Part shown: in pieces, positions 1 through 64,000 of the stretch
Layout of the letters: every line of letters begins with the position of its first letter
Numbering within the stretch: position 1 is the stretch's first letter
Source: a virus
Lineage: Duplodnaviria > Heunggongvirae > Uroviricota > Caudoviricetes
Strand: one strand, 5' to 3'
Length of the DNA stretch: 64,000 nt
IMG/VR virus record: IMGVR_UViG_3300035544_000169
Notes under the pieces: generated by a model
What the model was told of the DNA's origin: nothing
Databases searched by the model: none
The model's input: the letters and a program-made list of their open reading frames with translations, nothing else
Program-made: the position numbers and the translations under genes

Positions 1-843
1 TACCCTTTAGATATTACGACAACAAATGCAACAAGAACTGAAGTAAGAGCACTATTTGATGATTTGGAATCTAAAAGAGTTATTTTATATAACTCAATTA
101 CAGATGCCAAGCAGGAAGAGGCTATTCTTTACTCTGAAGCTGATATAGTAAGTGACCCTGAGATAAATATATTCCATTTCGATAAGCATCTTACATCAAC
201 AAAAGGTGTTCATCCAGCAGGAGATTTTACAGTTTCAATAGAAACTGGATTATTTAAAAACGGTGCTGGAATCCACAGCGTAGATGAGGGAGTTTTGTTC
301 TATAATACAGCAGACCTTAATTTAAATACAAATTCAGGAACAATATCGATGGCTTTTAAGATACCAAGTGATGTAGATTTTAAAGGAAGTTCAGGTTACA
401 AGAGATTATTTAGCATAGGAGAGTTTGCTACAGAGGGCCAGTTTATAGCTTACTATAACTTAAGCGACAACACCTTCAGATTTAGAATCCATGACGGAAC
501 AACAGCACAGGAAGTTACCGCAAATCATGTTTATCAGCCAGGATTTAAACGCTTTACTTTTAAGTGGAGCCCTGATGAGATGGCTATTTTTATAGGTAGC
601 GAAAAATTTATCAAAAATAGTTTTAATCTGCCGGAATTTTTTGCCTCAGATATAATATACTTCGGTTCCAAAAACAAAAACGAGGAGCACATTAATTCCG
701 TGATAGATGAGGTTTTAATTTCTAACAAAGCTGAAGACGATATGAAGATAAAAAGATGGGCCAAAATGAATAGGCCGTTTAATGATACCGAAGATTATAT
801 ATCTGTACCAATTGCTGATGTTGTAAATATTAATTGGTTATAA
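1..843 (+). CDS. C-terminal part of a fibre/receptor-binding-like protein with a LamG/ConA-like lectin domain (5' end lies outside the window)
   Basis: Frame 1 is open from nt 1 with no stop before 64. It contains the HFDKHLTSTKG motif followed by a beta-rich domain ending ...DEVLISNKAEDDMKIKRWAKMNRPF, like the C-terminal modules of ORFs 865 and 3113. Confidence 0.55.
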   Translation, partial: YPLDITTTNATRTEVRALFDDLESKRVILYNSITDAKQEEAILYSEADIVSDPEINIFHFDKHLTSTKGVHPAGDFTVSIETGLFKNGAGIHSVDEGVLFYNTADLNLNTNSGTISMAFKIPSDVDFKGSSGYKRLFSIGEFATEGQFIAYYNLSDNTFRFRIHDGTTAQEVTANHVYQPGFKRFTFKWSPDEMAIFIGSEKFIKNSFNLPEFFASDIIYFGSKNKNEEHINSVIDEVLISNKAEDDMKIKRWAKMNRPFNDTEDYISVPIADVVNINWL

Positions 844-864
844 AAATTAAGAGGTGGTATAAAA

Positions 865-3096
865 ATGAATAAACAAATAAGAAACGCAAAGATAACATGG
901 GACTGGTCTGGTGATGAGTTTGCATTAGAAAGATTTAATGTAGTTTTAACCCCTTCAGGGGGAGACCCAAGACAGGATGCAACAGTTTATGCATCTGCAG
1001 GAACCACAAAAAACAAAAACGGACTTTATGAATATATATTTAGAGATATAACAGTAGATACAGCCAATACATATGTAGCATGGGTTCAGGCAGTTTATGA
1101 AAACGAGGATAGTGATTGGCTTTCTACAAGTACTCTGGTTATAGAAGATGATGGAACACCGTCAATAGCTTCACTTGATGAAGTTGACACTGTAGCCGCA
1201 GATAAAGTTCAGACCTTTATTGACGGCCAGTACACAACAGATAAAGAAGCACTGCAGACACAAATTGACGGCAAGATAGAAACATGGTTTACCTCAACTG
1301 ACCCTGAGACAAACTGGACAACAGCTTCTGAAAAGGAAAAACACCACGGAGATATGTGGTACAACGGAACCTCAAACCAGCTTAAAAGATATAACTGGGA
1401 CGGTTCTGCAGGAAGCTGGATTTTAATACAGGACCAGAAAGCAATTGACGCTTACGATAACGCTTCTAAGGCTCAGGATACAGCAGACGAAAAGAGAAGA
1501 ATCTTTACCTCAACTCCTACAACCCCCTATGATGTAGGTGATATGTGGGCACAGGGTGAAGCAGGAGACATGTATGTCTGTAAAACTGCAAAGCTTGAAG
1601 GCGAAAGTTATTCAGTAAATGACTGGCAGAAAGCTGCTGACTATGCAACAGGAACAGAATACCAGAATTTTGTAGACAGCATGACTCAAAATATGACAGA
1701 ACTCCAAAACCAGCTAGATGGCAATATAACAACCTGGTTTATGGATGGGGTACCTAGCTTAACAAGCCAGCCATATACAGACTGGGAAACAGAAGATAAT
1801 GCATCAACTGATGATACAGATTACTATATCAGAAATTCTCACCTGGGAGATATCTACTATGATAATGTAACAGGTACAGCCTACCGTTTTACAGGCTCAA
1901 CAGGCTCATATTCCTGGACAGAAATAACAGATAACGCCTTGACTGAAGCTTTGACAACAGCAAGAGGTGCTGAAGATTTAGCTGACCAGAAAAGAAGAGT
2001 TTTTGTCACAACTCCAACGACACCTTATGATGTCGGAGATTTATGGACAGAAGGAGAAAGCGGAGATTTATACCGCTGTATTACTCCTAAATCAGACACA
2101 GGTTCTTACAGCTCAAACGACTGGGAAAAGGCAGTAAAATATACAGATGACACAACAGTAAATACTTTCATAGACGGGACATTTGCAGATACAGTTGACG
2201 ATTTAACAGGCCAGATTGACGGTAAGATAGATACCTGGTTTGGCTCAACAGACCCTTCTACAAGCTGGGCTGGCACTGATGCCTCTCACGAAGGAGACCT
2301 CTGGTATGACAATACATCAGGTTCTCAGAAGCTTAAAAGATGGGATGGGGCAGGCTGGAATGAGATAACAGACCAGAAAGCAATAGACGCTATGGAAGCT
2401 GCAGGAGAAGCTCAAGGGACCGCTGATAAAAAGAAGACAATATTCACAAATGAGCCAGTTTCTCCTTATGATGTAGGTGATATGTGGTGGCTTGGCCCGG
2501 ATAATGTTGATATGAAAATCTGTACAACAGCTGATGGTTCAACAGGAAACTTCACAGCTTCTCATTGGGAACTTGCTACTAATGCAGAACAGTATACAAA
2601 AGATTTAACACACGCTCATATAGTTAATCCAAACACAACCTATTTATTCCACTTTAATAAAAATATAACATCTACTGATGGAGTAGGTCCTAACTCAGGT
2701 TATGATGTTAATTTGCACAAAGATGGAGGCAAATTCGGTGGAGCAGCAGAAGTAGTCAGTAGCCTGTCGTATAACTTCGGCAGTTTAACAGATTATACTA
2801 TATCAGTCTACTATACAAGCACATTAGGCGGTTCTTTTGACCATTATGTAATAAAGTCTAACGGAGAGAAGTATGTGAATGGAGAGAGAAATGACGGAGC
2901 TACCACAAGCTTCATGACAGTTAGTGCACCAAATATAACATTAAACACAGGAGTATATGATGAACTGATGGTCTCAACAGAATTAAATTCAGCAGCAGAG
3001 ATAAAAAACTGGTATGATATGCAGAAACCATTTTTTGACCCTGAACTTACAATAGATGTTCCGGAGCCAACCTCAATTACAATGAGTTGGAATTAA
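865..3096 (+). CDS. Tail fibre / receptor-binding protein paralogue 1 (N-terminal anchor, 3 tandem ~150-aa repeats, C-terminal LamG-like lectin domain)
   Basis: The N-terminus ITWDWSGDEFALERFNVVLTP...WVQAVYENEDSDW...DDGTPSI is shared with ORFs 3113, 9330 and 15359. Internal repeats IDGKI(E/D)TWF..TDP.T.W...GD.WY...KR..WDG..W..I.DQKAIDA...PYDVGD(M/L)W occur three times. The C-terminus has HFNKNITSTDG followed by a LamG-like fold ending NWYDMQKPFFDP. An RBS GAGGTGG lies upstream. Confidence 0.75.
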   Translation: MNKQIRNAKITWDWSGDEFALERFNVVLTPSGGDPRQDATVYASAGTTKNKNGLYEYIFRDITVDTANTYVAWVQAVYENEDSDWLSTSTLVIEDDGTPSIASLDEVDTVAADKVQTFIDGQYTTDKEALQTQIDGKIETWFTSTDPETNWTTASEKEKHHGDMWYNGTSNQLKRYNWDGSAGSWILIQDQKAIDAYDNASKAQDTADEKRRIFTSTPTTPYDVGDMWAQGEAGDMYVCKTAKLEGESYSVNDWQKAADYATGTEYQNFVDSMTQNMTELQNQLDGNITTWFMDGVPSLTSQPYTDWETEDNASTDDTDYYIRNSHLGDIYYDNVTGTAYRFTGSTGSYSWTEITDNALTEALTTARGAEDLADQKRRVFVTTPTTPYDVGDLWTEGESGDLYRCITPKSDTGSYSSNDWEKAVKYTDDTTVNTFIDGTFADTVDDLTGQIDGKIDTWFGSTDPSTSWAGTDASHEGDLWYDNTSGSQKLKRWDGAGWNEITDQKAIDAMEAAGEAQGTADKKKTIFTNEPVSPYDVGDMWWLGPDNVDMKICTTADGSTGNFTASHWELATNAEQYTKDLTHAHIVNPNTTYLFHFNKNITSTDGVGPNSGYDVNLHKDGGKFGGAAEVVSSLSYNFGSLTDYTISVYYTSTLGGSFDHYVIKSNGEKYVNGERNDGATTSFMTVSAPNITLNTGVYDELMVSTELNSAAEIKNWYDMQKPFFDPELTIDVPEPTSITMSWN

Positions 3097-3112
3097 AAGA
3101 GAGGTGTAGACT

Positions 3113-5749
3113 TTGAACAAACAAAACAGAGACGGAAATATAACATGGAGCTGGGAGGGAGATACCTTTGCCTTAAGGGGGTTTAATGTTGCCATAACCC
3201 CCTATGGTGGCAACCCAAACAGTGAGTCAATTGCAAAGGCAAGAGTTGAAGCCTCATCAAGGTCTTATACTTTTGAAAATATAACTATTAATGCTGATGG
3301 AGAATATCAGGGCTGGGTGCAGGCTATTTATGAAGGTGGAGATAGTGCCTGGCAGACTACGGGTAAGATAACAGTACCTGATGACGGAACACCAACCATA
3401 GTATCTTCTACTGATGTAGACACAATAGCAGATGAAACAGAACAGAATGCAAAAGAATATTTCGATTCACGCTACATAAAAGACAATGACGAGCTGATTC
3501 ATTTTGATAAGCATTTAACTTCTACTAAGGGGTTGGAGCCGGAAGCTGGCTATGAAGTAACTATAAGAGAAGATGGAAAACATGATGGAGCTGTGGCCAT
3601 AGAGGAAAGCACTGAGAATTTATCAAATGGAATATCAGGAACGAGTGGAATTTCTTTAACTTATATTAGTGATGAAAATGGTTGGAAAAAGTATAGTTTA
3701 AGTGGCACCTGGAACAGTGGAACATATCCATACTGCATGCGCCTTAAAGGTGTTAGTTTAAAAGCTAATACTGCTTATTCTACTTCGTTTTATTTTAAAA
3801 CTAATGCACAGCACAAATTTCACTCAGAAATAAGGTCTGTTAATTATGTGAACATGTCTTTGGTTACAACCGGAAATTTTTCAGTTGAGAAGCTACATAA
3901 TGATATCTTTTTTGTTAAAAGAGAGGGGTTTATTTACCCTAAAGATACAACCCAATCAGGATATTTGTCTATAAGACCAAAAGAAAATGGAACTACATTT
4001 AATCCTAATACTGATTTTGTATACTTTAAAAAAGTTCAAGTAGAAAAAAGTATATTCTCAACCTCATTCACAGAATCAACCAGAGACAAAGGTAAGCTTA
4101 ACTATCCTATCAATACTGATAATAAAACAATTAATTTCTACAGAAAAGGTGTTACGAGTTTAGTAGAGAATACAAACGAGGATTTTAGTAAAGGAATATT
4201 AACTGATGTAGAAGTTGTTGGTGATGGGGTTGAGTTATTAAAACCTACTTTTGAAGATGATTTTTTAAACTCAAATAATTGGACAGGCAATTTTGATATT
4301 GACAATGGATATTTAAGACATACAGCAGACAATATTTCTGCATATACTATTAACAACGTTATTGAGTCTGGTAAAAAAACTATAAATTTTAAATTTATGA
4401 ACAATGGTCATGGTTCATCACAGGACCAATACTATGTATCTCCTATATGGAATAGTGATGATGATAGATTAACCTTTTACATGAGGACTTACAAAAGCGG
4501 AGATTATGAAATAGAACTACTATCTTTAATAGGTGGGGCAAGCACTTCTTTATTTTCTGACACAAAATACAACTATTATAATATGGCTGGTCAATGGTTT
4601 AATATAAAAATGTTTAAAGATAGTTCTGATATTAAAGTTAAAATATGGATTGAAGGAGACTCTGAGCCTGAGAATTGGGATTGGGAAGTTTCAGCCCCAG
4701 AAGGAGTAGTTGATGAAGGCAAGTTTCATTCTTTTGCAAGATATACTGATGTTAATGGAACTGGGTTGGATAATATCTATATAGAACAATACAAAAAATC
4801 TGGCACCCGACAATCACCTCAACTAAATCTATCTGATATTAATAATGTTACTGATAGTTTAATAGAGTGGGAAGGAAATTACATCGAAGAAGAGAACTTC
4901 GGAGATAGCATGGGGGGAAGTTATCACGGTAATAATGGATTAATCTATTTTGATGTTCATAGAAGAATGAGACTTGATAGTGTGCTTATTGATGCTAATT
5001 TTACAGGTGATGTTGTTATAACATTACAGGATGGTAGCGGAGGCTATATAAAAGACAAAACTATCAATATATCAACTTCAGGAGAGCAGAGGATAGATAT
5101 AGGCTGGGTGTTAGAACCTGGAAGCTACAGAATAGGAAGGGTAACAAATACCAGCGCCACGCCATTAAGAAGGATTCCGGGTGCAGCAACATTTCCATAT
5201 GAAAGTAAATATAATATAGCAACAATGACTGGAACAAATGCTGCTGATTATTATTATTATTTTTTTGACTGGCACATAACTGACTTAAGCTCATTAAAAG
5301 TAGAAACAAGCGTAGATAATGGTTCTTCATGGCAATTGTGTGAAAATGGGGGCTCAGTTCCTAACCTGCCAACAAGTCCAACGACACTTGATGTAAGGCT
5401 CAAACTCAGCACTGGTGCAACAACCATAACCCCTACTCTATCAGAAGTTAAGGCATATATCTTTACTGATAGTGATGATGAGTACAAAATGTACACCATC
5501 AAGCCTGACGGCACAGCTTATCTAAACGGTAATCAAATAAATGCAGTACCGAATGCCGTGATAGATATAACCGAACCCGGCAAGTTACAGTTTAAACCAA
5601 ACAACATCTATGACGAAGTACTAATAAAAGATGGAGACGTAACAGAAGAAGAAATCAATAACTGGTATGAACTCGGAACACCATTCGTTGATTTGCACCC
5701 TAAAACAAACACAAATACACCCACAAATGTAGTATTAACAGAGGTTTAG
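3113..5749 (+). CDS. Tail fibre / receptor-binding protein paralogue 2 (shared N-terminal anchor; modules shared with ORF 11544; C-terminal LamG-like domain)
   Basis: The N-terminus ITWSWEGDTFALRGFNVAITP...WVQAIYEGGDSAW...DDGTPTI matches the other fibres. It carries the HFDKHLTSTKG motif. Blocks GTWNSGTYPYCMRL, GYLSIRPKENGTTFNPNTDFVYFKK, TRQSPQLNLS and SVDNGSSWQ...NLPTSPTTLDVR are homologous to ORF 11544. The C-terminus ends ...EEEINNWYELGTPFVD. Confidence 0.75.
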   Translation: MNKQNRDGNITWSWEGDTFALRGFNVAITPYGGNPNSESIAKARVEASSRSYTFENITINADGEYQGWVQAIYEGGDSAWQTTGKITVPDDGTPTIVSSTDVDTIADETEQNAKEYFDSRYIKDNDELIHFDKHLTSTKGLEPEAGYEVTIREDGKHDGAVAIEESTENLSNGISGTSGISLTYISDENGWKKYSLSGTWNSGTYPYCMRLKGVSLKANTAYSTSFYFKTNAQHKFHSEIRSVNYVNMSLVTTGNFSVEKLHNDIFFVKREGFIYPKDTTQSGYLSIRPKENGTTFNPNTDFVYFKKVQVEKSIFSTSFTESTRDKGKLNYPINTDNKTINFYRKGVTSLVENTNEDFSKGILTDVEVVGDGVELLKPTFEDDFLNSNNWTGNFDIDNGYLRHTADNISAYTINNVIESGKKTINFKFMNNGHGSSQDQYYVSPIWNSDDDRLTFYMRTYKSGDYEIELLSLIGGASTSLFSDTKYNYYNMAGQWFNIKMFKDSSDIKVKIWIEGDSEPENWDWEVSAPEGVVDEGKFHSFARYTDVNGTGLDNIYIEQYKKSGTRQSPQLNLSDINNVTDSLIEWEGNYIEEENFGDSMGGSYHGNNGLIYFDVHRRMRLDSVLIDANFTGDVVITLQDGSGGYIKDKTINISTSGEQRIDIGWVLEPGSYRIGRVTNTSATPLRRIPGAATFPYESKYNIATMTGTNAADYYYYFFDWHITDLSSLKVETSVDNGSSWQLCENGGSVPNLPTSPTTLDVRLKLSTGATTITPTLSEVKAYIFTDSDDEYKMYTIKPDGTAYLNGNQINAVPNAVIDITEPGKLQFKPNNIYDEVLIKDGDVTEEEINNWYELGTPFVDLHPKTNTNTPTNVVLTEV

Positions 5750-5767
5750 TTTAGTTTAATAAACAAC

Positions 5768-5796
5768 TTGAAAAATGGTCCAGAATATGGTATAAT
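5768..5796 (+). promoter_or_regulatory. Canonical sigma-A/sigma-70-type promoter (TTGAAA-N17-TATAAT with extended TG) upstream of the rSAM/cytidylyltransferase cassette
   Basis: TTGAAA at 5768-5773, a 17-nt spacer, and TGGTATAAT at 5788-5796. It lies ~35 nt upstream of the RBS and start codon of ORF 5832. Confidence 0.55.
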
Positions 5797-5831
5797 TATA
5801 TATAGAAGGAAAGAATAAAAAGGGGGCCAAA

Positions 5832-6635
5832 ATGTACACTAATCTAAGAATGGTAGAAATAGAAATACACAGCTATTGCAACAGAACATGCAGTTGGTGT
5901 CCTAATAAATATATAAATCGAAAGATAAAAAAGATACTGCCTAAGACTAATTATACAAATATTTTAAACGAACTCAAGTCCATCGATTATAAAGGAACAA
6001 TAAGTTACTCAAGGTATAATGAACCTTTTGCTTTGAAAGAAATTTTTGCTCAGTATACTAAAAAAGCAAGGTTGTTATTACCTGAAGCAAGACTTGTAAC
6101 AAACACCAATGGAGATTATCTTACAAACTCAATTTTAGATAGAGTTGAGATAGATGAGCTTTCAATAATGGATTACGACAACAAAGGTTTAGGCTACTGT
6201 ATTCAAAGAATGGAAGATTTAAATTTTGAGATAACAGAAATAATAGATAATAAGATATACGGTTTTGGTCACGACATGGAAGTAGTGTATGTTAGCGACT
6301 GGGCCAGACTGGAAAGCTTTGGAGACAGGGCGGGCTCTTTAGAAAAAGCAGATAAAAAAATAAGAAAAAAGAAATGTTATGAGCCTTTTCATTTTCTTGG
6401 GATAGACTACAACTGCAATGTGATGCCCTGCTGCAACTTCAGAAGCGATAATAATATCCACCAGGAATTTGTACTTGGTAACATAAAAAACGAAAGTATC
6501 AGGTCAATACTGGATTCTAAAAAGCTAAAAGACCTGCAGTTAAGACTTCAAAACTTAGACTTTCCCGAGCAGTGTAAATACTGCATCAAAGAAGAGGGAA
6601 GGTATACCAGGGAGAATCCCGGTATAAAATATTGA
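5832..6635 (+). CDS. Radical SAM domain protein, paralogue 1 (CxxxCxxC plus C-terminal Cys-rich twitch/SPASM-like region)
   Basis: HSYCNRTCSWCPN (Cx3Cx2C), NEPF (GGEP-like), TNTNGD (TNG ribose motif), and a C-terminal C...YNCNVMPCCNF...CKYC cluster. It is paralogous to ORFs 18551 and 19465. An RBS AAAGGGGG lies upstream. Confidence 0.75.
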   Translation: MYTNLRMVEIEIHSYCNRTCSWCPNKYINRKIKKILPKTNYTNILNELKSIDYKGTISYSRYNEPFALKEIFAQYTKKARLLLPEARLVTNTNGDYLTNSILDRVEIDELSIMDYDNKGLGYCIQRMEDLNFEITEIIDNKIYGFGHDMEVVYVSDWARLESFGDRAGSLEKADKKIRKKKCYEPFHFLGIDYNCNVMPCCNFRSDNNIHQEFVLGNIKNESIRSILDSKKLKDLQLRLQNLDFPEQCKYCIKEEGRYTRENPGIKY

Positions 6636-6654
6636 GATTAAAAGGAGTTAATAA

Positions 6655-7335
6655 ATGAAAAAAATCGGAGTTTTTATTCCTGGTAGATTACAAAGCGAAA
6701 GGCTTCCAAACAAATTAGTACTTCCTTTAGGAGATACAAACCTTTGGGATATAGCCTGTAAAAAGCTAAACAGTCTGCCAGATAAGTATAATAAATATGC
6801 ACTATGCTACGACAAAGAGCTTGTAGAGATTGCTCAAAAATATGATAATCTAACAGTTATTTTAAGAGATAAAATTACGGCTTTAGTTGATGGCCCGCTT
6901 GAGTATATATTTAAAGACTTAAAAGAAGTAGAAGATACACATTTAATGTTTTTAAATCCGTGCCTTGCTTTTTTAAAAAAAGAAACAATCTTAAAGTCAT
7001 TAGAGACATTCGATAGTTTAGATGAAGATTACTGTGAGGGCAATTATGCAACAAGCGTAAAAGTTTATAAAAACTGGTTATTTAATAATCAAAATCAATG
7101 CTTAACAGATATAAATTATGAGAGGCTGACAACAAAAGAAATACCTGATTATTACGAAGCTGCTCACTGCTTTCATATTTTTAATAAAGATAATTTTTTC
7201 AAAGACGGGCAGATGCTAAAAGACAACCATTCTTTAATAGAAGTACCAAACAAAGAAGTAATAGATATAGACACCAAAGAGGATTATGAATTTGCTAAAT
7301 GGAAGTGGGAAAATAAGTCAACTTCTCCCACCTAA
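6655..7335 (+). CDS. Acylneuraminate/nonulosonate cytidylyltransferase family protein (NeuA/PseF/SpsF-like, CTP_transf_3)
   Basis: N-terminal IPGRLQSERLPNKLVLPLG (the R..S.R...K motif of CMP-sugar synthetases), a mid NPC..F block, and C-terminal IDIDTKEDYEFA, all matching CMP-NeuAc synthetase family signatures. Confidence 0.65.
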   Translation: MKKIGVFIPGRLQSERLPNKLVLPLGDTNLWDIACKKLNSLPDKYNKYALCYDKELVEIAQKYDNLTVILRDKITALVDGPLEYIFKDLKEVEDTHLMFLNPCLAFLKKETILKSLETFDSLDEDYCEGNYATSVKVYKNWLFNNQNQCLTDINYERLTTKEIPDYYEAAHCFHIFNKDNFFKDGQMLKDNHSLIEVPNKEVIDIDTKEDYEFAKWKWENKSTSPT

Positions 7336-7336
7336 T

Positions 7337-7560
7337 CAAAAACAAGATTAGAAGGGAGCTTGTTAAGTAATAAACCATACTCAGTATAGTCTATTAACAA
7401 GTTTTCGCACCTTCTTAAACCCACAAGTGGGTGATTCAGGATTAAGAAAGTTACAGGATGGTTGACTCGTGAATCTTTTTCACCCTATCCACCATGTTAA
7501 AACACAGTGGGTTACAGATTACTCTGTAAGCTGTATTAAACAGCTATGCTACATCGACAA
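7337..7560 (-). ncRNA. Predicted TnpB omega (right-end) RNA overlapping the tnpB 3' end and RE
   Basis: Structured, relatively GC-richer segment downstream of the tnpB stop, with hairpins CCCACAAGTGGG and TTACAGATTACTCTGTAA. Position and orientation fit the omega RNA of IS605-family TnpB. This is inferred, with no expression data. Confidence 0.3.
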
Positions 7561-8698
7561 AAGGATTTTCTATCTCAATACCCATAGCAAGTTTAGCTAT
7601 ATTTATACTGGCATTAGTATCAGCATTAAAAGTGTGACCATTAGTACATTCAAACAAGTTTTGTGTTTCTCTTATGCCTTCTTGTCCACATACGTGGCAT
7701 ATCTTAGATGTTTTGTAAGGATTAACTTCTTCAACAGGTAAGTTATTAAGATTAGCTTTATGTTTTACAAACTGTTTTAATTGATAGTAAGCCCAACTAT
7801 TTTTCTCATAGTTGTTTAGATTGTTATCGTTAGTAATATTCTTTCTAATATTCTTAAGGTTTTCAAATACAATAGTAGAATTATATTCTTTAGCTATCTC
7901 AATAATTCTATTAGTTATAAGCCAGTTAGTTTCTTTAGTAATTCTGTTTTCTTTAATCAGTGAAGTATTCTTACTATCAGACTTAAAAGCTTTACGCTTA
8001 CGTTTACTTTTATATCTCATACGTTTAAACCTTAACTCTTTACCTGATAGGTGTTCAGTATGCAAAATATTTTCACTGCTGTCTACTACACTAAACGTAG
8101 CTAGATTAATAATACCAAGGTCAACACCAAGATGAGTGTCTGTTTCTTTTCCTTTCACTTCGTATCTTAGTATAAAATTAAGATACCATTCACCATCTTG
8201 TTTATATAGCTCAGCTGTTTTAATCTCGTACCTATCATTATTAATATAATTTAAGTGGTAGTTGCTTAAAGAGATAGGTACGTAGATATTGTTATAAGGC
8301 TCAATGCTTATCTTTATAATATTAGTACCGTTATCTTTTCTTATAAGTTTAAAACTTTTATTCTTAACTAAATCAACAGGTACTTGATAGTTAAACTTAA
8401 CGTTATCTCTAAACTTTTTATGACAAGACTTATAAGATTCCATAGCTTTACGATTAGCTTCAATAGCTACCTGTGAAGGGAGGTTGTAATTATTCTTAAC
8501 AACTCTATATACATGCTTATGTGATTTAGTGTAAGCAGTAAGCCCCCAGTGTTTAATTATTTTGAGGGCTGAACGAATAGCTTTGTTCCAGTTACGAGAA
8601 AGCTTTTTTAGTTCATTACGTTTAATATTTGTAGGTTCAAATAATTTAATGTGGTGTAGTGTGATATGTGATTTACTCATTGTTATCACTTTCTTCAT
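7544..8698 (-). CDS. tnpB: TnpB (IS605 OrfB family RNA-guided endonuclease)
   Basis: RuvC-I LGVDLGIINLA, RuvC-II IVFENL, zinc finger CHVCG...C, and RuvC-III FNADTNASINIA. The true start is probably MSKSHI at 8680, which overlaps the stop of the upstream RHH ORF. Confidence 0.9.
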   Translation of the reverse strand: MKKVITMSKSHITLHHIKLFEPTNIKRNELKKLSRNWNKAIRSALKIIKHWGLTAYTKSHKHVYRVVKNNYNLPSQVAIEANRKAMESYKSCHKKFRDNVKFNYQVPVDLVKNKSFKLIRKDNGTNIIKISIEPYNNIYVPISLSNYHLNYINNDRYEIKTAELYKQDGEWYLNFILRYEVKGKETDTHLGVDLGIINLATFSVVDSSENILHTEHLSGKELRFKRMRYKSKRKRKAFKSDSKNTSLIKENRITKETNWLITNRIIEIAKEYNSTIVFENLKNIRKNITNDNNLNNYEKNSWAYYQLKQFVKHKANLNNLPVEEVNPYKTSKICHVCGQEGIRETQNLFECTNGHTFNADTNASINIAKLAMGIEIENPFVDVA

Positions 8699-8813
8699 AG
8701 TATTGAAATAAAATATAGCGAACCATTTCTGAAATGCCTATGCCTTTTTTGTTTCCTTCTTCATCTAGTTTATCTCTAAGATATTTAGGTAAAGAGACTT
8801 GTGTTCGTTCCAT
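8673..8813 (-). CDS. Small ribbon-helix-helix (CopG/Arc-like) protein encoded inside the IS, translationally coupled to tnpB
   Basis: 46 aa, MERTQVSLPKYLRDKLDEEGNKKGIGISEMVRYILFQYYEESDNNE. The RBS GAGGTGAT sits 5 nt before the ATG. The stop overlaps the tnpB ATG (ATGAGTAA). Confidence 0.5.
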   Translation of the reverse strand: MERTQVSLPKYLRDKLDEEGNKKGIGISEMVRYILFQYYEESDNNE

Positions 8814-8995
8814 TTTTATCACCTCATACTACTATTATACCACATTTTGTTGTAAAAGTCAAGTATTTAAACACTTAAATGTTACAAAATATTTAAAAAA
8901 GGATGGTGAAAAAATAGTAAGGATATTAAATTACGCAATTCCTCCCCACCCTAATCAGAGACAAGATTAGGATGAGGTTTCCTTGCTATAAATAA

Positions 8996-9286
8996 ATGAA
9001 ATATGTTGTAGATATAGATGGAACTATATGTACACAAGAGAAAAACTATCATGATGCTAAGCCAAAAAAAGAAAAAATAAAAATGTTTAACAGATTATAT
9101 GATGAAGGAAATACTATATGGTACTTCACAGCTAGAGGTACTGAAACTGAAATTGACTGGCGTTTTGTCACAGAAAAGCAGTTTGAGGACTGGGGTGTGA
9201 GGTACCATAAATTATTATTTAAAAAACCCTCTGCCGATGTTTATGTAGGAGATAGAATGGTTAATATAGAAAATTTTGAAATTTAA
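8996..9286 (+). CDS. Small HAD-like phosphatase-fold protein (DxDGT motif), paralogue of ORF 30450
   Basis: VVDIDGTIC (HAD motif I), ...WYFTARG..., YVGDR. It shares the pattern with 30450..30845. Confidence 0.45.
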   Translation: MKYVVDIDGTICTQEKNYHDAKPKKEKIKMFNRLYDEGNTIWYFTARGTETEIDWRFVTEKQFEDWGVRYHKLLFKKPSADVYVGDRMVNIENFEI

Positions 9287-9329
9287 TTTTTTAAAGGGGG
9301 GCAAACTTCAAAAATAGAGAGGTGAAATA

Positions 9330-10664
9330 ATGGCATATGTTATAAAAAACTTAAAGATAACATGGGATTGGTCAGGAGACATATATGCTGTTCTTGGATT
9401 TAATGTAGCAATAACACCTGTTGGAGTTGAGCCTACTGATGAGATTGTTGTATTAGCTCAAACCGGTAAGGAAAAATTTGAGCATACATTCAGGCAGATT
9501 ACACTAAAAGACGGCATTGAATATACGGCATGGGTTCAGGCTATCTATGAAAATAAAGATAGTCAGTGGATAAGCGTCAGCGGGTTTATAGCCAATGATG
9601 ACGGCACAGCTACTATAACAACTAAAGACCAGCACGACGCTCTTTTAGATGAAACTGTTAATTACAGAACAAAAGGGTCTCCAACTAATGAGCCAACACC
9701 GACCAATATAGTTGTTAATGAAAACAGCAACGGCTCTCTAGATATTAGAGTCGAGTGGGCACCATATAGTCAGGGGACAAGAAAAGCAGATATGCTTATT
9801 CTTTTCTGGAAAAAGGGTGATACTTCAGGTCTTGGAGTGCCTACAACAGAAGACAGCAATGTTAGCTTTAGTGTAAACGAAAGCAATAGTGCGTACTACT
9901 TATTAGAAGGACTTGCTCCTAATACATTTTATAGATTTGGTATAGCAGCAGCAAGAAGAACAGAAAACGGATTAGAGATTGGCAATATAGTAAGTCCTGC
10001 AAGTTGGACAGATGTTGATGTTGGTGATGCAACCATCAATCACGACAATGTTAATGGTTCAGCTGGTGGAGGAACATTCCTTTTAGACGAAAACGGTATT
10101 AGACATACAAGCGGTAGCTTTAGTATAGACCCCGACGGAAACGCCCATTTTGAAGGCGAGATAGTAATTGGAGGTACAGCAACTTCAACCAATGACTTAG
10201 AAACACAATCAGGGGCACAAAGCAAAGCTGATTCTGCTGAAGAAAACGCTAAATCTTATTCAGAAAATGCTGTTGGTGCTGTTGAAAATTGGACTTCTGA
10301 TACAACAAATTACACAACTATTTCTGGTGGAGTAGTAAGGACAGGGCAGATTCAGTCAGAAAATTATGAACCACAAACAAAAGGAGCTCAGGTTGACCTA
10401 GATAGCGGCATTATAGATTTCGGAGGAAGATTATACTACGAACCAAACTTAGGATTACTTGTAAACGGAACCATTTATGCAGAAGATGGGTACATATCTG
10501 ATGGTGTTACAGTAGGAGCAGAAGGTAAATCGATACTCGAAACAATAAACGAATCAACGAAAAAAAAGGTAAATGTAAAACCCGAAGGTGGTAAGTTGTG
10601 GCATTTTGACAAGCACTTCACATCCACCCAGGGAGAAATGATTACAATAATAAAACCAGTTTAA
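9330..10664 (+). CDS. Tail fibre paralogue 3 (shared N-terminal anchor; FN3/Ig-like middle; ends at the HFDKHFTSTQG motif with no lectin module)
   Basis: N-terminus ITWDWSGDIYAVLGFNVAITP...WVQAIYENKDSQW...DDGTATI. The block TSTNDLETQSGAQSKADSAEENAKSYSENAVG is shared with ORF 15359. The protein terminates 8 aa after LWHFDKHFTSTQG. Confidence 0.7.
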   Translation: MAYVIKNLKITWDWSGDIYAVLGFNVAITPVGVEPTDEIVVLAQTGKEKFEHTFRQITLKDGIEYTAWVQAIYENKDSQWISVSGFIANDDGTATITTKDQHDALLDETVNYRTKGSPTNEPTPTNIVVNENSNGSLDIRVEWAPYSQGTRKADMLILFWKKGDTSGLGVPTTEDSNVSFSVNESNSAYYLLEGLAPNTFYRFGIAAARRTENGLEIGNIVSPASWTDVDVGDATINHDNVNGSAGGGTFLLDENGIRHTSGSFSIDPDGNAHFEGEIVIGGTATSTNDLETQSGAQSKADSAEENAKSYSENAVGAVENWTSDTTNYTTISGGVVRTGQIQSENYEPQTKGAQVDLDSGIIDFGGRLYYEPNLGLLVNGTIYAEDGYISDGVTVGAEGKSILETINESTKKKVNVKPEGGKLWHFDKHFTSTQGEMITIIKPV

Positions 10665-10667
10665 GGA

Positions 10668-11075
10668 GTGAATATAATGGCATTACATTTTTATCATGAT
10701 GCAGCAGGTACTCAAGAGATAACAGAAGCAGATGTAGACCATGAAAGACTTGCTGATGTTGTAGGCAGCACTATTATATCAGAAACACAAATTTATATAG
10801 GTTCAGATGACCCTAATTTAACATACGAAAATATAGTTGTCAGCACAGTAAATGATTTTGACCATACATCAAACGCAGGAGAGATTGACATAGAATATGC
10901 TTTAGACAGTAATGGAAGTCCAGGTACATACAATCAGGTTTTAAATGTTCCAAATAATGATTTTGACCCACCTGTACCTATCTGGAGGAAGATGACAGCA
11001 CCAAATATAACAACCGCCTTTACAATAAGTAATATAGAACATCACATAGAAAATTATGACGAATATGTTAAGTAA
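10668..11075 (+). CDS. Hypothetical acidic protein (structural-module accessory)
   Basis: ORF of 135 aa with an RBS GGAGTG, D/E-rich. It starts 3 nt after fibre 3. No recognisable motif. Confidence 0.4.
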   Translation: MNIMALHFYHDAAGTQEITEADVDHERLADVVGSTIISETQIYIGSDDPNLTYENIVVSTVNDFDHTSNAGEIDIEYALDSNGSPGTYNQVLNVPNNDFDPPVPIWRKMTAPNITTAFTISNIEHHIENYDEYVK

Positions 11076-11233
11076 TTAGTTTAGTAATATTTATAATACT
11101 TAACAACAGAAGGGAGGTTTTAGTTTTATCATTAGACTACAGTATTGAGACTGGTATTACACTAATGACTCACTCTCTGTTTATTCTAGCAGCAAATACG
11201 AGATTGGAGAAACAAAAAGCATAAATATTATTA

Positions 11234-11524
11234 GTGATTATGAAAGTCTGCTCGCAAACCTCGAGGGCTTGCCCCGAGGAGCGTCAAGGAAGAATATATG
11301 TTGATAAGGAGTTAATAGAAACTAATATAAGTTGGTTTGAATTTAACGAAACAGATAAAACAGTAACGATTAAAAATGAGGCGATTGATATCGATGAACT
11401 AATAGCGATACCATTTATGATAACAGATGAAGACCTTGATAGGTATTACAACTCAACATTTTACGACCCTGACGAAAAAGAAAAAATAAACAAACCAGAC
11501 AATATAACAATGATAGAACTATAA
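11234..11524 (+). CDS. Small protein or gene fragment duplicating the C-terminal module of fibre ORF 11544 (start uncertain)
   Basis: ...EAIDIDELIAIPFMITDEDLDRYYNSTFYDPDEKEKIN matches the C-terminus ...SGAIDIDELLVFPQIIDQKQIDRIGGSPFYDPNRSVKID of ORF 11544. The annotated N-terminus overlaps a GC-rich hairpin and lacks a convincing RBS. Confidence 0.3.
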   Translation: MIMKVCSQTSRACPEERQGRIYVDKELIETNISWFEFNETDKTVTIKNEAIDIDELIAIPFMITDEDLDRYYNSTFYDPDEKEKINKPDNITMIEL

Positions 11525-11543
11525 AAAGAAAGGAGGTTTTAAC

Positions 11544-14500
11544 TTGGCTTTAAATTACGATATAACAAGTAGAGACTGGGATAATACAGATGTGAATGTA
11601 AACATAACAGACCCTGATGGATTTAATGGGATAATAGATGTTGACAATGATAATGCTAGTTTTTCAGAAGGAACTCTGACTGATGTAGAGGTAGTTAATG
11701 ATAATTTGCAGTTAAAACAATTTGACTATTTTAGTGGGTATGAAGATAGTAAAAATTTAGAAGGAAGGTCTAGTGATATATCTCCTACCACTGATATTTC
11801 TACCTATAAAGAGGGTTTAGGGAGAAATGGAGGAACAAGTATTGCTGTTGAGCCTAGCACTACAAATTTAATAGACCCTACTTCAATTAGAGGAACCCGT
11901 AACATTTCACTTAATTATATAGGAATAGAAAGTGGTTATTATAAATATGGAATAAGTGGGACTTGGAGTAGTGGTACTTACCCATATTGTATGGCGTTGC
12001 CTTCTGTAAGTTTTACAGGAGGAGTTAGGTATAGTGCCTTTATACAGTATTACACAAATGTACCAGAAAAGTTTAACCATAAAATTGACGCTATAAAATA
12101 TGTAAATGAACCACTAGATTATGGAGAAAGGAATTTTACAACTGATTTACCTAATGGGGATAGATTAGTACAAGCTATGGGTTTTGCATATACCTCAACC
12201 ACAATTCAAAATGGGTATTTGAATATGCGACCAGTTTCTGATGGCACTTCATTTAACCCTGATACAGACTTTATATATTTCAAGAAAGCACAAATTGAAG
12301 AAAGAGCTTTTTGTACATCATTTGTAGATGGTAGTAGAAGCAGTGGACAATTAAAGTATCCTATAACAATACCAAAAGATAACTTCACTATTAATTTATG
12401 GGCTAAATGGGATTGGGACACTTCACTATTACCGGATAGAACAGTTAGACTACTCCAAATTAATGACTATTATGTGAATAATTCAATAACAATTATGAGG
12501 TGGAAGACTGACCCTTCTCTAGGAACTTGGCAGAAGGATAGTAGTGGAGTATGGGAAACCCAAGACATTTGCGATATAGATAATAATTCTTTCCAATGGA
12601 ATATGATTACTATAAAAAAAGATGGTAATGAGCTTAGTTTTTATCATAATGGTAGTTTATCATCAACTAGGATTTTATCTAATGATTTCGATACAGATAT
12701 ACCATATTTAGCATTAGGGTATTATGGTGTCTCTAATGAAACAGGTTTTATTTATGATGAATTAATGATAGAGAAAAAAGCTATAAGCGATAGTCAAATA
12801 CAGAAAATATATAATCAACAACTACCTGCTAAAAGAATGGACAATGGAACACGCCAAGCCCCTCAACTAGACTTATCAGCAGTTAATGATGTAGCAAGTA
12901 GTAGTATTAGTTGGAAATATTATCCTTATCAAGCTAACTTTGATATAATAAATTTAACTGATGAATGGATAATAGAATTGGGTAATCCATCTTTAAGCAC
13001 AACATCAGAGGACGGCAATAAGTCTGTTTATTTTCCAGGTGATGGCGCTTATCACAGAATAAAAAGTAATTATAGATTTAATGTTGAAGAAGGAGAAGAA
13101 TATAAATGTAGAATAAGAGCAAAAGGTGATGCAGGAACTTCAAGCATGTATGTTGGTCTTACTGCTAATAACAATCAAAATTATCGATACTTTTCAAATA
13201 TGAGTTATGTTAATGTAGGAGAAAGTTGGACTACTTATGAAGGAAGATTAACTATTCCTGCTGGTATAACAGAGGTAGGAATTTGGATATTCAATTATGT
13301 AAATAACACAGGTGCATTATGGGTTGATGATATTACTATCACTAAAACATCTGTAGTAAACTCTGTAGATGAAAATTTATTAACTACTATCAAAACCTCC
13401 ATTGACAACGGCTCAACCTGGCAGACAGCAACTAATGGTGGTGCTATACCTAACCTACCTGCTAATCCAACTACTCTTGATGTAAGGCAAACTCTTGATA
13501 CTAATGACACTACTTTGACCCCTGTATTAGAGAGTTTAGAGGTACAAATAGAAACTCCAATAAAATATAAGTGGAGCTTAGATACTACTAATCCTAACAC
13601 TTGGGAAACATTTACCTCTAACCCCTTGACTCAATCACAGGATGGTCAATGGTACTTATATACTAAAGCTTTTAACTCAGACAACCAAGTAGTGATAGAC
13701 AGACAAGGGACTTATGATATAGATAAGACACAACCTGATGTACCTAATGTTAATTTAATCAATAATACTTCTCACTCATTCAGTTTAGAGTGGACTAATA
13801 GCGATAGCTTATCAGGAGTAGATTATGTAGAACTATATACTGAAGAAAGTGACGGCAGTTTAAATTATGTGGCTGATATAGATATTGATGGAGATTCTAA
13901 CACAGAACCTTCTATACAGCTTTCAAATACTGATACAAGCTATACTGTTGATGGTTTAAGTGAATATACTAATTATAGATATAAGGTAAGAGTATTTGAT
14001 AAGGCAGGAAACTTCAGTGAAGATACTTATGCTGAGATGATAACTGATGATATTACAGAACCAATTGTTGGTTATAGTTTGAATTCAAGAGATTGGTTAA
14101 ATACAAATGTAGATGAGGTAATTAATGTTGATGACCAGGCTGGTTCTGGTGTAGCAGAGGCATGGTATAAGTGGACAAACTCAGCTGTTCAACCTACTGA
14201 TGGATGGATTGTAATGGGTACAACTACTAATTTTGCTACCTCTCAATCACAAGAAGGTGAATGGTATTTACACATCAAGGCAACTGATAATTACAATAAC
14301 ACAGCCTATGATTATTCAGGGCCATATAAGATAGACAAAACAGCACCAGTAATCAACTCAACCAACATAACAATTGATTCACCAACTGGGGTCTATGACA
14401 CCTATACAGCCACAATAGAGTGGTTCATAGAAGACCAGCAAGACTTATCCGGTGTTGACAGAACAGAGATAGGGTTTTACGTAGATGGTATTTGGCACTA

Positions 14501-15359
14501 CGATGAAAACACACTTCCTGATGGTATAACAACAAATACTGATATGGATAATATAACAGGTGGTGGGAGTAAAACAGCAATTTTTAGCAATGTACCTAGA
14601 GAGATAGATATAGCTGCAAGCTTTAATGGTTATGATATAGCAACAAATGAAACTGGAGAGCAACAAATTAGTTCTATATTTACCCCAAGAATATATGCTA
14701 GTCATACTTTAACGGGATTAAGCGACTATGAAATGGGAATAAACTCAGATTATAAATCTGAAACAAAATACGAAACTGGTATAAACAAAAATTACCAGTC
14801 GCCAAGTTCTCAGATAATAGATGTTTTATCAAAGTCATACGATTCTCCTACACTCTACGAAATAGGTAAAAGAACAAATTATAAATCACAAACATTATAT
14901 GAAGCAGGCATAAACAAAACAGAAGGTCCGGCACCTTCACTACAGGATATCTTGGTATTGTATGACGAACCTATCTTAGTAAGCGGTAAATTCTCGCAAG
15001 GCATAAGGCTAGGTCTATCAGACTTAGAAATTGATATCAGCGATTTTACTGAATGGACAATGCATGTATTTAGAAGAGGTATAGACGATAGTGAGTTTAG
15101 AACAATATTTATCAACTCAGATGGAGAGGTCTATGTTGATAACGAAATAAACAATAAGTATGATGTCAGCTGGTTTGAGAGCACAAACGACAAAATAACT
15201 ATTAAAAGTGGAGCTATTGATATAGATGAGCTTTTAGTTTTTCCACAGATAATAGACCAAAAACAAATTGACAGAATAGGAGGGTCTCCGTTTTATGACC
15301 CTAACAGAAGTGTAAAAATTGATATGCCGGATTCAGTCGATATGGAGGTAATGCAATAA
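11544..15359 (+). CDS. Large tail fibre / host-recognition protein (1271 aa; lectin-like, FN3-like and short tandem repeat modules), TTG start
   Basis: The RBS AAAGGAGG precedes the TTG start. Modules are shared with ORF 3113. FN3-like segments are present (SFSLEWTNSDSLSGVDYVELY; AWYKWTN...). Internal repeats YKSETKYETGINKNYQSPS / TLYEIGKRTNYKSQTLYEAGINKTEG. The C-terminal module is shared with ORF 11234. Confidence 0.7.
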   Translation: MALNYDITSRDWDNTDVNVNITDPDGFNGIIDVDNDNASFSEGTLTDVEVVNDNLQLKQFDYFSGYEDSKNLEGRSSDISPTTDISTYKEGLGRNGGTSIAVEPSTTNLIDPTSIRGTRNISLNYIGIESGYYKYGISGTWSSGTYPYCMALPSVSFTGGVRYSAFIQYYTNVPEKFNHKIDAIKYVNEPLDYGERNFTTDLPNGDRLVQAMGFAYTSTTIQNGYLNMRPVSDGTSFNPDTDFIYFKKAQIEERAFCTSFVDGSRSSGQLKYPITIPKDNFTINLWAKWDWDTSLLPDRTVRLLQINDYYVNNSITIMRWKTDPSLGTWQKDSSGVWETQDICDIDNNSFQWNMITIKKDGNELSFYHNGSLSSTRILSNDFDTDIPYLALGYYGVSNETGFIYDELMIEKKAISDSQIQKIYNQQLPAKRMDNGTRQAPQLDLSAVNDVASSSISWKYYPYQANFDIINLTDEWIIELGNPSLSTTSEDGNKSVYFPGDGAYHRIKSNYRFNVEEGEEYKCRIRAKGDAGTSSMYVGLTANNNQNYRYFSNMSYVNVGESWTTYEGRLTIPAGITEVGIWIFNYVNNTGALWVDDITITKTSVVNSVDENLLTTIKTSIDNGSTWQTATNGGAIPNLPANPTTLDVRQTLDTNDTTLTPVLESLEVQIETPIKYKWSLDTTNPNTWETFTSNPLTQSQDGQWYLYTKAFNSDNQVVIDRQGTYDIDKTQPDVPNVNLINNTSHSFSLEWTNSDSLSGVDYVELYTEESDGSLNYVADIDIDGDSNTEPSIQLSNTDTSYTVDGLSEYTNYRYKVRVFDKAGNFSEDTYAEMITDDITEPIVGYSLNSRDWLNTNVDEVINVDDQAGSGVAEAWYKWTNSAVQPTDGWIVMGTTTNFATSQSQEGEWYLHIKATDNYNNTAYDYSGPYKIDKTAPVINSTNITIDSPTGVYDTYTATIEWFIEDQQDLSGVDRTEIGFYVDGIWHYDENTLPDGITTNTDMDNITGGGSKTAIFSNVPREIDIAASFNGYDIATNETGEQQISSIFTPRIYASHTLTGLSDYEMGINSDYKSETKYETGINKNYQSPSSQIIDVLSKSYDSPTLYEIGKRTNYKSQTLYEAGINKTEGPAPSLQDILVLYDEPILVSGKFSQGIRLGLSDLEIDISDFTEWTMHVFRRGIDDSEFRTIFINSDGEVYVDNEINNKYDVSWFESTNDKITIKSGAIDIDELLVFPQIIDQKQIDRIGGSPFYDPNRSVKIDMPDSVDMEVMQ

Positions 15360-17182
15360 TGGCGAAGATACTTAAAGATATATATGTGTCTTGGACCTGG
15401 GAAGGAGACGAAATGTTACTTGAGGGGTTTAATGTAGCAATAGCCCCTCAAGGCTCTGACCCTAACACAGAGGCAATAATTATACAAAAAACAAGTTCAG
15501 AAAAAACAGATATATTAAATAGAGGTACAACTCAGTACGAGCATATTTTTAGAAATATAACATTAAATAAAGACACAAACTACATAGCATGGGTTCAGTC
15601 TCTAACTGATGGCTTTGATTCAGAATGGCTGTCAGCAACAGGTATCAACGTTTCTGATGATGGCAAAGCTACAATAGCTACTACTGATGCTGACGGCAAC
15701 CCAATAACTTCTTCTGGTGGAGATGTTACTATAGATTCAGCAGGTATAACTGTAGTAAATGGAGCTTTTAAACTAGTAAACTCTTCAGGCTCAATCACAA
15801 TAGATAACACTGGTATAACAGCAAATGATGGCTCTAAAGACACATTCAAAATAGATAGTAATGGTAACGCATCATTTAGTGGCTCAATAAATGTAGGCTC
15901 AAATATTGCTGGTGTTGACACAAGTGCTGAAGATTTAGAAACAGTAAGTGGTTCTACAAGTAAATCTACTACAGCAGAAACTAACGCCAAAAAATATGCT
16001 GATGATGAATCTAAATGGGTTAGCACTAATCACAGATTTGAAGCAGATATTGAGGGCCCTGGTTGGGTCAGGATAGCTTCAAATCCAGGAGACAGAGCTC
16101 ACGCAACCTTCAAAATAAGAGATACAGATGGAGGAAAACATAACTCATTAGAATTCAAATTAGGTTGTAGTTACAACCAAAGAGGCAATGCTGATTTTCA
16201 AATGGTATCTTTTTCTAGATATTCAATTCTTTCAATCTCAGGAGTTAGGTTGCTAACTAATGGAACTTACGACCCTATGTATGTTGAGGTTTTCTTTACT
16301 GGTGCTACAAGTGGTGTAAGATGTGAGATAACAGACAATATACAAAGTAATGGATGGAATCCTGTTGAGTTTGATAACGGAGTAATACCTGCCGGGTATG
16401 CATCTACAGAATGGGATGTTGATGTAAATAGTGTAACAATTGATGGTAGAGGTATAAGAACCACAGGTTCTGATGGAGATTACTCCATACTTTCAGATGA
16501 CTCCCTTTTATTTTACGAAAATGGTTCAAGCATACCACATGATTATTCTAAAAGAGTAGCGTCTGGCATAGCACAAAACGGTGATTATATAAGTTTGGGC
16601 TGGGATAAGGCCCCAAAAGTTACAACAGCTATAAAACAGTTAAGAAGTTATACTGGTTCTTACTCAAACAGAAACCAAACATATTCCTGTTACCACTCAG
16701 CTCCAAGTGCCAGTGGTTTTTATGTTTATGGTAGGTCAGTAGTTTTGGGTGGTACTACTAAAAACACAATAAACACAAATATTAGTGCATCATCAATTCG
16801 CTCAGGTTCCGAATGTTATGGTTATACTTATACTCCAGGAAGTGCTGACTGGGTTTGGCCAGGAAGTACTGTTAATGGTTCCACATATTTGAGAGTAAGA
16901 TTTAATGTTACATCATCATCTTCAAATAATGTGCTAAGGTTTTATTATAAAAGAACTACAAGTTCATCTTGGATTTACCATAAAGGATACACAAACCCTT
17001 CAACTGGTGTCAGGGATATTGCAATGGACTTGGCAGCGGGAGAATATCATTTTAGATTCAATATATCATGTTCAACAGGTAGTCTTTCTATTAACGTTGT
17101 TGAGTGCGAGTATAGAGCCAGTGACTTAAATATAGCAACTGGTGAGGTAATGTGGTTAGCAATAGAGGGAGGTTCAGATTAA
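15359..17182 (+). CDS. Tail fibre paralogue 4 (shared N-terminal anchor; C-terminal beta-rich domain)
   Basis: N-terminus VSWTWEGDEMLLEGFNVAIAPQGSDP...WVQSLTDGFDSEW...DDGKATI. The block DTSAEDLETVSGSTSKSTTAETNAKKYADDESKW is shared with ORF 9330. The start overlaps the stop of 11544 (TAATGG). Confidence 0.7.
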   Translation: MAKILKDIYVSWTWEGDEMLLEGFNVAIAPQGSDPNTEAIIIQKTSSEKTDILNRGTTQYEHIFRNITLNKDTNYIAWVQSLTDGFDSEWLSATGINVSDDGKATIATTDADGNPITSSGGDVTIDSAGITVVNGAFKLVNSSGSITIDNTGITANDGSKDTFKIDSNGNASFSGSINVGSNIAGVDTSAEDLETVSGSTSKSTTAETNAKKYADDESKWVSTNHRFEADIEGPGWVRIASNPGDRAHATFKIRDTDGGKHNSLEFKLGCSYNQRGNADFQMVSFSRYSILSISGVRLLTNGTYDPMYVEVFFTGATSGVRCEITDNIQSNGWNPVEFDNGVIPAGYASTEWDVDVNSVTIDGRGIRTTGSDGDYSILSDDSLLFYENGSSIPHDYSKRVASGIAQNGDYISLGWDKAPKVTTAIKQLRSYTGSYSNRNQTYSCYHSAPSASGFYVYGRSVVLGGTTKNTINTNISASSIRSGSECYGYTYTPGSADWVWPGSTVNGSTYLRVRFNVTSSSSNNVLRFYYKRTTSSSWIYHKGYTNPSTGVRDIAMDLAAGEYHFRFNISCSTGSLSINVVECEYRASDLNIATGEVMWLAIEGGSD

Positions 17183-17685
17183 TGCCAAGTAGAATTTTAT
17201 ATGACAAAAGGAATCTTGCAATTTTGAGATGTCAGGCTAAGCCTTATGGTAGCGCTCCACTTCCTGATTTTGAGAATCTATGTATGTCCGCTAGAGTACC
17301 ATTAGACCAGAAGGAATTTTTAGATAGTGTTGTTTATTATGATGAGTTAATAACAATTGATGCTCAAGAAAAATTAAGAATTGTTAAAATTGATGGATTT
17401 ACAGAAGTGAAAGAAAAGCCGGTAATTGAAATTGAATCTTCAATGGATGAGCTCGATTTAAGTCTAAATAATAATTTAACTATAAGTGTTACTATCAAAA
17501 ATACTTTAGAGGCTGTAGACAACTTTGAAAAAATAGAGCTAAAAGTAAATGATATTCCATTTCCTGTAAACGTATCAAATAATTATGGAGAGAAAAGTAT
17601 TGAAATAAATGAAGCTGGCTCTTATGTTTTTGGAGTTGTAGATGATAGATTTTCTGATAATGAAATAACAATCAACGCTTACTGA
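17182..17685 (+). CDS. Hypothetical protein (possible fibre assembly/chaperone), probable start MPSRILY overlapping the fibre stop
   Basis: ATG at 17182 overlaps the TAA of fibre ORF 15359 (TAATG), a typical coupled fibre-chaperone arrangement. No conserved motif recognised. Confidence 0.4.
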   Translation: MPSRILYDKRNLAILRCQAKPYGSAPLPDFENLCMSARVPLDQKEFLDSVVYYDELITIDAQEKLRIVKIDGFTEVKEKPVIEIESSMDELDLSLNNNLTISVTIKNTLEAVDNFEKIELKVNDIPFPVNVSNNYGEKSIEINEAGSYVFGVVDDRFSDNEITINAY

Positions 17686-17702
17686 TTATAGGGAGGTTAA
17701 AA

Positions 17703-18548
17703 ATGGAGCCAAATATTATTAGGCCTTTGTTCTTTGATGAAAAGATAAACGATTTCGTTTTTGCTAATATAGTAGGGCATGAGCATGGTAATTACTTATT
17801 GCAAAAAAACAAGATAAAGTACAGCAAAGAGGATATACATTACCTTTATAATACGCATATCTATAATAATATCAAAAATATACTTGATTTAGAATATTTT
17901 GAGTTTAGATGGCTTCACCCAAGAAAAATTCGTGTTAGGCATGACCAGACACAAAAATTTTGGGATGAATTTGTTGAGGACAAATATCTTATGGAAACTA
18001 TAAATAATAAAAAAAAATTAGGTTTAGATATACTAGAAAACGGAACATATTGGCCTCTTGTTATAGCAAACAGAATGCCTCATGATGAACTTTTTATATA
18101 CGAAGGTAATCACAGACTTTATTCTATACAACTCTTAGTTGATGAAGGAATCTGGCCTGAAGATAAGAAACTGTTATGCCTAGAAGTAAAACGAGATTAT
18201 TTTCCTTTAAAGTCAAGGAGAGATTTAGCAAAAGTCGAAAGAAAAATAAAGCAAGCAGTTCCTTTTGTGGTACTTTATGGTGACAGAAACAATACAGATG
18301 AAATAAAAAAGATATTGGAAGAAAAATATTTTAATATTGACAATGTTAAATTTTATGACGACAGAAAAATACTGCTCGAAATAGAGGCAAAATATTATGC
18401 TGATTTATTATTTTTTAATCAGGCAATACCACATTGGATGAGAGATATTTTGTGGGATTACAAAAATAGGACTGGCGAAATGATAAAGCCTCATAAAATA
18501 ATTAACGACGAAAAAGAATGGAATAATTTTGTAGAAGAGGTGAGTTAA
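17703..18548 (+). CDS. ParB/Sulfiredoxin-fold (ParB-like nuclease/NTP-binding domain) protein
   Basis: LHPRKIRVRHDQ ... WPLVIANRMPHDELFIYEGNHRLYSIQLL matches the ParB N-terminal-domain core (GxHR motif). An RBS GGGAGG lies upstream. Confidence 0.45.
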   Translation: MEPNIIRPLFFDEKINDFVFANIVGHEHGNYLLQKNKIKYSKEDIHYLYNTHIYNNIKNILDLEYFEFRWLHPRKIRVRHDQTQKFWDEFVEDKYLMETINNKKKLGLDILENGTYWPLVIANRMPHDELFIYEGNHRLYSIQLLVDEGIWPEDKKLLCLEVKRDYFPLKSRRDLAKVERKIKQAVPFVVLYGDRNNTDEIKKILEEKYFNIDNVKFYDDRKILLEIEAKYYADLLFFNQAIPHWMRDILWDYKNRTGEMIKPHKIINDEKEWNNFVEEVS

Positions 18549-18550
18549 TA

Positions 18551-19423
18551 ATGATTTCTGGAATGAAATATTTAGAATTAGAGCTCCATAGTCAATGCAA
18601 CAGAAAATGTTCGTGGTGTCCTAATAAGGATATAGATAGAACTTTTTATGAAGAAATGAGCGATGAACATTTCACAAAAATATTAAAAGAACTTGGAGAA
18701 GATGGTTTTGGCCAGAATGTATTTGTGCAAATAGTTATAGGAAGATATCATGAGCCATTTTTAAATCCTGAACTTTTAAAAAAACGGACTCGGGAAATTA
18801 ATAAAACATTTCCAAACGCAAGAGTTGTTGTAAAAACAAATGGAGATTTTGTTAATGAGAAATCATTAGAAAATCTAATTATAGATAGGTTAAATATTAT
18901 GGATTATGATATGGAAGGAATGGATAAGTGCAAAAAAAGAGTTAAAGATTTAGGGTTCTCTATAATTGAAATTAAAGAAGACACAAAGACGATACATGCT
19001 AAAAGCAAAAATATTGACAAATTAATATATAAAGTTGACTGGCCAAAACATGCTCTACTTGAAGATAGAGGTGGAATTTTAGATGATGAATTTATATATA
19101 ATGAAGATAAGCCACTTTTATGGAGAGGAAAAAAAGAAAAAAGAGATTATGTATGCAGTGAACCTTCTTTGTCAATATATGTAGACTACAACGGGAATGT
19201 AATGCCTTGCTGTCATATGAGAAGCGACCATGATAAGCATAAAAGATTTATTCTTGGAAATATAAAAGAAAAAACTCTTCCAGAAATATATAATTCTAAG
19301 TTTGTTTTTGATTTGTACAACAAGTTTTCTACTGTAGAAACTATGCCTGAGATATGCAAGTACTGCAACAAAGATAGAGAGGGAAGAACACACGCGAAAA
19401 AAGTAAACGGGAATATTGTTTAA
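18551..19423 (+). CDS. Radical SAM domain protein, paralogue 2
   Basis: HSQCNRKCSWCPNK, HEPF, KTNGDF, C-terminal CSEP...YNGNVMPCCHMRSD...CKYCNKD. Same architecture as ORF 5832. Confidence 0.75.
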   Translation: MISGMKYLELELHSQCNRKCSWCPNKDIDRTFYEEMSDEHFTKILKELGEDGFGQNVFVQIVIGRYHEPFLNPELLKKRTREINKTFPNARVVVKTNGDFVNEKSLENLIIDRLNIMDYDMEGMDKCKKRVKDLGFSIIEIKEDTKTIHAKSKNIDKLIYKVDWPKHALLEDRGGILDDEFIYNEDKPLLWRGKKEKRDYVCSEPSLSIYVDYNGNVMPCCHMRSDHDKHKRFILGNIKEKTLPEIYNSKFVFDLYNKFSTVETMPEICKYCNKDREGRTHAKKVNGNIV

Positions 19424-19464
19424 GGGGGTAGTTTAAAATTTTATCAAATATAAAGAGGGTTGAA

Positions 19465-20358
19465 ATTGAAATTTTTAGTCAGTGCAATCGCTCTTGTGAG
19501 TGGTGCACAAACAAATATGTAGATAGAAGTTTTTATAAAGAACTTTCAGAAAATAAATATTTAGAAATATTAAATGAATTAAAAGAATTAGGCTTTAATC
19601 AGCCTAATAAAATATTAACATTAAATGGTTATTCAGAGCCAATGATAAATATTGAGATTCTCAAAAAAAGAGTTAATCAAGCAAGAGATATTTTAGATAA
19701 TGTAAGGATTGACATATCAACAAATGGAGATTTTATAAATTATAATAATTTAGATGGTTTAAATCTTAACAGGCTTCATATTATGGATTATGATATGAAG
19801 GGTATAAATTACTGGAAAAATAAATTAATGGATTCTGGCTGTGGTATTCTTGATGTTATTGAGTGTAAGTCAAAAATATTAGCAACCCATAAAGATGCAA
19901 CAAAAGTTATAGTTATTTATAATTGGCCAGAAAATAAAGAAATAGAGGACAGGGCAGGTATAATAACTGAAGATATATTTTATGAGGATAAAGAATCAAA
20001 TAAAAAGAGAAAGGTAAAATACAAAAATAATAGAGATAACAGAAGTGTTAAATGCTATGAACCATTTATAAATATATCAATTAACTATTTGGGGGAGGTT
20101 AATCCCTGTTGCCATATACGAACAGAACTAGAGGAATTTGAAGATATGTCTTTTGGGAATGTTTTTAAAAATACAGTCTATGAAATATTTTATTCCAAAA
20201 AAGCAAATAGGTTTAGAGATAAATTAAGAAAAGATGTCTCGGAATACCCCGATATGTGTAAGCGGTGCAACAAAATAAGATATAAAAAAGATGATTCTAT
20301 AATAGAGCATTTTGATAATCATTTAAAAAAAATAGAAAATGGTGAGTATGATGGCTAA
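19465..20358 (+). CDS. Radical SAM domain protein, paralogue 3 (no canonical start codon before the Cys motif; possible ATT start after RBS AAGAGGG)
   Basis: In-frame translation from 19432 gives ...NIKRVEIEIFSQCNRSCEWCTNK... SEPM ... STNGDF ... CYEP...YLGEVNPCCHIRTE...CKRCNK. The first ATG (19642) lies downstream of the CxxxCxxC motif. The RBS AAGAGGG is at 19453-19459. Confidence 0.5.
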   Translation: MEIFSQCNRSCEWCTNKYVDRSFYKELSENKYLEILNELKELGFNQPNKILTLNGYSEPMINIEILKKRVNQARDILDNVRIDISTNGDFINYNNLDGLNLNRLHIMDYDMKGINYWKNKLMDSGCGILDVIECKSKILATHKDATKVIVIYNWPENKEIEDRAGIITEDIFYEDKESNKKRKVKYKNNRDNRSVKCYEPFINISINYLGEVNPCCHIRTELEEFEDMSFGNVFKNTVYEIFYSKKANRFRDKLRKDVSEYPDMCKRCNKIRYKKDDSIIEHFDNHLKKIENGEYDG

Positions 20359-20572
20359 ATATAATGTTTTAGATAATGGAGATAGGCTGGTTATTTCAAA
20401 AGGTTATGAAAAATTAACAGATGAAAACGCTGAGCTAGCAAACGACCTAGACTACATTACAAAAGAAGAATTAATAGAGGCAGTTCATGTACTTGCAGCA
20501 GAAATAAGTAAGCTAAAAGGAGAACCATTCGATATTAAATTTACTTATGAGAATAAAAAAAATAAACTTTAA
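20339..20572 (+). CDS. Hypothetical small protein
   Basis: 77-aa ORF overlapping the end of rSAM 3. No motif. Confidence 0.3.
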   Translation: MVSMMAKYNVLDNGDRLVISKGYEKLTDENAELANDLDYITKEELIEAVHVLAAEISKLKGEPFDIKFTYENKKNKL

Positions 20573-20631
20573 GTTTTATGTTTAGTAATGTTTGATAAAT
20601 AAAACTAAAAAAAGAAGGGAGGTGACTATAG

Positions 20632-21225
20632 ATGCCATATAAAGAAAACTTAATAATTGCAATATCGGCAGGACATGGAGGAAAAGACGGGGGGGCTGTT
20701 GACCCTGAAGATAAAAAACATGATGATGATATTTATAAAGATGAAATCTACACAGAAGAGAGCGAAAAGAACTTAAAAGCTGCAAAAATGCTTAAAAGTT
20801 TGTTCGAACTAAAAACAGGGTTTGAAATAGTAATGATTAGGGATAAAGACGAATATGTAAGGCTTAGTGAAAGATGCAATATAGCAAACAATGCAAAGGC
20901 AGATTTATTTATTTCAATCCATGCTAATGCAGCAGCTGCAGAGAGTGCTAGTGGCTTTGAAACACTTCATTATCCTACCAGTACAGGAGGTAAAAAGCTT
21001 GCAGGATTAATACAAGAAGAAGTAATAAGGGACCTTAATCCTCGTGATAGAGGCCTTAAAGAAAGAAAGAACTTATACGTATTAAAACACACTCATATGC
21101 CAGCAGTCTTGATAGAGATGGGTTTTATTACAAATATAGAAGAAGAAAAGAAACTAAATAACGATGACTACTTAAAGTTAATGATGAACGATGTAGTCAA
21201 TGCAGTAATAAGATACAACAGCTAA
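20632..21225 (+). CDS. N-acetylmuramoyl-L-alanine amidase (Amidase_3, CwlC/LytC-type) – endolysin candidate
   Basis: IAISAGHGGKDGGAV ... DLFISIHANAAAA ... Glu and His ligands in Amidase_3 order. The RBS GAAGGGAGG lies upstream. Confidence 0.85.
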   Translation: MPYKENLIIAISAGHGGKDGGAVDPEDKKHDDDIYKDEIYTEESEKNLKAAKMLKSLFELKTGFEIVMIRDKDEYVRLSERCNIANNAKADLFISIHANAAAAESASGFETLHYPTSTGGKKLAGLIQEEVIRDLNPRDRGLKERKNLYVLKHTHMPAVLIEMGFITNIEEEKKLNNDDYLKLMMNDVVNAVIRYNS

Positions 21226-21269
21226 ATTTTTAATAGGGGGAGCATTTAATTAAAAAGGGTGACAAAAAT

Positions 21270-21893
21270 ATGAAAATAATAGCAGACGCAAAAACAAACC
21301 ATAATGGAAATATAGTATTTGCTAAAAAACTAATAGAGGAAGCCTTTATGGCAGGAGCAGATATTATATCCTTTGATGTTAAAGTTCCAGAGCTATCAAT
21401 CACTAGAGATAATTGGTTTAAATTGATTGATACTCCCTGGGGCCAGATGCTCAATATAGATTGTGAAAGAAGATTACAGCTCAAAAAAGAAGAACTGAAA
21501 GAAATAGATAGATATTCAAAAAAAGTTGGTATTAAATGGATGCCTAAAGTATATGACATTAAAAGTTTAAGTTGTGTTTTGCAGTTTGATATTCCATACA
21601 TAGAGCTTTGCAAAGAATTTAAGCAAAAAAGAGATTTAGTTAAAAGTGCAAAAGAAAGTAAAGTTCATATATTATTACCTTCATCTGAACTTAAATTCTC
21701 AGAAGGGTGTGAACTTTCCTTGTACTTTGGTGAAAGATATGCAGAAAAATACGGACTCACCTTTTTAGCTAAAAATAACACTGAGGGTTTCGGCATTATT
21801 AAAAGAGGCCTTACTTTAGATAAAAATATGTGGACTAAAGAAGATAACAATCTTAACAAAACAGAGTTTAAGAATTTTATTTTAAACTTATAA
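21270..21893 (+). CDS. NeuB/SpsE-like (sialic/nonulosonic acid synthase N-terminal TIM-barrel-like) protein, truncated or divergent (no SAF domain)
   Basis: MKIIADAKTNHNGNIVFAKKLIEEAFMAGADIISFDV parallels the NeuB IVAEIGCNHNGS...AKEAGVNAVKFQ. Colinear similarity continues downstream. Only 207 aa, lacking the C-terminal antifreeze-like domain. Confidence 0.4.
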   Translation: MKIIADAKTNHNGNIVFAKKLIEEAFMAGADIISFDVKVPELSITRDNWFKLIDTPWGQMLNIDCERRLQLKKEELKEIDRYSKKVGIKWMPKVYDIKSLSCVLQFDIPYIELCKEFKQKRDLVKSAKESKVHILLPSSELKFSEGCELSLYFGERYAEKYGLTFLAKNNTEGFGIIKRGLTLDKNMWTKEDNNLNKTEFKNFILNL

Positions 21894-21909
21894 AAGGAGG
21901 CAAATATAA

Positions 21910-22605
21910 GTGGAAAAAGTAATGACTAAGATTAGTGACGGCTTAATAAAAAATGAAGACTACAGGTTCAAAAACAAGGAAAAACTAAAAAGTAAAATAA
22001 AAGAGCTTGGCTTTGAAATCGAAGAAGCTCTACCCGACATAGTTAATATAGATAAAAAGGAAGTTTACTATACATTTAATGAGTATAAAGTTGCCGACAC
22101 CGAAAAGTATTTAAAGGTATTAGATGAGCTTAAGATGGGTGATGTTATAAATCAGGAGATTAATAATAAGCTCTTTGATATTACAAGCTTAAGTTTTTTA
22201 TCTTCGATTTATTCAATTATCTCTTACGACAAAAAAAGCGTAACATTTTATTTGTACAAAAAGGGCTTAAATGATGAACAGCTCAACAAACTTAAGAGTA
22301 TGACGAATACTGATGATTTAGTTTTAAGTGAATCTATTTTGGATAAAGCTTACCTTATAGGTCTTGATTACAATCTGGAAACAAAAAAGATAGAAGATAA
22401 TTTAAGACTTTATTTTACAGTAAACAGGGTAAAATACGAAGATGTATCAGAGCCTTTAACTGATGAGGACTTAAAGGAATTCGAAACAATATTAGATGAA
22501 AAAATAAATGATATTAAAACTAGTTTTGAAATAGAAAAAGAACTTGAAGCACTAGCAGTGGTTATAGAAAATGGAGCATTAAAACATTACAATTACTATT
22601 TTTAA
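21910..22605 (+). CDS. Hypothetical protein
   Basis: 231-aa ORF with an RBS AAGGAGG. No motif recognised. Confidence 0.4.
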   Translation: MEKVMTKISDGLIKNEDYRFKNKEKLKSKIKELGFEIEEALPDIVNIDKKEVYYTFNEYKVADTEKYLKVLDELKMGDVINQEINNKLFDITSLSFLSSIYSIISYDKKSVTFYLYKKGLNDEQLNKLKSMTNTDDLVLSESILDKAYLIGLDYNLETKKIEDNLRLYFTVNRVKYEDVSEPLTDEDLKEFETILDEKINDIKTSFEIEKELEALAVVIENGALKHYNYYF

Positions 22606-22619
22606 GGAGTGGAGAGGCT

Positions 22620-23729
22620 TTGGTAATCTTACAGGGGTTTTATTGGAATTGTCTTGAGAATTGGTGGGAGCATTTAGAGTATCTGGCTGAAGAGATAGCA
22701 AACAAGGGCTTTGATACTGTCTGGCTTCCACCTGTTTCAAAGGGCATGAATGGTGCTAACTCAATGGGCTATGATATTAAAGAACATTACAACTTAGATT
22801 CTAGGTTTGGTACTAAAGAAACACTCAAAAAACTAATAAATAAACTACATAAAGAAGATGTTAATGTCATGGCTGATTTAGTATTAGGCCATATGCTTGG
22901 AGGAGAGCTTGAGTACAATCCTTATTTTGATAAAAAAACATACACAAAATTTGAAGATGAATTATTTAAAAAAAATTACAAGCACTTCTGTCACGAATGT
23001 GGTGGCTGCGACAGCCGCAACTCCTTTGGAGAAACAATCTGTTATTACTCTGATGATAAATATATGGCAGATGGTTTAATAAACTGGGCAAAATGGCTCA
23101 AAGATGAGATAGGTTTCGACAGTTTTCGACTAGATAACATAAAAGATATGCGCTGGGATTTTACAAAAGTATTCACACAATATTTTAAGCTTGACACATT
23201 TATGATGGGCGAATACTGGGAAGGTGCAGATTCAAAACTAAATGAGGTTCACTCTTATAATCCAGACTTAAATTTATTAAATTTTCCCTTATTTTACAAA
23301 TTAAGAGATATGTGTATGAACCCTGATTTTGATATCAGAAAACTTGAAGAAATAAACAAAAATAAAAGGGTTAACTTCCTTGCTAATCACGATATTGAAA
23401 GAAGAGAGAGAAGTTCAAATAAGGATGCAATCTCAGAGAAAAAAGAGCTTGCATATGCATATATATTCTTCCAGGACAATCCAGTCGTTGTTTTCTGGGA
23501 TGATTACTTTAGATATGAACTGAAAGACCAAATAGATACTCTTATCGGAGTTAAAAAGAAAACAAAAAAAGAGGGCCTTGAGATTATCAAATCAACATGT
23601 AACATTTACCACGCTAAAAGAGGATGTTACGAACTAATAATCAACAACGGAGGCAACGCAGAAATGGTTCAGGGGTTTAAAATTGAGCCAAGGTCCTACA
23701 TTATCTTAAATGGAGGTGATAAGTTATAA
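22620..23729 (+). CDS. Glycoside hydrolase family 13 alpha-amylase-like catalytic domain protein (TTG start)
   Basis: All four GH13 regions are present: DLVLGHM (I), GFDSFRLDNIKD (II, nucleophile Asp), GEYWEG (III, acid/base Glu), FLANHDI (IV). The N-terminus has GFDTVWLPPVSKG. Confidence 0.8.
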   Translation: MVILQGFYWNCLENWWEHLEYLAEEIANKGFDTVWLPPVSKGMNGANSMGYDIKEHYNLDSRFGTKETLKKLINKLHKEDVNVMADLVLGHMLGGELEYNPYFDKKTYTKFEDELFKKNYKHFCHECGGCDSRNSFGETICYYSDDKYMADGLINWAKWLKDEIGFDSFRLDNIKDMRWDFTKVFTQYFKLDTFMMGEYWEGADSKLNEVHSYNPDLNLLNFPLFYKLRDMCMNPDFDIRKLEEINKNKRVNFLANHDIERRERSSNKDAISEKKELAYAYIFFQDNPVVVFWDDYFRYELKDQIDTLIGVKKKTKKEGLEIIKSTCNIYHAKRGCYELIINNGGNAEMVQGFKIEPRSYIILNGGDKL

Positions 23730-23787
23730 TTCAAAAGGGGCTATCACAGGGGGGACATTAAATATGTCTAGGAGGTAACTTGAGAAG

Positions 23788-24168
23788 ATGGTAGAATTCA
23801 CAAAATTCATTTCAGTACTAGGAGACACACTATCAAACCCTTATCTCTACTTGATAGCTATGTTAGTTGGTGTAATCTATTCGATAGTTAAAGTCATGAT
23901 TGAAAGAGAAAGAGAAAACTCAAAAGAGAAATCGGAGATGCTTGATAAAGTAATCTGTGATGCGGAAGAGACGAGAAAGCTCTTAGCTCAGTCACAAAAA
24001 AATCAGACTAAATTTGCACACACATTAGAGGTGCAGATGGGAGAACACCGTTATGCAATTAAAGAGATAGCAACAGCTGTAGCAGAAATGAGAAATGATT
24101 TAAACGATGTAAAGGTCGACTTAAAGGGAGAGATTGAGAGTATAAAAAAGGATATTGAGAGACGGTAA
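23788..24168 (+). CDS. Membrane-anchored coiled-coil protein (holin/lysis-accessory candidate)
   Basis: N-terminal TM segment LYLIAMLVGVIYSIVKVM followed by a charged coiled-coil region. Confidence 0.4.
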   Translation: MVEFTKFISVLGDTLSNPYLYLIAMLVGVIYSIVKVMIERERENSKEKSEMLDKVICDAEETRKLLAQSQKNQTKFAHTLEVQMGEHRYAIKEIATAVAEMRNDLNDVKVDLKGEIESIKKDIERR

Positions 24169-24212
24169 AGGCATAAAAAGGGGGTTAAAAGGGGGTAAAA
24201 ATTTAAATAGGA

Positions 24213-24458
24213 GTGGTCTTAATGGAAGAAAAAAGAGAGTTTTTAGACAGGGACCAGGATGGAGTAGATGACAGAGTGGAGAGAATTATAGATTATATCT
24301 TAGCCTTGGTGCTTCTTTTGATTACTGTGCCGGCTTTTTTCCTCAAGATGATTGATTTTGAAGATGTAAAAATTGTCTTTTATCTTGTTGTAGGTCTTTC
24401 CGGCGGCATGACGATGCTTAAGGGTATTTTAAAGGAACTGCTTAAGAACTTTAAATAA
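24213..24458 (+). CDS. Small two-TM membrane protein (holin-like)
   Basis: 81 aa. The hydrophobic segments ILALVLLLITVPAFFL and IVFYLVVGLSGGM fit holin class II topology. Confidence 0.4.
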   Translation: MVLMEEKREFLDRDQDGVDDRVERIIDYILALVLLLITVPAFFLKMIDFEDVKIVFYLVVGLSGGMTMLKGILKELLKNFK

Positions 24459-24478
24459 AAAAAAGAAGGTGCGAATTT

Positions 24479-24919
24479 ATGTTTAATAAAATAAAGGAAG
24501 CTTTGGTTTATATTCTATCAGGGATAGGTGCTGCTTTAGCATTTGTTTTCTTCAGCAAAAATAAAGAAAAGGAAGAGATAGAAAGAAAAATCAAAAGCAA
24601 AAAAGAAAAAGAAAAGAGAATTAGAGAAGAGGTAAAAATCAGGCAGGAACAATTAAAAAAAGACGCTAAGAAGTATGACAAAGAGTTTGAGGATTCGATT
24701 CAGAAAACTAAAGATATGAAAGAGAAAAGAGATTTAATTGATAATGAAATCAAACAACAGAAAGAAAAAAATAGGGAGACAGAAAAGGAAATTGAAACCC
24801 TAAAAAAGGAGCTCGAAGACGATGAGAATGCACCCGGAGAATTTGGCGACTCTGATGGCGACGCTGCTTATAATTATATTATTGACAGTATTAATGATGA
24901 TGGGAAGTCAGAAGGCTAA
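24479..24919 (+). CDS. N-terminally anchored K/E-rich coiled-coil protein
   Basis: TM segment ALVYILSGIGAALAFVFF followed by a highly charged coiled coil. Confidence 0.4.
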   Translation: MFNKIKEALVYILSGIGAALAFVFFSKNKEKEEIERKIKSKKEKEKRIREEVKIRQEQLKKDAKKYDKEFEDSIQKTKDMKEKRDLIDNEIKQQKEKNRETEKEIETLKKELEDDENAPGEFGDSDGDAAYNYIIDSINDDGKSEG

Positions 24920-25406
24920 TGCTGAGTCTGCAACAATAGTAGAACTAAGCAACACTATAAAAGCTCAAAAGGCAGAGATAGAAACTCTAAAAAAGATAAT
25001 AGAAAGTAAAAAATATGATTTAACAGAACAGGAAGCTATTGATGTTGCAAATAAGATTAAATCTCTTGAAAATGAAGTATCGAAACTAAAAAGCATTGTA
25101 GCCAAACAGGAATCTTTAATAAAAGGATTAAAAAAGGAGAATGAACTCCAAGATAAATACATATTATCCTTAGAAGATGAAAATGACATGCTTAAAGTTT
25201 CTATTAAAAACCAGAAAGAATCTTTTGACAGTGCAATAGCTAACGCCAATCAGGTGATAGGACTGCAGAAAGAGCAGCTAATGCTTAAAGACGATATAAT
25301 AAATGAACAGGAAAAAATGTATTCAATGAGCTTTATAGAAAAAATTGAGTACATAGCATTAGGTGTAGCCATTTATTCTACAGCTGATTTAGTAATAGAT
25401 AACTAA
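24822..25406 (+). CDS. Secreted/membrane coiled-coil protein with C-terminal TM (start probably internal, overlapping the previous ORF)
   Basis: N-terminal signal/TM LLIIILLTVLMMM, coiled coil, C-terminal YIALGVAIYSTADLVI. Possible spanin-like topology. Confidence 0.35.
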   Translation: MRMHPENLATLMATLLIIILLTVLMMMGSQKANAESATIVELSNTIKAQKAEIETLKKIIESKKYDLTEQEAIDVANKIKSLENEVSKLKSIVAKQESLIKGLKKENELQDKYILSLEDENDMLKVSIKNQKESFDSAIANANQVIGLQKEQLMLKDDIINEQEKMYSMSFIEKIEYIALGVAIYSTADLVIDN

Positions 25407-25419
25407 ATAGAAACAATAA

Positions 25420-25452
25420 AAGCCGCCCTTAAATGGACGGCTTCTTTTTTTA
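25420..25452. terminator. Bidirectional rho-independent terminator between convergent late (+) and early (-) blocks
   Basis: AAGCCG-N12-CGGCTT stem followed by CTTTTTTTTT. T-rich on the opposite strand as well. Confidence 0.65.
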
Positions 25453-25749
25453 TAGTAATGTTTTTATCTTTTTTAGAAATACCATAGCTGATTTATCCTG
25501 TTCTTCAACAATCTCTCCATTTTTAAACAATATAAGTTTCGGAAGTCCTTTTACGTTATACTCTTCAGCTAAAGCCTCAAAAGAGTCAACATCAACTGTG
25601 TAAATATCAAACTTATCAGCATACTGGGCCATTAACCTTCCTTTAAGTTGCTTACACTTTCCACACCATTTAGCATAAAAATCAATCAGAACATATTCAT
25701 CCTGGTTGATAAAATAATTAAACTCATCTATATTTGTAATCTCTATCAT
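25450..25749 (-). CDS. trx: Thioredoxin
   Basis: WCGKCK active site, ~100 aa. Probable start MIEITNIDEF (RBS GGGAGG) overlapping the stop of the upstream gene (TAATG). Confidence 0.8.
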   Translation of the reverse strand: MIEITNIDEFNYFINQDEYVLIDFYAKWCGKCKQLKGRLMAQYADKFDIYTVDVDSFEALAEEYNVKGLPKLILFKNGEIVEEQDKSAMVFLKKIKTLL

Positions 25750-26120
25750 TAATTTAATTCCTCCCATTGCTTAGTATCTTCATTAAAACTTTCTATTTTT
25801 AAATTCCTATCACTCATCCATGCATCAACTTCTTTTTCTATTTGTTTTTTATAGTCATCAACACCCTTTAGAGCATAACTTGTTTTAAGCTTATGCCATT
25901 TTTTAAATTCATCTGTCTTTACAAGTCTTTCAAGTGCAGCCTTTTTATTCTTAGCCTGAGTCCTGTGGTTTCTTGACTCGGCCACAGCCCCTGACTCTTT
26001 ATGTCTAATTCTGACACCAGTTTCTCGTGAGTTTTGGTTTTGTCCGCCCGGGCCACCAGAGCGGAATGTCTCAATTTCTAAATCGTTTTTAGTTACAGAA
26101 AATAGAAGCTCCTTACTCAT
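25749..26120 (-). CDS. ArfB/YaeJ-like peptidyl-tRNA hydrolase (RF-1 GGQ-domain protein); start probably MSKELLF at 26120 (the ORF is open to 26168)
   Basis: SGGPGGQNQNSRETGVRIRH GGQ motif ~23 aa from MSKE, and a basic C-terminal tail, as in ArfB. Confidence 0.6.
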   Translation of the reverse strand: MSKELLFSVTKNDLEIETFRSGGPGGQNQNSRETGVRIRHKESGAVAESRNHRTQAKNKKAALERLVKTDEFKKWHKLKTSYALKGVDDYKKQIEKEVDAWMSDRNLKIESFNEDTKQWEELN

Positions 26121-26247
26121 TGTTGTCATCATCCTCTTTTTTATAGTTTCTGCATTTACCCTTCTCATCTAAAAAAACTTCATCTGTCCAGCATTCGCCT
26201 AAATCATGATATTCGCAATCAGATGCATCGCAATAAGCTCTAGGCAT
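26113..26247 (-). CDS. Small Cys-rich protein (44 aa), overlapping the ArfB-like start
   Basis: MPRAYCDASDCEYHDLGECWTDEVFLDEKGKCRNYKKEDDDNNE. Stop/start overlap ATGAGTAA with the downstream gene. Confidence 0.3.
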   Translation of the reverse strand: MPRAYCDASDCEYHDLGECWTDEVFLDEKGKCRNYKKEDDDNNE

Positions 26248-26578
26248 TATTATCACTCTTCAGGGCATAACCTAAAGCCTCATAAAAAGAGCAGCCACCA
26301 TTATAATACTTTGTTTCAAAGCTTATAGTTCCGTCATCGTTAAAATTAGATTCAAAGATATCATCATAATAAACATCTTCCATTTCAATCCGGTAGATAG
26401 TATCATCGATAACAGCAAACTTCTTGTAAGCAGCTTCCAAAAACTGTTCTTCTAAGCTGTCATAATAGCTTTTAACCTCTGTAATACCAGCTACATCTTT
26501 CATTTGTTCTTCAAGTGTCATACCTTCAGGCCTTGTCAAAGGCACTAACTGACCCTTAAAATGTACCATTTCACTCAT
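26240..26578 (-). CDS. Hypothetical protein
   Basis: 112-aa ORF in a co-directional operon. No motif. Confidence 0.4.
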   Translation of the reverse strand: MSEMVHFKGQLVPLTRPEGMTLEEQMKDVAGITEVKSYYDSLEEQFLEAAYKKFAVIDDTIYRIEMEDVYYDDIFESNFNDDGTISFETKYYNGGCSFYEALGYALKSDNNA

Positions 26579-26832
26579 TAAAATCCCCCCATATCAAACT
26601 CTTTAACTTCACTCTGGTTATAATCTCTAACTTTAATTAGATTTTCAATTGGTATTTTAGTCCATTTCATACCGACTCTATCGAAAGGGTCCTCGGCAGG
26701 GACAACTACCTCAACTTCAGCCTTATCATTTTCTACCTTATTAACTTTAAACTCACAATTGTTATTGATTCCACGGCGTTCGAGCAGTCCTTTGTGATAG
26801 ACAATGTCTCCTTTTTTAATCATCATCATCAA
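26578..26832 (-). CDS. Hypothetical protein
   Basis: 84-aa ORF, stop/start coupled to neighbours. Confidence 0.4.
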   Translation of the reverse strand: MMMMIKKGDIVYHKGLLERRGINNNCEFKVNKVENDKAEVEVVVPAEDPFDRVGMKWTKIPIENLIKVRDYNQSEVKEFDMGGF

Positions 26833-27061
26833 CTCCCATTAATATCTTGTACATATATATAGTTTTTTTTGTTCTACCAATAGCAAACCTATTACTTTTT
26901 CTTTTTCTGTCCTCAACTCTATCAGCTACCCTCTTTCTTTTAAGGGCCAAAATCCTATTGGGAGTTTCCATTGCCCAAGTAGCAAGGTCAAAAGCTTCGT
27001 CTGATTCATACTCATTATAGCCAGGCATTGTAGGCCACTTAACTCTATCTTCAAGACTCAT
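26816..27061 (-). CDS. Hypothetical small basic protein, paralogue of ORF 29503..29700
   Basis: W.TMPGYNEYES.EAFDLATWAMETPNRILALKRKRVADRVEDRKRKSN matches W..APGYQKYQSLEAMLLAKWALDVGSRQKALRMKKIADKMEDKKRKYN. Confidence 0.45.
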   Translation of the reverse strand: MSLEDRVKWPTMPGYNEYESDEAFDLATWAMETPNRILALKRKRVADRVEDRKRKSNRFAIGRTKKTIYMYKILMGVDDDD

Positions 27062-27275
27062 CTTTTTTATCCTTAATATCTACAGTATATACTCCATCAT
27101 TAATGTATGCGTCTGAAATACATGTAAAAAGAACTCTGTCATTCTTATCAGATACAAGCATTCCATCTGGTTCATACATTTTAAACATATCATCTTTTTT
27201 TAAGTCTTTGAAGTTAACCTCTTTAAAAACGCCACCATCTTCAAGACGAAAAACTTTTCTATTTATGTTGCTCAT
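27051..27275 (-). CDS. Hypothetical protein
   Basis: 74-aa ORF. Confidence 0.35.
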   Translation of the reverse strand: MSNINRKVFRLEDGGVFKEVNFKDLKKDDMFKMYEPDGMLVSDKNDRVLFTCISDAYINDGVYTVDIKDKKDES

Positions 27276-27516
27276 CCTTAAATCGGTCCTCCTCAGTATA
27301 TCCGTAATAAAACCACAAAACAGTCATTATAATAAATCTTAAATTATCTAAAAACCATGCAGTCCATGTATATGTATATTCAACATCTCTACCAAGCTCA
27401 AAAAGAGAGAGGAGAGCATATAAAACAACAGTTATAAGATATGCATAAATAGTGATGTTCCATAGCTCGCCCTTAAACACCTTTATCTTTTTAACTCTCA
27501 AATTAAAACACCTCAA
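27259..27516 (-). CDS. Small membrane protein
   Basis: Two hydrophobic helices. Confidence 0.35.
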   Translation of the reverse strand: MRCFNLRVKKIKVFKGELWNITIYAYLITVVLYALLSLFELGRDVEYTYTWTAWFLDNLRFIIMTVLWFYYGYTEEDRFKDEQHK

Positions 27517-28124
27517 TCCTTAAATTTATCTCCATATTCCTTCTTTAACCTTGTTCTATAGAGCCAGTTATTTCTCATATAAAAGTCCTTACTTAATTTA
27601 TAAAGCATCCTCCACTTTAATCTTTCAACAGTTTGTTCTTTTCTTTTTTTAGGTGTCTTTATTTTTCTGGCCCTCTGGATAGTCTTATAACCCGACTTTA
27701 TTCTATTACCTTTATAGTAGAACTTATCAAAATCAATCTCAATCAAACCGACAAAAGAAGGGACCTCATCCACAGGGATAACTCCTTTTGGTGCAATAAG
27801 ATAATTATACTCACCGCCGATGCAGAAACCGTTTTGAAAGTCAGAATAAGAGGCCTTAGCCTCAACCGATTTAATCGTCACATCACCAGAGTAGGTTGCC
27901 TTAAACCCAAAAGCATCTGTAATACTTTTGTTATGTATCTTATAACCAAGTTTTAAATCAAACTGTTTTTCTGCAAGGGAAGAAAAGTAGCGAGGTATTT
28001 TAAATTCATCCGTCACAAAGTTGCAGAGCTGGTTATGTTTTAAATAAAGCTTGCCAATTTCTTTTAAAGTAAAATGTTCAAAGCTCTCATTTTTTGGAAA
28101 TACAATATCTGCCATAAAAAACAT
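27513..28124 (-). CDS. Hypothetical protein
   Basis: 203-aa ORF, first gene downstream of the 480-bp AT-rich non-coding region. Confidence 0.45.
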   Translation of the reverse strand: MFFMADIVFPKNESFEHFTLKEIGKLYLKHNQLCNFVTDEFKIPRYFSSLAEKQFDLKLGYKIHNKSITDAFGFKATYSGDVTIKSVEAKASYSDFQNGFCIGGEYNYLIAPKGVIPVDEVPSFVGLIEIDFDKFYYKGNRIKSGYKTIQRARKIKTPKKRKEQTVERLKWRMLYKLSKDFYMRNNWLYRTRLKKEYGDKFKD

Positions 28125-28610
28125 TCCTTCTTAAATTTATTTATTCTTATGAACTAAGTATGTTTAAGAATATAAAAACATATATTTTTATTATGTTTAA
28201 TCATAATATGAATTAATGAATATAGGAATAAAAGAACTAACCCCTCTAATTTTAAAAAAGTATTTAGTTATACCCACAATCCAAAAACTTTTGACGATAT
28301 GAGGCCATATAATTTATGTTATTTTTTCCATTTTATCCCAAAAACCTAGATATCTTGGGATATTGAGACATAATTTAGAATTAAATAACTTGGATGTAAA
28401 ATATTTTAATAGTAAAATAACCTCTCTTTTGGTAAAAATTTCGTAAAACAAGAATTATACGAAAATATTGCGAAACTTTTTTGCGAATCTTTTTTTATAA
28501 AAACATCCAATAATATAATTCTTTTAATATTTTAAATACTGCATATAGTATAACAAGTGCTCCAATTGTAAATACTGTTCCTATTAAGAAATCCATTTTT
28601 AATTCTCCTT
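28125..28610. promoter_or_regulatory. ~480-bp AT-rich non-coding region with spaced (T)NCGAAA direct repeats – candidate regulatory region/origin
   Basis: No ORF of >=60 aa on either strand. Repeats CGTAAAA / ACGAAAA / GCGAAAC / GCGAATC recur at ~13-16-nt spacing (28440-28495). Confidence 0.35.
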
Positions 28611-28843
28611 TATTCTAGCTCTAGTAAAACTCCATTATCTTTTATATAGTTGTAAAGTTTTCTCATAACCGAATCTCTTTGCATTCGGTATTTAAAAGTT
28701 TTAACGATATTTTTATCTGTTAATGTTATTTCTAAATAATATGGCTCAACCATATTTTCTTTTTCATAAATTTCAATATTAATAATTGAGTTGACATTTA
28801 TTATATTATAATCAAGTTTAATAAAGTTTGGCTCAAAATCCAT
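28610..28843 (-). CDS. Hypothetical protein
   Basis: 77-aa ORF. Confidence 0.35.
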   Translation of the reverse strand: MDFEPNFIKLDYNIINVNSIINIEIYEKENMVEPYYLEITLTDKNIVKTFKYRMQRDSVMRKLYNYIKDNGVLLELE

Positions 28844-28858
28844 AATAATCCTCGCTTT

Positions 28859-29101
28859 CTATTTTGGAGACATCGACTTGACATAAATAAATGCAAGAAT
28901 TGTAATCCAGCTTAAAAGACATGAAAGAAAAATAGCAGAATAAATATCATTCTTATCTTTTGCTGATGAAGCCTTTATAATATGTTCAAGTGCATCTTCC
29001 CAAATATGTTTATTAACTAAATACTGTGACAGCCACAAAAACATTGTGGCCATCACTCCTGCTAAATAAAACCAAAATAATCTCTCAAATAAAACAATCA
29101 T
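28859..29101 (-). CDS. Small membrane protein
   Basis: Hydrophobic segments FWFYLAGVMATMFLWL and LLSWITILAFIYV. Confidence 0.35.
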   Translation of the reverse strand: MIVLFERLFWFYLAGVMATMFLWLSQYLVNKHIWEDALEHIIKASSAKDKNDIYSAIFLSCLLSWITILAFIYVKSMSPK

Positions 29102-29491
29102 TTATAGCACCTCTGTTAATTCCGCAAAATCTTCTGGCATTCTAAGATTAATTTTTTCAAAGTCTTCTTCCCTCATATAAAGAACAAGCGCATCATCAAC
29201 ATGCTTTAGTACATCATCAGCTGATAATCTATGATTTTCTGCTACAAGTTTGTTGCCTAAATAAAAACCTTCCCATTCACCATTTTCAAGTCTTACAAAA
29301 TGGTATTCATGACCATTTTCAAGTCTTACAAAACGGTATTCATGCGGCTTAATCGACATTTTATTGGACTTTTCTATTTCCATCATTTCTATTTCCATCA
29401 TTGCAGATAGCGTATCTTTATTTGTCCCGTACTGTTCTACCTGCTGTAAAATTTCATCTTTTAATTCTTCCCACATTTTTTCGTAATTCAT
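29102..29491 (-). CDS. Hypothetical protein containing an in-frame 30-bp tandem duplication
   Basis: HEYRFVRLENGHEYHFVRLENG is encoded by a direct DNA repeat at ~29284-29345. Confidence 0.4.
   Translation of the reverse strand: MNYEKMWEELKDEILQQVEQYGTNKDTLSAMMEIEMMEIEKSNKMSIKPHEYRFVRLENGHEYHFVRLENGEWEGFYLGNKLVAENHRLSADDVLKHVDDALVLYMREEDFEKINLRMPEDFAELTEVL
29284..29345. repeat. Tandem ~30-bp direct repeat inside CDS 29102..29491
   Basis: CCATTTTCAAGTCTTACAAAA(T/C)GGTATTCATG repeated twice consecutively. Confidence 0.6.
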
Positions 29492-29502
29492 TTATTTACC
29501 TC

Positions 29503-29700
29503 CTAAATTAGATTGTAATGATAAACAAAGCTTCTTCCTTCATTATATTTTCTTTTTTTATCCTCCATCTTATCAGCAATCTTTTTCATTCTTAAAGCTT
29601 TTTGTCTGCTCCCTACATCAAGAGCCCACTTTGCTAAAAGCATAGCTTCAAGCGATTGATATTTCTGATAACCAGGAGCGTTTTTCCAAAGGTGACTCAT
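29503..29700 (-). CDS. Hypothetical small basic protein, paralogue of ORF 26816..27061
   Basis: See the paralogue alignment under ORF 26816. Confidence 0.45.
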   Translation of the reverse strand: MSHLWKNAPGYQKYQSLEAMLLAKWALDVGSRQKALRMKKIADKMEDKKRKYNEGRSFVYHYNLI

Positions 29701-29709
29701 TTTACCCCC

Positions 29710-30039
29710 CTAAAATATAAAGACTATTATTAATGTAAATACATGGGCAAGCTGGTCTGCTATTAAGTAGCCAGAATAATGAGCCTCGCGCTGCAATGAA
29801 ATTTTCGCCAGGTCGATAATAAAATGTGTAGCAAATAAAAACATAAACTTCCAGAGTGTATAAATTCCAAGAATCTTTAACCCAAGCGACAAGAATAAAG
29901 CCCATGTCAGACAGTGTATGAATAAAATAAAAATGTATTTAGCCTTGTATGTTCCGACAAAATCTCCCTGCCAGTGAAAGTCATACATTAAGTGCATAAG
30001 TATTAAAATTGCAAACTGCTCTACCAAACTAAGCTCCAT
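29710..30039 (-). CDS. Integral membrane protein
   Basis: Three or four hydrophobic helices (FAILILMHLMY; LTWALFLSLGLKILGIY; MFLFATHFIIDLA). Confidence 0.4.
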   Translation of the reverse strand: MELSLVEQFAILILMHLMYDFHWQGDFVGTYKAKYIFILFIHCLTWALFLSLGLKILGIYTLWKFMFLFATHFIIDLAKISLQREAHYSGYLIADQLAHVFTLIIVFIF

Positions 30040-30045
30040 CGTATT

Positions 30046-30450
30046 CTAATCTCCAATCTCTATAAAGTTAAGTTCGTTAAAAATATGTGCTAACTGCTCT
30101 TCAGTCCAGTCAGGGGCTCCAGCTTCATACTCTCTGGCCAAGCCTCTTTTTAAAAGAAAGTTGCTCAAGGTTCCACCTTGTGGTAGATAAATATCTGCAA
30201 TGTATCTGCCAAAGCCACCTTTTTTATTTGTTTCAATCACTAATGTTCTATCCTTTAGAAGATGTTTAACAAACTCAGTAACAAGTATTGCTGCATTTTT
30301 TTCTCTTTTATTTGATGTTCTTAGCTCTGGTGTATCAACACCTTTTAGTCTAAGCCTTTCTTTTTTAAAGGTAGAAAAGCCTAAATCTACTGTTATATCA
30401 AATGTATCACCGTCTATAACCTCATCTACCACTGCATTGTATTGATACAT
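30046..30450 (-). CDS. Staphylococcal-nuclease-like (SNase/thermonuclease fold) protein
   Basis: DGDTFDITVD...RLRLKGVDTPE...FGRYIADIYLP matches the SNase catalytic core (Ca-binding Asp, the R/E of DTPE). Confidence 0.6.
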   Translation of the reverse strand: MYQYNAVVDEVIDGDTFDITVDLGFSTFKKERLRLKGVDTPELRTSNKREKNAAILVTEFVKHLLKDRTLVIETNKKGGFGRYIADIYLPQGGTLSNFLLKRGLAREYEAGAPDWTEEQLAHIFNELNFIEIGD

Positions 30451-30845
30451 TATTCATCCTCTCCAATATCTAAAGGTATACCAACAGATATATCGTCGAC
30501 ATTAAGGGCTCTGTCGTCCCAGTACTGAAAAGCAAACACTTTTATTCCCTCGCCATTAAAATTATTCTTAACCCATTCACAATTTTCATTAGCATAGTCA
30601 ATAGGTATATCATTTTCGTAGCAGAATTTTATAGCTTCCTCAAGCTCTTTACCAGTCCGACATGTCCAGAGAATAATTACAGTGCCATCTTCATCTTCTC
30701 TTCTCATCTCTTCTACAACATGCTTATTAATCTCTCCAATTTCAGGCCATTTATTTTGAACAATAGTTCCGTCAAAGTCGACAGCTATAATTCTAGGCAT
30801 ATCTCCATTTAAATCTTCTTTTTCTGTCATTTTATCACCTTTCAT
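30450..30845 (-). CDS. HAD-like phosphatase-fold protein (DxDGT), paralogue of ORF 8996
   Basis: IIAVDFDGTIV, ...ILWTCRTG..., same family as 8996..9286. Confidence 0.45.
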   Translation of the reverse strand: MKGDKMTEKEDLNGDMPRIIAVDFDGTIVQNKWPEIGEINKHVVEEMRREDEDGTVIILWTCRTGKELEEAIKFCYENDIPIDYANENCEWVKNNFNGEGIKVFAFQYWDDRALNVDDISVGIPLDIGEDE

Positions 30846-31566
30846 TCTCTATAAATTTTATTAGTCTTTTTAAGTTTATAGGTTTTAATAATAAATTTTC
30901 TGCTGAAACACATTTGTGAAACTTAGATTTCTCTTCCTTAACACCATGAACATGTCCGTGAATGTTAATTATGTTGTGTGACTTAAAATAAAGCTCATCT
31001 TCTATACTCAATTCCATTGGTCTGTGAGTTAAAACGAAAGTGTAATCATCAACCATCAAGGTAAAACTGTCATATACTTCTTTAAACCCAAGCCTCTCAA
31101 CGAGTTTTGTTCGTGATTGACCGTCGTGATTACCTCTAATGAGTATAATTTTGCCGTTTAAACGGTCCATAATCTCAAGCTGTCGTTTGGTGTTAGTAAG
31201 AAAGAAATCTCCTAGATGAAGCACTGTGTCATGTGGACAAACAGTATCATTCCACATTTCAATCATGTATTCATCCATCTCTTCTGCTGTTAAAAAAGGT
31301 CTGTTCTCATATTCTATAATGTTATAATGGCCAAAATGGGTGTCAGCAATCAGATATAGATTTTTAACACCCAAGATTGACTCAATTATCCTTTTTCCTC
31401 TTTCAATTTCTTCCATTGTTTTCTTTATGTTTGTTTTTCTTTTATTTATTTCTTCTGGTGTAGATTTATGATTTTCAGCTTCTTCTAAAAGTTCATAAAA
31501 CCTATCAGCTGCTTTTTGCGACTTTATAACAATAGGCTCTGTAAATCTTTTTAAGTAATCTTCCAT
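30835..31566 (-). CDS. Calcineurin-like metallophosphoesterase
   Basis: IADTHFGH (motif I/II), LGDFF, IRGNHD (GNHD/E motif). Confidence 0.6.
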   Translation of the reverse strand: MEDYLKRFTEPIVIKSQKAADRFYELLEEAENHKSTPEEINKRKTNIKKTMEEIERGKRIIESILGVKNLYLIADTHFGHYNIIEYENRPFLTAEEMDEYMIEMWNDTVCPHDTVLHLGDFFLTNTKRQLEIMDRLNGKIILIRGNHDGQSRTKLVERLGFKEVYDSFTLMVDDYTFVLTHRPMELSIEDELYFKSHNIINIHGHVHGVKEEKSKFHKCVSAENLLLKPINLKRLIKFIENER

Positions 31567-31851
31567 TTAAAATCTCGAGAGACCAATCTCGATTTCCTTT
31601 TCTAAATTTGTATGTTGACCTAGCCAGTTTTTATACTGAAACTTTTTAAGGTCCTTGTCATACTTTACTTTCATAAATCTCTTTGTTCTAGGTACAGAAC
31701 TTCTATTATCAATTAAAGACATTGTTCCTTTATACTTATCCCATGTCCCATCTAAAAACCCAACTTCAAGTTCTTCATTCTTTTCATCTAGAAGATTAAA
31801 AAATTCCTTCTTAATATCTTCGTGTTCTTTTAATTTCTGTGTAGCTGCCAT
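31567..31851 (-). CDS. Hypothetical protein
   Basis: 94-aa ORF. Confidence 0.35.
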   Translation of the reverse strand: MAATQKLKEHEDIKKEFFNLLDEKNEELEVGFLDGTWDKYKGTMSLIDNRSSVPRTKRFMKVKYDKDLKKFQYKNWLGQHTNLEKEIEIGLSRF

Positions 31852-31870
31852 TATTTTATCCCCCTTGTTT

Positions 31871-32068
31871 TTACTCTTTATTTGAAACTTCCTTTACCAT
31901 GTTTTCTATATCTAAAATAGTTTCGTGCTTTACTGTTTCGTAATCTTTTTCAGTTTTATCATAGGCTCGTCCATCCCAATAAGTCTTTTCCAAAAGCAGA
32001 TGGTATTTTATTTTATCTACTTTAGCTCTTGCTTCTTTCGAAAAGATTTTTTTAATCCATTTAATCAT
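31871..32068 (-). CDS. Hypothetical small protein
   Basis: 65-aa ORF. Confidence 0.25.
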   Translation of the reverse strand: MIKWIKKIFSKEARAKVDKIKYHLLLEKTYWDGRAYDKTEKDYETVKHETILDIENMVKEVSNKE

Positions 32069-32087
32069 TTTTATATTCCTCCATTTT

Positions 32088-32336
32088 TTATATGCAAAGC
32101 ATAATTACTATATATACAAGTGTTGAACCTGTTATAGTGTAAGCCATATCCGTCCATTCAAAGCAACCTTTATCAAGCCACTTGTCCCAGACATATTCCT
32201 TTAATATACCAACTGTACTTCCTGTTACTAATCCAAAGAATGGGTTAATCAAACTTAAAATTAGTGTTATTAACCCTCCAGCAAAAAAGTGTTTGATATA
32301 ATCAATTCTTGGTGGCTTTTCTTTTAAAAATTCCAT
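32088..32336 (-). CDS. Small membrane protein
   Basis: Two TM helices. Confidence 0.35.
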   Translation of the reverse strand: MEFLKEKPPRIDYIKHFFAGGLITLILSLINPFFGLVTGSTVGILKEYVWDKWLDKGCFEWTDMAYTITGSTLVYIVIMLCI

Positions 32337-32776
32337 AAGTCTAACACCCCTTCAATTCCTTCAGAGCCAAGAGGAATTTTGTAAATTGCTACCTTTTCTT
32401 CAAGTCCTGCAATTACCCTAACTTTCATCCCAAATATAGAACTAATCTTATCTGCGTTTTCTTTCAACTCAACAGGCATTGTTTCTTTAAATTCTTCAAA
32501 ACCCTCTTTATTAAAAACAATTACATAATGATAAGACATTTCAGGCAGTGAATTTATTGCCTCATACAAGTCATCAAGGCTTGTTTCGTCTGTATTTATT
32601 TCACATTCGACAGAATACCTATCCTTAGATATACTGTCATACCACTCAATCTGGTCTTTTGCTACCTGAGATGTCATGGTCATAACTTCTGCCGGGAATT
32701 CAATATTATCTATAAACATTCTCATCTCTGCTGCTTTTACTTTTTTTCCTGTGAATTCATTACTGATTGTGTTCAT
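32324..32776 (-). CDS. Hypothetical protein
   Basis: 150-aa ORF coupled to pyrG. Confidence 0.4.
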   Translation of the reverse strand: MNTISNEFTGKKVKAAEMRMFIDNIEFPAEVMTMTSQVAKDQIEWYDSISKDRYSVECEINTDETSLDDLYEAINSLPEMSYHYVIVFNKEGFEEFKETMPVELKENADKISSIFGMKVRVIAGLEEKVAIYKIPLGSEGIEGVLDLWNF

Positions 32777-34425
32777 CTCCTCGTAGAAGCATTTTTTATA
32801 AAGTCAACAAATAACGGATGTGGTCTTAAAGGCCTTGACTTAAACTCAGGGTGAAACTGCACACCAACAAACCACGGGTGGTCCTCTATTTCAATTATTT
32901 CAGCAAGATTTAAGTCCGGGTTTATTCCAGTAACTATCATTCCTTTTTCAAAAAACTCAGTAAAATAATTATTAAATTCAAAGCGATGTCTGTGCCTTTC
33001 ACTAATATGCTCTTCTTTATAAGCTCCGTAAGCCTTGCTATTAGTATCAAGAGTGCAGTCATAAGAGCCAAGCCTCATTGTTCCACCTTTATTATTAATT
33101 TCTTTCTGCTCATTCATGAGAGTGATTACAGGGTTTTTAGTTTCACTGTCAAACTCTAAGCTGTTGGCATCTTCTAGGCCAAGCTTGTTTCTGGCATACT
33201 CAATAGCTGCAACCTGCATTCCTAGGCAGATACCAAAGTAAGGGACATTGTTTTTTCTAGCATACCTAGCTGCTTTTATCTTACCCTCAATACCTCTTTT
33301 GCCGAATCCACCAGGAACTAGTATTCCATCATATTCTTTTAATGTTATTTTTACTGCTTCATCACAGCTTAAATCTTCTAAGTATTCAGCATCTATAAAT
33401 GCAATTTCTACATCAAGATTGTTTGCGACACCTGCATGATATAAAGCTTCTTTGATACTAAGATAAGCATCTTCAAGCTCTGTGTATTTACCAACAACAG
33501 CGATATTTACACTTTCTTTTTCTTCTTTTAAATTTTTGACCATAGTTTCCCACATATCCATATCCTTAAACTTAACTCCGGGAGTCATATCTGGTACAGA
33601 CAAATCAAAACCTATACCTTTCATAACCCTTTCAGCCATAAACTGCTCTTCATATTTCAGAGGAATATCGTATATGTGCTCAACATCTACAGATTCAAAT
33701 ATTAATCTTTTATCTATATTTCCAAAGAGTGAAATTTTATCTTTTATATCTTCCGGCATCTGACCTTTTATTCTGCCAACAACGGCATCTGGCTGAACAC
33801 CCAAGCTCCTAAGTTCTTTTAAACTCTGCTGTGTTGGCTTTGACTTGTATTCACCGACCTTATGCATATAAGGTATTAAAGTGCAGTGAATATGGAATGT
33901 ATTATCAAAGCCCAAGTCATGTCTTAACTGCCTTACAGCTTCTATAAATGGATAGCTTTCAATATCTCCTACAGTTCCTCCAACTTCAATAATAATAATA
34001 TCTGTATTTTTATCTTCTGGTAATGTCATTCTTCTTTTAATCTCGTCTGTTATGTGCGGTATAACCTGTATTGTTTTTCCTAAATACTTTCCTTCTCTTT
34101 CATTATCTAAAACAGTCTGATATATTTGACCTGTAGAAACTGAGTTTTTACCAGAAAGCTCAATGTTGATAAACCTTTCATAATGACCGAGGTCTAAATC
34201 AGTTTCAGCCCCATCTGATGTTACAAAAACCTCTCCATGTTCTATAGGGTTCATTGTCCCGGGGTCAACATTGATATAGGGGTCAAATTTCTGAACCTTA
34301 ATATTTAACCCTCTAGCTTTAAGCAAAAAACCAAGTGAAGCAGCAGTAAGGCCTTTACCTAAGCCCGAAACCACTCCACCAGTAACAAATATATATTTTG
34401 TCTTCTTGCTACGCACACTCATCAA
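32773..34425 (-). CDS. pyrG: CTP synthase (glutamine-hydrolysing)
   Basis: N-terminal KYIFVTGGVVSGLGKG synthetase domain, C-terminal class-I glutamine amidotransferase (GICLGMQ, HPEF). Confidence 0.9.
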   Translation of the reverse strand: MMSVRSKKTKYIFVTGGVVSGLGKGLTAASLGFLLKARGLNIKVQKFDPYINVDPGTMNPIEHGEVFVTSDGAETDLDLGHYERFINIELSGKNSVSTGQIYQTVLDNEREGKYLGKTIQVIPHITDEIKRRMTLPEDKNTDIIIIEVGGTVGDIESYPFIEAVRQLRHDLGFDNTFHIHCTLIPYMHKVGEYKSKPTQQSLKELRSLGVQPDAVVGRIKGQMPEDIKDKISLFGNIDKRLIFESVDVEHIYDIPLKYEEQFMAERVMKGIGFDLSVPDMTPGVKFKDMDMWETMVKNLKEEKESVNIAVVGKYTELEDAYLSIKEALYHAGVANNLDVEIAFIDAEYLEDLSCDEAVKITLKEYDGILVPGGFGKRGIEGKIKAARYARKNNVPYFGICLGMQVAAIEYARNKLGLEDANSLEFDSETKNPVITLMNEQKEINNKGGTMRLGSYDCTLDTNSKAYGAYKEEHISERHRHRFEFNNYFTEFFEKGMIVTGINPDLNLAEIIEIEDHPWFVGVQFHPEFKSRPLRPHPLFVDFIKNASTRR

Positions 34426-35104
34426 CTCCGAGAGCCATCATGTCATTATCGCAAATAGTCATATCAAGATATTCCTGAATCTCCATTAGGTCCTCATCTG
34501 TCATATCAGAAAGTTTCTTGTATACCTTATCAATCTCTTTTTCTTCAACATAGGTATGAGTTACAATCTCTATATCTCCACCAACAAAGGGTGTGAGGTC
34601 CATAGCTGCCAGAATAGACATCGTTACCTTTTCGGTAGGCCCAACTTCATCAAAACTATTTAAAGCGTACATAGCCCCCAAAGCTACCTCTCCACCGGAA
34701 CCTATAGCGGTAAAGTCTTCACTTCCGATACCAACCTGAAAGTCATAGTCGATTCTATAGAGCTCATTTTTATATGCTACTAAAAACAAACCGCCAAATT
34801 CCTTGTTGTCCTGGTCGACACCCATAATACCATTTTTATCAAAAAGTCTCCTAACTGCATCGATAAATGTCGTGGCCATATAGCCGTGGTCTGTCTGAGA
34901 GTCTTTCTGTGCCGGAACATCTAATTTATACTGCAATACCTGTCCCATTCTATAAGAACCCGCAAAACCTATTGTGAAATCACCTGAAGCAAATACCTTG
35001 CCGTCTTTCCTGTTTTCTTTTGTGTAATTTGTAGAGCCAACAGTGTCAGCGCCAATATATATTTTGTTTTCTTTTTCTGCTTTAAATCCAACTACACATG
35101 TCAT
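34409..35104 (-). CDS. HslV/proteasome-beta-like Ntn-hydrolase peptidase (T1 family); probable start MTCVVGF with Thr2 as nucleophile
   Basis: MTCVVGFK...IYIGADT, GFAGS, and AIGSGG match HslV signatures (TTIV..., GFAGG, AIGSGG). The ORF is open from 35122, but the Met-Thr start at 35104 fits N-terminal nucleophile processing. Confidence 0.55.
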   Translation of the reverse strand: MTCVVGFKAEKENKIYIGADTVGSTNYTKENRKDGKVFASGDFTIGFAGSYRMGQVLQYKLDVPAQKDSQTDHGYMATTFIDAVRRLFDKNGIMGVDQDNKEFGGLFLVAYKNELYRIDYDFQVGIGSEDFTAIGSGGEVALGAMYALNSFDEVGPTEKVTMSILAAMDLTPFVGGDIEIVTHTYVEEKEIDKVYKKLSDMTDEDLMEIQEYLDMTICDNDMMALGVDECA

Positions 35105-35242
35105 TAAATAAACCACTTCCAATCCTTTTTAAAATTAAATTTGCTTTTTTATTTTCTATAATGTAAGATTAAAAAATTTACTGCCTATACTTTTGTTGTT
35201 TAAGTAAACCTATATAAGAAGGTGCATTCTTTTATTGTATTA

Positions 35243-35271
35243 TTGACAATCAAAATTGTACGAGATACAAT
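35243..35271 (+). promoter_or_regulatory. Sigma-A-type promoter TTGACA-N17-TACAAT for the small plus-strand gene 35292
   Basis: TTGACA at 35243-35248, 17-nt spacer, TACAAT at 35266-35271. RBS GAGGTGAGG before the ATG at 35292. Confidence 0.5.
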
Positions 35272-35291
35272 TAATACAGAGGTGAGGTATA

Positions 35292-35518
35292 TGTCGAAAA
35301 AGAAAAAAATAGAAAGAATAGAATTTAGTGGAACAATTGACCCCGACCTGTATTATGAGATTAAAATGTTATCATTAAGGCTTAGAAAGATTGGTATTAA
35401 GCGTAACATTAATGAGTTAACCGAAGAAGGATACCGCTATATCCTTAAAAAATATTACTCTAAATACCAGAAACTAGGCCAGTCACACTCTAAATATGTC
35501 GAAGAAGATTTAGATTAA
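35292..35518 (+). CDS. Small basic protein (isolated plus-strand gene in a minus-strand block)
   Basis: MSKKKKIERIEFSGTIDPDLYYEIKMLSLRL... It has its own promoter and terminator. The longer ORF from 35222 lacks an RBS. Confidence 0.45.
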
Positions 35519-35548
35519 GAGGCGGAATTACCCGCCTCTCTTTTTTTA
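35518..35548. terminator. Bidirectional rho-independent terminator
   Basis: AGAGGCGG-AATTAC-CCGCCTCT perfect 8-bp stem followed by CTTTTTTTTT. Overlaps the 3' end of the convergent small minus-strand ORF. Confidence 0.7.
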
Positions 35549-35713
35549 CAATGAATTTTTCATCTCCCAAATAAGCCAAGCTACCAAGAATAAAAACCCC
35601 TCAAGTAACAACTTGCCCGACAAAGGAATGTCTGCCAGTAAAAATGATACTGCAATCAGGAAAAATCCAAATCCTCCAATCATTAGTCCTATAAAATCCT
35701 CATCAAACATCAT
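35546..35713 (-). CDS. Small hydrophobic membrane protein translationally coupled to the SPFH gene
   Basis: 55 aa, MMFDEDFIGLMIGGFGFFLIAVSFLLADIPLSGKLLLEGFLFLVAWLIWEMKNSL. The ATG overlaps the TAA of ORF 35713..36813. Confidence 0.4.
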   Translation of the reverse strand: MMFDEDFIGLMIGGFGFFLIAVSFLLADIPLSGKLLLEGFLFLVAWLIWEMKNSL

Positions 35714-36813
35714 TATTCCATCGCCCCGCTGATTTCATTTAAGATACCCATGATACCGGGCATTGAACCTATACCACTGCCGTCTTCTGGAGTAACAATA
35801 ATCTTCATCTTATCATTGATGCTTGTAACAGCTTTAGTCTGCAGGTCAAGCTCTCTGTTAGCAAAATACACATCTGTATAAGCCTGCTGTTTTTCTAACT
35901 CTGCTTTCTTTTCTAAAATAGCTGCTTCATATTTATTGTTAGCTGCCATCTTAATAGCCTCTGCCTTTCTTTCAATAGAGTAAGCTTCTGCATCTGCTTT
36001 TCTTTCCTTCTCATAAGCATCAGCATCAGCAGCTGCCTGTCTTTGAATAAGCTCCTGCTTTGACTCAGCTTCCTGTCTTGCTACCTCTTTAGCGTTAACC
36101 TCAGCCTGTCTTTTAGCATCCAGCTCAGCAAGTTCTACCTCATTAATAGCTGATGTTTTTCGGTTAATCTCAGCCTGAATTTCCTCTGGCACTAATATGT
36201 TTCCAAATTCAAACCTGATTAATCTAATGCCATACTTATCAGACATTGTTTCTTTTAAGTTCTCAAAGATTTCTGTCTGCATTTCACTAACCTTGGCCTG
36301 GAAGTTATAGACTGAAGTTTTTCTTGTTACCTTTTTAACCTCGCCCTTCATAACTCCGTAAAGCTCATCATCTACAATAGTCTCGAAGTCTTTTTTGACG
36401 CCCCAATTTTTAATAATCTTAGCTACATTTTCTGGCTGAACTGACATATAAATATCAGTAATTACATTCTTGCCCTCAATTGTTCCTGCCTCAATTGAGT
36501 CATCCTGTTTTGAGCCTTCCTGCTCATTTTTAGTCCAGTTTCTGCTGATAATAGTTGTTGGTGAGATATACATTTCTTGAGTAAAAGGATTAAGCCAAAC
36601 AAGTCCATACCTTGGCTGGTTGATTACTGATGTACCCTCTAATACAGGTACACTATTTTCATCTGGATTATCAGGGTCAATGGTACGGTCATAAACATAG
36701 CCAACAAACCCTGGCTCGATATTATCCGTTACCATAAAAAATCCTACACCTGCAATAAACACAATCACCAAAAATGCTATAAGCCCCATCATACCTTTGT
36801 CTTTTCCTGTCAT
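35713..36813 (-). CDS. SPFH/Band-7 (stomatin/prohibitin/flotillin-like) membrane protein
   Basis: N-terminal TM helix, an SPFH core (…NPFTQEMYISPTTIISRNWTK...), and a long Ala/Glu-rich coiled-coil C-terminus typical of the family. Confidence 0.65.
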   Translation of the reverse strand: MTGKDKGMMGLIAFLVIVFIAGVGFFMVTDNIEPGFVGYVYDRTIDPDNPDENSVPVLEGTSVINQPRYGLVWLNPFTQEMYISPTTIISRNWTKNEQEGSKQDDSIEAGTIEGKNVITDIYMSVQPENVAKIIKNWGVKKDFETIVDDELYGVMKGEVKKVTRKTSVYNFQAKVSEMQTEIFENLKETMSDKYGIRLIRFEFGNILVPEEIQAEINRKTSAINEVELAELDAKRQAEVNAKEVARQEAESKQELIQRQAAADADAYEKERKADAEAYSIERKAEAIKMAANNKYEAAILEKKAELEKQQAYTDVYFANRELDLQTKAVTSINDKMKIIVTPEDGSGIGSMPGIMGILNEISGAME

Positions 36814-36837
36814 AAAATAAATCCCCCTAGTTTTTTA

Positions 36838-36975
36838 TTATTTATTCTCTTCTTCATCTTCCCAGTCAAAATATTTTTTAATTGCATTTCCTACCTTCGG
36901 AAAGATAGAAAAGATAGAAACTGCAAAAACCATAATAGCCAGAAGGCTAAAAAATATAAACATCGGGCCCCACAT
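36838..36975 (-). CDS. Small membrane protein (45 aa) upstream of the SPFH gene
   Basis: MWGPMFIFFSLLAIMVFAVSIFSIFPKVGNAIKKYFDWEDEEENK. Confidence 0.3.
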   Translation of the reverse strand: MWGPMFIFFSLLAIMVFAVSIFSIFPKVGNAIKKYFDWEDEEENK

Positions 36976-37038
36976 AAAATCATCCTTTCAATTGATTAGT
37001 TTATTAAACTTAACTAAACCATTAAGCCTAAAAAAAAG

Positions 37039-37212
37039 TTAAGTATTACTATAAAATCCTGGACCTTTAAATTGAATGCCGGGTGGTTTTTTAAAAATCT
37101 TTTCAAGCTCACCTTCACATTTTGGACATTCTTTAAAAGGCTCATCACTTATTTTCTGAATCTCAGAAAACTCGTGGCCACAATCTTTACACCTGTAATT
37201 ATATGTAGGCAA
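37039..37212 (-). CDS. FmdB-family zinc-ribbon protein (57 aa, TTG start)
   Basis: YRCKDCGHEF...ECPKCEG, with an RBS GAGGAGG upstream. The plus-strand ORF 37072..37275 is probably spurious. Confidence 0.5.
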   Translation of the reverse strand: MPTYNYRCKDCGHEFSEIQKISDEPFKECPKCEGELEKIFKKPPGIQFKGPGFYSNT

Positions 37213-37644
37213 TTAATCTACCTCCTCGTAACCAATAAGTTTTATATCTTCTTTATACCTTTCTTCAGACATTAGTTTTTTCATGTCTTCTGCTGCACTT
37301 TTGTTGACCTGTAATAAGTCTATCACATATTGTTTCCTTTTTAAAGGAGTTGAGTTAAAAATGAATATCTGCTTTAAATTAAAGTCTTTAATAAAATGCT
37401 CTCTTATTTTTTCTACTTTTTTATCAGAAACTTCCATGTCTTCAAAAATTAAAGTATCGATTTTTTTAGTATAACCATTTGTTCTTTCATATATATTTCT
37501 GATAGCATAATCTGATGTTCCAGATAAAAAGAATATTTTTCTGCTTTCAACTTCATCATTATCATTTAAAATCCAGTATCGAATTATTCTTCTATCTTTA
37601 GCAGTATAGCTTATAAAATTCTTAAGTGAGAGTATATTGTGCAT
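37213..37644 (-). CDS. Hypothetical protein
   Basis: 143-aa ORF downstream of the promoter at 37854-37882. Confidence 0.45.
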   Translation of the reverse strand: MHNILSLKNFISYTAKDRRIIRYWILNDNDEVESRKIFFLSGTSDYAIRNIYERTNGYTKKIDTLIFEDMEVSDKKVEKIREHFIKDFNLKQIFIFNSTPLKRKQYVIDLLQVNKSAAEDMKKLMSEERYKEDIKLIGYEEVD

Positions 37645-37853
37645 AGTTGATTTAAAACATTCATCCTTTTGTCTACTGTATTTAAAGTATCTTACAACAA
37701 CCTCATCTCTTAAAGATAAATGATTTCCAAGCTCTGTTTTGCCTGTTCTTCTTGCTCCTTTAACTTCTATAACTGATGACTTATCAGCAAAAACTTCCTC
37801 CTGCCATTTATATAACTTTATGGTAAATCCCCCTCTCTTTTTAACCTATAATA

Positions 37854-37882
37854 AGTATACCATACCCCTATCCATTTTTCAA
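37854..37882 (-). promoter_or_regulatory. Sigma-A-type promoter (TTGAAA-N17-TATACT with extended TG) on the minus strand
   Basis: The reverse complement reads TTGAAAAATGGATAGGGGTATGGTATACT, near-identical in layout to the promoter at 5768-5796 (TTGAAAAATGG...TATGGTATAAT). Confidence 0.5.
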
Positions 37883-37923
37883 GGTTTAGTATTATAAACT
37901 AAATTAAAATACAATTATTTGCA

Positions 37924-38157
37924 TCATAATCTTTCGTTTCTTATCGCAAAACCCTGAGCCATACCCTGAGCAAACTCAGACTTATTCATGGTGGCCCAGG
38001 TGTATGCCCTCCTAAAACCTATAAAGGCAAGTTTGTTTATAAGATAGTCCAAATCATTGAATAAAGTATTAGCAAAATCCTCAAAGCCTAAATCTTTAAC
38101 ATAGATTTGTCTGGCCTGTATGAGCTCATTATAAATATCCTTGTCAACAGGAATCAT
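37924..38157 (-). CDS. Hypothetical protein
   Basis: 77-aa ORF. Confidence 0.35.
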   Translation of the reverse strand: MIPVDKDIYNELIQARQIYVKDLGFEDFANTLFNDLDYLINKLAFIGFRRAYTWATMNKSEFAQGMAQGFAIRNERL

Positions 38158-38163
38158 CTTTAA

Positions 38164-39132
38164 TCACTCCTTATACTTGTCGAAATCTATAAAGAAATCC
38201 TTCCATTTATAATTATCCTCTACTTCATTCTTCTCTGTTTTATTAGAATCTCCTGCAGCTGTTTTAAGATTGTCTTTTCTAAAAATCTTTTTAAGGTCGT
38301 CTTTTTTATAAATACCTTTGTCCATCAGGATATCAAGTCTCCTGAAAAAGAATGTCTGGTTGTGGCCACCTAGTGCACAGTACTCTATTGTTTTGAGCAA
38401 TAGTTCAAAATCGCCACCTTTATCAATAAACTCTGAGAGCTTTTGCTTTTGAAAATCGTTTGGTTTTTTGCCGAATGCTTTTTGGAAGTTATCCACAAGC
38501 AGTTCTGAATTTTTATCTCCCGGCTTTTTGTTATTATTATTAGAATTTGTAGTAGTCTCTGTAGTACTCTCTGGTAATGTTTCGTTTTTATTTATGTTTG
38601 AACCAAAATTATTCGTGTTTGAAACAAAATCATTTTCTTTGCATTCGTTTTTATTTTCTTTGGCGTTATCTCGGGGATAAGGAACCTTTTGAATTATTGA
38701 AGGATATTTATCTAAGTTATAACCAAGCTTAAGTAAGTCTTTTTGTATCTGTATAATATCTACTCTGTACTGATATGTTCTATCCTGCTTGTACTTTGGA
38801 TTTCTCCTTCTTTGTAGCCATTTTTTTTCTACTAACTTAGTCATTCTTTTTCTTATAGTAGGTTCAGTCATATCTACCATTAATTCTTCATTCATTTCTT
38901 CAGCACTTTTATATATCCACCCATTCTTAAACTGAACTTCTTCATCAGTTTTTATTCCTTCATTTTCTAACCTTGAATATTCTTCACTTAACATTTTGTC
39001 ATAATCATTAACTCTTTCTGACCAGTATATAAACTGATTTAAAACTAATGCTGCTAAGTACTCTCCTGTAAGCTCAACTAGTTCTTCTTTTATAACAACC
39101 CTCTTTAGTGGTCGCTGTTTTTTATCACTCAT
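38164..39132 (-). CDS. Putative replication initiation / replisome-organiser-type protein (winged-helix N-terminal region, low-complexity linker)
   Basis: N-terminal ...VELTGEYLAALVLNQFIYWSERV... resembles the N-termini of phage replication initiators. An Asn-rich linker TTETTTNSNNNNKK. Genomic context beside HTH, RecJ and DnaE. Weak call. Confidence 0.3.
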   Translation of the reverse strand: MSDKKQRPLKRVVIKEELVELTGEYLAALVLNQFIYWSERVNDYDKMLSEEYSRLENEGIKTDEEVQFKNGWIYKSAEEMNEELMVDMTEPTIRKRMTKLVEKKWLQRRRNPKYKQDRTYQYRVDIIQIQKDLLKLGYNLDKYPSIIQKVPYPRDNAKENKNECKENDFVSNTNNFGSNINKNETLPESTTETTTNSNNNNKKPGDKNSELLVDNFQKAFGKKPNDFQKQKLSEFIDKGGDFELLLKTIEYCALGGHNQTFFFRRLDILMDKGIYKKDDLKKIFRKDNLKTAAGDSNKTEKNEVEDNYKWKDFFIDFDKYKE

Positions 39133-39202
39133 ACAGCAACACCTTCTCCACCAATAATATTAGACACATTTTCAGCATTAATAGATTTTATAATTTCTTT
39201 CA

Positions 39203-39448
39203 TTATAAAACACCGCCACATAAAACATAATCCAATAATCTTTCGTATTGTTTTTCTGAAATACTATGCTTTATTCTGATGTTAGTCTCTATGTACCCTT
39301 TTGGTTTTTGTTTTTCCTTATTCTTATAAATCTCCATTGCTTTTTTTAAGCTTTCTCTTTTCTTTTTATTCATTTCGTCTACATCTCCTTTTGTTTTCGG
39401 AGCATAATAAAGCCCACTGCTGCTAGAGTCTTGGCAAGTATCCAGCAA
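39203..39448 (-). CDS. Hypothetical basic protein
   Basis: 81-aa ORF. Confidence 0.3.
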   Translation of the reverse strand: MLDTCQDSSSSGLYYAPKTKGDVDEMNKKKRESLKKAMEIYKNKEKQKPKGYIETNIRIKHSISEKQYERLLDYVLCGGVL

Positions 39449-39709
39449 ACAGTGGGCGAGAATAGGAAAAACTTTTAAATAACCCTTGACTAATATTATC
39501 TATATGTGTTATTATTAATCCAAGAATTAAACAATTAAATGGTTATTTTTGTTTTTTCTGTTTGTTTTAGTTTATTTTTGTTTGCTGGAGTGACTTGGTG
39601 GGTCGCTCCTATTTTTTTTGTTTTAATTTTAGTTTGATAAGTATCACTCTACATACTACATATTTTATAATTTAACTATAACACATTCAATATTAATGTG
39701 CAAATAATT

Positions 39710-39934
39710 TTACTTTTTATCTCTTATAGCTTCAGCGGCTGCAGAAACAGCATCGTTGAAGTTTTTTATATATGTTCTTACTGTTTTTCCGCTCATATCA
39801 ACCCTGTATTTTCTAGTCTTTTCATCTTCTGGAATTATAGAATATTCATTTATTATTGATATGGTAGCAGCAATCATTGATTCATCATCATATACAGTCC
39901 AGTCTCCATTATCTTCTTTTAAAGTTTTAATCAT
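39710..39934 (-). CDS. Hypothetical protein
   Basis: 74-aa ORF coupled to the HTH gene. Confidence 0.35.
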   Translation of the reverse strand: MIKTLKEDNGDWTVYDDESMIAATISIINEYSIIPEDEKTRKYRVDMSGKTVRTYIKNFNDAVSAAAEAIRDKK

Positions 39935-40233
39935 TTTTTACCTCCTTTTCTCAAATCATAAAATAATATATACTCAGGATAACCAAGTAATTTAGATAGG
40001 CTTTCTTTATTTTCTTCATTGGGATTCCTGCCTTCAAAAACCCATGCCTGAACAGTTCTGGGACTAACATTTATTATTTTAGCTAAGTCAGAAATCTTCA
40101 AGTTAAGCGAAAACATAATTCCATATAATATTTTATTCTCTACATTCCACTCTCTCAACCTTCTAAAAGATTTTTTCTTTCCACCTTTTATTTTATTAGA
40201 TATCTTTTTTCTTTCTTCTTCAAAAGAAGCCAA
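39931..40233 (-). CDS. XRE/Cro-like helix-turn-helix transcriptional regulator
   Basis: LAKIINVSPRTVQAWVFEGRNPNEENKESLSKLLG HTH. Confidence 0.55.
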   Translation of the reverse strand: MASFEEERKKISNKIKGGKKKSFRRLREWNVENKILYGIMFSLNLKISDLAKIINVSPRTVQAWVFEGRNPNEENKESLSKLLGYPEYILFYDLRKGGKK

Positions 40234-40261
40234 ATTAAATCCCTCCTTTTACATATTATAA

Positions 40262-40292
40262 CATAAAAAAAGAGAAGGCGAAATGCCTTCTC
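40262..40292 (-). terminator. Rho-independent terminator downstream of the bactofilin-like gene
   Basis: GAGAAGGC-GAAAT-GCCTTCTC stem with an A-run on the plus strand (a T-run on the minus strand). Confidence 0.6.
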
Positions 40293-40296
40293 AACC

Positions 40297-40719
40297 TTAT
40301 ATAGTATTTACACTTCCATTTGCTGTAATATCACCATTAACATCTTCACAATTTACACTGCCTTTAGAGTATACACTTCCAAAAACGTCGTCACAGTTAA
40401 TACTTCCGTGAGAACTTATATCTCCATCGACATTGTTGCAGTTTACAGCAAGGTCAGTAGTTAAATTGCCGTTTATATCTCCGTTTATTTTTAGACATTT
40501 TATATCATCATCAATATCATCTACTTTGCTGCCATCAACACGAACCTCACCATTTGAAATGCTAATATTGTTACCTTCATACATTCTTCCATTTATAACA
40601 ACTTTACTTTTTAAATTGTTATCGCCAACAGAGTTTATATCTCTGCCGGCGACTTTATTATTATTTCCAGAAACTAAAGAAGAATTTTTCTTAAAAAAAT
40701 TCAATAATTTTTTAAGCAT
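40297..40719 (-). CDS. Bactofilin-like (polymer-forming beta-helix) protein
   Basis: Repeating G(D/S)(I/V)NG / NCxxVxGDI beta-helical repeats (GDINGNLTTDLAVNCNNVDGDISSHGSINCDDVFGSVYSKGSVNCEDVNGDITANGSVN), as in bactofilin/CcmA (DUF583). Confidence 0.5.
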   Translation of the reverse strand: MLKKLLNFFKKNSSLVSGNNNKVAGRDINSVGDNNLKSKVVINGRMYEGNNISISNGEVRVDGSKVDDIDDDIKCLKINGDINGNLTTDLAVNCNNVDGDISSHGSINCDDVFGSVYSKGSVNCEDVNGDITANGSVNTI

Positions 40720-40745
40720 TTTTACCTCCTTATAAACTATAATTA

Positions 40746-42401
40746 TTACTTAAAAGGATTTATCTTTTCAACTATTATTTGCAGTGACTTTCTGCCTCTA
40801 TACTCATTCCAGCCAACTGTATATGTTAGGTTAACTTTACCCTCTCTCAAGGTTCTTTCCATATCAGCCTGCCTAAAGGCTATAGCTTCAACTCCACCAG
40901 CTTTAAATTTAACATGTTCATTTCCTGGCAGAACCCAGACTGAAGTTATATCAACATCTTTTGAATAGAATACTGGCTTCCTGTTTCCTTCTCCACATGG
41001 TTCTAAAATCTCAAGGTCGTATAGTAGCTCTTCTGAAATTTCACCTATGTCTACCTCTTTATCATAGGTTACTGGCATTAACTCTACACTTTCAGCAAGC
41101 TCATTTAGTCTTAAGCTAAAATCATCAAATTTGTTCATTGATACATTTAGGCCAGCTGCCATCGAGTGTCCACCTGCAGAATTTAAGAGTTCTTCTTCTA
41201 AGCAGACTTTTAAATTTTCGTAAAGATTAAACGGCTCTATGCTTCTGCCTGAACCCTTACCACTCTTTCTATCAACAACTATTGATGGCTTCTCAAAAGA
41301 AGATGATATTCTTCCTGAAATAAGTCCAACTATGCCCTGTGGTATATTGCCATTACAAACTATTACTTTATCACTATCATCGATATCATTTTTCATTTCA
41401 TCTAATATCTTTTTAGTGATATCTTTTCGTTGTACATTTTTTCTATAAAGCTCATCAGCTAATTCTGAGCGCTGATATTCGTTATCTGTATATAAAATAT
41501 CATATGCTGGTCGAGCGGTTTTAAGCCTTCCAGTAGCGTTGATGAGTGGTCCTATCTTAAAGCCTATATCAGTCGCTGAAAGTTTTGTTTCATCAACCTC
41601 GTTAACTTCAAGTATATTTTTAAGGCCGGGATTCATTATTCCATTTCTCATACGCTTTAAGCCTTCTCTGACGATAATTCTGTTTTCATCAACTAAAGGT
41701 ACAACATCAGCTACTGTAGCAATTGCTGCAATGTCGATTACATCTAAGAATAAGTCATCTAGAAGATACTGAGAAAACTTCCAGACTGCTCCAGCTCCAC
41801 AAAGTTCAGTAAATGGATAATCTCCCGAGTTTGCTTTTAAATCTATAAAGGGAGCATCAACACCATCATCACTTTCGTGGTGGTCGATAACAACTACTTC
41901 CATTCCCAAAGAGCGTGCATAATCTATTTCAGCCTGATTAGATATACCGCAATCTAAAGTAATTATTAACTTAGCCCCCTGATGATTCATTATATCTATT
42001 GACCTTTTTGATAAACCATAACCATCTTTAAACCTATTAGCAAAAAAGACATCCACCTTAGCATTGTTTGACAGCTTTTTTAGTGCAGTTCTTAAAATAT
42101 AAGCAGATGAAACTCCATCAGCATCATAATCTGAATAGATTGCAATCTTTGAAAAGAAGGCATACTCTTTTACCTTATCTGCAAATTCCTTAATATTTGG
42201 TATCTTTTCTGGTTCGTGCAGGTCTTTTAAAGAGCCGTTGAGAAAGAGGTCTAAATCTTTCTCATTATCAAGACCTCTATCCACCATGAGCTCTGCTACT
42301 ATTTTATTTATATTTAGTTTTTCTTGTATATCTTCTACTTTTAATTTGCTCAAACTTACCACCTTCTTTCTAATTAGCTTTCTTAAAGAAATCTCCTTCA
42401 A
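40746..42401 (-). CDS. recJ: RecJ-like DHH-family single-stranded-DNA exonuclease
   Basis: DYDADGVSSA (motif I), ITLDCG, VVVIDHHE (DHH), GGGH-like ...GGHSMAAG (DHHA1). Confidence 0.8.
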   Translation of the reverse strand: MKEISLRKLIRKKVVSLSKLKVEDIQEKLNINKIVAELMVDRGLDNEKDLDLFLNGSLKDLHEPEKIPNIKEFADKVKEYAFFSKIAIYSDYDADGVSSAYILRTALKKLSNNAKVDVFFANRFKDGYGLSKRSIDIMNHQGAKLIITLDCGISNQAEIDYARSLGMEVVVIDHHESDDGVDAPFIDLKANSGDYPFTELCGAGAVWKFSQYLLDDLFLDVIDIAAIATVADVVPLVDENRIIVREGLKRMRNGIMNPGLKNILEVNEVDETKLSATDIGFKIGPLINATGRLKTARPAYDILYTDNEYQRSELADELYRKNVQRKDITKKILDEMKNDIDDSDKVIVCNGNIPQGIVGLISGRISSSFEKPSIVVDRKSGKGSGRSIEPFNLYENLKVCLEEELLNSAGGHSMAAGLNVSMNKFDDFSLRLNELAESVELMPVTYDKEVDIGEISEELLYDLEILEPCGEGNRKPVFYSKDVDITSVWVLPGNEHVKFKAGGVEAIAFRQADMERTLREGKVNLTYTVGWNEYRGRKSLQIIVEKINPFK

Positions 42402-45400
42402 TCAATTTAACTTTATCAACCAGCATTGCATTACTTTTATCTTTTTTACCTTCAAGCTTTAGCTTAAAACCTTTTTGGAATAAGTCGTGGTTTGCTCTGT
42501 AGGTATCTGGAAAAACTACAAGTTTAATTTTATTTTTATCTGTCTTAACTTTTGCAAAAGCCATCAGCTTATTTGACTTTCTGGTTTTAACCTCTTTAGA
42601 TTCTGTAATTATACCTTCTACCTCTAAGACCTCTCCACTTTTAGCAAAATCCCATTCAGAAGGATAGGTTAAAGATAAACCGATTGTGTCCATTTCGAAT
42701 TCAATAATTTCTTCTTTTGTGGGTTCTGGTTCGTCAAAAACTCCAGAACCTTCCTCATTTTTGAAGGCATCAAATAGTGACTGCCTCATCTGTCCAAACT
42801 CTTTAATAGTCTTGTAATCTACAAGTAATTGTTTTCTGTTTTTGCCGAATGAATCCATTGCCCCAGCTTTAATTAAAGATTCAAAAGCTGTCTTATTAAC
42901 AACTCTTGTATCAACCTTCTGGTACATATCATCTAGGTCTTTAAACGGTCTTTGATTCATTATTTCGGTGCTTGCTTTTTTACCTAAACCATCAATCGCA
43001 TTTAAACCCAGTCTTATCTTCCCGTTAACAGCTGTAAAGCGCCCTTCTGACTCGTTAATGTCAGGAGGTAGTATATCTATCTTCTTTTTATAGCAGTCCG
43101 AGAAATAGTCCGTAATCGAGCTGTCAGAGCCACTCTTTGCTGCTTCAACACTCATAATAGCTGCATAGAACTCTGCCGGAAAATGGTATTTAAGGTAAGC
43201 AGTGGCATAAGATATTAATGCATAGCAAGCAGAATGTGATTTATTAAAGCCATAGCCGGCAAAATATTCGATTAATCTAAACATTTCATCAGCAAATTCT
43301 TCTGTGTGGCCATTTTCTTTAGCTCCTGCTTTAAACTTAACTTTCATTTTTTCTAATACTTTTATTTTCTTTTTTCCCATTCCACGCCTTAATATATCTG
43401 CCTCTCCCAAACTGAATCCTGCAAGCCTTCTAGCTGCAGCCATAACTTGCTCCTGGTAAGCCATAAATCCGTAAGTTTCTTTAAGGTCTTCTTCAAGGTC
43501 AGGATGTGGATACTCTATCTTTTCATTACCGTGCATTCTGTCAAAAAACTTTTCTACGATACCAGCTTCTAGTGGTCCAGGACGACCGAGAGCTAAAATA
43601 GCGATGATATGCTCGAATTTTGTCGGCCTCATTTTCTTTAAAAGCCTTTTAAAAAGCTGTGATTCTACCTGAAAAACCCCGTTGGTATCAGCCTTCTGAT
43701 AGATGTTTTTATATACATCTTTATCATCAAGAGGTAAATCCCAGATATTTTGTACTGTAGGTTTATACTCTAAGCTATCATAATCTTTTCTGTTTTTGAT
43801 AAACTTAATAGCCTCACCTATGATAACAACAGTCTTTAGCCCTAAGAAATCCATCTTGAGCAAACCTAAATCTTCGCTATCGTGCATCTCTGTCTGAGTT
43901 ACATATGTTATCTCACCAGTTTGGCTGTTTTTGGTTCGTGCTAAAGGTGTATAATCATCAACAGGCTCTGGAGTAATAACAACCGCTGAGGCGTGTGTAC
44001 CTAACTGTCTAGGCTTACCCTCTAATTTTTGAGCTATATCGAATAGTTTTGGGTACTGTTCAGCATACATCTTAAGCTCTTTGCTTTCTTCAAGTGCTCC
44101 CTTAATTGAAATGCCTGGAGTATCCGGAAATGCCTTAGAAATTTCTTTATTCATTAGATTGTAATCATATCCTAATACTCTTCCTACATCTTTAACAGCT
44201 GATTTAGCACCTAATGTACCAAAGTTACAGATACTTGCTACATTTTCTTCTCCGTATTTGTCGATTACATACTGGATAACTTTTCCTCTATTTCCAAAAT
44301 CTATATCAATATCAGGCATAGCAGTTCTTTCAGGGTTTAAGAATCTCTCAAATAATAATCCATATTTAACAGGGTCCAAAGCTGTAATACCTAAAAGATA
44401 AGATAGAAGTGAGCCTGCTGCAGACCCTCTACCAGGACCAACAATAATGTTGTTATCTTTAGCCCACTGAACATAATCTTCAACAATTAAAAAGTATGCA
44501 GGATATCCCTTCATATTTATAACCTCAAGCTCCGTATCAAGCCGTCTGGCGTATTTATCCATATCAATGTCTTTTTTTACAGCCAACTCAAAAAGCTTCT
44601 TAAAGGCCCTTTCTTCAAGGTATGACTCAAGTGTATAACCTTCAGGAACTTCGAACTTAGGAAGTAGTAAACTACCTAAATCAAGCTCGACTGTATCACA
44701 TTTATCGGCAATTTTTACTGTATTTTCAATAGCACTATCTCTGGCATCTATAAAATCAGACTCTACACTCTTTGCAAAAAGCTGACTTTTTATCTCATCT
44801 TCACCCTTAAAATAGTATGAATCTCCATGAAATCTAAATCTGTCATTATCTTCAACTTTTGCCCCTGTTTGAATACATAGCATAACGTCATGAGCTTCGA
44901 TACTGTCTTTTTCTAGATAGTGCATATCTGATGTAGCTACAAGCTCTATATCTAATTTTCTAGCTAAATTTGCAAGCTTTGAGTTCATTACGTACTGCTC
45001 TGATACATCGTTGGCCATAATTTCAATGTAGTAATCATCTTCAAATAAGTTTTTATATTTTAAAGCTATTTCTTTAGCACTTTCAAAATCATTATTTTCT
45101 AAAGCCCTTGACAGCTCTCCCGCAAGGCAGGCAGAACTTACTATAAGTCCTTCAGAATGCTTTTCTAAAAGCTCAAAATCTATCCTAGGTTTATAATAAA
45201 AACCTTCTGTATTTGACTTACTCACCATTTTAAAGATATTTTTTAATCCTGTTTCATTTTTAGCAAGGATTATAAGGTGATGTCTTTTACCTTCTTTATC
45301 ATGCATGTCATTAGCTACATATACTTCAATTCCAAATATATGTTTAATTCCTTCTTCTTTGGCTGCTTTATAAAGCTCTACGAAATTGTGAATGTTGCCG

Positions 45401-45522
45401 TGGTCACTTATGGCAACAGCTTTCTGCCCCATTTCTTTTGCTTTTTTTACAATATCCTTTGGTGAATCAAAGCCGTCCAAAAAAGAGTAGTAACTGTGGT
45501 TGTGTAAATTAACATAAGACAA
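42370..45522 (-). CDS. dnaE: DNA polymerase III alpha subunit (DnaE-type, PHP domain), compact 1050 aa
   Basis: N-terminal PHP LHNHSYYSFLDG...ISDHGN, a polymerase core (…GRGSAAGSLLSYLLGIT..., PDIDIDF), and a C-terminal OB region. It overlaps recJ by 32 nt. Confidence 0.9.
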   Translation of the reverse strand: MSYVNLHNHSYYSFLDGFDSPKDIVKKAKEMGQKAVAISDHGNIHNFVELYKAAKEEGIKHIFGIEVYVANDMHDKEGKRHHLIILAKNETGLKNIFKMVSKSNTEGFYYKPRIDFELLEKHSEGLIVSSACLAGELSRALENNDFESAKEIALKYKNLFEDDYYIEIMANDVSEQYVMNSKLANLARKLDIELVATSDMHYLEKDSIEAHDVMLCIQTGAKVEDNDRFRFHGDSYYFKGEDEIKSQLFAKSVESDFIDARDSAIENTVKIADKCDTVELDLGSLLLPKFEVPEGYTLESYLEERAFKKLFELAVKKDIDMDKYARRLDTELEVINMKGYPAYFLIVEDYVQWAKDNNIIVGPGRGSAAGSLLSYLLGITALDPVKYGLLFERFLNPERTAMPDIDIDFGNRGKVIQYVIDKYGEENVASICNFGTLGAKSAVKDVGRVLGYDYNLMNKEISKAFPDTPGISIKGALEESKELKMYAEQYPKLFDIAQKLEGKPRQLGTHASAVVITPEPVDDYTPLARTKNSQTGEITYVTQTEMHDSEDLGLLKMDFLGLKTVVIIGEAIKFIKNRKDYDSLEYKPTVQNIWDLPLDDKDVYKNIYQKADTNGVFQVESQLFKRLLKKMRPTKFEHIIAILALGRPGPLEAGIVEKFFDRMHGNEKIEYPHPDLEEDLKETYGFMAYQEQVMAAARRLAGFSLGEADILRRGMGKKKIKVLEKMKVKFKAGAKENGHTEEFADEMFRLIEYFAGYGFNKSHSACYALISYATAYLKYHFPAEFYAAIMSVEAAKSGSDSSITDYFSDCYKKKIDILPPDINESEGRFTAVNGKIRLGLNAIDGLGKKASTEIMNQRPFKDLDDMYQKVDTRVVNKTAFESLIKAGAMDSFGKNRKQLLVDYKTIKEFGQMRQSLFDAFKNEEGSGVFDEPEPTKEEIIEFEMDTIGLSLTYPSEWDFAKSGEVLEVEGIITESKEVKTRKSNKLMAFAKVKTDKNKIKLVVFPDTYRANHDLFQKGFKLKLEGKKDKSNAMLVDKVKLIEGDFFKKAN

Positions 45523-45621
45523 ATAACTTCCTCCTTTCGTTTCGTTAAGTTTATTATATCATACTTCACTTGAATATTAAAGAAAAAGGTGTACTGTTAA
45601 AGTAACACCCTTTTTTATTAA

Positions 45622-46248
45622 TTATTTGTTCATTTTATATTTTCCATAACTATAATAAGGAACTCCATCATCTATTAAATCATAATCGTCTCTTTCTGAT
45701 ATGATTGCCCATGCATCTTCGTTTTCTATATGGTATCTAACACCAACCTTTTTAGCTTGTAGTTTACCTCTAGATATTTTATTAACTATTCCCTGATTGG
45801 TTACTCCTATCAAGAATGCTAGTTCATTTGCAGATAAATCTCTACCTCTATATAATTTTATTCTTGTTTCTGCTAACGTTATTAAAAATCCAATCCGGGA
45901 GTTTAAAAGACCCCTGTTTGTACCCTGCTGAACAAAGTATTTAGAAACGATGTTTACCTGAGAATCCTCTTTTAGTTCGTTTATTATTCCAGTTATCTCA
46001 GGAATATAGTCATACTGTCCTTTTATAAAGTAAAAGAGTTTCTTTATTTCTTTAGCAAAAGGAAAAGGAAAATCAATTCTCTTATTCTCTATTGGACAGA
46101 AAAGTTCCACTGGCTCTTTGTTCACCTCTATGTCTTTTGCATACTTAAGTTCAATCTGGATTAATTCACGGAAATTGTTTTCTATATCAGATATAATTTT
46201 ATTATAAAAACTTTTTCCTTTGAAATCTTTAATGCTGTATTCATTCAT
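45622..46248 (-). CDS. Hypothetical DNA-binding protein (C-terminal HTH)
   Basis: C-terminal LSANELAFLIGVTNQGIVNKISRG HTH-like segment. Confidence 0.35.
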   Translation of the reverse strand: MNEYSIKDFKGKSFYNKIISDIENNFRELIQIELKYAKDIEVNKEPVELFCPIENKRIDFPFPFAKEIKKLFYFIKGQYDYIPEITGIINELKEDSQVNIVSKYFVQQGTNRGLLNSRIGFLITLAETRIKLYRGRDLSANELAFLIGVTNQGIVNKISRGKLQAKKVGVRYHIENEDAWAIISERDDYDLIDDGVPYYSYGKYKMNK

Positions 46249-46346
46249 TTTTTTAAACCCCCTTTTTATTTAGTGTTATTCTCTAAACTAATCATAACAT
46301 CTGCAAATTTCTTTGTCAACAACTTTTTTTAGGAATTACTCTTATT

Positions 46347-46886
46347 TTATATGTGAATTTTTTCTTTTAACATCACTTCTAATTCTCTTTTTGCAATTTC
46401 TTTTTCATCTTTTTGCAAATTGTTTTTTAAGCAAAATTCAAAGTCTATATTTGAGTTTTTAATAAATAATGCTGATTTATAAATACACTTCCAATCTTTA
46501 CCTCCTGTTATAACAACGTTCTTGTGGTAGTTTAAAAAACTGTTCTTTAAAACTAGATATATTTTATCAACTAGATTCTCATTTGTTATTTTGTATATTT
46601 TTGAAACTTTAACCCCATTTGTATATAGTTTTACAACTATATTTTTATGATTGTTTTGCAAATATTTCAAAAATTGAACGAGGTCAGTTTGAAGCGTTGC
46701 CTCTCCGCCTCTTATGGTAATTTCCTTTAAATTTTTATAATTTATATCTTCTTTATTAAAATTTTCTTTTTTTATTTTTGGAACTAGATGCAAATCCTTA
46801 CAATCTGCACACCTTAAGTTACATCCCTGAACATAGATTGTTAACTTCTTACCGTCCTCTGAATATTCCTTCTTATAAATATTCAT
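46347..46886 (-). CDS. Small radical SAM activating enzyme (NrdG-like / QueE-like; CxxxCxxC)
   Basis: YVQGCNLRCADCKD cluster motif, ITIRGGEATLQ SAM-binding motif. 179 aa, the size of class-III RNR activases. Confidence 0.5.
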   Translation of the reverse strand: MNIYKKEYSEDGKKLTIYVQGCNLRCADCKDLHLVPKIKKENFNKEDINYKNLKEITIRGGEATLQTDLVQFLKYLQNNHKNIVVKLYTNGVKVSKIYKITNENLVDKIYLVLKNSFLNYHKNVVITGGKDWKCIYKSALFIKNSNIDFEFCLKNNLQKDEKEIAKRELEVMLKEKIHI

Positions 46887-46935
46887 TCCAAACCTCCTAA
46901 AATAAAAACCCCCAAAATTAATTGAGGGTTTAAGT

Positions 46936-48123
46936 TTATTTTTTATATTTTTCTTTTATTAAAAATGAGACCTGTATCCCGATTCCTATTAATGCTGCAA
47001 GTCCTACACCGCTAAATTTATAAACTGTTATTCCACTTAGTCCAAAAACTATCATCGTAGAAGCTATAAATGTATTCTTTGGATTTGTGAAATCGACTTT
47101 ATTTGAAACAAAAGTTTTAAAGCCTAGAGTTGCTATATTACCAAAAAGAATAATCATAACTCCTCCAACAACAGCTGTTGGTATTGACTGCAGAAAAGCT
47201 GCTAATACACCTACAAAACTAAATATAATTGCAAATATACCTGCATTTCTTGTAACTTTTGGGTCTCTTATCTTTAATAGACTAACTGCTGATGTTCCTT
47301 CTGAGTAAGTTGTATTTGGTACAGAACCTATAAAAGAAAGCATTGTGCCTATTCCATCAATTAACATCGTTCTGTGCATCCCTGGTGACTTATAATACTT
47401 ATTACCAGTTGCTTCACTTATTGCAAATACATCACCAAAATGCTCTATTGTTGGAGCTAAAGCAAATGGCAGTATGTAAATTGCTGCGCTTAAATTAAAT
47501 CTTGGAAGTGTAAACTCAGGCATACTTATTAGTGGTAGAGAAACAAAAGTTACCTCTCCTAAAAATAAAGCTGATATATATCCTGTTAAAATAGCTATTA
47601 AAACTGAATATAATCTTGTTATCCCTTCTGTGAACATCATAAAATATCCCGCTGTAGACAATGTTATAATAGCTAAAAGCCAATTACCTGAAGCCATATC
47701 TATACCTGTATCTATCAGGGTCAATCCTATCAGCATAATCATTGTTCCTGAGATTACCGGAGGAAAAAGTTTTTCTGAGATGAAGTCACTGCCTGTTTTT
47801 TTAATTACAAATGAAAATAAAACCTTCATAATTCCCGCAACACCTAATGCAAAGAAAACTGATGGCATATCCCATCTATCCTGTATATAAATTATTGGTG
47901 CTATATAGGCAAATGATGAGCCTAGAAAAATTATTGGTGCTCCATATTCACCTCTACCAAAATAATGCATAATAAGTGTAGATATTCCTGCTGTAAATAA
48001 TACTATAGATGTTGAGATACCCGTCAAAAGGGGTACCAAAATCGTAGCGCCAAAGCAGACGACAAGCATCTGTAAACCTAAAAGCCATGTGTTATTTCCA
48101 ATATTGAAATTCTCTGATTTCAT
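46936..48123 (-). CDS. NCS2-family nucleobase (uracil/xanthine-type) permease
   Basis: GLQMLVVCFGATILVPLLTGISTSIVLFTAGISTLIMHYFGRG...IIFLGSSFAYIAPII closely parallels the UraA/PbuX signature regions. ~12 TM segments. Confidence 0.75.
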   Translation of the reverse strand: MKSENFNIGNNTWLLGLQMLVVCFGATILVPLLTGISTSIVLFTAGISTLIMHYFGRGEYGAPIIFLGSSFAYIAPIIYIQDRWDMPSVFFALGVAGIMKVLFSFVIKKTGSDFISEKLFPPVISGTMIMLIGLTLIDTGIDMASGNWLLAIITLSTAGYFMMFTEGITRLYSVLIAILTGYISALFLGEVTFVSLPLISMPEFTLPRFNLSAAIYILPFALAPTIEHFGDVFAISEATGNKYYKSPGMHRTMLIDGIGTMLSFIGSVPNTTYSEGTSAVSLLKIRDPKVTRNAGIFAIIFSFVGVLAAFLQSIPTAVVGGVMIILFGNIATLGFKTFVSNKVDFTNPKNTFIASTMIVFGLSGITVYKFSGVGLAALIGIGIQVSFLIKEKYKK

Positions 48124-48144
48124 TAATATTGTGCCTCCTGTTTT

Positions 48145-48438
48145 TTATAACCAATTATATTTTTTTACGTAATAAAAATCTTCGCTTATACCACAATAAG
48201 GGCAAACCTTTACTTTCTTTTCTGGATGAGTTTTAAATTTTCTATTTTTGCCACATATAGGACACCATGTATAAATTATTCTTCTGTCTGGTTTTTTGAA
48301 ATCCTTGTGTTTGTAAAGTGTTACTTTTTTGTACTTCTTTTTTTGTTTTTTGTAATATTTTTCTGCCTCTTTTTTGCTTGTAAACTTTTCTTTTTCATAT
48401 TTAAATTTTTTCTTAGCTGTAATTACAAACCACTTCAA
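48145..48438 (-). CDS. Small basic zinc-ribbon protein
   Basis: CPICGKNRKF...CPYCG, Lys-rich N-terminus. Confidence 0.4.
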   Translation of the reverse strand: MKWFVITAKKKFKYEKEKFTSKKEAEKYYKKQKKKYKKVTLYKHKDFKKPDRRIIYTWCPICGKNRKFKTHPEKKVKVCPYCGISEDFYYVKKYNWL

Positions 48439-48611
48439 TTAATACCTCCCCCTTTAAGAGATATTTACAGTACTTTATCAAATGTTTTTCTGTCTTTCCA
48501 CTCTTCTTTTTTTCCTTTATTCCAATGAGAGATAGGTGTTAAAAACCCAACAACTCTGGAATAAACTTCACATCTAGTTCTTTTGCTTTCCATAATTACC
48601 ACCTCCTTTCT

Positions 48612-49328
48612 TTAATTTCTTATTCTTACATTATCAATATACTCTTCAGCAATGCTTTTAAATTCCTTTAACTTTTTTTCACTAAAACCATTTTTGCCAC
48701 AGAGTTCTTTATTATAAGTAGAATCACCTTTGAAATTCTGGATAAAATACCAGTCAGAATTTATTATCTGAGAGGCGATTTCTCTAATGTCCTCACTTTC
48801 ATGCATTCCTGGTACTACTGTGGTTCTGATTTCATACTGAACATCATATTTTTCTTTGGCCTGATATATATTATATAAAGAGCGTTTAATCTTATCTAAA
48901 TTAATCTTGCCTCCTAATGAGCCGTATCTCTCATATGGCATTTTAAAATCCATTGCTATATAATCTATAAGACCAGAAGACGCAAGGTATAAAAGTTTTT
49001 TAGGATAGGAACCGTTAGTATCAATCTTAACTTTTAATCCCATAGTTTTAACTTTTTCAAGGAATAATTTTAAATCATCAATATCCTGCATTAAGGGCTC
49101 TCCACCAGTAATAGTAACTCCATCTATCTTTCCTTTTCTTTCGTTTAGGAACATTAAAATTTCATCTTCGTTAATTAAATTTTCTTTGTCTTTTATATCT
49201 TCACTTATTAATGATGGGTTGTGGCAGTAAGGACATCGTAAATTACAACCCTGAGTAAATAAGATTGTAGAAATATGTTCTGGATAATCCATCAAAGAAG
49301 TCTTTTGTATTCCTGCAAATTTAATCAT
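48612..49328 (-). CDS. Glycyl-radical-enzyme activating protein family (NrdG/PflA-like radical SAM)
   Basis: FTQGCNLRCPYCHNP, GVTITGGEP, 238 aa. Confidence 0.65.
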   Translation of the reverse strand: MIKFAGIQKTSLMDYPEHISTILFTQGCNLRCPYCHNPSLISEDIKDKENLINEDEILMFLNERKGKIDGVTITGGEPLMQDIDDLKLFLEKVKTMGLKVKIDTNGSYPKKLLYLASSGLIDYIAMDFKMPYERYGSLGGKINLDKIKRSLYNIYQAKEKYDVQYEIRTTVVPGMHESEDIREIASQIINSDWYFIQNFKGDSTYNKELCGKNGFSEKKLKEFKSIAEEYIDNVRIRN

Positions 49329-49923
49329 TTAAACCCTCACCAAACCTTTTTACAAAAGCTTTTTCATCTGCTGGCATTTGCTCAAAGCCAATCTCCACTA
49401 ATCCATGTAGCCTTATAATTTCATAAAAAATAGCAATAGACTTTTTAAGCTCTCCATCATTATTTTTAATAGTGTAGTCCGCTATTTCTTTATTTTTTCT
49501 TTCACGAGTCTTAATCATGTGCCAAACTCTCTTGAATGCAGCTTTAAACCCATCTCTTTTATAAAGTCTTTTTGCAAGCTGATAGAATGGTACATCAATG
49601 TAGATAACTCTAACCTCATCACCATACATACCTTTCATTTGTCTGACTCCGTTTCTGTCCATAATTACAAATACAGAATCGTTATCCTCCAACTTTCTTT
49701 CAACTTCTCTTGTTGAGAGGCAGTAATAGTTGCCGGCGTATTCTGTAAACTCAGCTTTATTCATTTTGTCTATGTCTTTTTTGGTAACAAAATAGTAAGT
49801 CTCTCCGTGAACTTCTCCTTTTCTCATATCTCTTGAGGTGTGGGATACAAGCTCAGGTAATCCTGAGCCTTTACCGATTGCAGTTTTACCAGAGCCTGAA
49901 GGTCCCATTAAGATATATATCAT
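49321..49923 (-). CDS. gmk: Guanylate kinase-like nucleoside-monophosphate kinase
   Basis: GPSGSGKT P-loop, VSHTSRDMRKGEVHGETYYFV (GMP-binding HTTR...GE..G..Y.F motif). Confidence 0.7.
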   Translation of the reverse strand: MIYILMGPSGSGKTAIGKGSGLPELVSHTSRDMRKGEVHGETYYFVTKKDIDKMNKAEFTEYAGNYYCLSTREVERKLEDNDSVFVIMDRNGVRQMKGMYGDEVRVIYIDVPFYQLAKRLYKRDGFKAAFKRVWHMIKTRERKNKEIADYTIKNNDGELKKSIAIFYEIIRLHGLVEIGFEQMPADEKAFVKRFGEGLND

Positions 49924-49934
49924 ATTTAACCCCC

Positions 49935-50360
49935 TTAAATTTCTAATTCATTTTCTAAAATAGTTCTTGTCTTATCGGTTAATTTAATTTTTTCTTTATT
50001 ATTTAAGTAATACTCTTTGGCTGTGTCACCAAATTTCAAACTCATAGCCTCCCAGTCAACTACCATCTGCTTAATATACTTATATGGTATTTCTGCTGGC
50101 TCTTTTTTCTCGTCTCTTGACAGCCAGTACTGCCAGTGGTGTGGATTGTTATAATAGTGATGCCTCCAGGCCATTTCAAATTCATGTTTATGGTTTATTT
50201 TATTTTTGTAAAAATATTTTGCATATGGCAAGAACTCACTTCCACTTAGCTTAGATAAATCATGAGTAAAGGCATGGATAAACATACCCTTACTCACTGC
50301 AACTTTAAACACATTCCATTTGTGCTCTAAAACATAAAGTAAATATTTTAAAATATACAT
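49935..50360 (-). CDS. Hypothetical protein
   Basis: 141-aa ORF, His/Trp-rich. No confident motif. Confidence 0.4.
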   Translation of the reverse strand: MYILKYLLYVLEHKWNVFKVAVSKGMFIHAFTHDLSKLSGSEFLPYAKYFYKNKINHKHEFEMAWRHHYYNNPHHWQYWLSRDEKKEPAEIPYKYIKQMVVDWEAMSLKFGDTAKEYYLNNKEKIKLTDKTRTILENELEI

Positions 50361-50363
50361 TTA

Positions 50364-53300
50364 CTAACCCCCATATCCGTTTTCAGCATCACACTTAGGA
50401 CAGAATTCGTGTTCTCCTGGCAGATACCCATGTATTGGACAAATACTAAAAGTAGGAGTAATAGAGTAATAAGGAAGTTCATAATTTTCAGCAACTCTTT
50501 TAACAAACTTTTTGGTAGCCTCTATTCCAGGCATTCTCTCTCCTAGAAATAAATGTAAAACTGTTCCTCCTGTATAATTTTTCTGAAGTTCATCCTGCCA
50601 ATCTAAAGCTTCAAAAGGGTCGTCTGTAGCCCCTACAGGTAGCTGAGTTGAATTAGTGTAATACGGGTCAGCATCTTCTGTATAAACCCTTTTATCATTA
50701 GCAAAAACAGCTTCTTCTTTCCCAAACTTATCAAGGTCTGATTTGGCCAATCTATAGCTTGTTCCTTCAGCTGGAGTAGCTTCAAGGTTAAAAAGGTCAC
50801 TTGTTTCTTCCTGGTACTCCACCATTCTTTCTTTCATTTTGTGCATAACCCATTTAGTAAATTTAATAGCTTCATGTTCTGTCATATCTTTTCCTAAGAA
50901 ATTCATAACAGATTCATTCATTCCATTTAATCCGATTGTATTAAAGTGATTTTTCCAGTACTCTCCAAAACGTTCCTTAATACTTCTTAGATAAAACTTA
51001 GAATAAGGGTAAAGACCTGCATCTGTTAACTCTTCTAAAATTCTTCTTTTAATTTCTAAACTTTCTTTTGCAATATCCATTAATTCATAGACTCTCTCTA
51101 AATAATCATCAGTATTTTCTGCTAAAAGTCCAATTCTGGGCATATTAAGTGTTACTACACCGATAGAGCCTGTCATAGGCGATGAGCCGAATAAACCTCC
51201 TCCTCGCTTTCTTAATTGCCGATTATCAAGGCGCAGCCTGCAGTTATGAGTCAAGATTCCAGTTGTGCCAACCGTAAACATTGGTTCTCCATCTTTGACT
51301 TCAAAACAATAAGCCGTTTGTTTTTCTTTTAGTTTTTCAACTTTATCTATTTTCATCCACAGTTTTGAGTCTTTTTTAAACCAAACGTCGCCATAACTAT
51401 TTCTATTTAATTTGTAAAATAAAACAGCATAATTTGGATTATCTCCTAGTCTTCCATCACTTTTTTTTCTGTCATCAGTATAAACATTGGTTGTTGTTCC
51501 CAGAGTAGCAGCTAACATATTTAAGCTTTCTACCATTTTTTCTGATGATGTATAAATTCTATTTTTGTTTCCTCCATCAGTTTCATAATAGCCATCAAAT
51601 AATCCTGTTCTAAAGTGTTTGCTCATTTCAAAAACATTTGCTTTGAAGTATTTATTTAATGCATTATCCCCATCAACAAAACTTTCAATCATTGATTTTA
51701 CTGCTGGATTATATGTTGAAAGTTTAACTACATTATTTTTTTCTTCTTTTTCGGTAAATTTAGCCCCAAAAAGTTTAGTCAGTATTTCTTTTAAATTTTC
51801 AAGCACTGTTAGCTTGGTATTATTATTTAAAGAAAAAACAGTTCCTGTATTTTTATCACAGCTTCCGTCTCCTGCAAAAGCTCCTATTAAATAGCCAAGG
51901 TCATAAGTTCCTCCTTCGCCTTTAAAACTTGTTAAGCTATAAGGTAGATAATAACCTTCTTTTAAGTCTTTTCCTGACATTTCTTCAATATCTTTATTTT
52001 TATTTTTGATAACAAAATTTAAATGTTCTTCAGTCATCTTTATCTCATGCCCGTTAACCAATCTTACATTTATCATATTTTGATTTTCAAACTTATTGAA
52101 TCGACCTTCTATAAATTTACCATCAGAATAGACTAATATATCATCATTATCTTTAGTGTCATAATATGTGTGGTTAATTTGGGAGTATCTTACATTGTCA
52201 TCACCTGTTTTAACTAATACCTTTTCTTTTCCGTCAAGTGGGCACATTGAGCGAGCGTCTTCAGCTTTCATATCTGAGTTTAAAAAATTGGCAAAATATG
52301 GAATTCCGTACTTGGCTGTCATTTCCCAGACAGGGTCAAGGACCTCATTATCCCAATCAAAATCTGGAGTAATGTTATAAGTAGGAATAGGGAAAGAAAA
52401 TACTCTTCCTTTTGAATCTCCCGCCAGCATAACCTCAGCAAAAGCCTTGTTAATCATGTCCATTTCCTTCTGGAAATTTTTAAGCGGCATGTCATAAAGC
52501 ATTTCGCCACCAATAATAGCTGGGTCCTCTGCCATATTTGATGGACAAACTAAATCCATAGTTAAATTTGTAAAAGGACTTTGAAATCCAACCCGTGTCG
52601 GTACATTTAAATTAAAAATAAATTCCTGCATAGCCTGATAAACTTCATCATAATCAAGTCCATCATAAGATACAAACGGTGCAAGATAAGTATCGAAACT
52701 TGAAAAAGCTTGAGCTCCAGAACTCTCTCCCTGTAAAGTATATAAAAAATTAACCATTTGTCCTAAAGCAGTTCTGAAGTGTTTTGGTGGTGCCGACTCT
52801 ATCTTGGTTGACACTCCTGAAAAACCTTCCAATAATAAATCCTGAAGGTCCCATCCACAACAGTAATTACTTAAATTAGCAAGGTCGTGAATGTGCAAAT
52901 CTCCACTTACATGCTTTTCTTTAATGTGTTTAGGGTAAATTTCATTTAACCAATAATGGCCTGTCACCTCGCTTGCTATATGATTATTTAAACCCTGAAG
53001 ACTATAACCCATATTGGAGTTCTCATTAACTTTCCAATTGCTTAAATCAAGGTAATTATTAACTGTATCATTTATTCCATTGTATAGTTTTTGAGCATCT
53101 CTATACTTTTCATGCTGCTTTCTATATAATATATAGTTTTTTGCTATTTCATAATGTCTGTTTTCCATTAATTCATACTCAACAATATCCTGTAAAGTCT
53201 CAACATTAACAGAGTTTAATCCAGAACTAATCATTCCACTTATATTATCTTCTATTTCTTCAACAATATTATTTGCAACAAAATTCCAAAAATCTTCACC

Positions 53301-53405
53301 TTTTTTTTCTGCTGTTGCCTTCGCTGCTTTATAAACTGCATCTTTAATTTTTTTATTTTTATATTCTACTTTTCTTCCGTCTCTTTTAATTACATAAAAC
53401 GACAT
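50364..53405 (-). CDS. nrdD: Anaerobic ribonucleoside-triphosphate reductase (class III, NrdD) interrupted by a LAGLIDADG intein
   Basis: N-terminal ATP-cone-like region, core ...SMC|RLRLDNRQLRKRGGGLFGSSPMTGSIGVVTLNMPRIGL (cf. the E. coli MGCRSF...LGVVTLNLPRIAL), C-terminal Zn ribbon C...CPKC. The intein Cys...THN/C boundaries are present. Confidence 0.85.
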   Translation of the reverse strand: MSFYVIKRDGRKVEYKNKKIKDAVYKAAKATAEKKGEDFWNFVANNIVEEIEDNISGMISSGLNSVNVETLQDIVEYELMENRHYEIAKNYILYRKQHEKYRDAQKLYNGINDTVNNYLDLSNWKVNENSNMGYSLQGLNNHIASEVTGHYWLNEIYPKHIKEKHVSGDLHIHDLANLSNYCCGWDLQDLLLEGFSGVSTKIESAPPKHFRTALGQMVNFLYTLQGESSGAQAFSSFDTYLAPFVSYDGLDYDEVYQAMQEFIFNLNVPTRVGFQSPFTNLTMDLVCPSNMAEDPAIIGGEMLYDMPLKNFQKEMDMINKAFAEVMLAGDSKGRVFSFPIPTYNITPDFDWDNEVLDPVWEMTAKYGIPYFANFLNSDMKAEDARSMCPLDGKEKVLVKTGDDNVRYSQINHTYYDTKDNDDILVYSDGKFIEGRFNKFENQNMINVRLVNGHEIKMTEEHLNFVIKNKNKDIEEMSGKDLKEGYYLPYSLTSFKGEGGTYDLGYLIGAFAGDGSCDKNTGTVFSLNNNTKLTVLENLKEILTKLFGAKFTEKEEKNNVVKLSTYNPAVKSMIESFVDGDNALNKYFKANVFEMSKHFRTGLFDGYYETDGGNKNRIYTSSEKMVESLNMLAATLGTTTNVYTDDRKKSDGRLGDNPNYAVLFYKLNRNSYGDVWFKKDSKLWMKIDKVEKLKEKQTAYCFEVKDGEPMFTVGTTGILTHNCRLRLDNRQLRKRGGGLFGSSPMTGSIGVVTLNMPRIGLLAENTDDYLERVYELMDIAKESLEIKRRILEELTDAGLYPYSKFYLRSIKERFGEYWKNHFNTIGLNGMNESVMNFLGKDMTEHEAIKFTKWVMHKMKERMVEYQEETSDLFNLEATPAEGTSYRLAKSDLDKFGKEEAVFANDKRVYTEDADPYYTNSTQLPVGATDDPFEALDWQDELQKNYTGGTVLHLFLGERMPGIEATKKFVKRVAENYELPYYSITPTFSICPIHGYLPGEHEFCPKCDAENGYGG
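51243..52244 (-). other. Intein (334 aa, LAGLIDADG homing-endonuclease type) within nrdD
   Basis: Begins CPLDGKEKVL (Cys1), contains LGYLIGAFAGDGS (LAGLIDADG block), ends GILTHN followed by the extein Cys (CRLRLD). The spliced junction restores the conserved SM-CR motif. Confidence 0.7.
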
Positions 53406-53417
53406 TTTACTCCCCCT

Positions 53418-53792
53418 TTAAATTATTAACCGTTTATTTTTTACTTTCTGTTTTTTATTTATTACTATTTTTTTATCTTTAAGGTCTTCGTTTAAGTTTA
53501 CATTATAAAATCTTTTATAAAGCTTTGAGGCCTCATCATTTAGGCAATCTTTTACATTTTGGCCACATGTTTTATGATTATAAAGGCAGTCTGAACAAAA
53601 AACACTTATAGATTCTTCTTCACTTCTCTCGTTTTTATAATCATCACTAATATTTAAATTATTAATTTTACACTTTATAGCATTTTCAGTCCTGTTTATA
53701 ACTTTAGACAATTCTTTAGCTGAAAGCCTTGGATATTGCAGAAGATAAAACATTTCTGTAGCTGTCCACCTCTTAGAAGCCATACATATCAT
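53418..53792 (-). CDS. Hypothetical HTH-containing protein
   Basis: LSAKELSKVINRTENAIKCKI HTH-like segment, and a Cys-rich stretch CSDCLYNHKTCGQNVKDC. Confidence 0.3.
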   Translation of the reverse strand: MICMASKRWTATEMFYLLQYPRLSAKELSKVINRTENAIKCKINNLNISDDYKNERSEEESISVFCSDCLYNHKTCGQNVKDCLNDEASKLYKRFYNVNLNEDLKDKKIVINKKQKVKNKRLII

Positions 53793-53795
53793 CCC

Positions 53796-54632
53796 TTATT
53801 TTATATTTTTTAATCTTCTATAGATTGTCATCGGGGTTTTATCCAGCATATCTCCTATTTCTTCAACAGTTTTGTTATTAACTAAGTACTCATTAGCTAT
53901 TATTTTATTCTCTATGTTCTTATCTTTTATTTTTTCAAGTTTATTTCTGATAGTATTAATCCTTCTTGAAATTGATGATTTAGATTTTCCTAATCTCTCA
54001 CCTATTTCGTCTAAGATTAAATGGTCTTCAAATCTTAGTTTTAAAATTAACCTTTCTTCAATTGTTAAATCAGAAAATCTATTGTTGCATGTATTTCCAT
54101 TAACCCAATCTCTATCAATACTTGTTTTTGAAACTTCATCTTTTTCTGTGACTAAAAATGGATTTTGCATAGGCCACTTTTCTATATTATCTGATAAAGG
54201 TTCTGTCTTTACATTGTTTACTGTATTGTTTTTTAGTATATAAGGAAAATAAATTGACAAGAAATAATCAAATGGACTTTCAACTTCTTTTCTCTCATCA
54301 TATTCTGATATATCAAAAACATCTAAAGAAATTAAAAAAGATAATTTTACATCCTGATAGACATCTTCAAAATCATATGCTGAATATATTGCGTTAATAA
54401 CACTTACAACATTGGTTAATTCTTCTACTGAAGAGCTGCCTCCGGGCTGAAGAAGTCTAAGAAAGTTTTTAACTGAAGTGTTGCTTTTATAAGAGCCGTG
54501 ATAAATAAGCGAAACAAAGTTTTTTATGAATGCATCATACATGTCTAAAAGTTTTTGTCCTGACTCTTTATTTCCTTTTTTGTATTCTTCTATTAGCTTT
54601 AGTTTCTCACTCATCATAATTTCCCTCTTCAA
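53796..54632 (-). CDS. Phage-encoded sigma-70-family sigma factor (regions 2 and 4)
   Basis: C-terminal LILKLRFEDHLILDEIGERLGKSKSSISRRINTIRNKL (region 4 HTH), and a second HTH TVEEIGDMLDKTPMTIYRRLK. N-terminal region-2-like helices. Confidence 0.5.
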   Translation of the reverse strand: MKREIMMSEKLKLIEEYKKGNKESGQKLLDMYDAFIKNFVSLIYHGSYKSNTSVKNFLRLLQPGGSSSVEELTNVVSVINAIYSAYDFEDVYQDVKLSFLISLDVFDISEYDERKEVESPFDYFLSIYFPYILKNNTVNNVKTEPLSDNIEKWPMQNPFLVTEKDEVSKTSIDRDWVNGNTCNNRFSDLTIEERLILKLRFEDHLILDEIGERLGKSKSSISRRINTIRNKLEKIKDKNIENKIIANEYLVNNKTVEEIGDMLDKTPMTIYRRLKNIK

Positions 54633-54900
54633 AATCTTCTATTAACTTCCTCAAAGTATCTTCTATATTTCCATTGTAATCTCCAGAAAACCCATCATCC
54701 AAACCTTTATCAACTAACAAGTTTGTTTCCGCACTATCAAAAGGATTAAAAAATAAAAATTCAATCTCAGTCCCTAAAGTTTGACTTTCTTTGTCTACCT
54801 GTCCTAACATGCATAAAAAATCTTTAATATCCTGTGGGTGTTCAGAAAAAATTTCATCAAGACTAATTTCTACATCGAAATTATCAAAATTAAATATCAT
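54607..54900 (-). CDS. Small highly acidic protein (possible DNA-mimic/anti-restriction-type)
   Basis: 97 aa with a very high D/E content. No motif. Function is speculative. Confidence 0.3.
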   Translation of the reverse strand: MIFNFDNFDVEISLDEIFSEHPQDIKDFLCMLGQVDKESQTLGTEIEFLFFNPFDSAETNLLVDKGLDDGFSGDYNGNIEDTLRKLIEDFEEGNYDE

Positions 54901-54915
54901 TTATTATCACGCCTT

Positions 54916-55479
54916 CTATATTTTTTGCCCCTTTTTCTTATTAAACAGAAAAGAGAGTGCGATTCCTATAGCATCTGCTTTATCATTTTCTTTCTTAAAA
55001 TTTAACCCTAAATCAAAGTATTCATTTATTGCTTCTGTCATCTCTTCCTTTGAAGCTCTTCCATTTCCTGAAGCTATTTTTTTTACACTTGTAGGATAAT
55101 ATAAGTACATATCTTTTTGATACATCTCTGCTAAAAACATGCAAACCCCTCTTACATGACTTAATCTTTTTAAAGTTTTAGGGTTAAGAGAGCTGTATTG
55201 GTCTTCAATACTTATTATTTCAGGCTTATAAAATTTAATAATTTTTTCTAGCTGTTCATATATTTGATAAAATCTTTTTCTATCTGTCTTATCCGAATCT
55301 GTTTCTATATTGTCATAATCTAAAAGTTCTGGTTTGTAATCACCTTTAAACAAGCTCTCTTCTTTTTCAGGAGTTATTATATTTACAAGCTCATCTTCTT
55401 CATATTCTAAAACTGCCCAGCCTGTACTGGTTATACTTGGGTCAATCCCCATTATTCTCTTCTTCATCTTCTGTATCAT
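54916..55479 (-). CDS. ruvC: RuvC-family Holliday junction resolvase
   Basis: IMGIDPSITSTGWAVL (catalytic Asp in an RNase H-like fold), ...EDQY..., DKADAIGIA C-terminal acidic motif. Confidence 0.7.
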   Translation of the reverse strand: MIQKMKKRIMGIDPSITSTGWAVLEYEEDELVNIITPEKEESLFKGDYKPELLDYDNIETDSDKTDRKRFYQIYEQLEKIIKFYKPEIISIEDQYSSLNPKTLKRLSHVRGVCMFLAEMYQKDMYLYYPTSVKKIASGNGRASKEEMTEAINEYFDLGLNFKKENDKADAIGIALSFLFNKKKGQKI

Positions 55480-55602
55480 CTACTTCCTCTTTGTTTTTTT
55501 CTTCGTCTGATTCAGATTCTGATAAATTACCTGACCATTCTTCGCCAATCTTTAAACCTTTTTCTTGGTCTTCAATTATGTTAATTTTTTTGGACATCAA
55601 AA

Positions 55603-56346
55603 TCACCTCCCGCGCCAGTTATAACAAATCTCGCTGTATGGACAAGACTTGCATAAGTAGTTTATATTCTGCCAGTAAAGCTCCTGGTTGATAATCTCTG
55701 CAATATTATCAAGAGTTGCAACCATCTTCTTAAACTGCCAATTGCTTCTGTATATCTCCAAAAACTTTCCTTTTCTTACACTGTTATAAATAAACTTATC
55801 TTCTTTTTGCTTAAATATATTCCTGAATCCATAACTCATAAGAGAAAATTTAAGGTCATTATTTTTTCTAAATGTATCAGGATTATGAGAAGCATTACTG
55901 AAATACATTATATGCGTTTTTTTATCTACCATCTTTACCAGCTGCAAGTTGCAGTTTTTTATTTTGTGATTTTCAAGTTCAACATCAAACTTTTCATTTA
56001 CGGCTATCGGTATTCCTGGGTTATCCCTGTGTTTAATGTAAAACTTTTTGATGAACTCTCCCGGATACTTTTGTGTGTATCTCTTTTTTTGCTGGCTTGT
56101 TTTAAATTTTAGCAAATCTTCTTTTTTTGCAAATTCAGTTCCGTAAAAGTTTTTTAGTTCAGTTTCTTTAGGAACTCTCTCTTCTTCAAGGATTGTATTA
56201 TAAAAGAAGTAGATTGTGTCTGCTAATATATCGTCTATTACTTTCCTGCCCATGTAGCTTTCAACCTTGTCTTTTCTTTGGTGTTTGAAAAGGTATAAGG
56301 CGGGACATGCTAGAAAATCTAAGAGTGCTTGATATTCTATCTCCAA
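55603..56346 (-). CDS. Cas4/RecB-like PD-(D/E)XK nuclease with a 4-Cys cluster (weak)
   Basis: N-terminal Cys (FLACPALY) plus C-terminal CKSCPYSEIC, the pattern of the Cas4-family Fe-S exonucleases. The core is divergent. Confidence 0.35.
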   Translation of the reverse strand: MEIEYQALLDFLACPALYLFKHQRKDKVESYMGRKVIDDILADTIYFFYNTILEEERVPKETELKNFYGTEFAKKEDLLKFKTSQQKKRYTQKYPGEFIKKFYIKHRDNPGIPIAVNEKFDVELENHKIKNCNLQLVKMVDKKTHIMYFSNASHNPDTFRKNNDLKFSLMSYGFRNIFKQKEDKFIYNSVRKGKFLEIYRSNWQFKKMVATLDNIAEIINQELYWQNINYLCKSCPYSEICYNWRGR

Positions 56347-56397
56347 TTAATTCACCTCATGTTATGTTGATTTGTTTATCTTACTTCACTAAACTAA

Positions 56398-57063
56398 TTA
56401 TAACACAAATCCGTCCACTTTTAAAGTTTTTATCTTTTTTAATATTTTGTCGGTTGATTCTTTTATAGAATGAAGGCTTGAGTTTATTATTACTTTGGGG
56501 TAATCAAGCATTTTTAAATTGTGATTTTTAGTTAGAGTTATAAACTTTCTATTTAATCCGTCCCAATCATAATTGTATTTTTCCATAAAGGTATCTGCTT
56601 CATTACTGATAAATGGTTCGTTAGCTATCATTATAACGCCCATATCAGGAGTTGGAAAACCTAACATCTCTTCTATCTTAAATAAATCTTTGTAGTCTAA
56701 AACTCCCTTTTCCATACACTGATAGACAGCTGTTGAAAGGTCGTATCTATCACTTAAGATTATAGTGTTATCATCATTTTCTTTTTTAATCAAAGTCTTA
56801 ATATGTTCAGCCCTATCAGCCAGGAATATTAATGTTTCAGTTAAAGGAGATATTTTTTCATCTTTATCAAATAAAATCTTTCTTAACTTTAAACCAAACT
56901 CTGAGCCTCCCGGCTCTTTAGTTGTCAATACTCTCTTATTAAAGGAAGGAGAAGCCCTTAAGGCCTCTCCCACGCTTTCTAAGAGGGTTGATTTCCCGAC
57001 CCAATCGGGCCCTTCAAATACTATAAACAAACTAATCATCCTCTCTCTTTTCTGCTTCTTCAA
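56398..57063 (-). CDS. tmk: Thymidylate (dTMP) kinase family protein
   Basis: IVFEGPDWVGKST (the EGxDGxGKST P-loop), DRY-like SDRYDLST motif. Confidence 0.65.
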   Translation of the reverse strand: MKKQKRERMISLFIVFEGPDWVGKSTLLESVGEALRASPSFNKRVLTTKEPGGSEFGLKLRKILFDKDEKISPLTETLIFLADRAEHIKTLIKKENDDNTIILSDRYDLSTAVYQCMEKGVLDYKDLFKIEEMLGFPTPDMGVIMIANEPFISNEADTFMEKYNYDWDGLNRKFITLTKNHNLKMLDYPKVIINSSLHSIKESTDKILKKIKTLKVDGFVL

Positions 57064-57295
57064 TTACTTTACTCATTATTTTGCCAAAATCATCTCCGTC
57101 TTCTAAATCCTCTTTGTCAAAATGCATTACAAAGTCGGGTTCTCCAGCGAATGTATACCTGTATACTTCAAAGACTATAAAACCTGAAAGCAGTGTTAAA
57201 GCTGAGTATATTAATGAGTAATTAACAAAAACGACCATTGATAATATTCCGAAGATTAAACCTAAGACATAGCTTATTGTTGAAACATGCGACAT
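57032..57295 (-). CDS. Small membrane protein
   Basis: Two TM helices, with an acidic C-terminus. Confidence 0.35.
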   Translation of the reverse strand: MSHVSTISYVLGLIFGILSMVVFVNYSLIYSALTLLSGFIVFEVYRYTFAGEPDFVMHFDKEDLEDGDDFGKIMSKVIEEAEKREDD

Positions 57296-57336
57296 TAAAA
57301 AAATCTCTACATTGTCTAAAAATACTAGAAATTTAT

Positions 57337-57999
57337 TTATTTTACCACCTCCTGGTCATTTGCCAAAAAATCGGCAATATGTACTATCTTAAGAAAATCA
57401 TTCTCTTTTCTATATCTTAAAGATGGAACTAAGCACTTACCCCCTGTGTGTCCTTCAATCCCCTTCATTATCAAGTCAAAAGCATCTTTATCTTCTTCGT
57501 TTGCTATCAAGTATTCATAGTCTAAAAATTTAATTCTTGGCTGAATCAAATGCAAGTGAAAAATTTCATCTTTATCAGCAGTAGAAAATGAATCTAAAAA
57601 ACAATCATGTAAAAGTGTTGCTGCAAGTACAATATCACGCTTGTAATCGCTAATATCCCAAGCTTTAATTAGCTTTTTAGCTATTTTAAATGCCTTTTTA
57701 GAGTGGAGCACAGCTCCTCCGACACCTTCTTCATCTTCAGGAGTTTTGCCGTACTCTGATTTATTAGGCCTAAACCAAAATTCATTTGGTAAACTTTCTA
57801 AAATTTTAATAACTATAACTTTTACATTATAATTTTTGATATCATTTATTTCACTGCCAAATACTATATTTTTTTCTTCATCTGTTAAGTTTGTTATTCC
57901 ATAGATGTTTGTCATATTCTTAAGGTCAGCTTCTTCTCCTACTAAGTTTCCTTCAGCATCAACTAGTTTATCATTTACTAAGAATTTAAGGTAATTCAT
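57337..57999 (-). CDS. HD-domain phosphohydrolase-like protein
   Basis: H...LAATLLHDCFLD (H...HD...D pattern). Confidence 0.45.
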   Translation of the reverse strand: MNYLKFLVNDKLVDAEGNLVGEEADLKNMTNIYGITNLTDEEKNIVFGSEINDIKNYNVKVIVIKILESLPNEFWFRPNKSEYGKTPEDEEGVGGAVLHSKKAFKIAKKLIKAWDISDYKRDIVLAATLLHDCFLDSFSTADKDEIFHLHLIQPRIKFLDYEYLIANEEDKDAFDLIMKGIEGHTGGKCLVPSLRYRKENDFLKIVHIADFLANDQEVVK

Positions 58000-58020
58000 C
58001 TCTATCTTCCCCCAATAATT

Positions 58021-58338
58021 TTATATTTTATGTCTTCTTCTTACTTCTTTTGGCCAGCACTTATGACAAACAGAAGCTTCCCACTCTTTTTTTCTGTTCT
58101 GATTTACATTACCATTGTGGTCTGTCTTTACAAAAATAAGCTGTTTACCGCAGAACTTGCAGTATTTTGTGTGTCCACCATAATCTTTATCAACTCTGTC
58201 TTTTTTGTTAATTTCTTGGTTTGCTTTATCACTATTTTGTATCATCTTTTTCCCTCTCAATCTTGAACTCAGTCTCACAACTAGGACACTGGAGCTTTTC
58301 GTAATCTTCATCTCCGAGTTTATTTGAGAAAAAATCAC
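58021..58338 (-). CDS. Small zinc-ribbon protein
   Basis: CKFCGKQ...CHKC. Confidence 0.35.
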   Translation of the reverse strand: MIFSQINSEMKITKSSSVLVVRLSSRLRGKKMIQNSDKANQEINKKDRVDKDYGGHTKYCKFCGKQLIFVKTDHNGNVNQNRKKEWEASVCHKCWPKEVRRRHKI

Positions 58339-58498
58339 CGCATTCAGGACATTTATACAAATCTAGTTTCTCCACTTCACACTCATCTGTCGGTACATTT
58401 GCTGTAGCGTAGACCTTAAGGTCTATATCGCTCTGTTTGAATGTGTTGTTTATAAAACTCAACTTCTCCTCTACTTCTTTTTTTAAGTCCTCTCTCAT
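58232..58498 (-). CDS. Small zinc-ribbon protein
   Basis: CPECGDF...CPSCETEF. Confidence 0.35.
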   Translation of the reverse strand: MREDLKKEVEEKLSFINNTFKQSDIDLKVYATANVPTDECEVEKLDLYKCPECGDFFSNKLGDEDYEKLQCPSCETEFKIEREKDDTK

Positions 58499-58731
58499 TA
58501 CTCCTCCACCTTTCTAATAAGCAAATTCTTTTCTTTGGTTGAGTGAGAACAGGTAAGGACTTTGCATCTTCTACACCATTCATACTTACTATTCTTATTT
58601 TCACATCTATAATCAATAGGACAAGGGGCGTACTGAGAGCACTCAATGCCTTCATAGTAGCCATCCTTATACCTAATTACTCTTTCTCCGAACGGACCTT
58701 CAAATTCTTCATGTTTTTCTGCTACACCCAT
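58498..58731 (-). CDS. Small Cys-rich protein
   Basis: CSQYAPCPIDYRCEN...CRRCKVLTC. Confidence 0.35.
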   Translation of the reverse strand: MGVAEKHEEFEGPFGERVIRYKDGYYEGIECSQYAPCPIDYRCENKNSKYEWCRRCKVLTCSHSTKEKNLLIRKVEE

Positions 58732-58851
58732 CGGGTAAGCACCTCCTTAATATTAACACATAAACATATGTTTTGCAAGGGTCATAATCACAATTTCATC
58801 AAATTTTAAATAGCAATTTATTACATAATCCTACAAAAAAGTGAATAAGCT

Positions 58852-59982
58852 TTAATTTTGATAAATCAAATTGTTGTAATACTCAACTTCTCCTTCTGTT
58901 GCTTCGACAAATAACGCATATTCTGGAACAAACTTATAATAAAGTCTTCCTTTATATGAGCTTTGCTTATTTTTATCGAAATGGACTTCAACTATAGGGT
59001 TTTTACCTGGCCTATCCTGACTTCTGTAAAACACGGCTGCGTTCTGCTGCTCTAGTCCAACCTCATTGTAAAGCATAAGGCATGCTGTTGCTCGGTAAAC
59101 AATCTTTCCAGCTTCTTTGATATCCTCTTTTACTGGCCTAACATTTGTATGGCCAGATGAGCCCTTTCGTAGTTCAGCTGTACACCAGATTGGAATATTA
59201 AATTTTTCAGAAAGATTTCTTAACCTATCAGCTATATCGCTGTATTTTTCTTTTTCGCTGTAGTATGTCTTATCTTCTGATGTAAGGTCGTGAAAATTAT
59301 CAATTTGTACAAAAAGCTTTCTGTCAGAACCTATCTCCTCTAAATAATTTAGGTGCTTTTCAACTTCCTTCTCTACAAGCTCAATCGATTTACCTTTGTC
59401 CTGGTCGATGATTTTAAACCTGTCTAAAGAAGAATACAAATCCCTAATTCCATCTTTCCTTTTCTCAAGTATCGTTGGGTAGTCTAAATACCTTTCAGGA
59501 AGTCTGATTGCGTTAATAGGTATATTTTTTTCAGATGCAACAATTCTTGGCAGTAAATCCTTACTACCATCATCAAAAGAAAAATACAAACTATAAACAT
59601 CACCAGCAATAGATGATTGGTTTGCTACATATAATAAGAAACTTGATTTTCCAACATTGGACTGAGCTCCAACAAAAACCAATCCTGACTGAATTCCCAT
59701 AAATTTTTCGTCAAATAATTCAAACCCTGTTGAGTAACCCTCTCCTCTTTCCCAGGCCACCTTATCGGAATTTAAAATTGTATAATACATTTCTTTTTCT
59801 ATCTCATTTAACTCATCTGGTTTGATATTTGAATTTACCAATAATTCTTCTATAGGAATATCTTCTTTTTTTACTTCCTCTTTTGGGGTATCTTCTTCTG
59901 TATCTATTTCTTCTTCCAGCCATTTTTGAAAATCATACTCCTCTTCGCTTTCTAAGAAGCTTTCTATTGCAGTTGAACTCAT
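58852..59982 (-). CDS. DnaB-like replicative helicase C-terminal (RecA-fold) domain protein
   Basis: GLVFVGAQSNVGKSSFLLYVA Walker A of the DnaB type, then a Walker B hydrophobic-D stretch LFVQIDNFHDL. Confidence 0.6.
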   Translation of the reverse strand: MSSTAIESFLESEEEYDFQKWLEEEIDTEEDTPKEEVKKEDIPIEELLVNSNIKPDELNEIEKEMYYTILNSDKVAWERGEGYSTGFELFDEKFMGIQSGLVFVGAQSNVGKSSFLLYVANQSSIAGDVYSLYFSFDDGSKDLLPRIVASEKNIPINAIRLPERYLDYPTILEKRKDGIRDLYSSLDRFKIIDQDKGKSIELVEKEVEKHLNYLEEIGSDRKLFVQIDNFHDLTSEDKTYYSEKEKYSDIADRLRNLSEKFNIPIWCTAELRKGSSGHTNVRPVKEDIKEAGKIVYRATACLMLYNEVGLEQQNAAVFYRSQDRPGKNPIVEVHFDKNKQSSYKGRLYYKFVPEYALFVEATEGEVEYYNNLIYQN

Positions 59983-60662
59983 TTATTTACCCCCCTCTTC
60001 TTTAAGTAAGCTTTATAGAAGGGGTGCACTTTTCCAGAGCTTGAATTTTTGACATTTTCCATTCTCTTTTTACCTTCTTTTGTATAGTATATTATTGACT
60101 CAGCAACTTTTGTATCCCAGTTCTCTACACTTCCAAGCCTTTTTATTTCGTCTATTGTAAATAATAATAAATCTAAATCATAAGATTTTAAGTATCCATT
60201 TATTCTTTTTTTATTTCTATCATAAAGAGTCTCATCTTTATCTTTAATATCAAGTCTTTCGTAAAAATGCTGGACTAAATCCTCTGCTGTAAAAGACTCA
60301 ACAAGCTCCAAATAAAAAGGTTCTTTTTTCTCGATTATTTTTCCTTCAATTGAAATATCAAGAGAGGCAGGCTCCGAAATTTTATGAAGCCTGCTGTTGT
60401 AATAAAACTTATCCTCAAGAAGGTTATTTGGCTTTTTTAGAGGAGGGGTGCTATTAAGGTATGGAACATCGTTTAAACTCTGCACTCCCTCTATGCTGTT
60501 GATATCGCAAGATACAATCCTGTTTGTGATGTTGGCTATAGTCCAGCCCTGACTGAGTAAATCTTTTGATTCATCATATATCTGTTTAACATATTTTTTT
60601 GAAGGTACAGTCTTTGGGTGCAAAACCAGAAAAAAGCACCTTACTATATCATCTATTTTCAC
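59979..60662 (-). CDS. Hypothetical protein
   Basis: 227-aa ORF coupled to the helicase gene. Confidence 0.4.
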   Translation of the reverse strand: MKIDDIVRCFFLVLHPKTVPSKKYVKQIYDESKDLLSQGWTIANITNRIVSCDINSIEGVQSLNDVPYLNSTPPLKKPNNLLEDKFYYNSRLHKISEPASLDISIEGKIIEKKEPFYLELVESFTAEDLVQHFYERLDIKDKDETLYDRNKKRINGYLKSYDLDLLLFTIDEIKRLGSVENWDTKVAESIIYYTKEGKKRMENVKNSSSGKVHPFYKAYLKKRGVNK

Positions 60663-61246
60663 ACAGCCTTACCTCCTGCCTCCAAATCTATTTTTTCCTG
60701 CAGAAAATCGTTAAAATCCTCTATATTCTTTGGTAGAATATCTCCTACACTTTTTGAATTATCATCAAAAAATTCATGCACATAAGGCATTAACTCGCTG
60801 TTAGTCTTAAGTCTTAGTTTAGATTTTAACTCCTGAAGTTTTGTTACATCTGCTGCATAAAAGATACTACTTTTGGTTGTCCATTTATTCATATCCTCAT
60901 CAGTCAGTTCCGATTTTAAAATCTTCTCATTTTCATTTTGCGGTTCTTTCCTTTTAGTCTCTATATTAGTAACCTTACTATTAGATTCTTTTTTCTCAAC
61001 ACCATTAATATCAAAGCTGTCAATCAGTGCCATAACCATATTTGATAATTTCTCATTTACTTCTGTTTTTTTTAATAATTTACTTTCAATAAAGTCAACA
61101 GCTGTATTGGTACCCAAATCATCGATAGTTAAAGCTGCTTTAATTTTAATGCCTAGGCTATCTGCAGCTTTTAAGTCAATGTCAACATCAATCTTTGGCC
61201 TGTAACCTAAGTTTCTTAGTTTAGAAAATTGTTTTAAATAATTCAT
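60659..61246 (-). CDS. Hypothetical protein
   Basis: 195-aa ORF. Confidence 0.4.
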   Translation of the reverse strand: MNYLKQFSKLRNLGYRPKIDVDIDLKAADSLGIKIKAALTIDDLGTNTAVDFIESKLLKKTEVNEKLSNMVMALIDSFDINGVEKKESNSKVTNIETKRKEPQNENEKILKSELTDEDMNKWTTKSSIFYAADVTKLQELKSKLRLKTNSELMPYVHEFFDDNSKSVGDILPKNIEDFNDFLQEKIDLEAGGKAV

Positions 61247-61259
61247 TTAATACCTCCTT

Positions 61260-61559
61260 TTACTCTATTGTTGCTATAATATCTCTTTCATTTATCAACC
61301 ATAAATCTTCTCCGTCAACTTCAATTTTATGACCTGCATACTGCTTATAAAGTATTTCGTCACCTTTATTAACACTTGTTTCAATTAGTTTATTTGAATT
61401 AGGAGTTTTTCTACCTGGTCCAGCCTCAATTACCTCTCCTTTTAAAACTTCATATTTTTCAGTTTGCTTTTCAGGAATAATAAGTCCCGATTTTGTTTTT
61501 GTCTTACCTTCTTTTTCTTCTCTTTTAACTAAAATAAAATCATGCATTGGTTTAATCAT
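61260..61559 (-). CDS. groES: GroES/Cpn10-like co-chaperonin
   Basis: IKPMHDFILVKREEKE...SGLIIPE...GEVIEAGPG...KGDEILYKQYAGHKIEVDGEDLWLINERDIIA follows the GroES pattern throughout. Confidence 0.75.
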   Translation of the reverse strand: MIKPMHDFILVKREEKEGKTKTKSGLIIPEKQTEKYEVLKGEVIEAGPGRKTPNSNKLIETSVNKGDEILYKQYAGHKIEVDGEDLWLINERDIIATIE

Positions 61560-61711
61560 TTATTTTCAACCCTCTCTATAATTTCTTTTTTCATTAATTT
61601 TATTTCTTCTTCTCTTTCTAATGTGTAATTAGATGTTTGAAATACAATATTTCTTTCAAGCTCTTTAACTAGGTCATGAGTTGGGATTATCTTAATCATT
61701 TTCTTATCCAT
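61556..61711 (-). CDS. Small protein (51 aa) translationally coupled between dcd and groES
   Basis: MDKKMIKIIPTHDLVKELERNIVFQ... The stop TGA overlaps the groES ATG. Confidence 0.3.
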   Translation of the reverse strand: MDKKMIKIIPTHDLVKELERNIVFQTSNYTLEREEEIKLMKKEIIERVENK

Positions 61712-62255
61712 TTTTCACAAACTCTCTATCACGGAAACTCATACTTCCTGTTGCTCCGTTTTGACCATTGTATTTCCCGTTGTATAAATTGTCAGGTACA
61801 TTTTTAGTTTCTGCAAATACAAGCTGACAAATTCTTGTTCCCGGAGTTAATTCGATTGGGATTTCATTGGAATTATATAACTCTAATGTAATCTGACCCC
61901 AGAAGCCGTTGTCGACCCAGCCTGCATTCTCAATAAAAAGTCCAAGCCTTCCAATTGAACTTCTACCTTCAACGAAAGCGGCTATCTTACCGTCAAGTCT
62001 TACACTTTCTTTTGTTGTAGCTAAAACAAATTCATGAGGTTTTAGTATAAATTTCTCATCTTTTCCTAAAATTAATTCTTCGTATTCTGTTTTTTCATTG
62101 AGTTTTATAAGCTCATTTTCTTTTTTAATCAAAGAAAAACTATTTCCAAGCCTTAAGTCTACGGAAGCGGGTTCAATCTGCTCTTTTTTTAGGGGTCTTA
62201 TATCTATAAAGCCAGCCTCCATGTTTCGTTTAATATCTTTATCCGACAAAATCAT
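61704..62255 (-). CDS. dcd: dCTP deaminase
   Basis: MILSDKDI...ASVDLRLGN...EGRSSIGRLGLFIENAGWVDNGFWGQITLELYN matches Dcd signatures. Confidence 0.85.
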   Translation of the reverse strand: MILSDKDIKRNMEAGFIDIRPLKKEQIEPASVDLRLGNSFSLIKKENELIKLNEKTEYEELILGKDEKFILKPHEFVLATTKESVRLDGKIAAFVEGRSSIGRLGLFIENAGWVDNGFWGQITLELYNSNEIPIELTPGTRICQLVFAETKNVPDNLYNGKYNGQNGATGSMSFRDREFVKNG

Positions 62256-62610
62256 CTATTCTAACTTCCTCTCTCAATTTAATTTTGTTGTACAAATCTT
62301 TATTTTTAAATATATTACCTATAACTTCATAACTGTCATTTTGATAAAATGGACTGATTACTTTATTATCCTTGTAATAGCATTCAAGGTACCAGCCGTT
62401 TAGTATTTTTCCATTATAACTAAACTTTCCTCTTTTTAATATTGATATATATTTTTTGTATTTTAAAATATCATTTTCATATATTAAATTATCATTAATA
62501 TCTGAACAGCCGGGAGAGCCCATTGAGCCTTCGCTCTCCCAACTGTAGATTAAATGATTCATTTCGCTTCCGTCCCAAGTTCTTATCGGCTCAAAGAACA
62601 TCAAAAACAT
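62239..62610 (-). CDS. Hypothetical protein
   Basis: 123-aa ORF. Confidence 0.4.
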   Translation of the reverse strand: MFLMFFEPIRTWDGSEMNHLIYSWESEGSMGSPGCSDINDNLIYENDILKYKKYISILKRGKFSYNGKILNGWYLECYYKDNKVISPFYQNDSYEVIGNIFKNKDLYNKIKLREEVRIDDFVG

Positions 62611-62616
62611 CCTCTC

Positions 62617-63363
62617 TTAAAGATTCATTATATTTCTGTTCATAAGGTATTCTGGAATCATTGGTAAAAAGTTTTCTGTAATAACCTGCAGCCTTCTTAC
62701 ATCGTTAGCGCAGTGAGTAAGCTGTGTTTTCTCAAACTCTTTATAGGAAATATCGCCTTTTTTATACTGGTCAATTAGTTCTCCTACATCTATATACGGA
62801 TATTCCTCTTCTTTTTTAGGGTCAAAAAATCTGACATAAACATCCTGCAGAGAGTTAGATTCTGATGTTGTAATTTCATCTCTTCCACACCAGTCACAAC
62901 CTTCCTCCTCCTCAAGCTCCACCAATCTCTTGTAAGTATCTTTAGTTGTTGTGTATTTAATCGAGTTGGCAAAAGCAAGCTCCACCAAGTCATCCTTCCT
63001 GAGTGATGATTTTGAAGGAAGTTTTACATCATAAACACTTGTTGAAATGTGGTTCTGAACGACTGGCAGCATATCAAGGTGTCTTATTCCTTTAAATGGC
63101 CATTCGTTTGTAAGATTGTTTCTAATTGCAAGAGTTCTTAAAAACGGTAGGTCAAATCCACCCCTGTAATTTTGTGTTCTATAACCTACTAGAACAGCAC
63201 CTTTTAAATTTTTAATAAAACCAAAGAAGGCATCTAATTCTAAAAACTCATAAAAATGTTCTTCATTTCTTACAACCGCACAAACAAAATCATCTTCAAG
63301 CCCTGATAATCCTGTAGTTTCTATATCAAAATAATGTGGTATCAAACCTTCTATTTTATACAT
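62617..63363 (-). CDS. DEDD-family (DnaQ-like) 3'-5' exonuclease
   Basis: YFDIETTGL Exo I motif. Context among replication genes. Confidence 0.55.
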   Translation of the reverse strand: MYKIEGLIPHYFDIETTGLSGLEDDFVCAVVRNEEHFYEFLELDAFFGFIKNLKGAVLVGYRTQNYRGGFDLPFLRTLAIRNNLTNEWPFKGIRHLDMLPVVQNHISTSVYDVKLPSKSSLRKDDLVELAFANSIKYTTTKDTYKRLVELEEEEGCDWCGRDEITTSESNSLQDVYVRFFDPKKEEEYPYIDVGELIDQYKKGDISYKEFEKTQLTHCANDVRRLQVITENFLPMIPEYLMNRNIMNL

Positions 63364-63407
63364 TTATTTATCCCCCTTTTAAGGGAGGAGCGTGCCCTCC
63401 CTTAATC

Positions 63408-64000
63408 TTATTTTTCTTTTTCAATCTCTTCATTTATTTTATTAACAATTTCAGCTAACCTCTCATCATCTTTAATCTCTGTGATGATTGCAATGTCTTT
63501 TTCCTTACCCATATCCTCAAGCTCTTTGAAGACAACTCTTTGAGTTATATTCTGGTTTTTCTTCCACAGTTGTCTTATTTTTTCTATATTATTATCTGTG
63601 TGTTTTGATTTAGTTTTAGGCTTAGGAGTTGTTGCTTTTTCTTTTTTTAATTTTTTAGGCTTAGGAGCCTCCTGTTTTATTTTAGGAGAGTCCATTTCAG
63701 GGTCATCACCAGTGCTTAACATGAAGTTATTAATAAGGAAGTACTTAATAGCACCAGTATAAGCTTTGTAGATGTGTTTATCTCCTTCATCTAAAGCATA
63801 GCCTGAGTATAAAAGTTTAACCTTTGCTCCTGTATCACCACATCTTAAGGTAAAATACATTCCTAGCTCAATCTCTGTTGAGTTACCTCTTTGAGTTTGG
63901 ACCTGCTTTTTGCTGTATCCCTTTACTTCACTTGAAATCCATAAATTTTCTTCAGCACATAATGGCCTTAGCGCTTCTTTAATATCTTCAGCTGTTGCAT
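63408..64000 (-). CDS. Hypothetical protein, 5' end beyond the window (reading frame is open to nt 64000)
   Basis: In-frame translation continues upstream of the annotated Met (…ATAEDIKEALRPLCAEENLWISSEVKGYSKKQVQTQRGNSTEIELGMYFTLRCGD…). Lys/Pro-rich linker, acidic C-terminus. Confidence 0.4.
   Translation of the reverse strand, partial: ATAEDIKEALRPLCAEENLWISSEVKGYSKKQVQTQRGNSTEIELGMYFTLRCGDTGAKVKLLYSGYALDEGDKHIYKAYTGAIKYFLINNFMLSTGDDPEMDSPKIKQEAPKPKKLKKEKATTPKPKTKSKHTDNNIEKIRQLWKKNQNITQRVVFKELEDMGKEKDIAIITEIKDDERLAEIVNKINEEIEKEK

Follow-up and report, generated by a model that had tools for sequence, protein, structure and literature searches.

Why does one short peptide recur in four tail-fibre and tail-tip genes of a single phage locus, followed in some by a lectin-like domain or other modules and in one by a stop codon within a few residues? 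The locus lies in a 64,000-nt stretch of a caudoviricete genome (IMGVR_UViG_3300035544_000169; the whole stretch is referred to below as the window). A six-frame scan of the window with the pattern [FIW]HF[DN]K[HN][LFI]TST[KDQ]G gives four matches, all on the plus strand, with the motif histidine codons at 175 (ORF ..843), 2650 (ORF 865-3096), 3500 (ORF 3113-5749), and 10602 (ORF 9330-10664). The scan bears out the first-pass annotation, which had described an HFDKH(L/F)TST(K/Q)G-type motif at four fibre and tail-tip sites; its four sites stand, apart from the third and fourth intervals, which were 1-2 nt out of frame.

The first copy, FHFDKHLTSTKG (172..207, plus strand), is found in the C-terminal part of a tail-tip protein of ~1486 aa, whose plus-strand gene extends beyond the first position of the window and has its end at 843. 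Its full-length orthologs in two related phages (L001 and L019) contain Phage_Tail_Tip, CarboxypepD_reg, and Laminin_G_3 domains. The second, FHFNKNITSTDG (2647..2682, plus strand), belongs to the fibre encoded by ORF 865-3096 and is followed by a stop 137 aa further on. The third, IHFDKHLTSTKG, which occupies 3497..3622 (plus strand) together with two more predicted strands reaching to 'STENL', is part of the fibre encoded by ORF 3113-5749. The fourth is part of the terminal module VKPEGGKLWHFDKHFTSTQGEMITIIKPV of fibre 3 (ORF 9330-10664), which with its stop codon spans 10575..10664 on the plus strand, the motif covering 10599-10634 and the remaining tail 10635-10661.

A 33-position profile of the motif retrieves 24 proteins at E<=1e-3 from 1.84e9 cluster representatives, ~18 of them genuine, which is far above chance expectation. 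The carriers form a small clade of uncultivated phages with genomes of ~200 kb. No match to positions 1-12000 of the window was returned by megablast against 50,697 phage records, and PHROGs gave zero matches for the tail-tip C-terminus, ORF 3113, fibre 3, the 132-aa protein encoded downstream of fibre 3, and ORF 11544.

The motif had also been described as conserved at the DNA level. On alignment, the four copies match at 58-73% over 33 nt and their flanks at 25-48%, yet there is no DNA identity beyond that of the encoded peptide. The identity is due wholly to codon positions 1 and 2, which match at 79-92%, while the third positions (25-50%) are randomised. In codons for identical residues, the third base is shared in 2-4 of 7-11 cases, at or below the codon-usage expectation, and the longest exact runs among the four copies measure 5-9 nt. 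Since their DNA identity is not elevated, the four window copies are poor substrates for recombining with each other. The four direct-orientation repeats inside 10.5 kb might still be taken to mean that the 33-nt DNA is itself a signal for a site-specific recombinase, an invertase-type shufflon, or a diversity-generating template. However, every copy is in-frame coding sequence in one orientation, no recombinase or reverse transcriptase was found in the locus, and the sole mobile element, a TnpB insertion at 7317-8989, is unconnected with the motif. By virtue of the third-position and exact-run comparison, such a signal is effectively refuted and retains next to no probability.

Conservation is thus a property of the peptide, and one structural explanation is that the motif merely opens the LamG jelly roll as its first strand, proteins that stop after it being functionless leftovers of domain deletion. 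A LamG-type domain does follow the motif in ORF ..843, ORF 865, and L003. Furthermore, a 715-aa protein of L019 with a canonical Laminin_G_3 domain (115 bits) has a leader, LVGFWKLDG...SLEVSG..., that by eye resembles the motif region and likewise lies ~45 aa upstream of the start of the Pfam model; the lack of DNA conservation past the peptide level also agrees with this explanation. Nevertheless, the motif is located outside the Pfam model. The Laminin_G_3 (PF13385) match in ORF ..843, at 28.2 bits (cut-off 27.6), begins 45 aa past the motif. Elsewhere, the domain scores 43.5 bits in L003 and 19.4 bits, under the cut-off, in P0043, again downstream of the motif, and no Pfam match to it is obtained in ORF 865 or ORF 3113.

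The first-pass annotation had the motif open a LamG domain ending in an NWY...PF signature in three ORFs. The LamG domain is supported in ORF ..843 and, by Pfam, in neither of the others. The signature is not found as such in ORF ..843, where the sequence reads RWAKMNRPF, and ORF 3113 has ~720 aa, containing several unrelated swappable modules, between the motif (aa 130) and NWYELGTPF (aa ~850). For the motif and LamG region of ORF ..843, AlphaFold with a shallow alignment gave a pLDDT of 42, a word-based homolog search gave just two matches, 99% identical, and a PDB profile search with the motif and LamG alignment returned nothing significant. Small LamG domains of the same family also occur without the motif, namely at the C-terminus of ORF 11544, in a 201-aa protein of L001, and in the LamG-only proteins of L012, L013, and L021. 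Since other proteins have the motif and no LamG domain, the two are doubly dissociable.

Evidence against a simple first strand also comes from the proteins that end just after the motif. Fibre 3 does stop soon after it, 9 aa (EMITIIKPV) past the motif glycine and not 8 as first reported. An assembly artefact, which had been named as a possible cause of this short tail, was rejected; the identical 444-aa protein is present in independent assemblies, protein and locus recur in independent samples, and 12 distinct proteins end likewise, 6-9 aa past the motif. The internal forms also number 12 distinct proteins. The terminal forms span three unrelated families, comprising anchor-type fibres with an ITWDW anchor (P0001, P0003, P0004, P0005, and P0041) and two kinds of tail-tip protein, one of them Tal-like (P0037, P0038, P0047, L008, and L012). 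P0049, also a terminal form, is an ortholog of the tail-tip protein of the window and stops after the motif without a LamG domain. P0050 has terminal-type upstream sequence yet runs on into a LamG-like extension, and so links the terminal and internal classes.

The motif block ranks second in conservation within the fibre-3 family, with an identity of 0.72 against a mean of 0.40, while the sequence ~60 aa upstream of it falls to 0.05-0.12. Terminal forms with 49-57% overall identity keep both the motif and the hydrophobic tail of 6-9 aa. Purifying selection evidently acts on the motif block in this family, and a stop directly after the motif is, on this comparative evidence, a natural layout kept up by selection. 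Given how high the block ranks in conservation, the terminal forms do not look like decaying remnants; with their spread over three families, the 45-aa offset of the Pfam model, and the LamG domains that lack the motif, this makes it unlikely that the motif is nothing but a first lectin strand.

Other ways of continuing fibre 3 past its stop were also considered and rejected. Directly downstream lies a conserved gene (10677..11075, plus strand) for a 132-aa all-beta Ig-like protein, and stop-codon read-through could fuse the two; however, the two reading frames agree, with one TAA between them, in the window group and L003 but not in L002, L007, L008, or L011, and L020 has a 60-nt spacer. A frameshift into a hidden LamG domain was dismissed, both other frames past the motif being full of stops. 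The 96-aa ORF at 11234-11524, a candidate for the LamG half that fibre 3 lacks, proved to be the remnant (11226..11524, plus strand) of a separate gene for a small LamG protein of 201 aa; L001 has that gene intact, and L002 and L005 lack it. In the remnant, a GC-rich palindromic stretch of 42 nt (11246-11287) has taken the place of ~344 nt.

The motif coincides with a change in relatedness when orthologs are compared, as had been anticipated for module boundaries in related phages. ORF 3113 and its ortholog P0040 are ~97% identical up to 'ELIHFD' and ~52% identical from the motif to 'TENL', past which an unrelated CBM-like domain is followed by ~98% identity from 'TSFTESTRDKG'. At the nucleotide level, the nearest relative of ORF 3113 switches at nt 3497-3499, the first motif codon, from its ortholog in the 212-kb relative L019 to the 715-aa paralog in the same phage. 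Up to nt 3497, the ortholog is favoured at 41 of 42 informative sites, and from 3499, the paralog is favoured at 32 of 48 (Fisher p=2e-11, uncorrected for breakpoint scanning). The motif DNA itself is identical to the paralog at 36/38 positions and to the ortholog at 29/38. A second junction lies after 'TENL' at nt 3622, where all similarity ends, such that the stretch from the motif to 'STENL' constitutes a 126-nt linker with a recombination junction at each end. The same second boundary is seen in P0039, P0040, and P0044, which share a common motif-to-TENL allele and diverge directly past TENL.

At a larger scale, a block consisting of the motif, the short tail, and the 132-aa gene recurs behind unrelated protein bodies, and ~30 nt ahead of the motif the nucleotide identity begins to climb from 20-43% to 63-86%. 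Comparison of these genes identifies the motif as a true module boundary, a type of feature well known from mosaic phage fibre genes. Only one breakpoint maps to the motif at nucleotide resolution. The insertion at 788..5743 (plus strand), which comprises the end of the tail-tip gene and the fibres ORF 865 and ORF 3113 and is present in the window and L019 but not in L001 or L004, has its junction at the 'W..PF' C-terminus of the lectin domain and not at the motif (window compared with L001/L004). Relative to L001 and L004, the window has two additional fibres and L019 three. The proposed recombination hotspot is therefore upheld as a junction of distal modules, whereas the supposed identity among the copies within one genome is not, and the mapped insertion lies elsewhere.

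The reading that best accommodates these observations, to which we assign a probability of about 0.6, is that the motif marks a beta-module adaptor for the host-recognition end of the fibre, either built in cis or forming the natural end of the protein, and swapped by crossovers. The motif would be the core of a module of ~30-40 aa, predicted as a strand, a turn, the strand 'LWHFD', the loop 'KHxTSTxG', and a further strand, and positioned at the distal shaft end of tail-fibre and tail-tip proteins. When built in cis, a ConA/LamG-type lectin domain would come after the module, often with a variable CBM-like jelly roll inserted past the third strand ('..TENL'); in the alternative build, the protein stops 6-9 aa past the motif, the module presumably serving as a cap. 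Given the constraint on the peptide in each of these proteins, the DNA encoding it could act as a homology patch linking fibre genes, otherwise unrelated, of co-infecting relatives. Homologous crossover at or just upstream of the motif would then exchange the whole distal cassette.

Comparable arrangements are known in T-even phages, in whose tail-fibre and adhesin genes (gp37/gp38) glycine-rich motifs separate hypervariable, swappable specificity segments (PMC3157838). As in gp37/gp38, short and strictly conserved peptides would be both structural elements and exchange points for host-recognition segments among related phages (PMC3157838), the breakpoints here falling at the first motif codon and right past 'TENL'. 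There are, however, several differences. The motif is unrelated to those of the T-even proteins in sequence and fold and has no glycine-rich core, each fibre has a single junction motif and not an array, the motif is also the natural C-terminus of many proteins, and exchange is deduced here by comparison alone, not from crosses.

A second parallel is T4 fibritin, whose C-terminal end varies between the small foldon on the one hand and expanded domains or a chaperone encoded downstream on the other (PMC3797505). In both systems, an elongated fibre may end in a beta element of ~30 aa or in a larger globular domain at that place, C-terminal modules are swapped among relatives, and some versions of fibritin need the product of the next gene (PMC3797505). 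In the present family, a ~30-aa beta element, its strand character judged from the sequence pattern, lies at the extreme C-terminus of 12 distinct proteins. The module is nevertheless without similarity to the foldon (BLASTP, no alignment at E<=100), and the analogy with a shaft-end cap is loose because coiled coil is not the rule throughout the upstream sequence, which is Gly-rich in fibre 3.

A chemical role for the motif had also been suggested, either as a site of autocatalytic cleavage or as a target for modification by the neighbouring radical-SAM/SPASM enzyme. Cis-autoproteolytic sites include HL↓T in GPS motifs and HF↓S in Nup98, which the H-[LF]-T of the motif calls to mind. The histidine ahead of [LFI]TST is replaced by asparagine in ORF 865, L012, and P0047, however, and the fibres have no Pfam match to autoproteolytic domains of the GPS type or to chaperone-protease domains (including Peptidase_S74). 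The radical-SAM/SPASM gene (5832-6635, plus strand) is embedded in the fibre locus next to a PseF/KdsB-like cytidylyltransferase gene (6655-7335, plus strand), an arrangement kept in L001, L004, L005, and L019. Against a functional connection, no radical-SAM gene is found in the 4-10 kb flanks of the motif genes of L003, L008, L011, L012, L020, and L021, and all NCBIfam matches of the radical-SAM protein are far under their cut-offs, no peptide-maturase family being reached above threshold. Because the gene adjoins the cytidylyltransferase and a capsule-phosphatase-like HAD protein, its neighbourhood suggests sugar chemistry resembling a CMP-sugar pathway. Neither cleavage nor modification at the motif is borne out, and a processing site is very improbable.

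What, then, could the adaptor module hold when the protein ends with it? It has been considered that the motif does in trans its cis job in the LamG-bearing fibres, the strands 'LWHFD' and 'EMITII' at the protein end binding a separate beta-sandwich protein by edge-strand addition. Either the Ig-like protein of 132 aa encoded next to it or a LamG-only protein would serve as the partner, and the tip would be assembled from separate gene products. A gene of the 130-132-aa family lies directly downstream of the motif-terminated gene, or one gene off, in 7/8 locus types (directly in the window group, L002, L003, L008, L011, and L020; one gene off in L012), and the type of tail follows the relatedness of the 132-aa protein, whatever the upstream body. 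The LamG-only proteins (L012, L013, and L021) start with 'M.I.FIEGKFG', roughly at the point where the terminal forms stop, and weak BFVD matches (E ~3e-3) place the 132-aa fold fused within LamG-like proteins of Bacillus jumbo phages. Conversely, the 132-aa family also occurs without a motif-terminated neighbour (L009, L013, L015, L016, and L017), L021 has a motif-terminated protein with no 132-aa Ig-like gene nearby, and gene adjacency may reflect linkage alone. Similarity of the 132-aa protein to pilins is generic for Ig-like folds; unlike in donor-strand complementation of the chaperone-usher type, its model is a full sandwich of seven strands in which none appears to be missing, and there is no chaperone or usher. 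Docking in trans is consequently offered as a tentative and rather doubtful possibility.

A broader version holds that the last two strands of motif-terminated proteins are a universal plug that docks separate beta-sandwich tip proteins by strand addition, which we consider improbable. The partners may include the 132-aa Ig-like protein, the LamG-only proteins, or, through them, a 1271-aa multi-lectin protein (11544..15359, plus strand) with Ig-like/fn3, CBM-like, and LamG-like modules. The latter is without the N-terminal anchor domain of the fibres and is syntenic with the 132-aa gene in most relatives. If such a plug exists, shaft and tip could be joined either covalently or non-covalently through one motif, and one shaft could be re-armed with different tips while the fibre gene stays unchanged.

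The motif allows the border between shaft and host-recognition cassette to be placed precisely from sequence in uncultivated phages of ~200 kb with as many as four or five paralogous fibres. It may be of use in annotating receptor-binding modules of metagenomic jumbo phages, in choosing fusion points for engineered chimeric fibres, and in reconstructing how fibre arrays grow. The combination of a motif-then-stop architecture with the linked 132-aa Ig-like protein offers a testable lead on multi-component assembly of the fibre tip.

Exactly four matches to [FIW]HF[DN]K[HN][LFI]TST[KDQ]G are returned by a six-frame scan of the 64-kb window, all on the + strand. Their His codons lie at 175, in the tail-tip gene, which is cut by the window start and stops at 843; at 2650, in the fibre gene ORF 865-3096; at 3500, in the fibre gene ORF 3113-5749; and at 10602, in fibre 3 (ORF 9330-10664). 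These sites agree within a few bases with the first-pass annotation, whose observation is real apart from the DNA-level conservation that it claimed. Fibre 3 does stop soon after the motif, although its tail comprises nine residues (EMITIIKPV) and not eight. The window is part of a large phage; it carries genes for a DnaE-type polymerase, RecJ, CTP synthase (32773-34425), and the anaerobic ribonucleotide reductase NrdD (50364-53405, - strand), the last split by an intein that contains a LAGLIDADG homing-endonuclease domain, and related contigs measure 180-213 kb. The genes for CTP synthase, a xanthine/uracil-family permease (46936-48123), and an alpha-amylase catalytic-domain protein (22620-23729) are auxiliary ones that are unusual in a phage.

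Over 33 nt, the four motif copies are pairwise 58-73% identical, compared with 25-48% in their flanks. The identity is carried by codon positions 1 and 2 (79-92%), whereas third positions are 25-50% identical. Where residues are identical, the third base is common in only 2-4 of 7-11 codons, which is not above codon-usage prediction, and the longest exact runs among the copies are 5-9 nt. Given these third positions and short runs, there is no nucleotide-level conservation within the genome and no plausible DNA signal; the 33-nt identity is exactly what the conserved peptide imposes.

Two recombination events are mappable, a two-fibre insertion and a mosaic ORF 3113. The former is an extra segment (window 788-5743) relative to the related loci L001 and L004, comprising the tail-tip gene end, ORF 865, and ORF 3113; its junction is not at the motif but in the lectin domain, within the C-terminal ‘IDEVLIS...W..PF’ end. 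L019, on a 212,659-bp contig, holds one more fibre, of 715 aa. ORF 3113 is ~97% identical to its L019 ortholog, P0040, up to ‘ELIHFD’ and ~52% identical from the motif to the downstream peptide TENL; the CBM-like domain is unalignable, identity is again ~98% from ‘TSFTESTRDKG’, and the last 20 aa differ. A second swapped cassette, from ‘SLIEWEG’ to ‘TITPTLSE’ (window 4875-5420, L019 5757-6494), is a canonical Laminin_G_3 domain in the L019 ortholog and an unrelated domain in the window.

In a three-way DNA alignment of ORF 3113, the ortholog, and the 715-aa paralog, 41 of 42 informative sites up to nt 3497 place the window with the ortholog, whereas from nt 3499 onward 32 of 48 place it with the paralog, such that the best breakpoint lies between 3497 and 3499 (Fisher p = 2e-11, uncorrected). 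The motif DNA of ORF 3113 is 36/38 identical to the paralog versus 29/38 to the ortholog, and no similarity persists past TENL at 3622. Three related proteins (P0039, P0040, and P0044) share one common motif-to-TENL allele and diverge directly after it. When the terminal module of fibre 3 is compared with the tails of two unrelated tail-tip proteins (L008 and L011), similarity begins ~30 nt before the motif, with nucleotide identity climbing from 20-43% to 63-86%. Together, the breakpoint, the shared allele, and this onset argue that the motif truly bounds a cassette between genomes, alongside TENL, TSFTE, and W..PF. Such boundaries are classically seen in mosaic fibre genes (PMC3157838). The earlier proposal of a recombination site for distal domains is thus borne out by ORF 3113, but not by the insertion joined at W..PF or by the four window copies, which have no extra DNA identity.

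The motif was also thought to open a LamG domain, which is only partly the case. The tail-tip C-terminus barely reaches the Pfam family Laminin_G_3 (28.2 versus 27.6 bits), and the match begins 45 aa past the motif; the L003 ortholog scores 43.5 bits, and ORF 865 and ORF 3113 have no Pfam match to this family. In ORF 3113 and L003, the motif is followed by two further predicted strands up to ‘..TENL’, a variable CBM-like domain, and the lectin core. Small LamG domains lacking the motif occur at the ORF 11544 C-terminus, in a 201-aa protein of L001, and in LamG-only proteins of L012, L013, and L021. As LamG domains occur without the motif, and the motif without a lectin domain, the two are separable. 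The canonical Laminin_G_3 domain of L019 (115 bits) has, by eye, a similar-looking leader at an equal 45-aa offset, and therefore the motif may be this lineage's counterpart to the N-terminal extension that such domains usually carry. The AlphaFold model of the motif and LamG region has a pLDDT of 42 (shallow alignment), and a PDB sequence search with this region gave no match.

ORF 865 contains three internal ~170-aa repeats that match giant PHROG ‘tail protein’ families, phrog_21973 among them, with E values as low as 2e-89; its lectin-like domain at the C-terminus, with about 140 aa past the motif, is unusually small. The 201-aa small-LamG gene, intact in L001, survives in the window as a remnant (11226-11524) in which a unique GC-rich stretch of 42 nt (11246-11287) takes the place of ~344 nt and contains the palindrome CCTCGAGGGCTTGCCCCGAGG, found once in the window. 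On either side of the cassette at 11150-11524, which L005 and L006 lack altogether, are repeats of the intergenic ribosome-binding region.

A 33-position motif-region profile, searched against 1.84 billion cluster representatives, retrieves 24 proteins at E<=1e-3, ~18 of them genuine. Pooled with the fetched loci, these yield 12 distinct terminal forms, ending 6-9 aa past the motif, versus 12 internal forms. The terminal forms span three unrelated protein bodies: fibres sharing the N-terminal ‘ITWDW’ anchor of ORF 9330 (P0001, P0003, P0004, P0005, and P0041); Tal-like tail-tip proteins of 1100-1430 aa encoded after the tape-measure gene (P0037, P0038, P0047, L008, and L012); and P0049, a 1308-aa ortholog of the window tail-tip protein that stops past the motif where the latter runs on into the lectin domain. 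An assembly artefact as the source of the short tail of fibre 3 is rejected, as the identical 444-aa protein is found in independent assemblies. A decaying remnant is rejected on the basis of the GKLWHFDKHFTSTQGEMITI block, whose identity in the fibre-3 family is 0.72, exceeded only in the N-terminal 20 residues, compared with 0.05-0.12 in the region ~60 aa upstream. Read-through and frameshift are likewise rejected. This recurrence and the conserved block argue that the motif-then-stop truncation is real, ancient, and under selection. The L001 ortholog of fibre 3 (P0002, 575 aa) harbors an extra 131-aa domain between ‘SKADSA’ and ‘EENAKSYSE’ (L001 10910-11299, window about 10238) within DNA that is 96-97% identical, another module-level indel.

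Processing or modification of the motif had also been suggested. Autoproteolysis is disfavored, as the His before [LFI]TST is replaced by Asn in ORF 865, L012, and P0047, and Pfam detects no autoproteolytic domain in the fibre proteins. Modification by the neighboring radical-SAM/SPASM enzyme is similarly disfavored, as its gene is missing from the 4-10 kb flanks retrieved around six motif-bearing loci and its product matches no peptide-maturase family above threshold. The gene adjoins those of a capsule-phosphatase-like HAD protein and a cytidylyltransferase of PseF/KdsB-like type, a neighborhood that points to sugar chemistry. Within the fibre locus, the radical-SAM/SPASM and cytidylyltransferase genes occupy 5832-7335 and the 96-aa HAD protein 8996-9286, an arrangement kept in L001, L004, L005, and L019; these may constitute a CMP-sugar pathway, perhaps glycosylating virion proteins. 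In L013, a different radical-SAM gene and a methyltransferase adjoin the fibre genes. Between the cytidylyltransferase and HAD-like genes is inserted a TnpB-only element (7317-8989; TnpB ORF 7544-8698, - strand) with Cas12f1-like TNB and OrfB_IS605 domains. Hairpins resembling each other (..cctaatc-N8-gattag..) lie at its two ends, near 7325-7350 and 8945-8975; L005, L018, and L019 have the element, whereas L001 and L004 lack it.

A gene for a conserved 130-132-aa protein (window 10677-11075) lies 12-60 nt after the motif-terminated gene in the window group, L002, L003, L008, L011, and L020, and one gene further on in L012; L021 is an exception to this linkage. The family has 23 homologs and no Pfam, PHROG, or NCBIfam match, and its model is a seven-strand Ig-like sandwich (pLDDT 93.8) with weak matches to domains within LamG-like proteins of Bacillus jumbo phages. 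It also occurs without a motif-terminated neighbor in L015 (a lambda-like tape-measure module), L016 (after a motif-less tail-tip protein), and L017 (beside a myophage spike), and thus the protein is a general tail-tip component. The tail modules that hold it differ widely: in the high-GC phage L015, it follows the lambda-like tape measure and a gpM-like gene, and in L017 it adjoins the gpV spike of the baseplate. The family appears to be a hitherto undescribed tail-tip component with a wide distribution, and specific docking of the motif tail to it is possible.

In the best-supported reading, the distal end of the shaft would carry the motif as a conserved beta adaptor, with lectin-type modules for host recognition after it or with the motif itself as the C-terminus, and its coding sequence would serve as a crossover point for swapping distal cassettes between related phages. 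As such, the motif belongs to an already well-known kind of feature; the one part deserving follow-up is the conserved motif-then-stop form and its linkage with the 132-aa protein.

Follow-up and report, generated by a model that had tools for sequence, protein, structure and literature searches.

The interval from 7317 to 8995 (minus strand, 1679 bp) of the phage DNA analyzed here is a TnpB-only (IS1341-like), non-autonomous member of the IS200/IS605 family, and a well-defined example of a kind of element already described. The window, by which we mean the whole 64-kb stretch, carries this arc-tnpB transposon as a single copy. The element consists of a 46-aa CopG/Arc-like ribbon-helix-helix (RHH) gene, an intact tnpB and a structured RNA of ~229 nt that reaches the right end, and all of the features named in the initial annotation, a TnpB-only IS200/IS605-type element with a small RHH gene, are present in the sequence. 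The joint explanation that we favor, and consider very probable, is that a non-autonomous element has transposed into a large phage, where it would combine an arc-tnpB-omega RNA unit under RHH repression with RNA-guided homing and mobilization in trans. The host of the phage is probably a member of the Halanaerobiales; the named close relatives come mostly from Halanaerobiales genomes.

Insertion site and element ends

Precise insertion is directly visible in a related phage contig (L084), whose flanks are 96% and 92% identical to those of the window. It holds neither the two hairpins nor the inserted genes, and its empty site is the exact join of window positions 7316 and 8996, where GGGAAAATAA runs straight into ATGAAATATG without target duplication. 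This comparison with a phage lacking the insertion, a check proposed in the initial annotation, gave the exact ends and the target site and proved that the insertion lies between the cytidylyltransferase and HAD genes. The limits given earlier, 7326-8970, were too small: family alignments and the empty site place them at 7317 (the C of ...GAGAAGTTGAC) and 8995, the points at which family-wide conservation begins and ends, with a 6-nt ambiguity (AAATAA) at the junction.

The left end abuts 5'-TTCAT (8996-9000, minus strand), which is both the target site and the TAM and which reads ATGAA on the plus strand, where it contains the HAD start codon. Among 43 distinct family insertion sites, CAT is present in 43/43, T(-4) in 42/43 and T(-5) in 37/43. 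Entry 3' of a fixed 4-5 nt target, here TTCAT, with no target-site duplication is how IS200/IS605 elements behave. Assignment to the IS607 family, with its serine recombinase TnpA and hairpin-free ends that are usually GG, was rejected: there is no recombinase ORF, and the ends read TTATTT... and ...TTGAC and bear hairpins. The idea that the TAM, as the complement of ATGAA, biases insertions toward start codons was also dropped, because 10/43 insertions at start codons against a background of 17.6% is no enrichment.

The insertion point is exactly the ATGA stop/start overlap of the cytidylyltransferase gene (6655-7335, plus strand; Pfam CTP_transf_3) and the HAD-like phosphatase gene (8996-9286, plus strand), and the ATGA coupling of the latter to its upstream neighbor is broken. 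The 3'-most 19 nt of the cytidylyltransferase gene (7317-7335) are supplied by the element's right end and comprise the third base of a Lys codon (AAG), five extra codons (STSPT) and a stop, so that the protein has 226 aa in the window versus 221 aa in L084, where its TGA stop overlaps the HAD ATG. As first noticed, this stop (TAA, 7333-7335) is inside a hairpin, which is that of the right end.

The hairpins that had been described at both ends are located at 8944-8977 (left; 13-bp stem, 8-nt loop) and 7325-7358 (right, where the hairpin doubles as the final stem-loop of the omega RNA), both on the minus strand. They fold as single-stranded DNA (-7.9 kcal/mol, z -2.7, and -7.4 kcal/mol, z -3.2, respectively) and are conserved in the family, the left one being kept in all family left ends. 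The motif occurs exactly twice in the 64 kb, with 0 expected from shuffles. The two subterminal hairpins are similar, imperfect and in direct orientation, and terminal inverted repeats are absent. At the left-end terminus (8981-8995, minus strand) a 7-nt linker, TTATTTA, precedes a conserved TAGCAAGG box; the linker is 8 nt long in 37/43 relatives, and the shorter version might impair cleavage by TnpA. Beyond the right hairpin comes a conserved terminus, GAAGTTGAC, and in 23 copies the right end halts at TTGAC with the sequence diverging directly beyond it. A scan for family ends with nhmmer profiles showed the same hairpins at the borders of over 40 elements from bacterial DNA.

This anatomy is close to that of TnpB-only IS1341-type elements and of the IS608/ISDra2 paradigms, which have similar subterminal hairpins and insert at a fixed pentanucleotide without duplication. 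Elements of the IS608/ISDra2 type also end, on the right, a few nt past the foot of the hairpin; they have one sequence as both TAM and target, and an omega RNA that covers the 3' end of tnpB together with the right end. The targets of IS608 and ISDra2 are TTAC and TTGAT. The window element differs from these in its TAM (TTCAT), in an omega RNA that is almost wholly downstream of the tnpB stop, in its extra RHH gene and in the lack of a TnpA in cis.

TnpB, its omega RNA and the predicted guide

The tnpB gene (7544-8680, minus strand) encodes 378 aa, or 384 aa if begun at the ATG at 8698, with its start and the stop of the RHH gene overlapping (ATGAGTAA). The protein matches the Pfam family Cas12f1-like_TNB (1.6e-17) and, weakly, OrfB_IS605, and the closest solved structures in the PDB are TnpB and Cas12f. 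It had been called complete, with RuvC I-III and a zinc finger, and indeed D187/E273/D354 of RuvC and the CCCH ligands C328/C331/C345/H349 are invariant in 24 homologues. On this residue conservation TnpB is predicted to act as a nuclease. A TldR, or nuclease-dead exapted TnpB, was rejected as a candidate on account of the invariant catalytic residues and the intact transposon ends, and the analysis gave no support to the role of regulator, here of the TldR-like kind, that the initial annotation had considered. An IMG/VR scan with TnpB detected no relative, so that carriage of this TnpB family by phages looks rare; among GenBank phages, tblastn with TnpB returned relatives at no more than 30% identity and blastn with 5800-10700 returned no match.

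The omega RNA scaffold (7317-7545, minus strand; ~229 nt) extends from the tnpB stop codon to the right-end terminus and folds with an MFE of -79.8 kcal/mol (z -6.2). Over 23 homologues, the 57 predicted pairs are 96.9% paired and 30 of them show compensatory changes, whereas 0/500 shuffles were as good and pairing fell to ~40% when the structure was slid. This covariation upholds the earlier suggestion that the structured tnpB 3' region and right end form an omega RNA. No known RNA family was found in an Rfam scan of 6500-9800 at E<=1.

Directly after TTGAC lies the flank TTATTTTCCCACTTCCATTT (7297-7316, minus strand), which is predicted to be transcribed as the guide. The sequence at this place is variable in all relatives and, in the window, matches the empty site exactly, as would follow from the proposal made at the outset that flanking phage DNA sets the guide. 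L084, the phage with the empty site, is alone in having an intact target of TTCAT plus the guide sequence; at the right-end junction of the window, TTGAC stands where the TAM TTCAT would be. The locus has in this respect what is expected of an OMEGA system: a conserved RNA with a variable guide from the flank, an unoccupied site that is matched and an occupied site that would be protected.

The RHH gene, its promoter and the source of transposase

The Arc-like RHH gene (8673-8813, minus strand; 46 aa) lies inside the mapped element ends and adjoins tnpB. It had been described as preceding tnpB, coupled to it and served by a strong RBS; both the overlap and the RBS (GAGGTG at 8820-8825, 6 nt upstream) are present, and the overlap is conserved across different genomic contexts. 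Matches to the Pfam family RHH_1 were obtained in 6/6 family members (best 6.9e-10), and among solved structures the CopG repressor (1b01) comes closest. The element promoter, TTGACT-17-TATAAT with an extended TG (8834-8862, minus strand), agrees with consensus at 11/12 positions, lies 8 nt ahead of the RBS and is kept in those relatives that bear an RHH gene.

A 2023 study described Arc-like RHH genes within IS605 elements and IStrons (Zedaveinyte et al., 10.1101/2023.11.20.567912). By ChIP-seq and reporter assays, IS605-encoded Arc was found to bind and repress the tnpB promoter, also in elements consisting only of arc and tnpB (Moon, Zedaveinyte, Wiegand & Sternberg, bioRxiv 10.64898/2026.09.24.754181). 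That work comprises 362 transposon-associated Arc sequences. The view that an RHH partner for TnpB is unusual is therefore outdated, this arrangement having been both described and functionally dissected in these two studies. The published Arc elements, like that of the window, have an RHH gene of <=50 aa inside the transposon beside tnpB, an omega RNA and TnpB, and a strong sigma-70-type promoter adjacent, and they include the arc+tnpB-only architecture. By analogy with 10.64898/2026.09.24.754181, 8834-8862 is likely the Arc/RHH operator region, and most likely a CopG/Arc-type RHH dimer binds and represses the element promoter. An operator search in the promoter spacer yielded a weak ACA-N6-TGT candidate, whose consistency was insufficient for a claim. 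There are also differences: arc is co-directional with and overlaps tnpB in the window but is divergent with tnpA in the published elements, the predicted DNA-contact residues of the beta-strand are R3, Q5 and S7 rather than the Asn5/Asn7/Thr9 of the tested Arc proteins, and the family studied here is found in Halanaerobiales and a phage, as against Clostridia.

The identical RHH protein is encoded on 17 contigs, and among the matches listed 10/10 are in the same phage context at the same insertion site; given also that there is no second copy of the element within the 64-kb window, nothing points to transposition continuing in the phage. In GenBank phages, tblastn with the RHH protein gave only a chance-level match to an archaeal virus. 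The RHH gene is dispensable, because four sister elements (L005, L007, L119 and L135) do without it. At two Acetohalobium RHH loci (L113 and L114) no intact tnpB was called beside the RHH gene, and TnpA is absent.

As had been pointed out, the element has no Y1 (HUH) transposase, and it is for this reason that it is classed as non-autonomous. Nor was TnpA found in ~60 family loci searched by tblastn with an IS608 TnpA sequence as probe; the same probe detected Y1 transposases beside distant Bacillales TnpBs. An autonomous IS605 does exist on a bacterial contig (L159), 5 kb from a sister arc-tnpB element, with a TnpA of 134 aa (L159:4571-4975; Y1_Tnp, 3.2e-40) and a TnpB of 414 aa. Its left- and right-end hairpins are near-identical to those of the window element, as is the linker layout, but its TnpB is only 28% identical, its target is TTTAT, its right terminus is GTTCAC and it has no RHH gene. 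A Y1 TnpA from such an autonomous IS605 may mobilize the element in trans, although the L159 element, the one matching autonomous IS605, uses TTTAT and GTTCAC and not TTCAT and GTTGAC.

Proposed mechanism, alternatives and implications

In the mechanism that we propose, the near-consensus left-end promoter would drive an arc-tnpB-omega RNA transcript, and an RHH dimer on that promoter would keep the levels of nuclease and guide low. TnpB would bind the ~229-nt omega RNA, whose 3' extension would be copied from phage DNA past the right end, and the complex would cut any genome in which TTCAT precedes TTATTTTCCCACTTCC, as it does in the unoccupied allele. Such an allele could arise by excision or arrive in a co-infecting sibling phage, and recombinational repair off the occupied copy would then restore or spread the element (homing). 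To reach new sites the element would depend on an autonomous IS605 whose end hairpins match its own and which would provide a Y1 TnpA in trans.

Homing between phages is a step that we infer from the sequence, and it recalls the phage homing endonucleases (T4 Seg/Mob; review PMC13565253), which also have a nuclease gene between two conserved phage genes and a predicted cutting of the nuclease-free allele in a co-infecting relative. In the window, however, the target would be specified by RNA (TAM plus guide) and not by protein, and the transposon ends are kept. Perhaps, although we put this forward tentatively and with some doubt, the element is an RNA-guided device for homing and competition between phages, cutting TTCAT-TTATTTTCCCACTTCC in siblings that lack the element, such as L084, while the Arc-like RHH protein holds expression low.

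A different role for the RHH protein can be imagined, in which it and TnpB form a toxin-antitoxin-like pair and it neutralizes TnpB directly (by guide or target block) instead of repressing the promoter. The two genes overlap and are co-transcribed, with the would-be antitoxin gene coming first, antitoxins are commonly of the RHH type, one RHH family member has weak CopG_antitoxin and HicB-like matches, and a toxin-antitoxin function was proposed for the archaeal RHH/MazE-TnpB systems (Altae-Tran et al. 2023, PMC10691335), where a small RHH or AbrB gene likewise lies immediately upstream of a tnpB with a long 3' UTR. That proposal, however, concerns an immobile archaeal clade in which the RuvC-III Asp has become His, whereas the window unit is bacterial/phage-borne, has a canonical D-E-D with D354 invariant in its family, and is mobile, with its own ends, TAM and omega RNA; D354, the empty site and multiple insertion sites led us to reject membership in the archaeal group. 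The sisters without any RHH gene have intact TnpB, which is therefore tolerated without RHH, and the experiments on IS605 Arc demonstrate binding to the promoter (10.64898/2026.09.24.754181). We consider direct neutralization improbable.

It is still less probable, in our estimation, that the genes are a domesticated phage set and not a selfish element, whether they serve superinfection exclusion or competition as an RNA-guided weapon or regulator or act as a TldR-like transcription factor. Many metagenomes show the insertion as fixed in this phage lineage, the allele that the guide targets is that of the sibling phage, and phage competition via intron-encoded and free-standing nucleases is known (PMC13565253). 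Yet the intact catalytic residues rule out a TldR-like factor, the two transposon ends and the logic of the TAM have been preserved and share the design of the chromosomal copies, and the insertion harms the local gene layout through five added residues and the loss of ATGA coupling; any competitive benefit to the phage would come from ordinary homing and so calls for no separate mechanism. As for the hairpins being ordinary phage terminators or regulatory repeats beside an inert tnpB remnant, they do flank convergent or divergent transcription units, and a stop codon lies inside one. We give this reading, which the empty site refutes, almost no credence: hairpins in relatives without TnpB, which the initial annotation had named as the telling observation, are not seen in L084, where both are missing along with the genes. 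The bacterial elements bounded by the same hairpins speak against it as well, no T-run follows the hairpins, a terminator scan gave 0 sites, and tnpB is an intact ORF that retains every invariant residue.

A non-autonomous, phage-borne IS200/IS605 element reveals no new class of system. The locus is nevertheless an unusually complete specimen: the sequence defines the promoter, the TAM, both alleles, the guide and the structure of the omega RNA, and it supplies a candidate for the trans-acting TnpA. It extends the association of Arc with IS605 to the Halanaerobiales and to a phage genome, and provides a compact TnpB of 378 aa with a TTCAT TAM that is directly testable. It is also a natural setting in which to ask whether homing between co-infecting phages is driven by OMEGA nucleases. 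If the element does act in this way, sibling genomes would be converted, or their markers around the tail-fiber and glycan-modification cluster would be excluded, and the locus would provide the first natural case of TnpB/OMEGA used by phage against phage for which the occupied and empty alleles are both known.

Element ends, target site and the empty allele

The arc-tnpB transposon lies on the minus strand at 7317-8995, between the cytidylyltransferase and HAD genes. The motif CCCACC(C)TAATC-N8-GATTAG, given in the initial annotation at both ends of an IS200/IS605-type element at 7326-8970, has just two copies in the 64-kb window and none in shuffles; both copies fold as single-stranded DNA hairpins (8944-8977 and 7325-7358). 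Alignments of relatives' flanks show conservation beginning after TTCAT, with a short linker followed by the box TAGCAAGG, and ending at ...GAGAAGTTGAC; these limits map to 8995 (left end) and 7317 (right end). The ends were corrected to these positions, while the annotation's observation and most of its interpretation (a complete TnpB, an RHH partner and an omega RNA) held.

The left-end box, used to scan metagenomes, matched 44 loci; pooled with earlier loci, they gave 43 distinct upstream flanks, which carry CAT in 43/43, T(-4) in 42/43 and T(-5) in 37/43. Many box matches sit at contig ends and differ in their flanks, as would be the case for a multi-copy repeat that moved recently, and the sequence 3' of TTGAC is unrelated from copy to copy. 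TTCAT joined to the window's right-end flank (TTATTTTCCCACTTCC) is intact only in L084, a related phage contig from IMG/VR, whereas the corresponding place in the window reads TTGAC plus target. Read straight from the sequences, this difference is the standard self/non-self logic of TnpB.

L084 (203.6 kb), whose cytidylyltransferase is 97% identical to that of the window, lacks the element and reads ...TGGAAGTGGGAAAATAAATGAAATATG... across the junction. By BLAST, its positions 3065-4662 match window 5720-7316 (96.0% identity) and 4657-6904 match window 8990-11240 (91.7%); the insertion is therefore exact and without target duplication. The 6-nt overlap of these alignments, AAATAA, is the junction microhomology (window 7311-7316 and 8990-8995; AAATAA on the plus strand, TTATTT on the element strand), which links the outermost bases of the left end with the flank past the right end. 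The left-end linker measures 7 nt in the window versus 8 nt in 37/43 relatives. The microhomology and short linker could be due to chance in AT-rich DNA or to an imprecise event affecting TnpA cleavage.

The window belongs to a large phage encoding DNA polymerase, NrdD, RecJ and tail proteins. In L084 the stop codon (TGA) of the 221-aa cytidylyltransferase overlaps the HAD ATG; in the window the gene gains five codons and a different stop from the element's right end, and this ATGA coupling is gone. Since no SD is present within 15 nt of the HAD ATG, the insertion probably lowers HAD translation. An identical RHH protein is found on 17 contigs from several sequencing projects, and all 10 of its listed places share the HAD/element/cytidylyltransferase context; in a single lineage the insertion is thus fixed, and L084 lacks it. 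The radical-SAM/SPASM, cytidylyltransferase and small HAD phosphatase genes (5832-7335 and 8996-9286) stand among tail-fibre-like genes, which suggests a phage sugar or nucleotide-sugar modification cassette. Nearby, ~5 kb of the window (730-5719) faces ~84 nt of L084 (2981-3065) in phages otherwise 92-96% identical. This extra DNA holds two large ORFs, 865-3096 (tail-protein PHROG match) and 3113-5749, and L084 has a different ORF of 1008 aa there; the difference looks like a tail-fibre module swap adjoining the insertion site.

Genes and omega RNA of the element

Both ORFs are on the minus strand. The RHH ORF (46 aa, 8813-8673) is preceded by GAGGTG, and the ATG of tnpB (378 aa, 8680-7544) overlaps its stop as ATGAGTAA; this overlap with the TnpB start recurs in three unrelated contexts, with the same RHH of 47 aa. 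In Pfam, the window RHH alone matches RHH_1 and RHH_5 weakly, RHH_1 is matched by 6/6 family members (best 6.9e-10), and the CopG repressor is the top solved structure for the profile of those six. TnpB matches Cas12f1-like_TNB (1.6e-17) and, weakly, OrfB_IS605; among solved structures it is nearest to a TnpB (9nzp) and to Cas12f proteins. The RuvC residues D187/E273/D354 and zinc ligands C328/C331/C345/H349 are unchanged in 24 homologues including the window protein. The TnpB family is tight (55-100% identity, then a gap down to ~30%), and its source-named relatives are mostly Halanaerobiales (Natroniella, Frackibacter, Halanaerobacter, Orenia and Anoxybacter).

The stretch that runs from the stop codon of tnpB up to the right-end terminus (229 nt) has a fold of -79.8 kcal/mol (z -6.2). 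RNAalifold on 23 distinct homologues predicts nine helices (57 pairs), one of which is a long-range GUCAA/UUGAC helix that closes the structure; compensatory double changes occur at 30 pairs. Cells are paired in 96.9% of cases versus 85.9% in shuffles (0/500 as high), and sliding the partners by 1-3 columns leaves only ~40% paired. Rfam holds no family matching this omega RNA. In Orenia metallireducens (L008 4060-4325) the RNA carries a ~40-nt insertion between two conserved helices, a position at which the scaffold tolerates expansion.

A candidate transposase source and possible miniature derivatives

No Y1 transposase was found in the element or in the ~60 family loci searched. The flank of the sister element L001, extended to 10 kb (L159), holds an autonomous IS605 at 4502-6455, in which the genes for a 134-aa Y1_Tnp (3.2e-40) and a 414-aa TnpB are divergent; this TnpB has 28% identity to that of the window element. 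The autonomous IS605 shares with the arc-tnpB family the linker, box and hairpin design at both ends, and near-identical stems, but differs slightly in target (TTTAT), terminus (GTTCAC) and left-end box (TTGAAAGA in place of TAGCAAGG); its left-end 'guide' box and target pentanucleotide may co-vary. Judged by these ends, it is a plausible source of TnpA acting in trans on arc-tnpB elements.

Miniature elements of ~55-60 nt are found at TTCAT sites, all on the minus strand, at L116 ~8700-8768, L127 ~8560-8626, L153 ~2850-2915 and L001 1687-1734. Each is one hairpin whose 5' part is of the left-end type, with linker and TAGCAAGG, and is fused to a 3' terminus of the right-end type (GAAGTTGAC). 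In this they resemble MITE-like relics of the family, or derivatives of it formed by left-end/right-end deletion.

Role of the RHH protein

A promoter, TTGACT-17-TATAAT with an extended TG (8862-8834, minus strand; 11/12 consensus positions), lies just 5' of the RHH ribosome-binding site and is conserved in relatives with RHH. Besides the window clade, several further clades have the protein, and sister elements L005, L007, L119 and L135 have an intact TnpB without it; RHH is therefore an accessory protein, most likely a regulator, and not an obligatory partner. The arrangement is already covered by the literature: IStrons and IS elements carrying Arc-like RHH ORFs have been noted (10.1101/2023.11.20.567912), and in ChIP-seq and reporter experiments Arc of IS605 bound the tnpB promoter and repressed it, also in elements with arc and tnpB only (10.64898/2026.09.24.754181). 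The toxin-antitoxin proposal for archaeal RHH/MazE-TnpB (PMC10691335) was made for loci that are immobile and have an altered RuvC-III, and for that reason does not apply here.

The element is a clean further example of a class already known, TnpB-only IS605 with Arc; for this copy we infer activity, repression and homing. Its sole mildly novel aspect is residence in a phage with a matching empty allele at hand, so that RNA-guided homing between phages can be tested directly.

Follow-up and report, generated by a model that had tools for sequence, protein, structure and literature searches.

Why a phage would carry a GH13 alpha-amylase and a shortened NeuB-like protein directly behind its endolysin, and whether these genes belong with a distant NeuA-like gene, are the questions raised by the virus record IMGVR_UViG_3300035544_000169, of which we analyzed a stretch of 64,000 nucleotides (the window). 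All four genes noted in the preliminary description are present as open reading frames starting at 20632, 21270, 22620 and 6655, each with an upstream Shine-Dalgarno site, and 5' of the cluster are genes for large fn3/Ig-domain proteins, including one with a match to a PHROG tail protein. The explanation that we favor as a whole, with moderate confidence, is that the alpha-amylase is a host-derived auxiliary gene, the NeuB-like protein (NeuB207) is a degenerate paralogue, and the genes for a CMP-nonulosonate are a cassette that has become scattered. In this explanation the region from 20.6 to 25.4 kb would be the distal end of a late operon encoding an Amidase_3 endolysin, three cytoplasmic cargo proteins and membrane proteins that are candidate holins or spanins, with the following features:

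20339–20572, + strand: 77-aa ORF holding a mosaic boundary
20632–21225, + strand: Amidase_3 endolysin, a single-domain N-acetylmuramoyl-L-alanine amidase of 197 aa
21270–21893, + strand: NeuB207, a NeuB-fold protein of 207 aa
21910–22605, + strand: ORFan of 231 aa, confined to the phage group of the window
22620–23729, + strand: compact GH13 alpha-amylase of 369 aa, with a TTG start and no signal peptide
23788–25406, + strand: four small membrane/coiled-coil proteins (126, 81, 146 and 194 aa)
25418–25445, listed on the − strand: GC-rich hairpin with T-runs and an 11-bp stem

The genes from the amidase through the GH13 gene to the transmembrane proteins are separated by gaps of 15–59 bp with no terminator, and because a scan for terminator-like sites found none on the + strand between 17000 and 25406, we regard the cluster as a single transcription unit. 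The hairpin at 25418–25445, the sole strong terminator-like site around the cluster, marks the convergence of the + strand late genes with − strand genes. The four small proteins match no Pfam families, are kept in relative L004, and have one, two and one predicted transmembrane segments and an N-terminal hydrophobic stretch, respectively; they are candidates for the holins or spanins closing the late operon. At the other end of the cluster only nucleotides 52–234 of the 77-aa ORF align to relatives (97.8%), and identity is 37–48% for genes 5' of it and 93–99% for genes 3' of it. Judged from these alignments, the ORF spans the border between a variable fibre/SPASM module and a conserved lysis/cargo block, the latter kept as one unit from the amidase to the holin candidates while upstream genes diverge.

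The endolysin was correctly recognized at the outset, as ORF 20632 matches both Pfam Amidase_3 (PF01520, E = 5.9e-48) and the PHROG 435 endolysin family (E = 8.9e-49); it has no predicted transmembrane segment and a dN/dS of 0.15–0.17 versus relatives. The ORFan at 21910–22605 has three matches in all among 1.84 billion representative proteins and none in Pfam, PHROG, NCBIfam or PADLOC; its AF2 model has a pLDDT of 53 and its dN/dS is 0.10–0.14.

ORF 22620 matches Pfam Alpha-amylase (PF00128, E = 1.9e-16, 60.8 bits against a cut-off of 22) and 202 PDB GH13 chains at E≤0.01, the best being the Pyrococcus woesei alpha-amylase 1mwo (E = 6.6e-32, residues 2–311). GH13 regions I–IV are represented by DLVLGH (86–91), FRLDNIKD (169–176), GEYWE (197–201) and FLANHD (253–258), and residues D86, H91, R170, D172, K175, E198, H257 and D258 are invariant across a 19-member family alignment. 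The initial proposal of an alpha-amylase with four intact catalytic regions is thus upheld, and the protein would act as a retaining enzyme in which D172 is the nucleophile, E198 the acid/base and D258 the residue stabilizing the transition state. Among the NCBIfam equivalogs for named alpha-amylase subfamilies its best score is 250 bits (NF006970), under the cut-off of 516, and on sequence grounds it constitutes a distinct compact GH13 subfamily. It comprises the catalytic barrel and a short C-terminal stub, with no extra domain, N-terminal hydrophobic stretch or signal peptide, and its dN/dS is 0.07–0.09. Full-length GH13 genes are indeed rare in sequenced phages, as had been supposed; 50,697 GenBank phage records yielded 17 weak partial matches, none of them covering ≥80% of the protein.

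The origin of the gene can be narrowed to a genus. ORF 22620 is 62–64% identical to Halanaerobium chromosomal amylases (P0002, P0003 and P0006; 365 aa), encoded by a single-copy gene; all matches at ≥60% identity are from Halanaerobium, with other Halanaerobiales at 41–43% and other phyla at ≤36%. Related copies are present on two contigs, L043, which is phage-like, and L042, which is 209 kb long and unannotated, and ORF 22620 and metagenomic copies, at least one of which is on a phage-like contig, form a clade apart from the host clade. These comparisons point to a host-derived cargo (auxiliary) gene and not a fibre-type depolymerase, and to Halanaerobium as the most likely host of this phage of ∼200 kb, which we refer to as a jumbo phage, the host call resting on one horizontally transferred gene. 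Halanaerobium is a salt-loving anaerobe that dominates hypersaline habitats and fractured-shale ones, and a carbohydrate-degrading gene apparently taken by a jumbo phage from a nameable host genus provides a concrete, testable case.

As to substrate and timing, we infer that in late infection the enzyme degrades alpha-1,4-glucan inside the cell, either host glycogen or maltodextrin, contributing to fermentative energy supply. Its position between the endolysin and holin-like genes, with presumed late expression, is as compatible with a role at the lysis stage as with one in energy supply. It might instead be a lysis accessory, remaining cytoplasmic until the holin fires and then degrading alpha-glucan of the envelope, capsule or biofilm matrix for progeny escape. 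This is consistent with its place between the amidase and the transmembrane proteins in a closely spaced, terminator-free + strand unit and with the conservation of that block at 93–99% beside diverging upstream genes, and the missing signal peptide is shared with canonical endolysins, which likewise lack one. However, ORF 22620 appears simply to be a copied host enzyme; the host version likewise lacks a signal peptide, and no carbohydrate-binding or other domain has been added. Late operons generally accept cargo at their ends, and the nonulosonate cassette described below also adjoins endolysins in two other loci (L044 and L045). This analysis found no evidence that Halanaerobium has an envelope polymer of alpha-glucan. 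We consider a lysis accessory unlikely but still credible. The earlier suggestion of a virion-associated depolymerase, which would aid adsorption by digesting the host capsule, has in its favor the location 3' of fibre-like genes, but nine non-structural genes intervene between those genes and ORF 22620. The protein has no N-terminal anchor, beta-helix or fibre domain, its second residue already lies on barrel strand 1 of 1mwo, and its 369 aa are close to the 365 aa of the host enzyme. The suggestion is unsupported by this architecture, a barrel and a stub in a protein whose gene has diverged from a chromosomal Halanaerobium original, and we regard it as most improbable.

The assignment of ORF 21270 to the NeuB family holds, with a Pfam NeuB match (E = 3.3e-8, 33.7 bits against a cut-off of 22.1) that covers profile positions 1–117 of 241, the N-terminal half; the match to TIGR03569 NeuB (E = 4e-13) is far under the cut-off. 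Structure prediction, proposed beforehand as a check, revealed fold similarity to NeuB 1xuu (Foldseek E = 8.4e-14, TM(query) 0.78), using an AF2 model of pLDDT 80.7 that is unreliable at residues 140–173, where pLDDT is <50. The protein stops at the barrel and has no SAF/antifreeze-like domain, which is also missing from phage cassette NeuBs (268–292 aa) and from Leptospira 6ncs. Its nearest relatives are those cassette NeuBs (E = 2e-28), and it is 30% identical to the intact NeuB of a related phage. Six motifs (KFQ, K-x-x-S, GMS, CxSxYP, SxH and ExH) that are present in 18/18 cassette NeuBs are gone from ORF 21270. The metal-binding histidines are lost in all three NeuB207 orthologues (GYSGHE is AKNNTE, and ERH is KRG), the PEP/substrate motifs KFQ and K-x-x-S are replaced by SFD and ELCK, and two barrel segments are deleted, while NHNG is invariant, as are several residues of the barrel. 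The proposal that this protein is a minimal synthase in a nonulosonate pathway fails on these motif losses, and we conclude from the alignments that NeuB207 is a degenerate, repurposed paralogue of a phage-type short NeuB and not a working synthase; it would keep the barrel fold and be unable to bind metal or PEP in the manner of NeuB.

Could ORF 21270 still be an enzyme, namely an aldolase or synthase of NeuB type that has been shortened and changed in its chemistry, and form a self-sufficient minimal pathway within the window together with the NeuA-like gene? Its fold, its invariant NHNG motif and barrel residues, and a dN/dS of 0.18–0.22, denoting purifying selection, would be expected of one. 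However, every orthologue has substitutions or deletions at both metal-binding histidines, the KFQ lysine, K-x-x-S, GMS and the entire CxSxYP strand, which all of the cassette NeuBs keep, the model is unreliable in part of the barrel protein (residues 140–173), and a relative has a separate intact NeuB, making continued catalysis quite improbable. The same motif losses and two internal deletions could instead mark a functionless, decaying pseudogene remnant, but the frame is intact and has its Shine-Dalgarno site, the dN/dS is that of a constrained gene, and a length of 207–208 aa is held in orthologues of 93% and just 64% identity; we judge decay improbable. The favored reading is that NeuB207 derives from the short NeuB of the phage itself and is maintained by purifying selection in a non-catalytic or re-functionalized form tied to the lysis block, and it would offer a case of an enzyme paralogue turned conserved pseudoenzyme.

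The remaining genes of interest are in two groups 5' of the cluster:

5832–6635, + strand: radical-SAM/SPASM protein of 267 aa
6655–7335, + strand: NeuA/KdsB-type cytidylyltransferase (CTP_transf_3) of 226 aa
7317–8989, − strand: IS200/IS605-type element, with its TnpB gene at 7544–8698 on the − strand
8996–9286, + strand: mini-HAD phosphatase of 96 aa, of the 'capsule biosynthesis phosphatase' type
17703–18548, + strand: cassette-associated protein of 281 aa with a conserved GTYWP...EGxHR core
18551–19423, + strand: radical-SAM/SPASM protein of 290 aa
19438–20358, + strand: third radical-SAM/SPASM gene

The NeuA-like call for ORF 6655 is correct, as it matches Pfam CTP_transf_3 above the cut-off (E = 1.8e-7, 31.7 bits against 22.6); scores for PseF (TIGR03584, E = 1e-12, 48 bits against 205.7) and KdsB (25.7 bits against 193) are under their cut-offs, leaving the assignment above the equivalog level of NeuA, PseF or KdsB. 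Its N-terminal CTP-binding motif (P-x-R-x-x-S-x-R-L-P-x-K) reads IPGRLQSERLPNK, aligned to IQARMGSTRLPGK in 6oew, and R11, S14, R16 and K20 are invariant. We found no relatives of this gene in GenBank phage records. The mini-HAD, which is fused to the cytidylyltransferase in other phages, matches 9iqw (E = 2.3e-17) and 1xpj (E = 2.3e-11) in profile searches against PDB and has HAD motifs I–IV (DIDGT, TARG, KP and GD). Between the two genes, exactly at their junction, is an insertion sequence that is missing from the 97%-identical relative L013, in which the two genes share 4 bp, ATGA, between the stop codon of one and the start codon of the next; the junction sequences show that the element contributes the final five codons (STSPT) of ORF 6655. 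Its assignment to the IS200/IS605 (TnpB) group follows from the TnpB ORF (PHROG 506 transposase, E = 1e-34), subterminal direct repeats with hairpins at 7324–7351 and 8943–8970, and the empty site in the related genome. Other IS200/IS605 TnpB copies are found at different sites in related phage genomes.

The NeuA- and NeuB-like genes are part of a large nonulosonate-cassette family that is widespread in uncultivated phages, with at least 550 short-NeuB copies in IMG/VR. The cassette contains a short NeuB, a cytidylyltransferase and a mini-HAD phosphatase in conserved order, with a mannose-6-phosphate-isomerase cupin, radical-SAM/SPASM genes and a possibly ParB/Srx-like gene as optional members. 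Among the best 80 short-NeuB loci the cytidylyltransferase is present in 51, the HAD in 38 and the PF01050 cupin in 16; the cupin is absent from the 64-kb window. Literature searches directed at phage NeuA/NeuB genes yielded no description of this cassette. The earlier hint of a nonulosonic-acid pathway was therefore right in that NeuA- and NeuB-like genes do belong together, as their shared loci show, but the genes concerned are other than ORF 21270. Synthase, phosphatase and cytidylyltransferase occur together in many related loci, and the window has intact copies of only the latter two. An intact NeuB (Pfam E = 9e-77) lies ∼100 kb away in the 97%-identical relative IMGVR_UViG_3300033747_000022, where alone it was seen; because this relative has a separate intact NeuB elsewhere, the pathway appears dispersed and not reduced to a remnant or minimal form built on ORF 21270.

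The cassette is predicted from its gene content to specify a CMP-Kdn-like nonulosonate pathway, the Kdn call resting on the cupin that this phage lacks. NeuB would condense a sugar-6-P with PEP to a ulosonate-9-P, the HAD would dephosphorylate it and the cytidylyltransferase would activate it with CMP. The mini-HAD and ORF 6655 may thus supply the last two steps of a Kdn-type pathway, while, as in the relative, the synthase step would fall to an intact NeuB encoded at another place in the genome. In this lineage the cassette appears to have been scattered, with IS605/TnpB elements at two breakpoints, and the insertion described above documents cassette break-up by TnpB elements.

Radical-SAM/SPASM genes adjoin the cytidylyltransferase in related loci, and that at 5832–6635 (Pfam SPASM E = 4.5e-11, with Radical_SAM) is the partner of ORF 6655; a second such protein at 18551–19423 matches SPASM (E = 1.2e-12) and Radical_SAM (E = 1.2e-8). 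The third gene likely uses an ATT start at 19438, because its CxxxCxxC motif precedes the first ATG/GTG/TTG; an AAGGGGG ribosome-binding site lies 9 nt upstream. Homologues of the protein at 17703–18548 adjoin SPASM genes in 15/80 of the best short-NeuB loci; it has no Pfam match and weak PDB hints (SbnI, E = 0.6; 1vk1, E = 1.1), and is possibly ParB/Srx-like. A joint reading is that this widespread and apparently undescribed cassette makes a CMP-activated Kdn-like nonulosonate, that the fibre-adjacent radical-SAM/SPASM and possibly ParB/Srx-like enzymes of the sub-clade to which this phage belongs modify the sugar or install it on virion fibres or the infected-cell envelope, that IS605/TnpB elements are remodelling the system in this jumbo phage, and that a duplicated, now non-catalytic NeuB works with the lysis/amylase block; taken whole, this is speculative and rather unlikely. 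No glycosyltransferase was identified within the window. Fibre decoration or glycan mimicry by the nonulosonate is possible, and if a phage-made sugar does decorate fibres or the host surface, it would have consequences for host range, for superinfection exclusion and for the evasion of immunity or defence.

Among known systems, the closest to ORF 22620 is the compact chromosomal GH13 of Halanaerobium, with which it shares, beyond its sequence identity, domain layout, regions I–IV, the Asp/Glu/Asp triad, a conserved Cys-rich domain B and the lack of a signal peptide; it differs in being phage-encoded in a lysis-proximal late operon and in its separate clade with metagenomic copies. The more distant Pyrococcus woesei enzyme has the same layout, regions and triad, but domain C is much shorter in ORF 22620 (∼58 residues past the barrel). 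GH13 alpha-amylases are among the viral CAZyme auxiliary metabolic genes of mangrove-soil and rumen viromes (PMC6460857), which are likewise host-like glycoside hydrolases on phages, presumed to boost carbohydrate breakdown in infection; in contrast to these, ORF 22620 has a nameable donor genus, a near-complete jumbo-phage genome, and a setting within a lysis module. NeuB207 shares the TIM-barrel fold and the N-terminal IIAxxxxNHNG motif with the sialic- and pseudaminic-acid synthases NeuB/PseI (1xuu, 8h2c and 6ncs) but lacks the metal-binding histidines, the PEP-binding lysine or serines, two barrel segments and the SAF/AFP domain, and by its residues is not a functional member of that family. 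The insertion resembles IS200/IS605 TnpB-only insertion sequences in its TnpB ORF, subterminal hairpin repeats at both ends and absence from a near-identical genome, and is unlike them in lying inside a jumbo-phage late operon, exactly within a 4-bp ATGA gene overlap.

For the cassette, the Kdn pathway of Bacteroides thetaiotaomicron and Prymnesium parvum (Kdn-9-P synthase, HAD Kdn-9-P phosphatase and CMP-Kdn synthetase; PMC6200933) offers the same three enzyme classes, and a subset of phage loci adds a mannose-6-P-isomerase-type cupin. However, the phage NeuBs have no SAF domain, the 96-aa phosphatase is of the 'capsule biosynthesis phosphatase' and not the KdsC type, and a phage sub-clade adds radical-SAM/SPASM and possibly ParB/Srx-like genes. 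Phage-borne nonulosonate biosynthesis genes also occur in environmental viral genomes with neuA/neuB/neuC polysaccharide-gene clusters (Lake Biwa LBVG_26), interpreted as altering the cell surface (bioRxiv 10.1101/655167), but the cassette lacks neuC, capD and pgl, has HAD, SPASM and possibly ParB-like genes instead, and adjoins fibres, being in this phage dispersed and accompanied by a degenerate paralogue. Both the GH13 enzyme and the crippled NeuB represent variants of cargo genes whose kinds are already known from phages.

The window has near-identical relatives in a 188-kb ENA contig (L004) and the 203.6-kb IMG/VR genome UViG_3300033747_000022 (loci L012 and L013), and so belongs to a jumbo-phage genome of ~200 kb. 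No cultured phage is closely related to it; a blastn search of positions 20000-24000 against the GenBank phages (50,697 records) returned no DNA-level match, and the DnaE-type DNA polymerase III alpha subunit (42370-45522, minus strand; PHROG 405) shares 43% identity with the polymerase of Moorella phage MTATph1. PADLOC reported nothing meaningful, and no Rfam family or tRNA was found anywhere in the window. The components of a cassette built on a short NeuB, a cytidylyltransferase and a mini-HAD phosphatase, sometimes with cupin, SPASM and possibly ParB/Srx-like genes, are scattered in the window and lie in the following order relative to the lysis genes.

Cassette, lysis and neighboring genes in window order
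5832: SPASM gene
6655-7335: cytidylyltransferase gene (NeuA-like)
7317-8989: IS200/IS605-type element, 1,673 bp, with a TnpB gene at 7544-8698 (minus strand)
8996: HAD gene
9330-17685: fibre-like genes
17703: possibly ParB-like gene
18551 and 19438: two SPASM genes
Next in order: 77-aa ORF
20632-21225: amidase endolysin gene
21270-21893: NeuB-like gene encoding NeuB207
21910: ORFan
22620-23729: GH13 alpha-amylase gene

Identity to the relatives is 93-99% over a block that takes in the last two-thirds of the 77-aa ORF and runs through the genes for transmembrane proteins beyond GH13, whereas the possibly ParB-like gene and the SPASM genes immediately upstream share only 37-48% protein identity. 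By this pattern NeuB207, the ORFan and GH13 move together with the lysis genes rather than with the variable fibre module. The mosaic boundary is sharp, at about 20390 within ORF 20339-20572, and it seems that a variable module has been swapped against a conserved lysis/cargo block.

The endolysin was rightly recognized as an amidase in the preliminary description (Amidase_3, Pfam E 5.9e-48; PHROG 435). No terminator-like sites were found on the plus strand from 17 kb to 25.4 kb, and a strong hairpin (25418-25445) is present at the convergence with minus-strand genes. The four small proteins encoded downstream of GH13 have one or two transmembrane segments or coiled coils and, while matching no family, are plausible holin or spanin candidates. 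Among 1.84 billion representative proteins the ORFan matches just two full-length relatives plus a fragment of 44 aa, and its AF2 model, from a three-sequence alignment, has a pLDDT of 53. Convergent to the late operon are genes for a small GGQ-motif release-factor-type (RF-1 domain) protein (25749-26168, minus strand) and a thioredoxin (WCGKC; 25450-25767, minus strand), both of which are kept in L004.

ORF 21270 had been described as NeuB-like, and it does match the Pfam NeuB family (E 3.3e-8), but over the first half of the model alone (positions 1-117 of 241), and a phmmer search found no match among PDB sequences. The resemblance extends to the predicted fold: the AF2 model (pLDDT 80.7, with residues 140-173 unreliable) is closest to NeuB 1xuu (Foldseek E 8e-14, TM 0.78), and also resembles PseI. 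We aligned the three NeuB207 orthologues of 207-208 aa with 18 phage cassette NeuBs and three other NeuB-family proteins (P0033, P0039 and P0040). All 21 of the other sequences keep the functional NeuB motifs, and in the orthologues every one is replaced (KFQ by SFD, K-x-x-S by ELCK, S-G-H by N-N-T and E-R-H by K-R-G) or deleted (GMS and CxSxYP), which argues strongly against ORF 21270 being a minimal nonulosonate synthase. A dead pseudogene is also unlikely, because the reading frame is intact and preceded by a Shine-Dalgarno site, the length is unchanged in an orthologue of only 64% identity, and dN/dS is 0.18-0.22. NeuB207 is closer to the phage cassette NeuBs (E 2e-28) than to P0039 (E 1e-13) or P0040 (E 2e-10), neither of which is cassette-linked. 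These motif and constraint data point to NeuB207 being a repurposed non-catalytic paralogue.

ORF 21270 is thus not the synthase of the pathway, and neither a remnant of an intact NeuB nor a cupin was found in a search of the window. The 97%-identical relative UViG_3300033747_000022 carries an intact NeuB of 273 aa (Pfam E 9e-77) ~100 kb away, and the pathway is therefore probably complete at the genome level. The neighbors of the intact gene encode another TnpB, an SSB and an RNA ligase, and this stretch of DNA is not homologous to the window.

In the window, the IS element has subterminal direct repeats that form hairpins (7324-7351 and 8943-8970). The site is empty in the 97%-identical relative, in which the cytidylyltransferase stop and HAD start overlap as ATGA, and the insertion lies exactly there. 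Disruption of the NeuA-like gene can be dismissed, as both ORFs remain complete after insertion in the ATGA overlap; the cytidylyltransferase gene gains five codons and loses its translational coupling with HAD. A 49-aa ORF inside the element (8673-8822, minus strand) resembles by eye a small DNA-binding protein, and its position just upstream of TnpB is where TnpA is expected. TnpB copies occur at three different sites in the closely related jumbo-phage genomes, namely 4613-5743 in L094 (a locus of the same relative), 19946-21067 in L004, and 7544-8698 in the window. One copy immediately precedes the intact NeuB of the relative. These positions suggest IS605 activity in this phage lineage, which may account for the scattering of the cassette. 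In the third SPASM gene, a CxxxCxxC radical-SAM motif precedes the first ATG, GTG or TTG codon. A truncated pseudogene starting at 19642 is unlikely, as the frame is open from 19432 (19432-19642), and translation likely begins at a non-canonical ATT at 19438, which follows the ribosome-binding site AAGGGGG.

The NeuA-type assignment of the cytidylyltransferase stands in that the protein scores above the CTP_transf_3 threshold, but its closest models are PseF and KdsB, whose equivalog cut-offs it misses by a wide margin. The protein database contains 265 relatives at E<=0.001, the best 120 of which are 53-68% identical (97% within its own cluster); a tblastn search of GenBank phage records gave no relative at E<=1e-10. 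Neighborhoods were compared in loci including a prophage in a 4.7-Mb chromosome, a phage-looking contig labelled as archaeal, 28 IMG/VR loci and four further large contigs. Gene order is near-constant and begins with a 230-343-aa protein carrying a GTYWP...EGxHR core, followed by one or two radical-SAM/SPASM genes and then by the cytidylyltransferase, mini-HAD and short NeuB; the usual place is after fibre-like genes and near the endolysin. The mini-HAD (~95 aa) is fused to or overlaps the cytidylyltransferase, has all HAD motifs, and matches the solved 'capsule biosynthesis protein' 9iqw (E 2e-17); the short NeuB is 268-292 aa and lacks a SAF domain; and in some cassettes a cupin matching the C-terminal domain of mannose-6-phosphate isomerase lies between them.

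Scanning IMG/VR for short NeuB yielded at least 550 copies, and gene content was counted in the best 80 loci. A cytidylyltransferase is present within 6 kb in 51 of the 80 and a HAD in 38, and the three-enzyme core is therefore common; a cupin (16), SPASM (16) or possibly ParB-like gene (15) is less frequent, and a module of SPASM and possibly ParB-like genes is characteristic of a sub-clade. The earlier hint of a nonulosonic-acid pathway thus survives in that relatives of the NeuA-like gene sit in NeuB/HAD cassettes, but not with ORF 21270 as its synthase. Profile searches of the possibly ParB/Srx-like family against the PDB gave non-significant matches only (the serine kinase SbnI, E 0.6; 1vk1, E 1.1), and no member matches a Pfam family; the label, resting on a motif and these matches, is a weak lead.

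Two variants are found in related phage loci. In one cassette sub-clade a ~233-aa protein with no Pfam match replaces HAD/cupin (L011 5936-6637, L014 5835-6539 and L017 8644-9342), and the WHxDN...HRG pattern conserved in this protein could be that of an oxygenase-like tailoring enzyme, in which case the sugar products may differ. In L090, a 191-kb phage, a 1,099-aa protein (1781-5080) with two glycosyltransferase and several methyltransferase domains is encoded amid large unannotated ORFs that immediately precede the SPASM/cytidylyltransferase/NeuB cassette, and is a candidate for the missing sugar-transfer step.

ORF 22620 is a GH13 enzyme, as first described (Pfam 60.8 bits against a cut-off of 22), and its best solved relative is the Pyrococcus woesei alpha-amylase 1mwo (E 6.6e-32, residues 2-311). 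All four catalytic regions are intact (DLVLGH 86-91, FRLDNIKD 169-176, GEYWE 197-201 and FLANHD 253-258), with D86, H91, R170, D172, K175, E198, H257 and D258 invariant in a family alignment of 19 sequences. In a search of 5.8 billion clustered proteins, the best matches beyond its own cluster (P0001) come from Halanaerobium saccharolyticum, H. congolense and H. hydrogeniformans, in which the alpha-amylase is chromosomal and 365 aa long (63-64% identity). When one genome per species was scanned, all matches of at least 60% identity were Halanaerobium; other Halanaerobiales gave 41-43% and other phyla at most 36%. The host gene is a singleton flanked by pyruvate-formate-lyase activase and RecQ. 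In a neighbor-joining tree the window GH13 groups with metagenomic copies, at least one of which (P0016) is on a phage-like contig, apart from the Halanaerobium clade, and its dN/dS against two relatives is 0.07-0.09. GH13 is thus a host-derived cargo gene under strong constraint. Proteins of the compact family lack a hydrophobic N-terminus, their sequence opening directly at barrel strand 1, and comprise only the barrel, domain B and a ~58-residue stub. This compact layout and host derivation speak strongly against the suggested virion-associated depolymerase of fibre or spike type. A Cys/His-rich stretch in domain B (residues about 120-145; HFCHECGGCDSRNSFGETICYY) is kept across the compact family. 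The Pyrococcus woesei amylase has a Ca/Zn centre, and by analogy this stretch may be a similar metal site.

As a composite reading, which we consider somewhat probable, GH13 would be produced late in infection and would act as a retaining alpha-amylase on alpha-1,4-glucan inside the cell, a substrate suggested because the enzyme descends from a host protein also lacking a signal peptide; the cytidylyltransferase, HAD and distal NeuB would make a CMP-activated 3-deoxy-nonulosonate, and NeuB207 would be a non-catalytic derivative. The main rival, which the gene order fits equally well, is a lysis-accessory role in which GH13, like the endolysin, acts only once the holin fires, on envelope or matrix glucan; we regard it as less likely.

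Viral GH13 amylases have already been reported among virome auxiliary genes (PMC6460857), and this GH13 belongs to those known viral CAZyme auxiliary genes; a phage-encoded GH13 is nonetheless uncommon, as initially remarked, and full-length examples are rare among sequenced phages. The Kdn route (Man-6-P + PEP to Kdn-9-P, Kdn and CMP-Kdn; PMC6200933) uses the same enzyme set as the phage cassette, namely synthase, phosphatase and cytidylyltransferase, with or without mannose-6-P isomerase, and by analogy the phage product may be Kdn-like. Phage neuA/neuB clusters have been noted previously (bioRxiv 10.1101/655167). In the literature on phage NeuA/NeuB genes we found no description of a SPASM/cytidylyltransferase/NeuB cassette, nor of a cassette with accessories combined with TnpB dispersal and a NeuB pseudoenzyme. 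Taken together, three features appear new: this particular cassette and its accessory genes (SPASM and possibly ParB-like), its apparent dispersal by TnpB elements, and a conserved, predicted NeuB pseudoenzyme within the lysis block.
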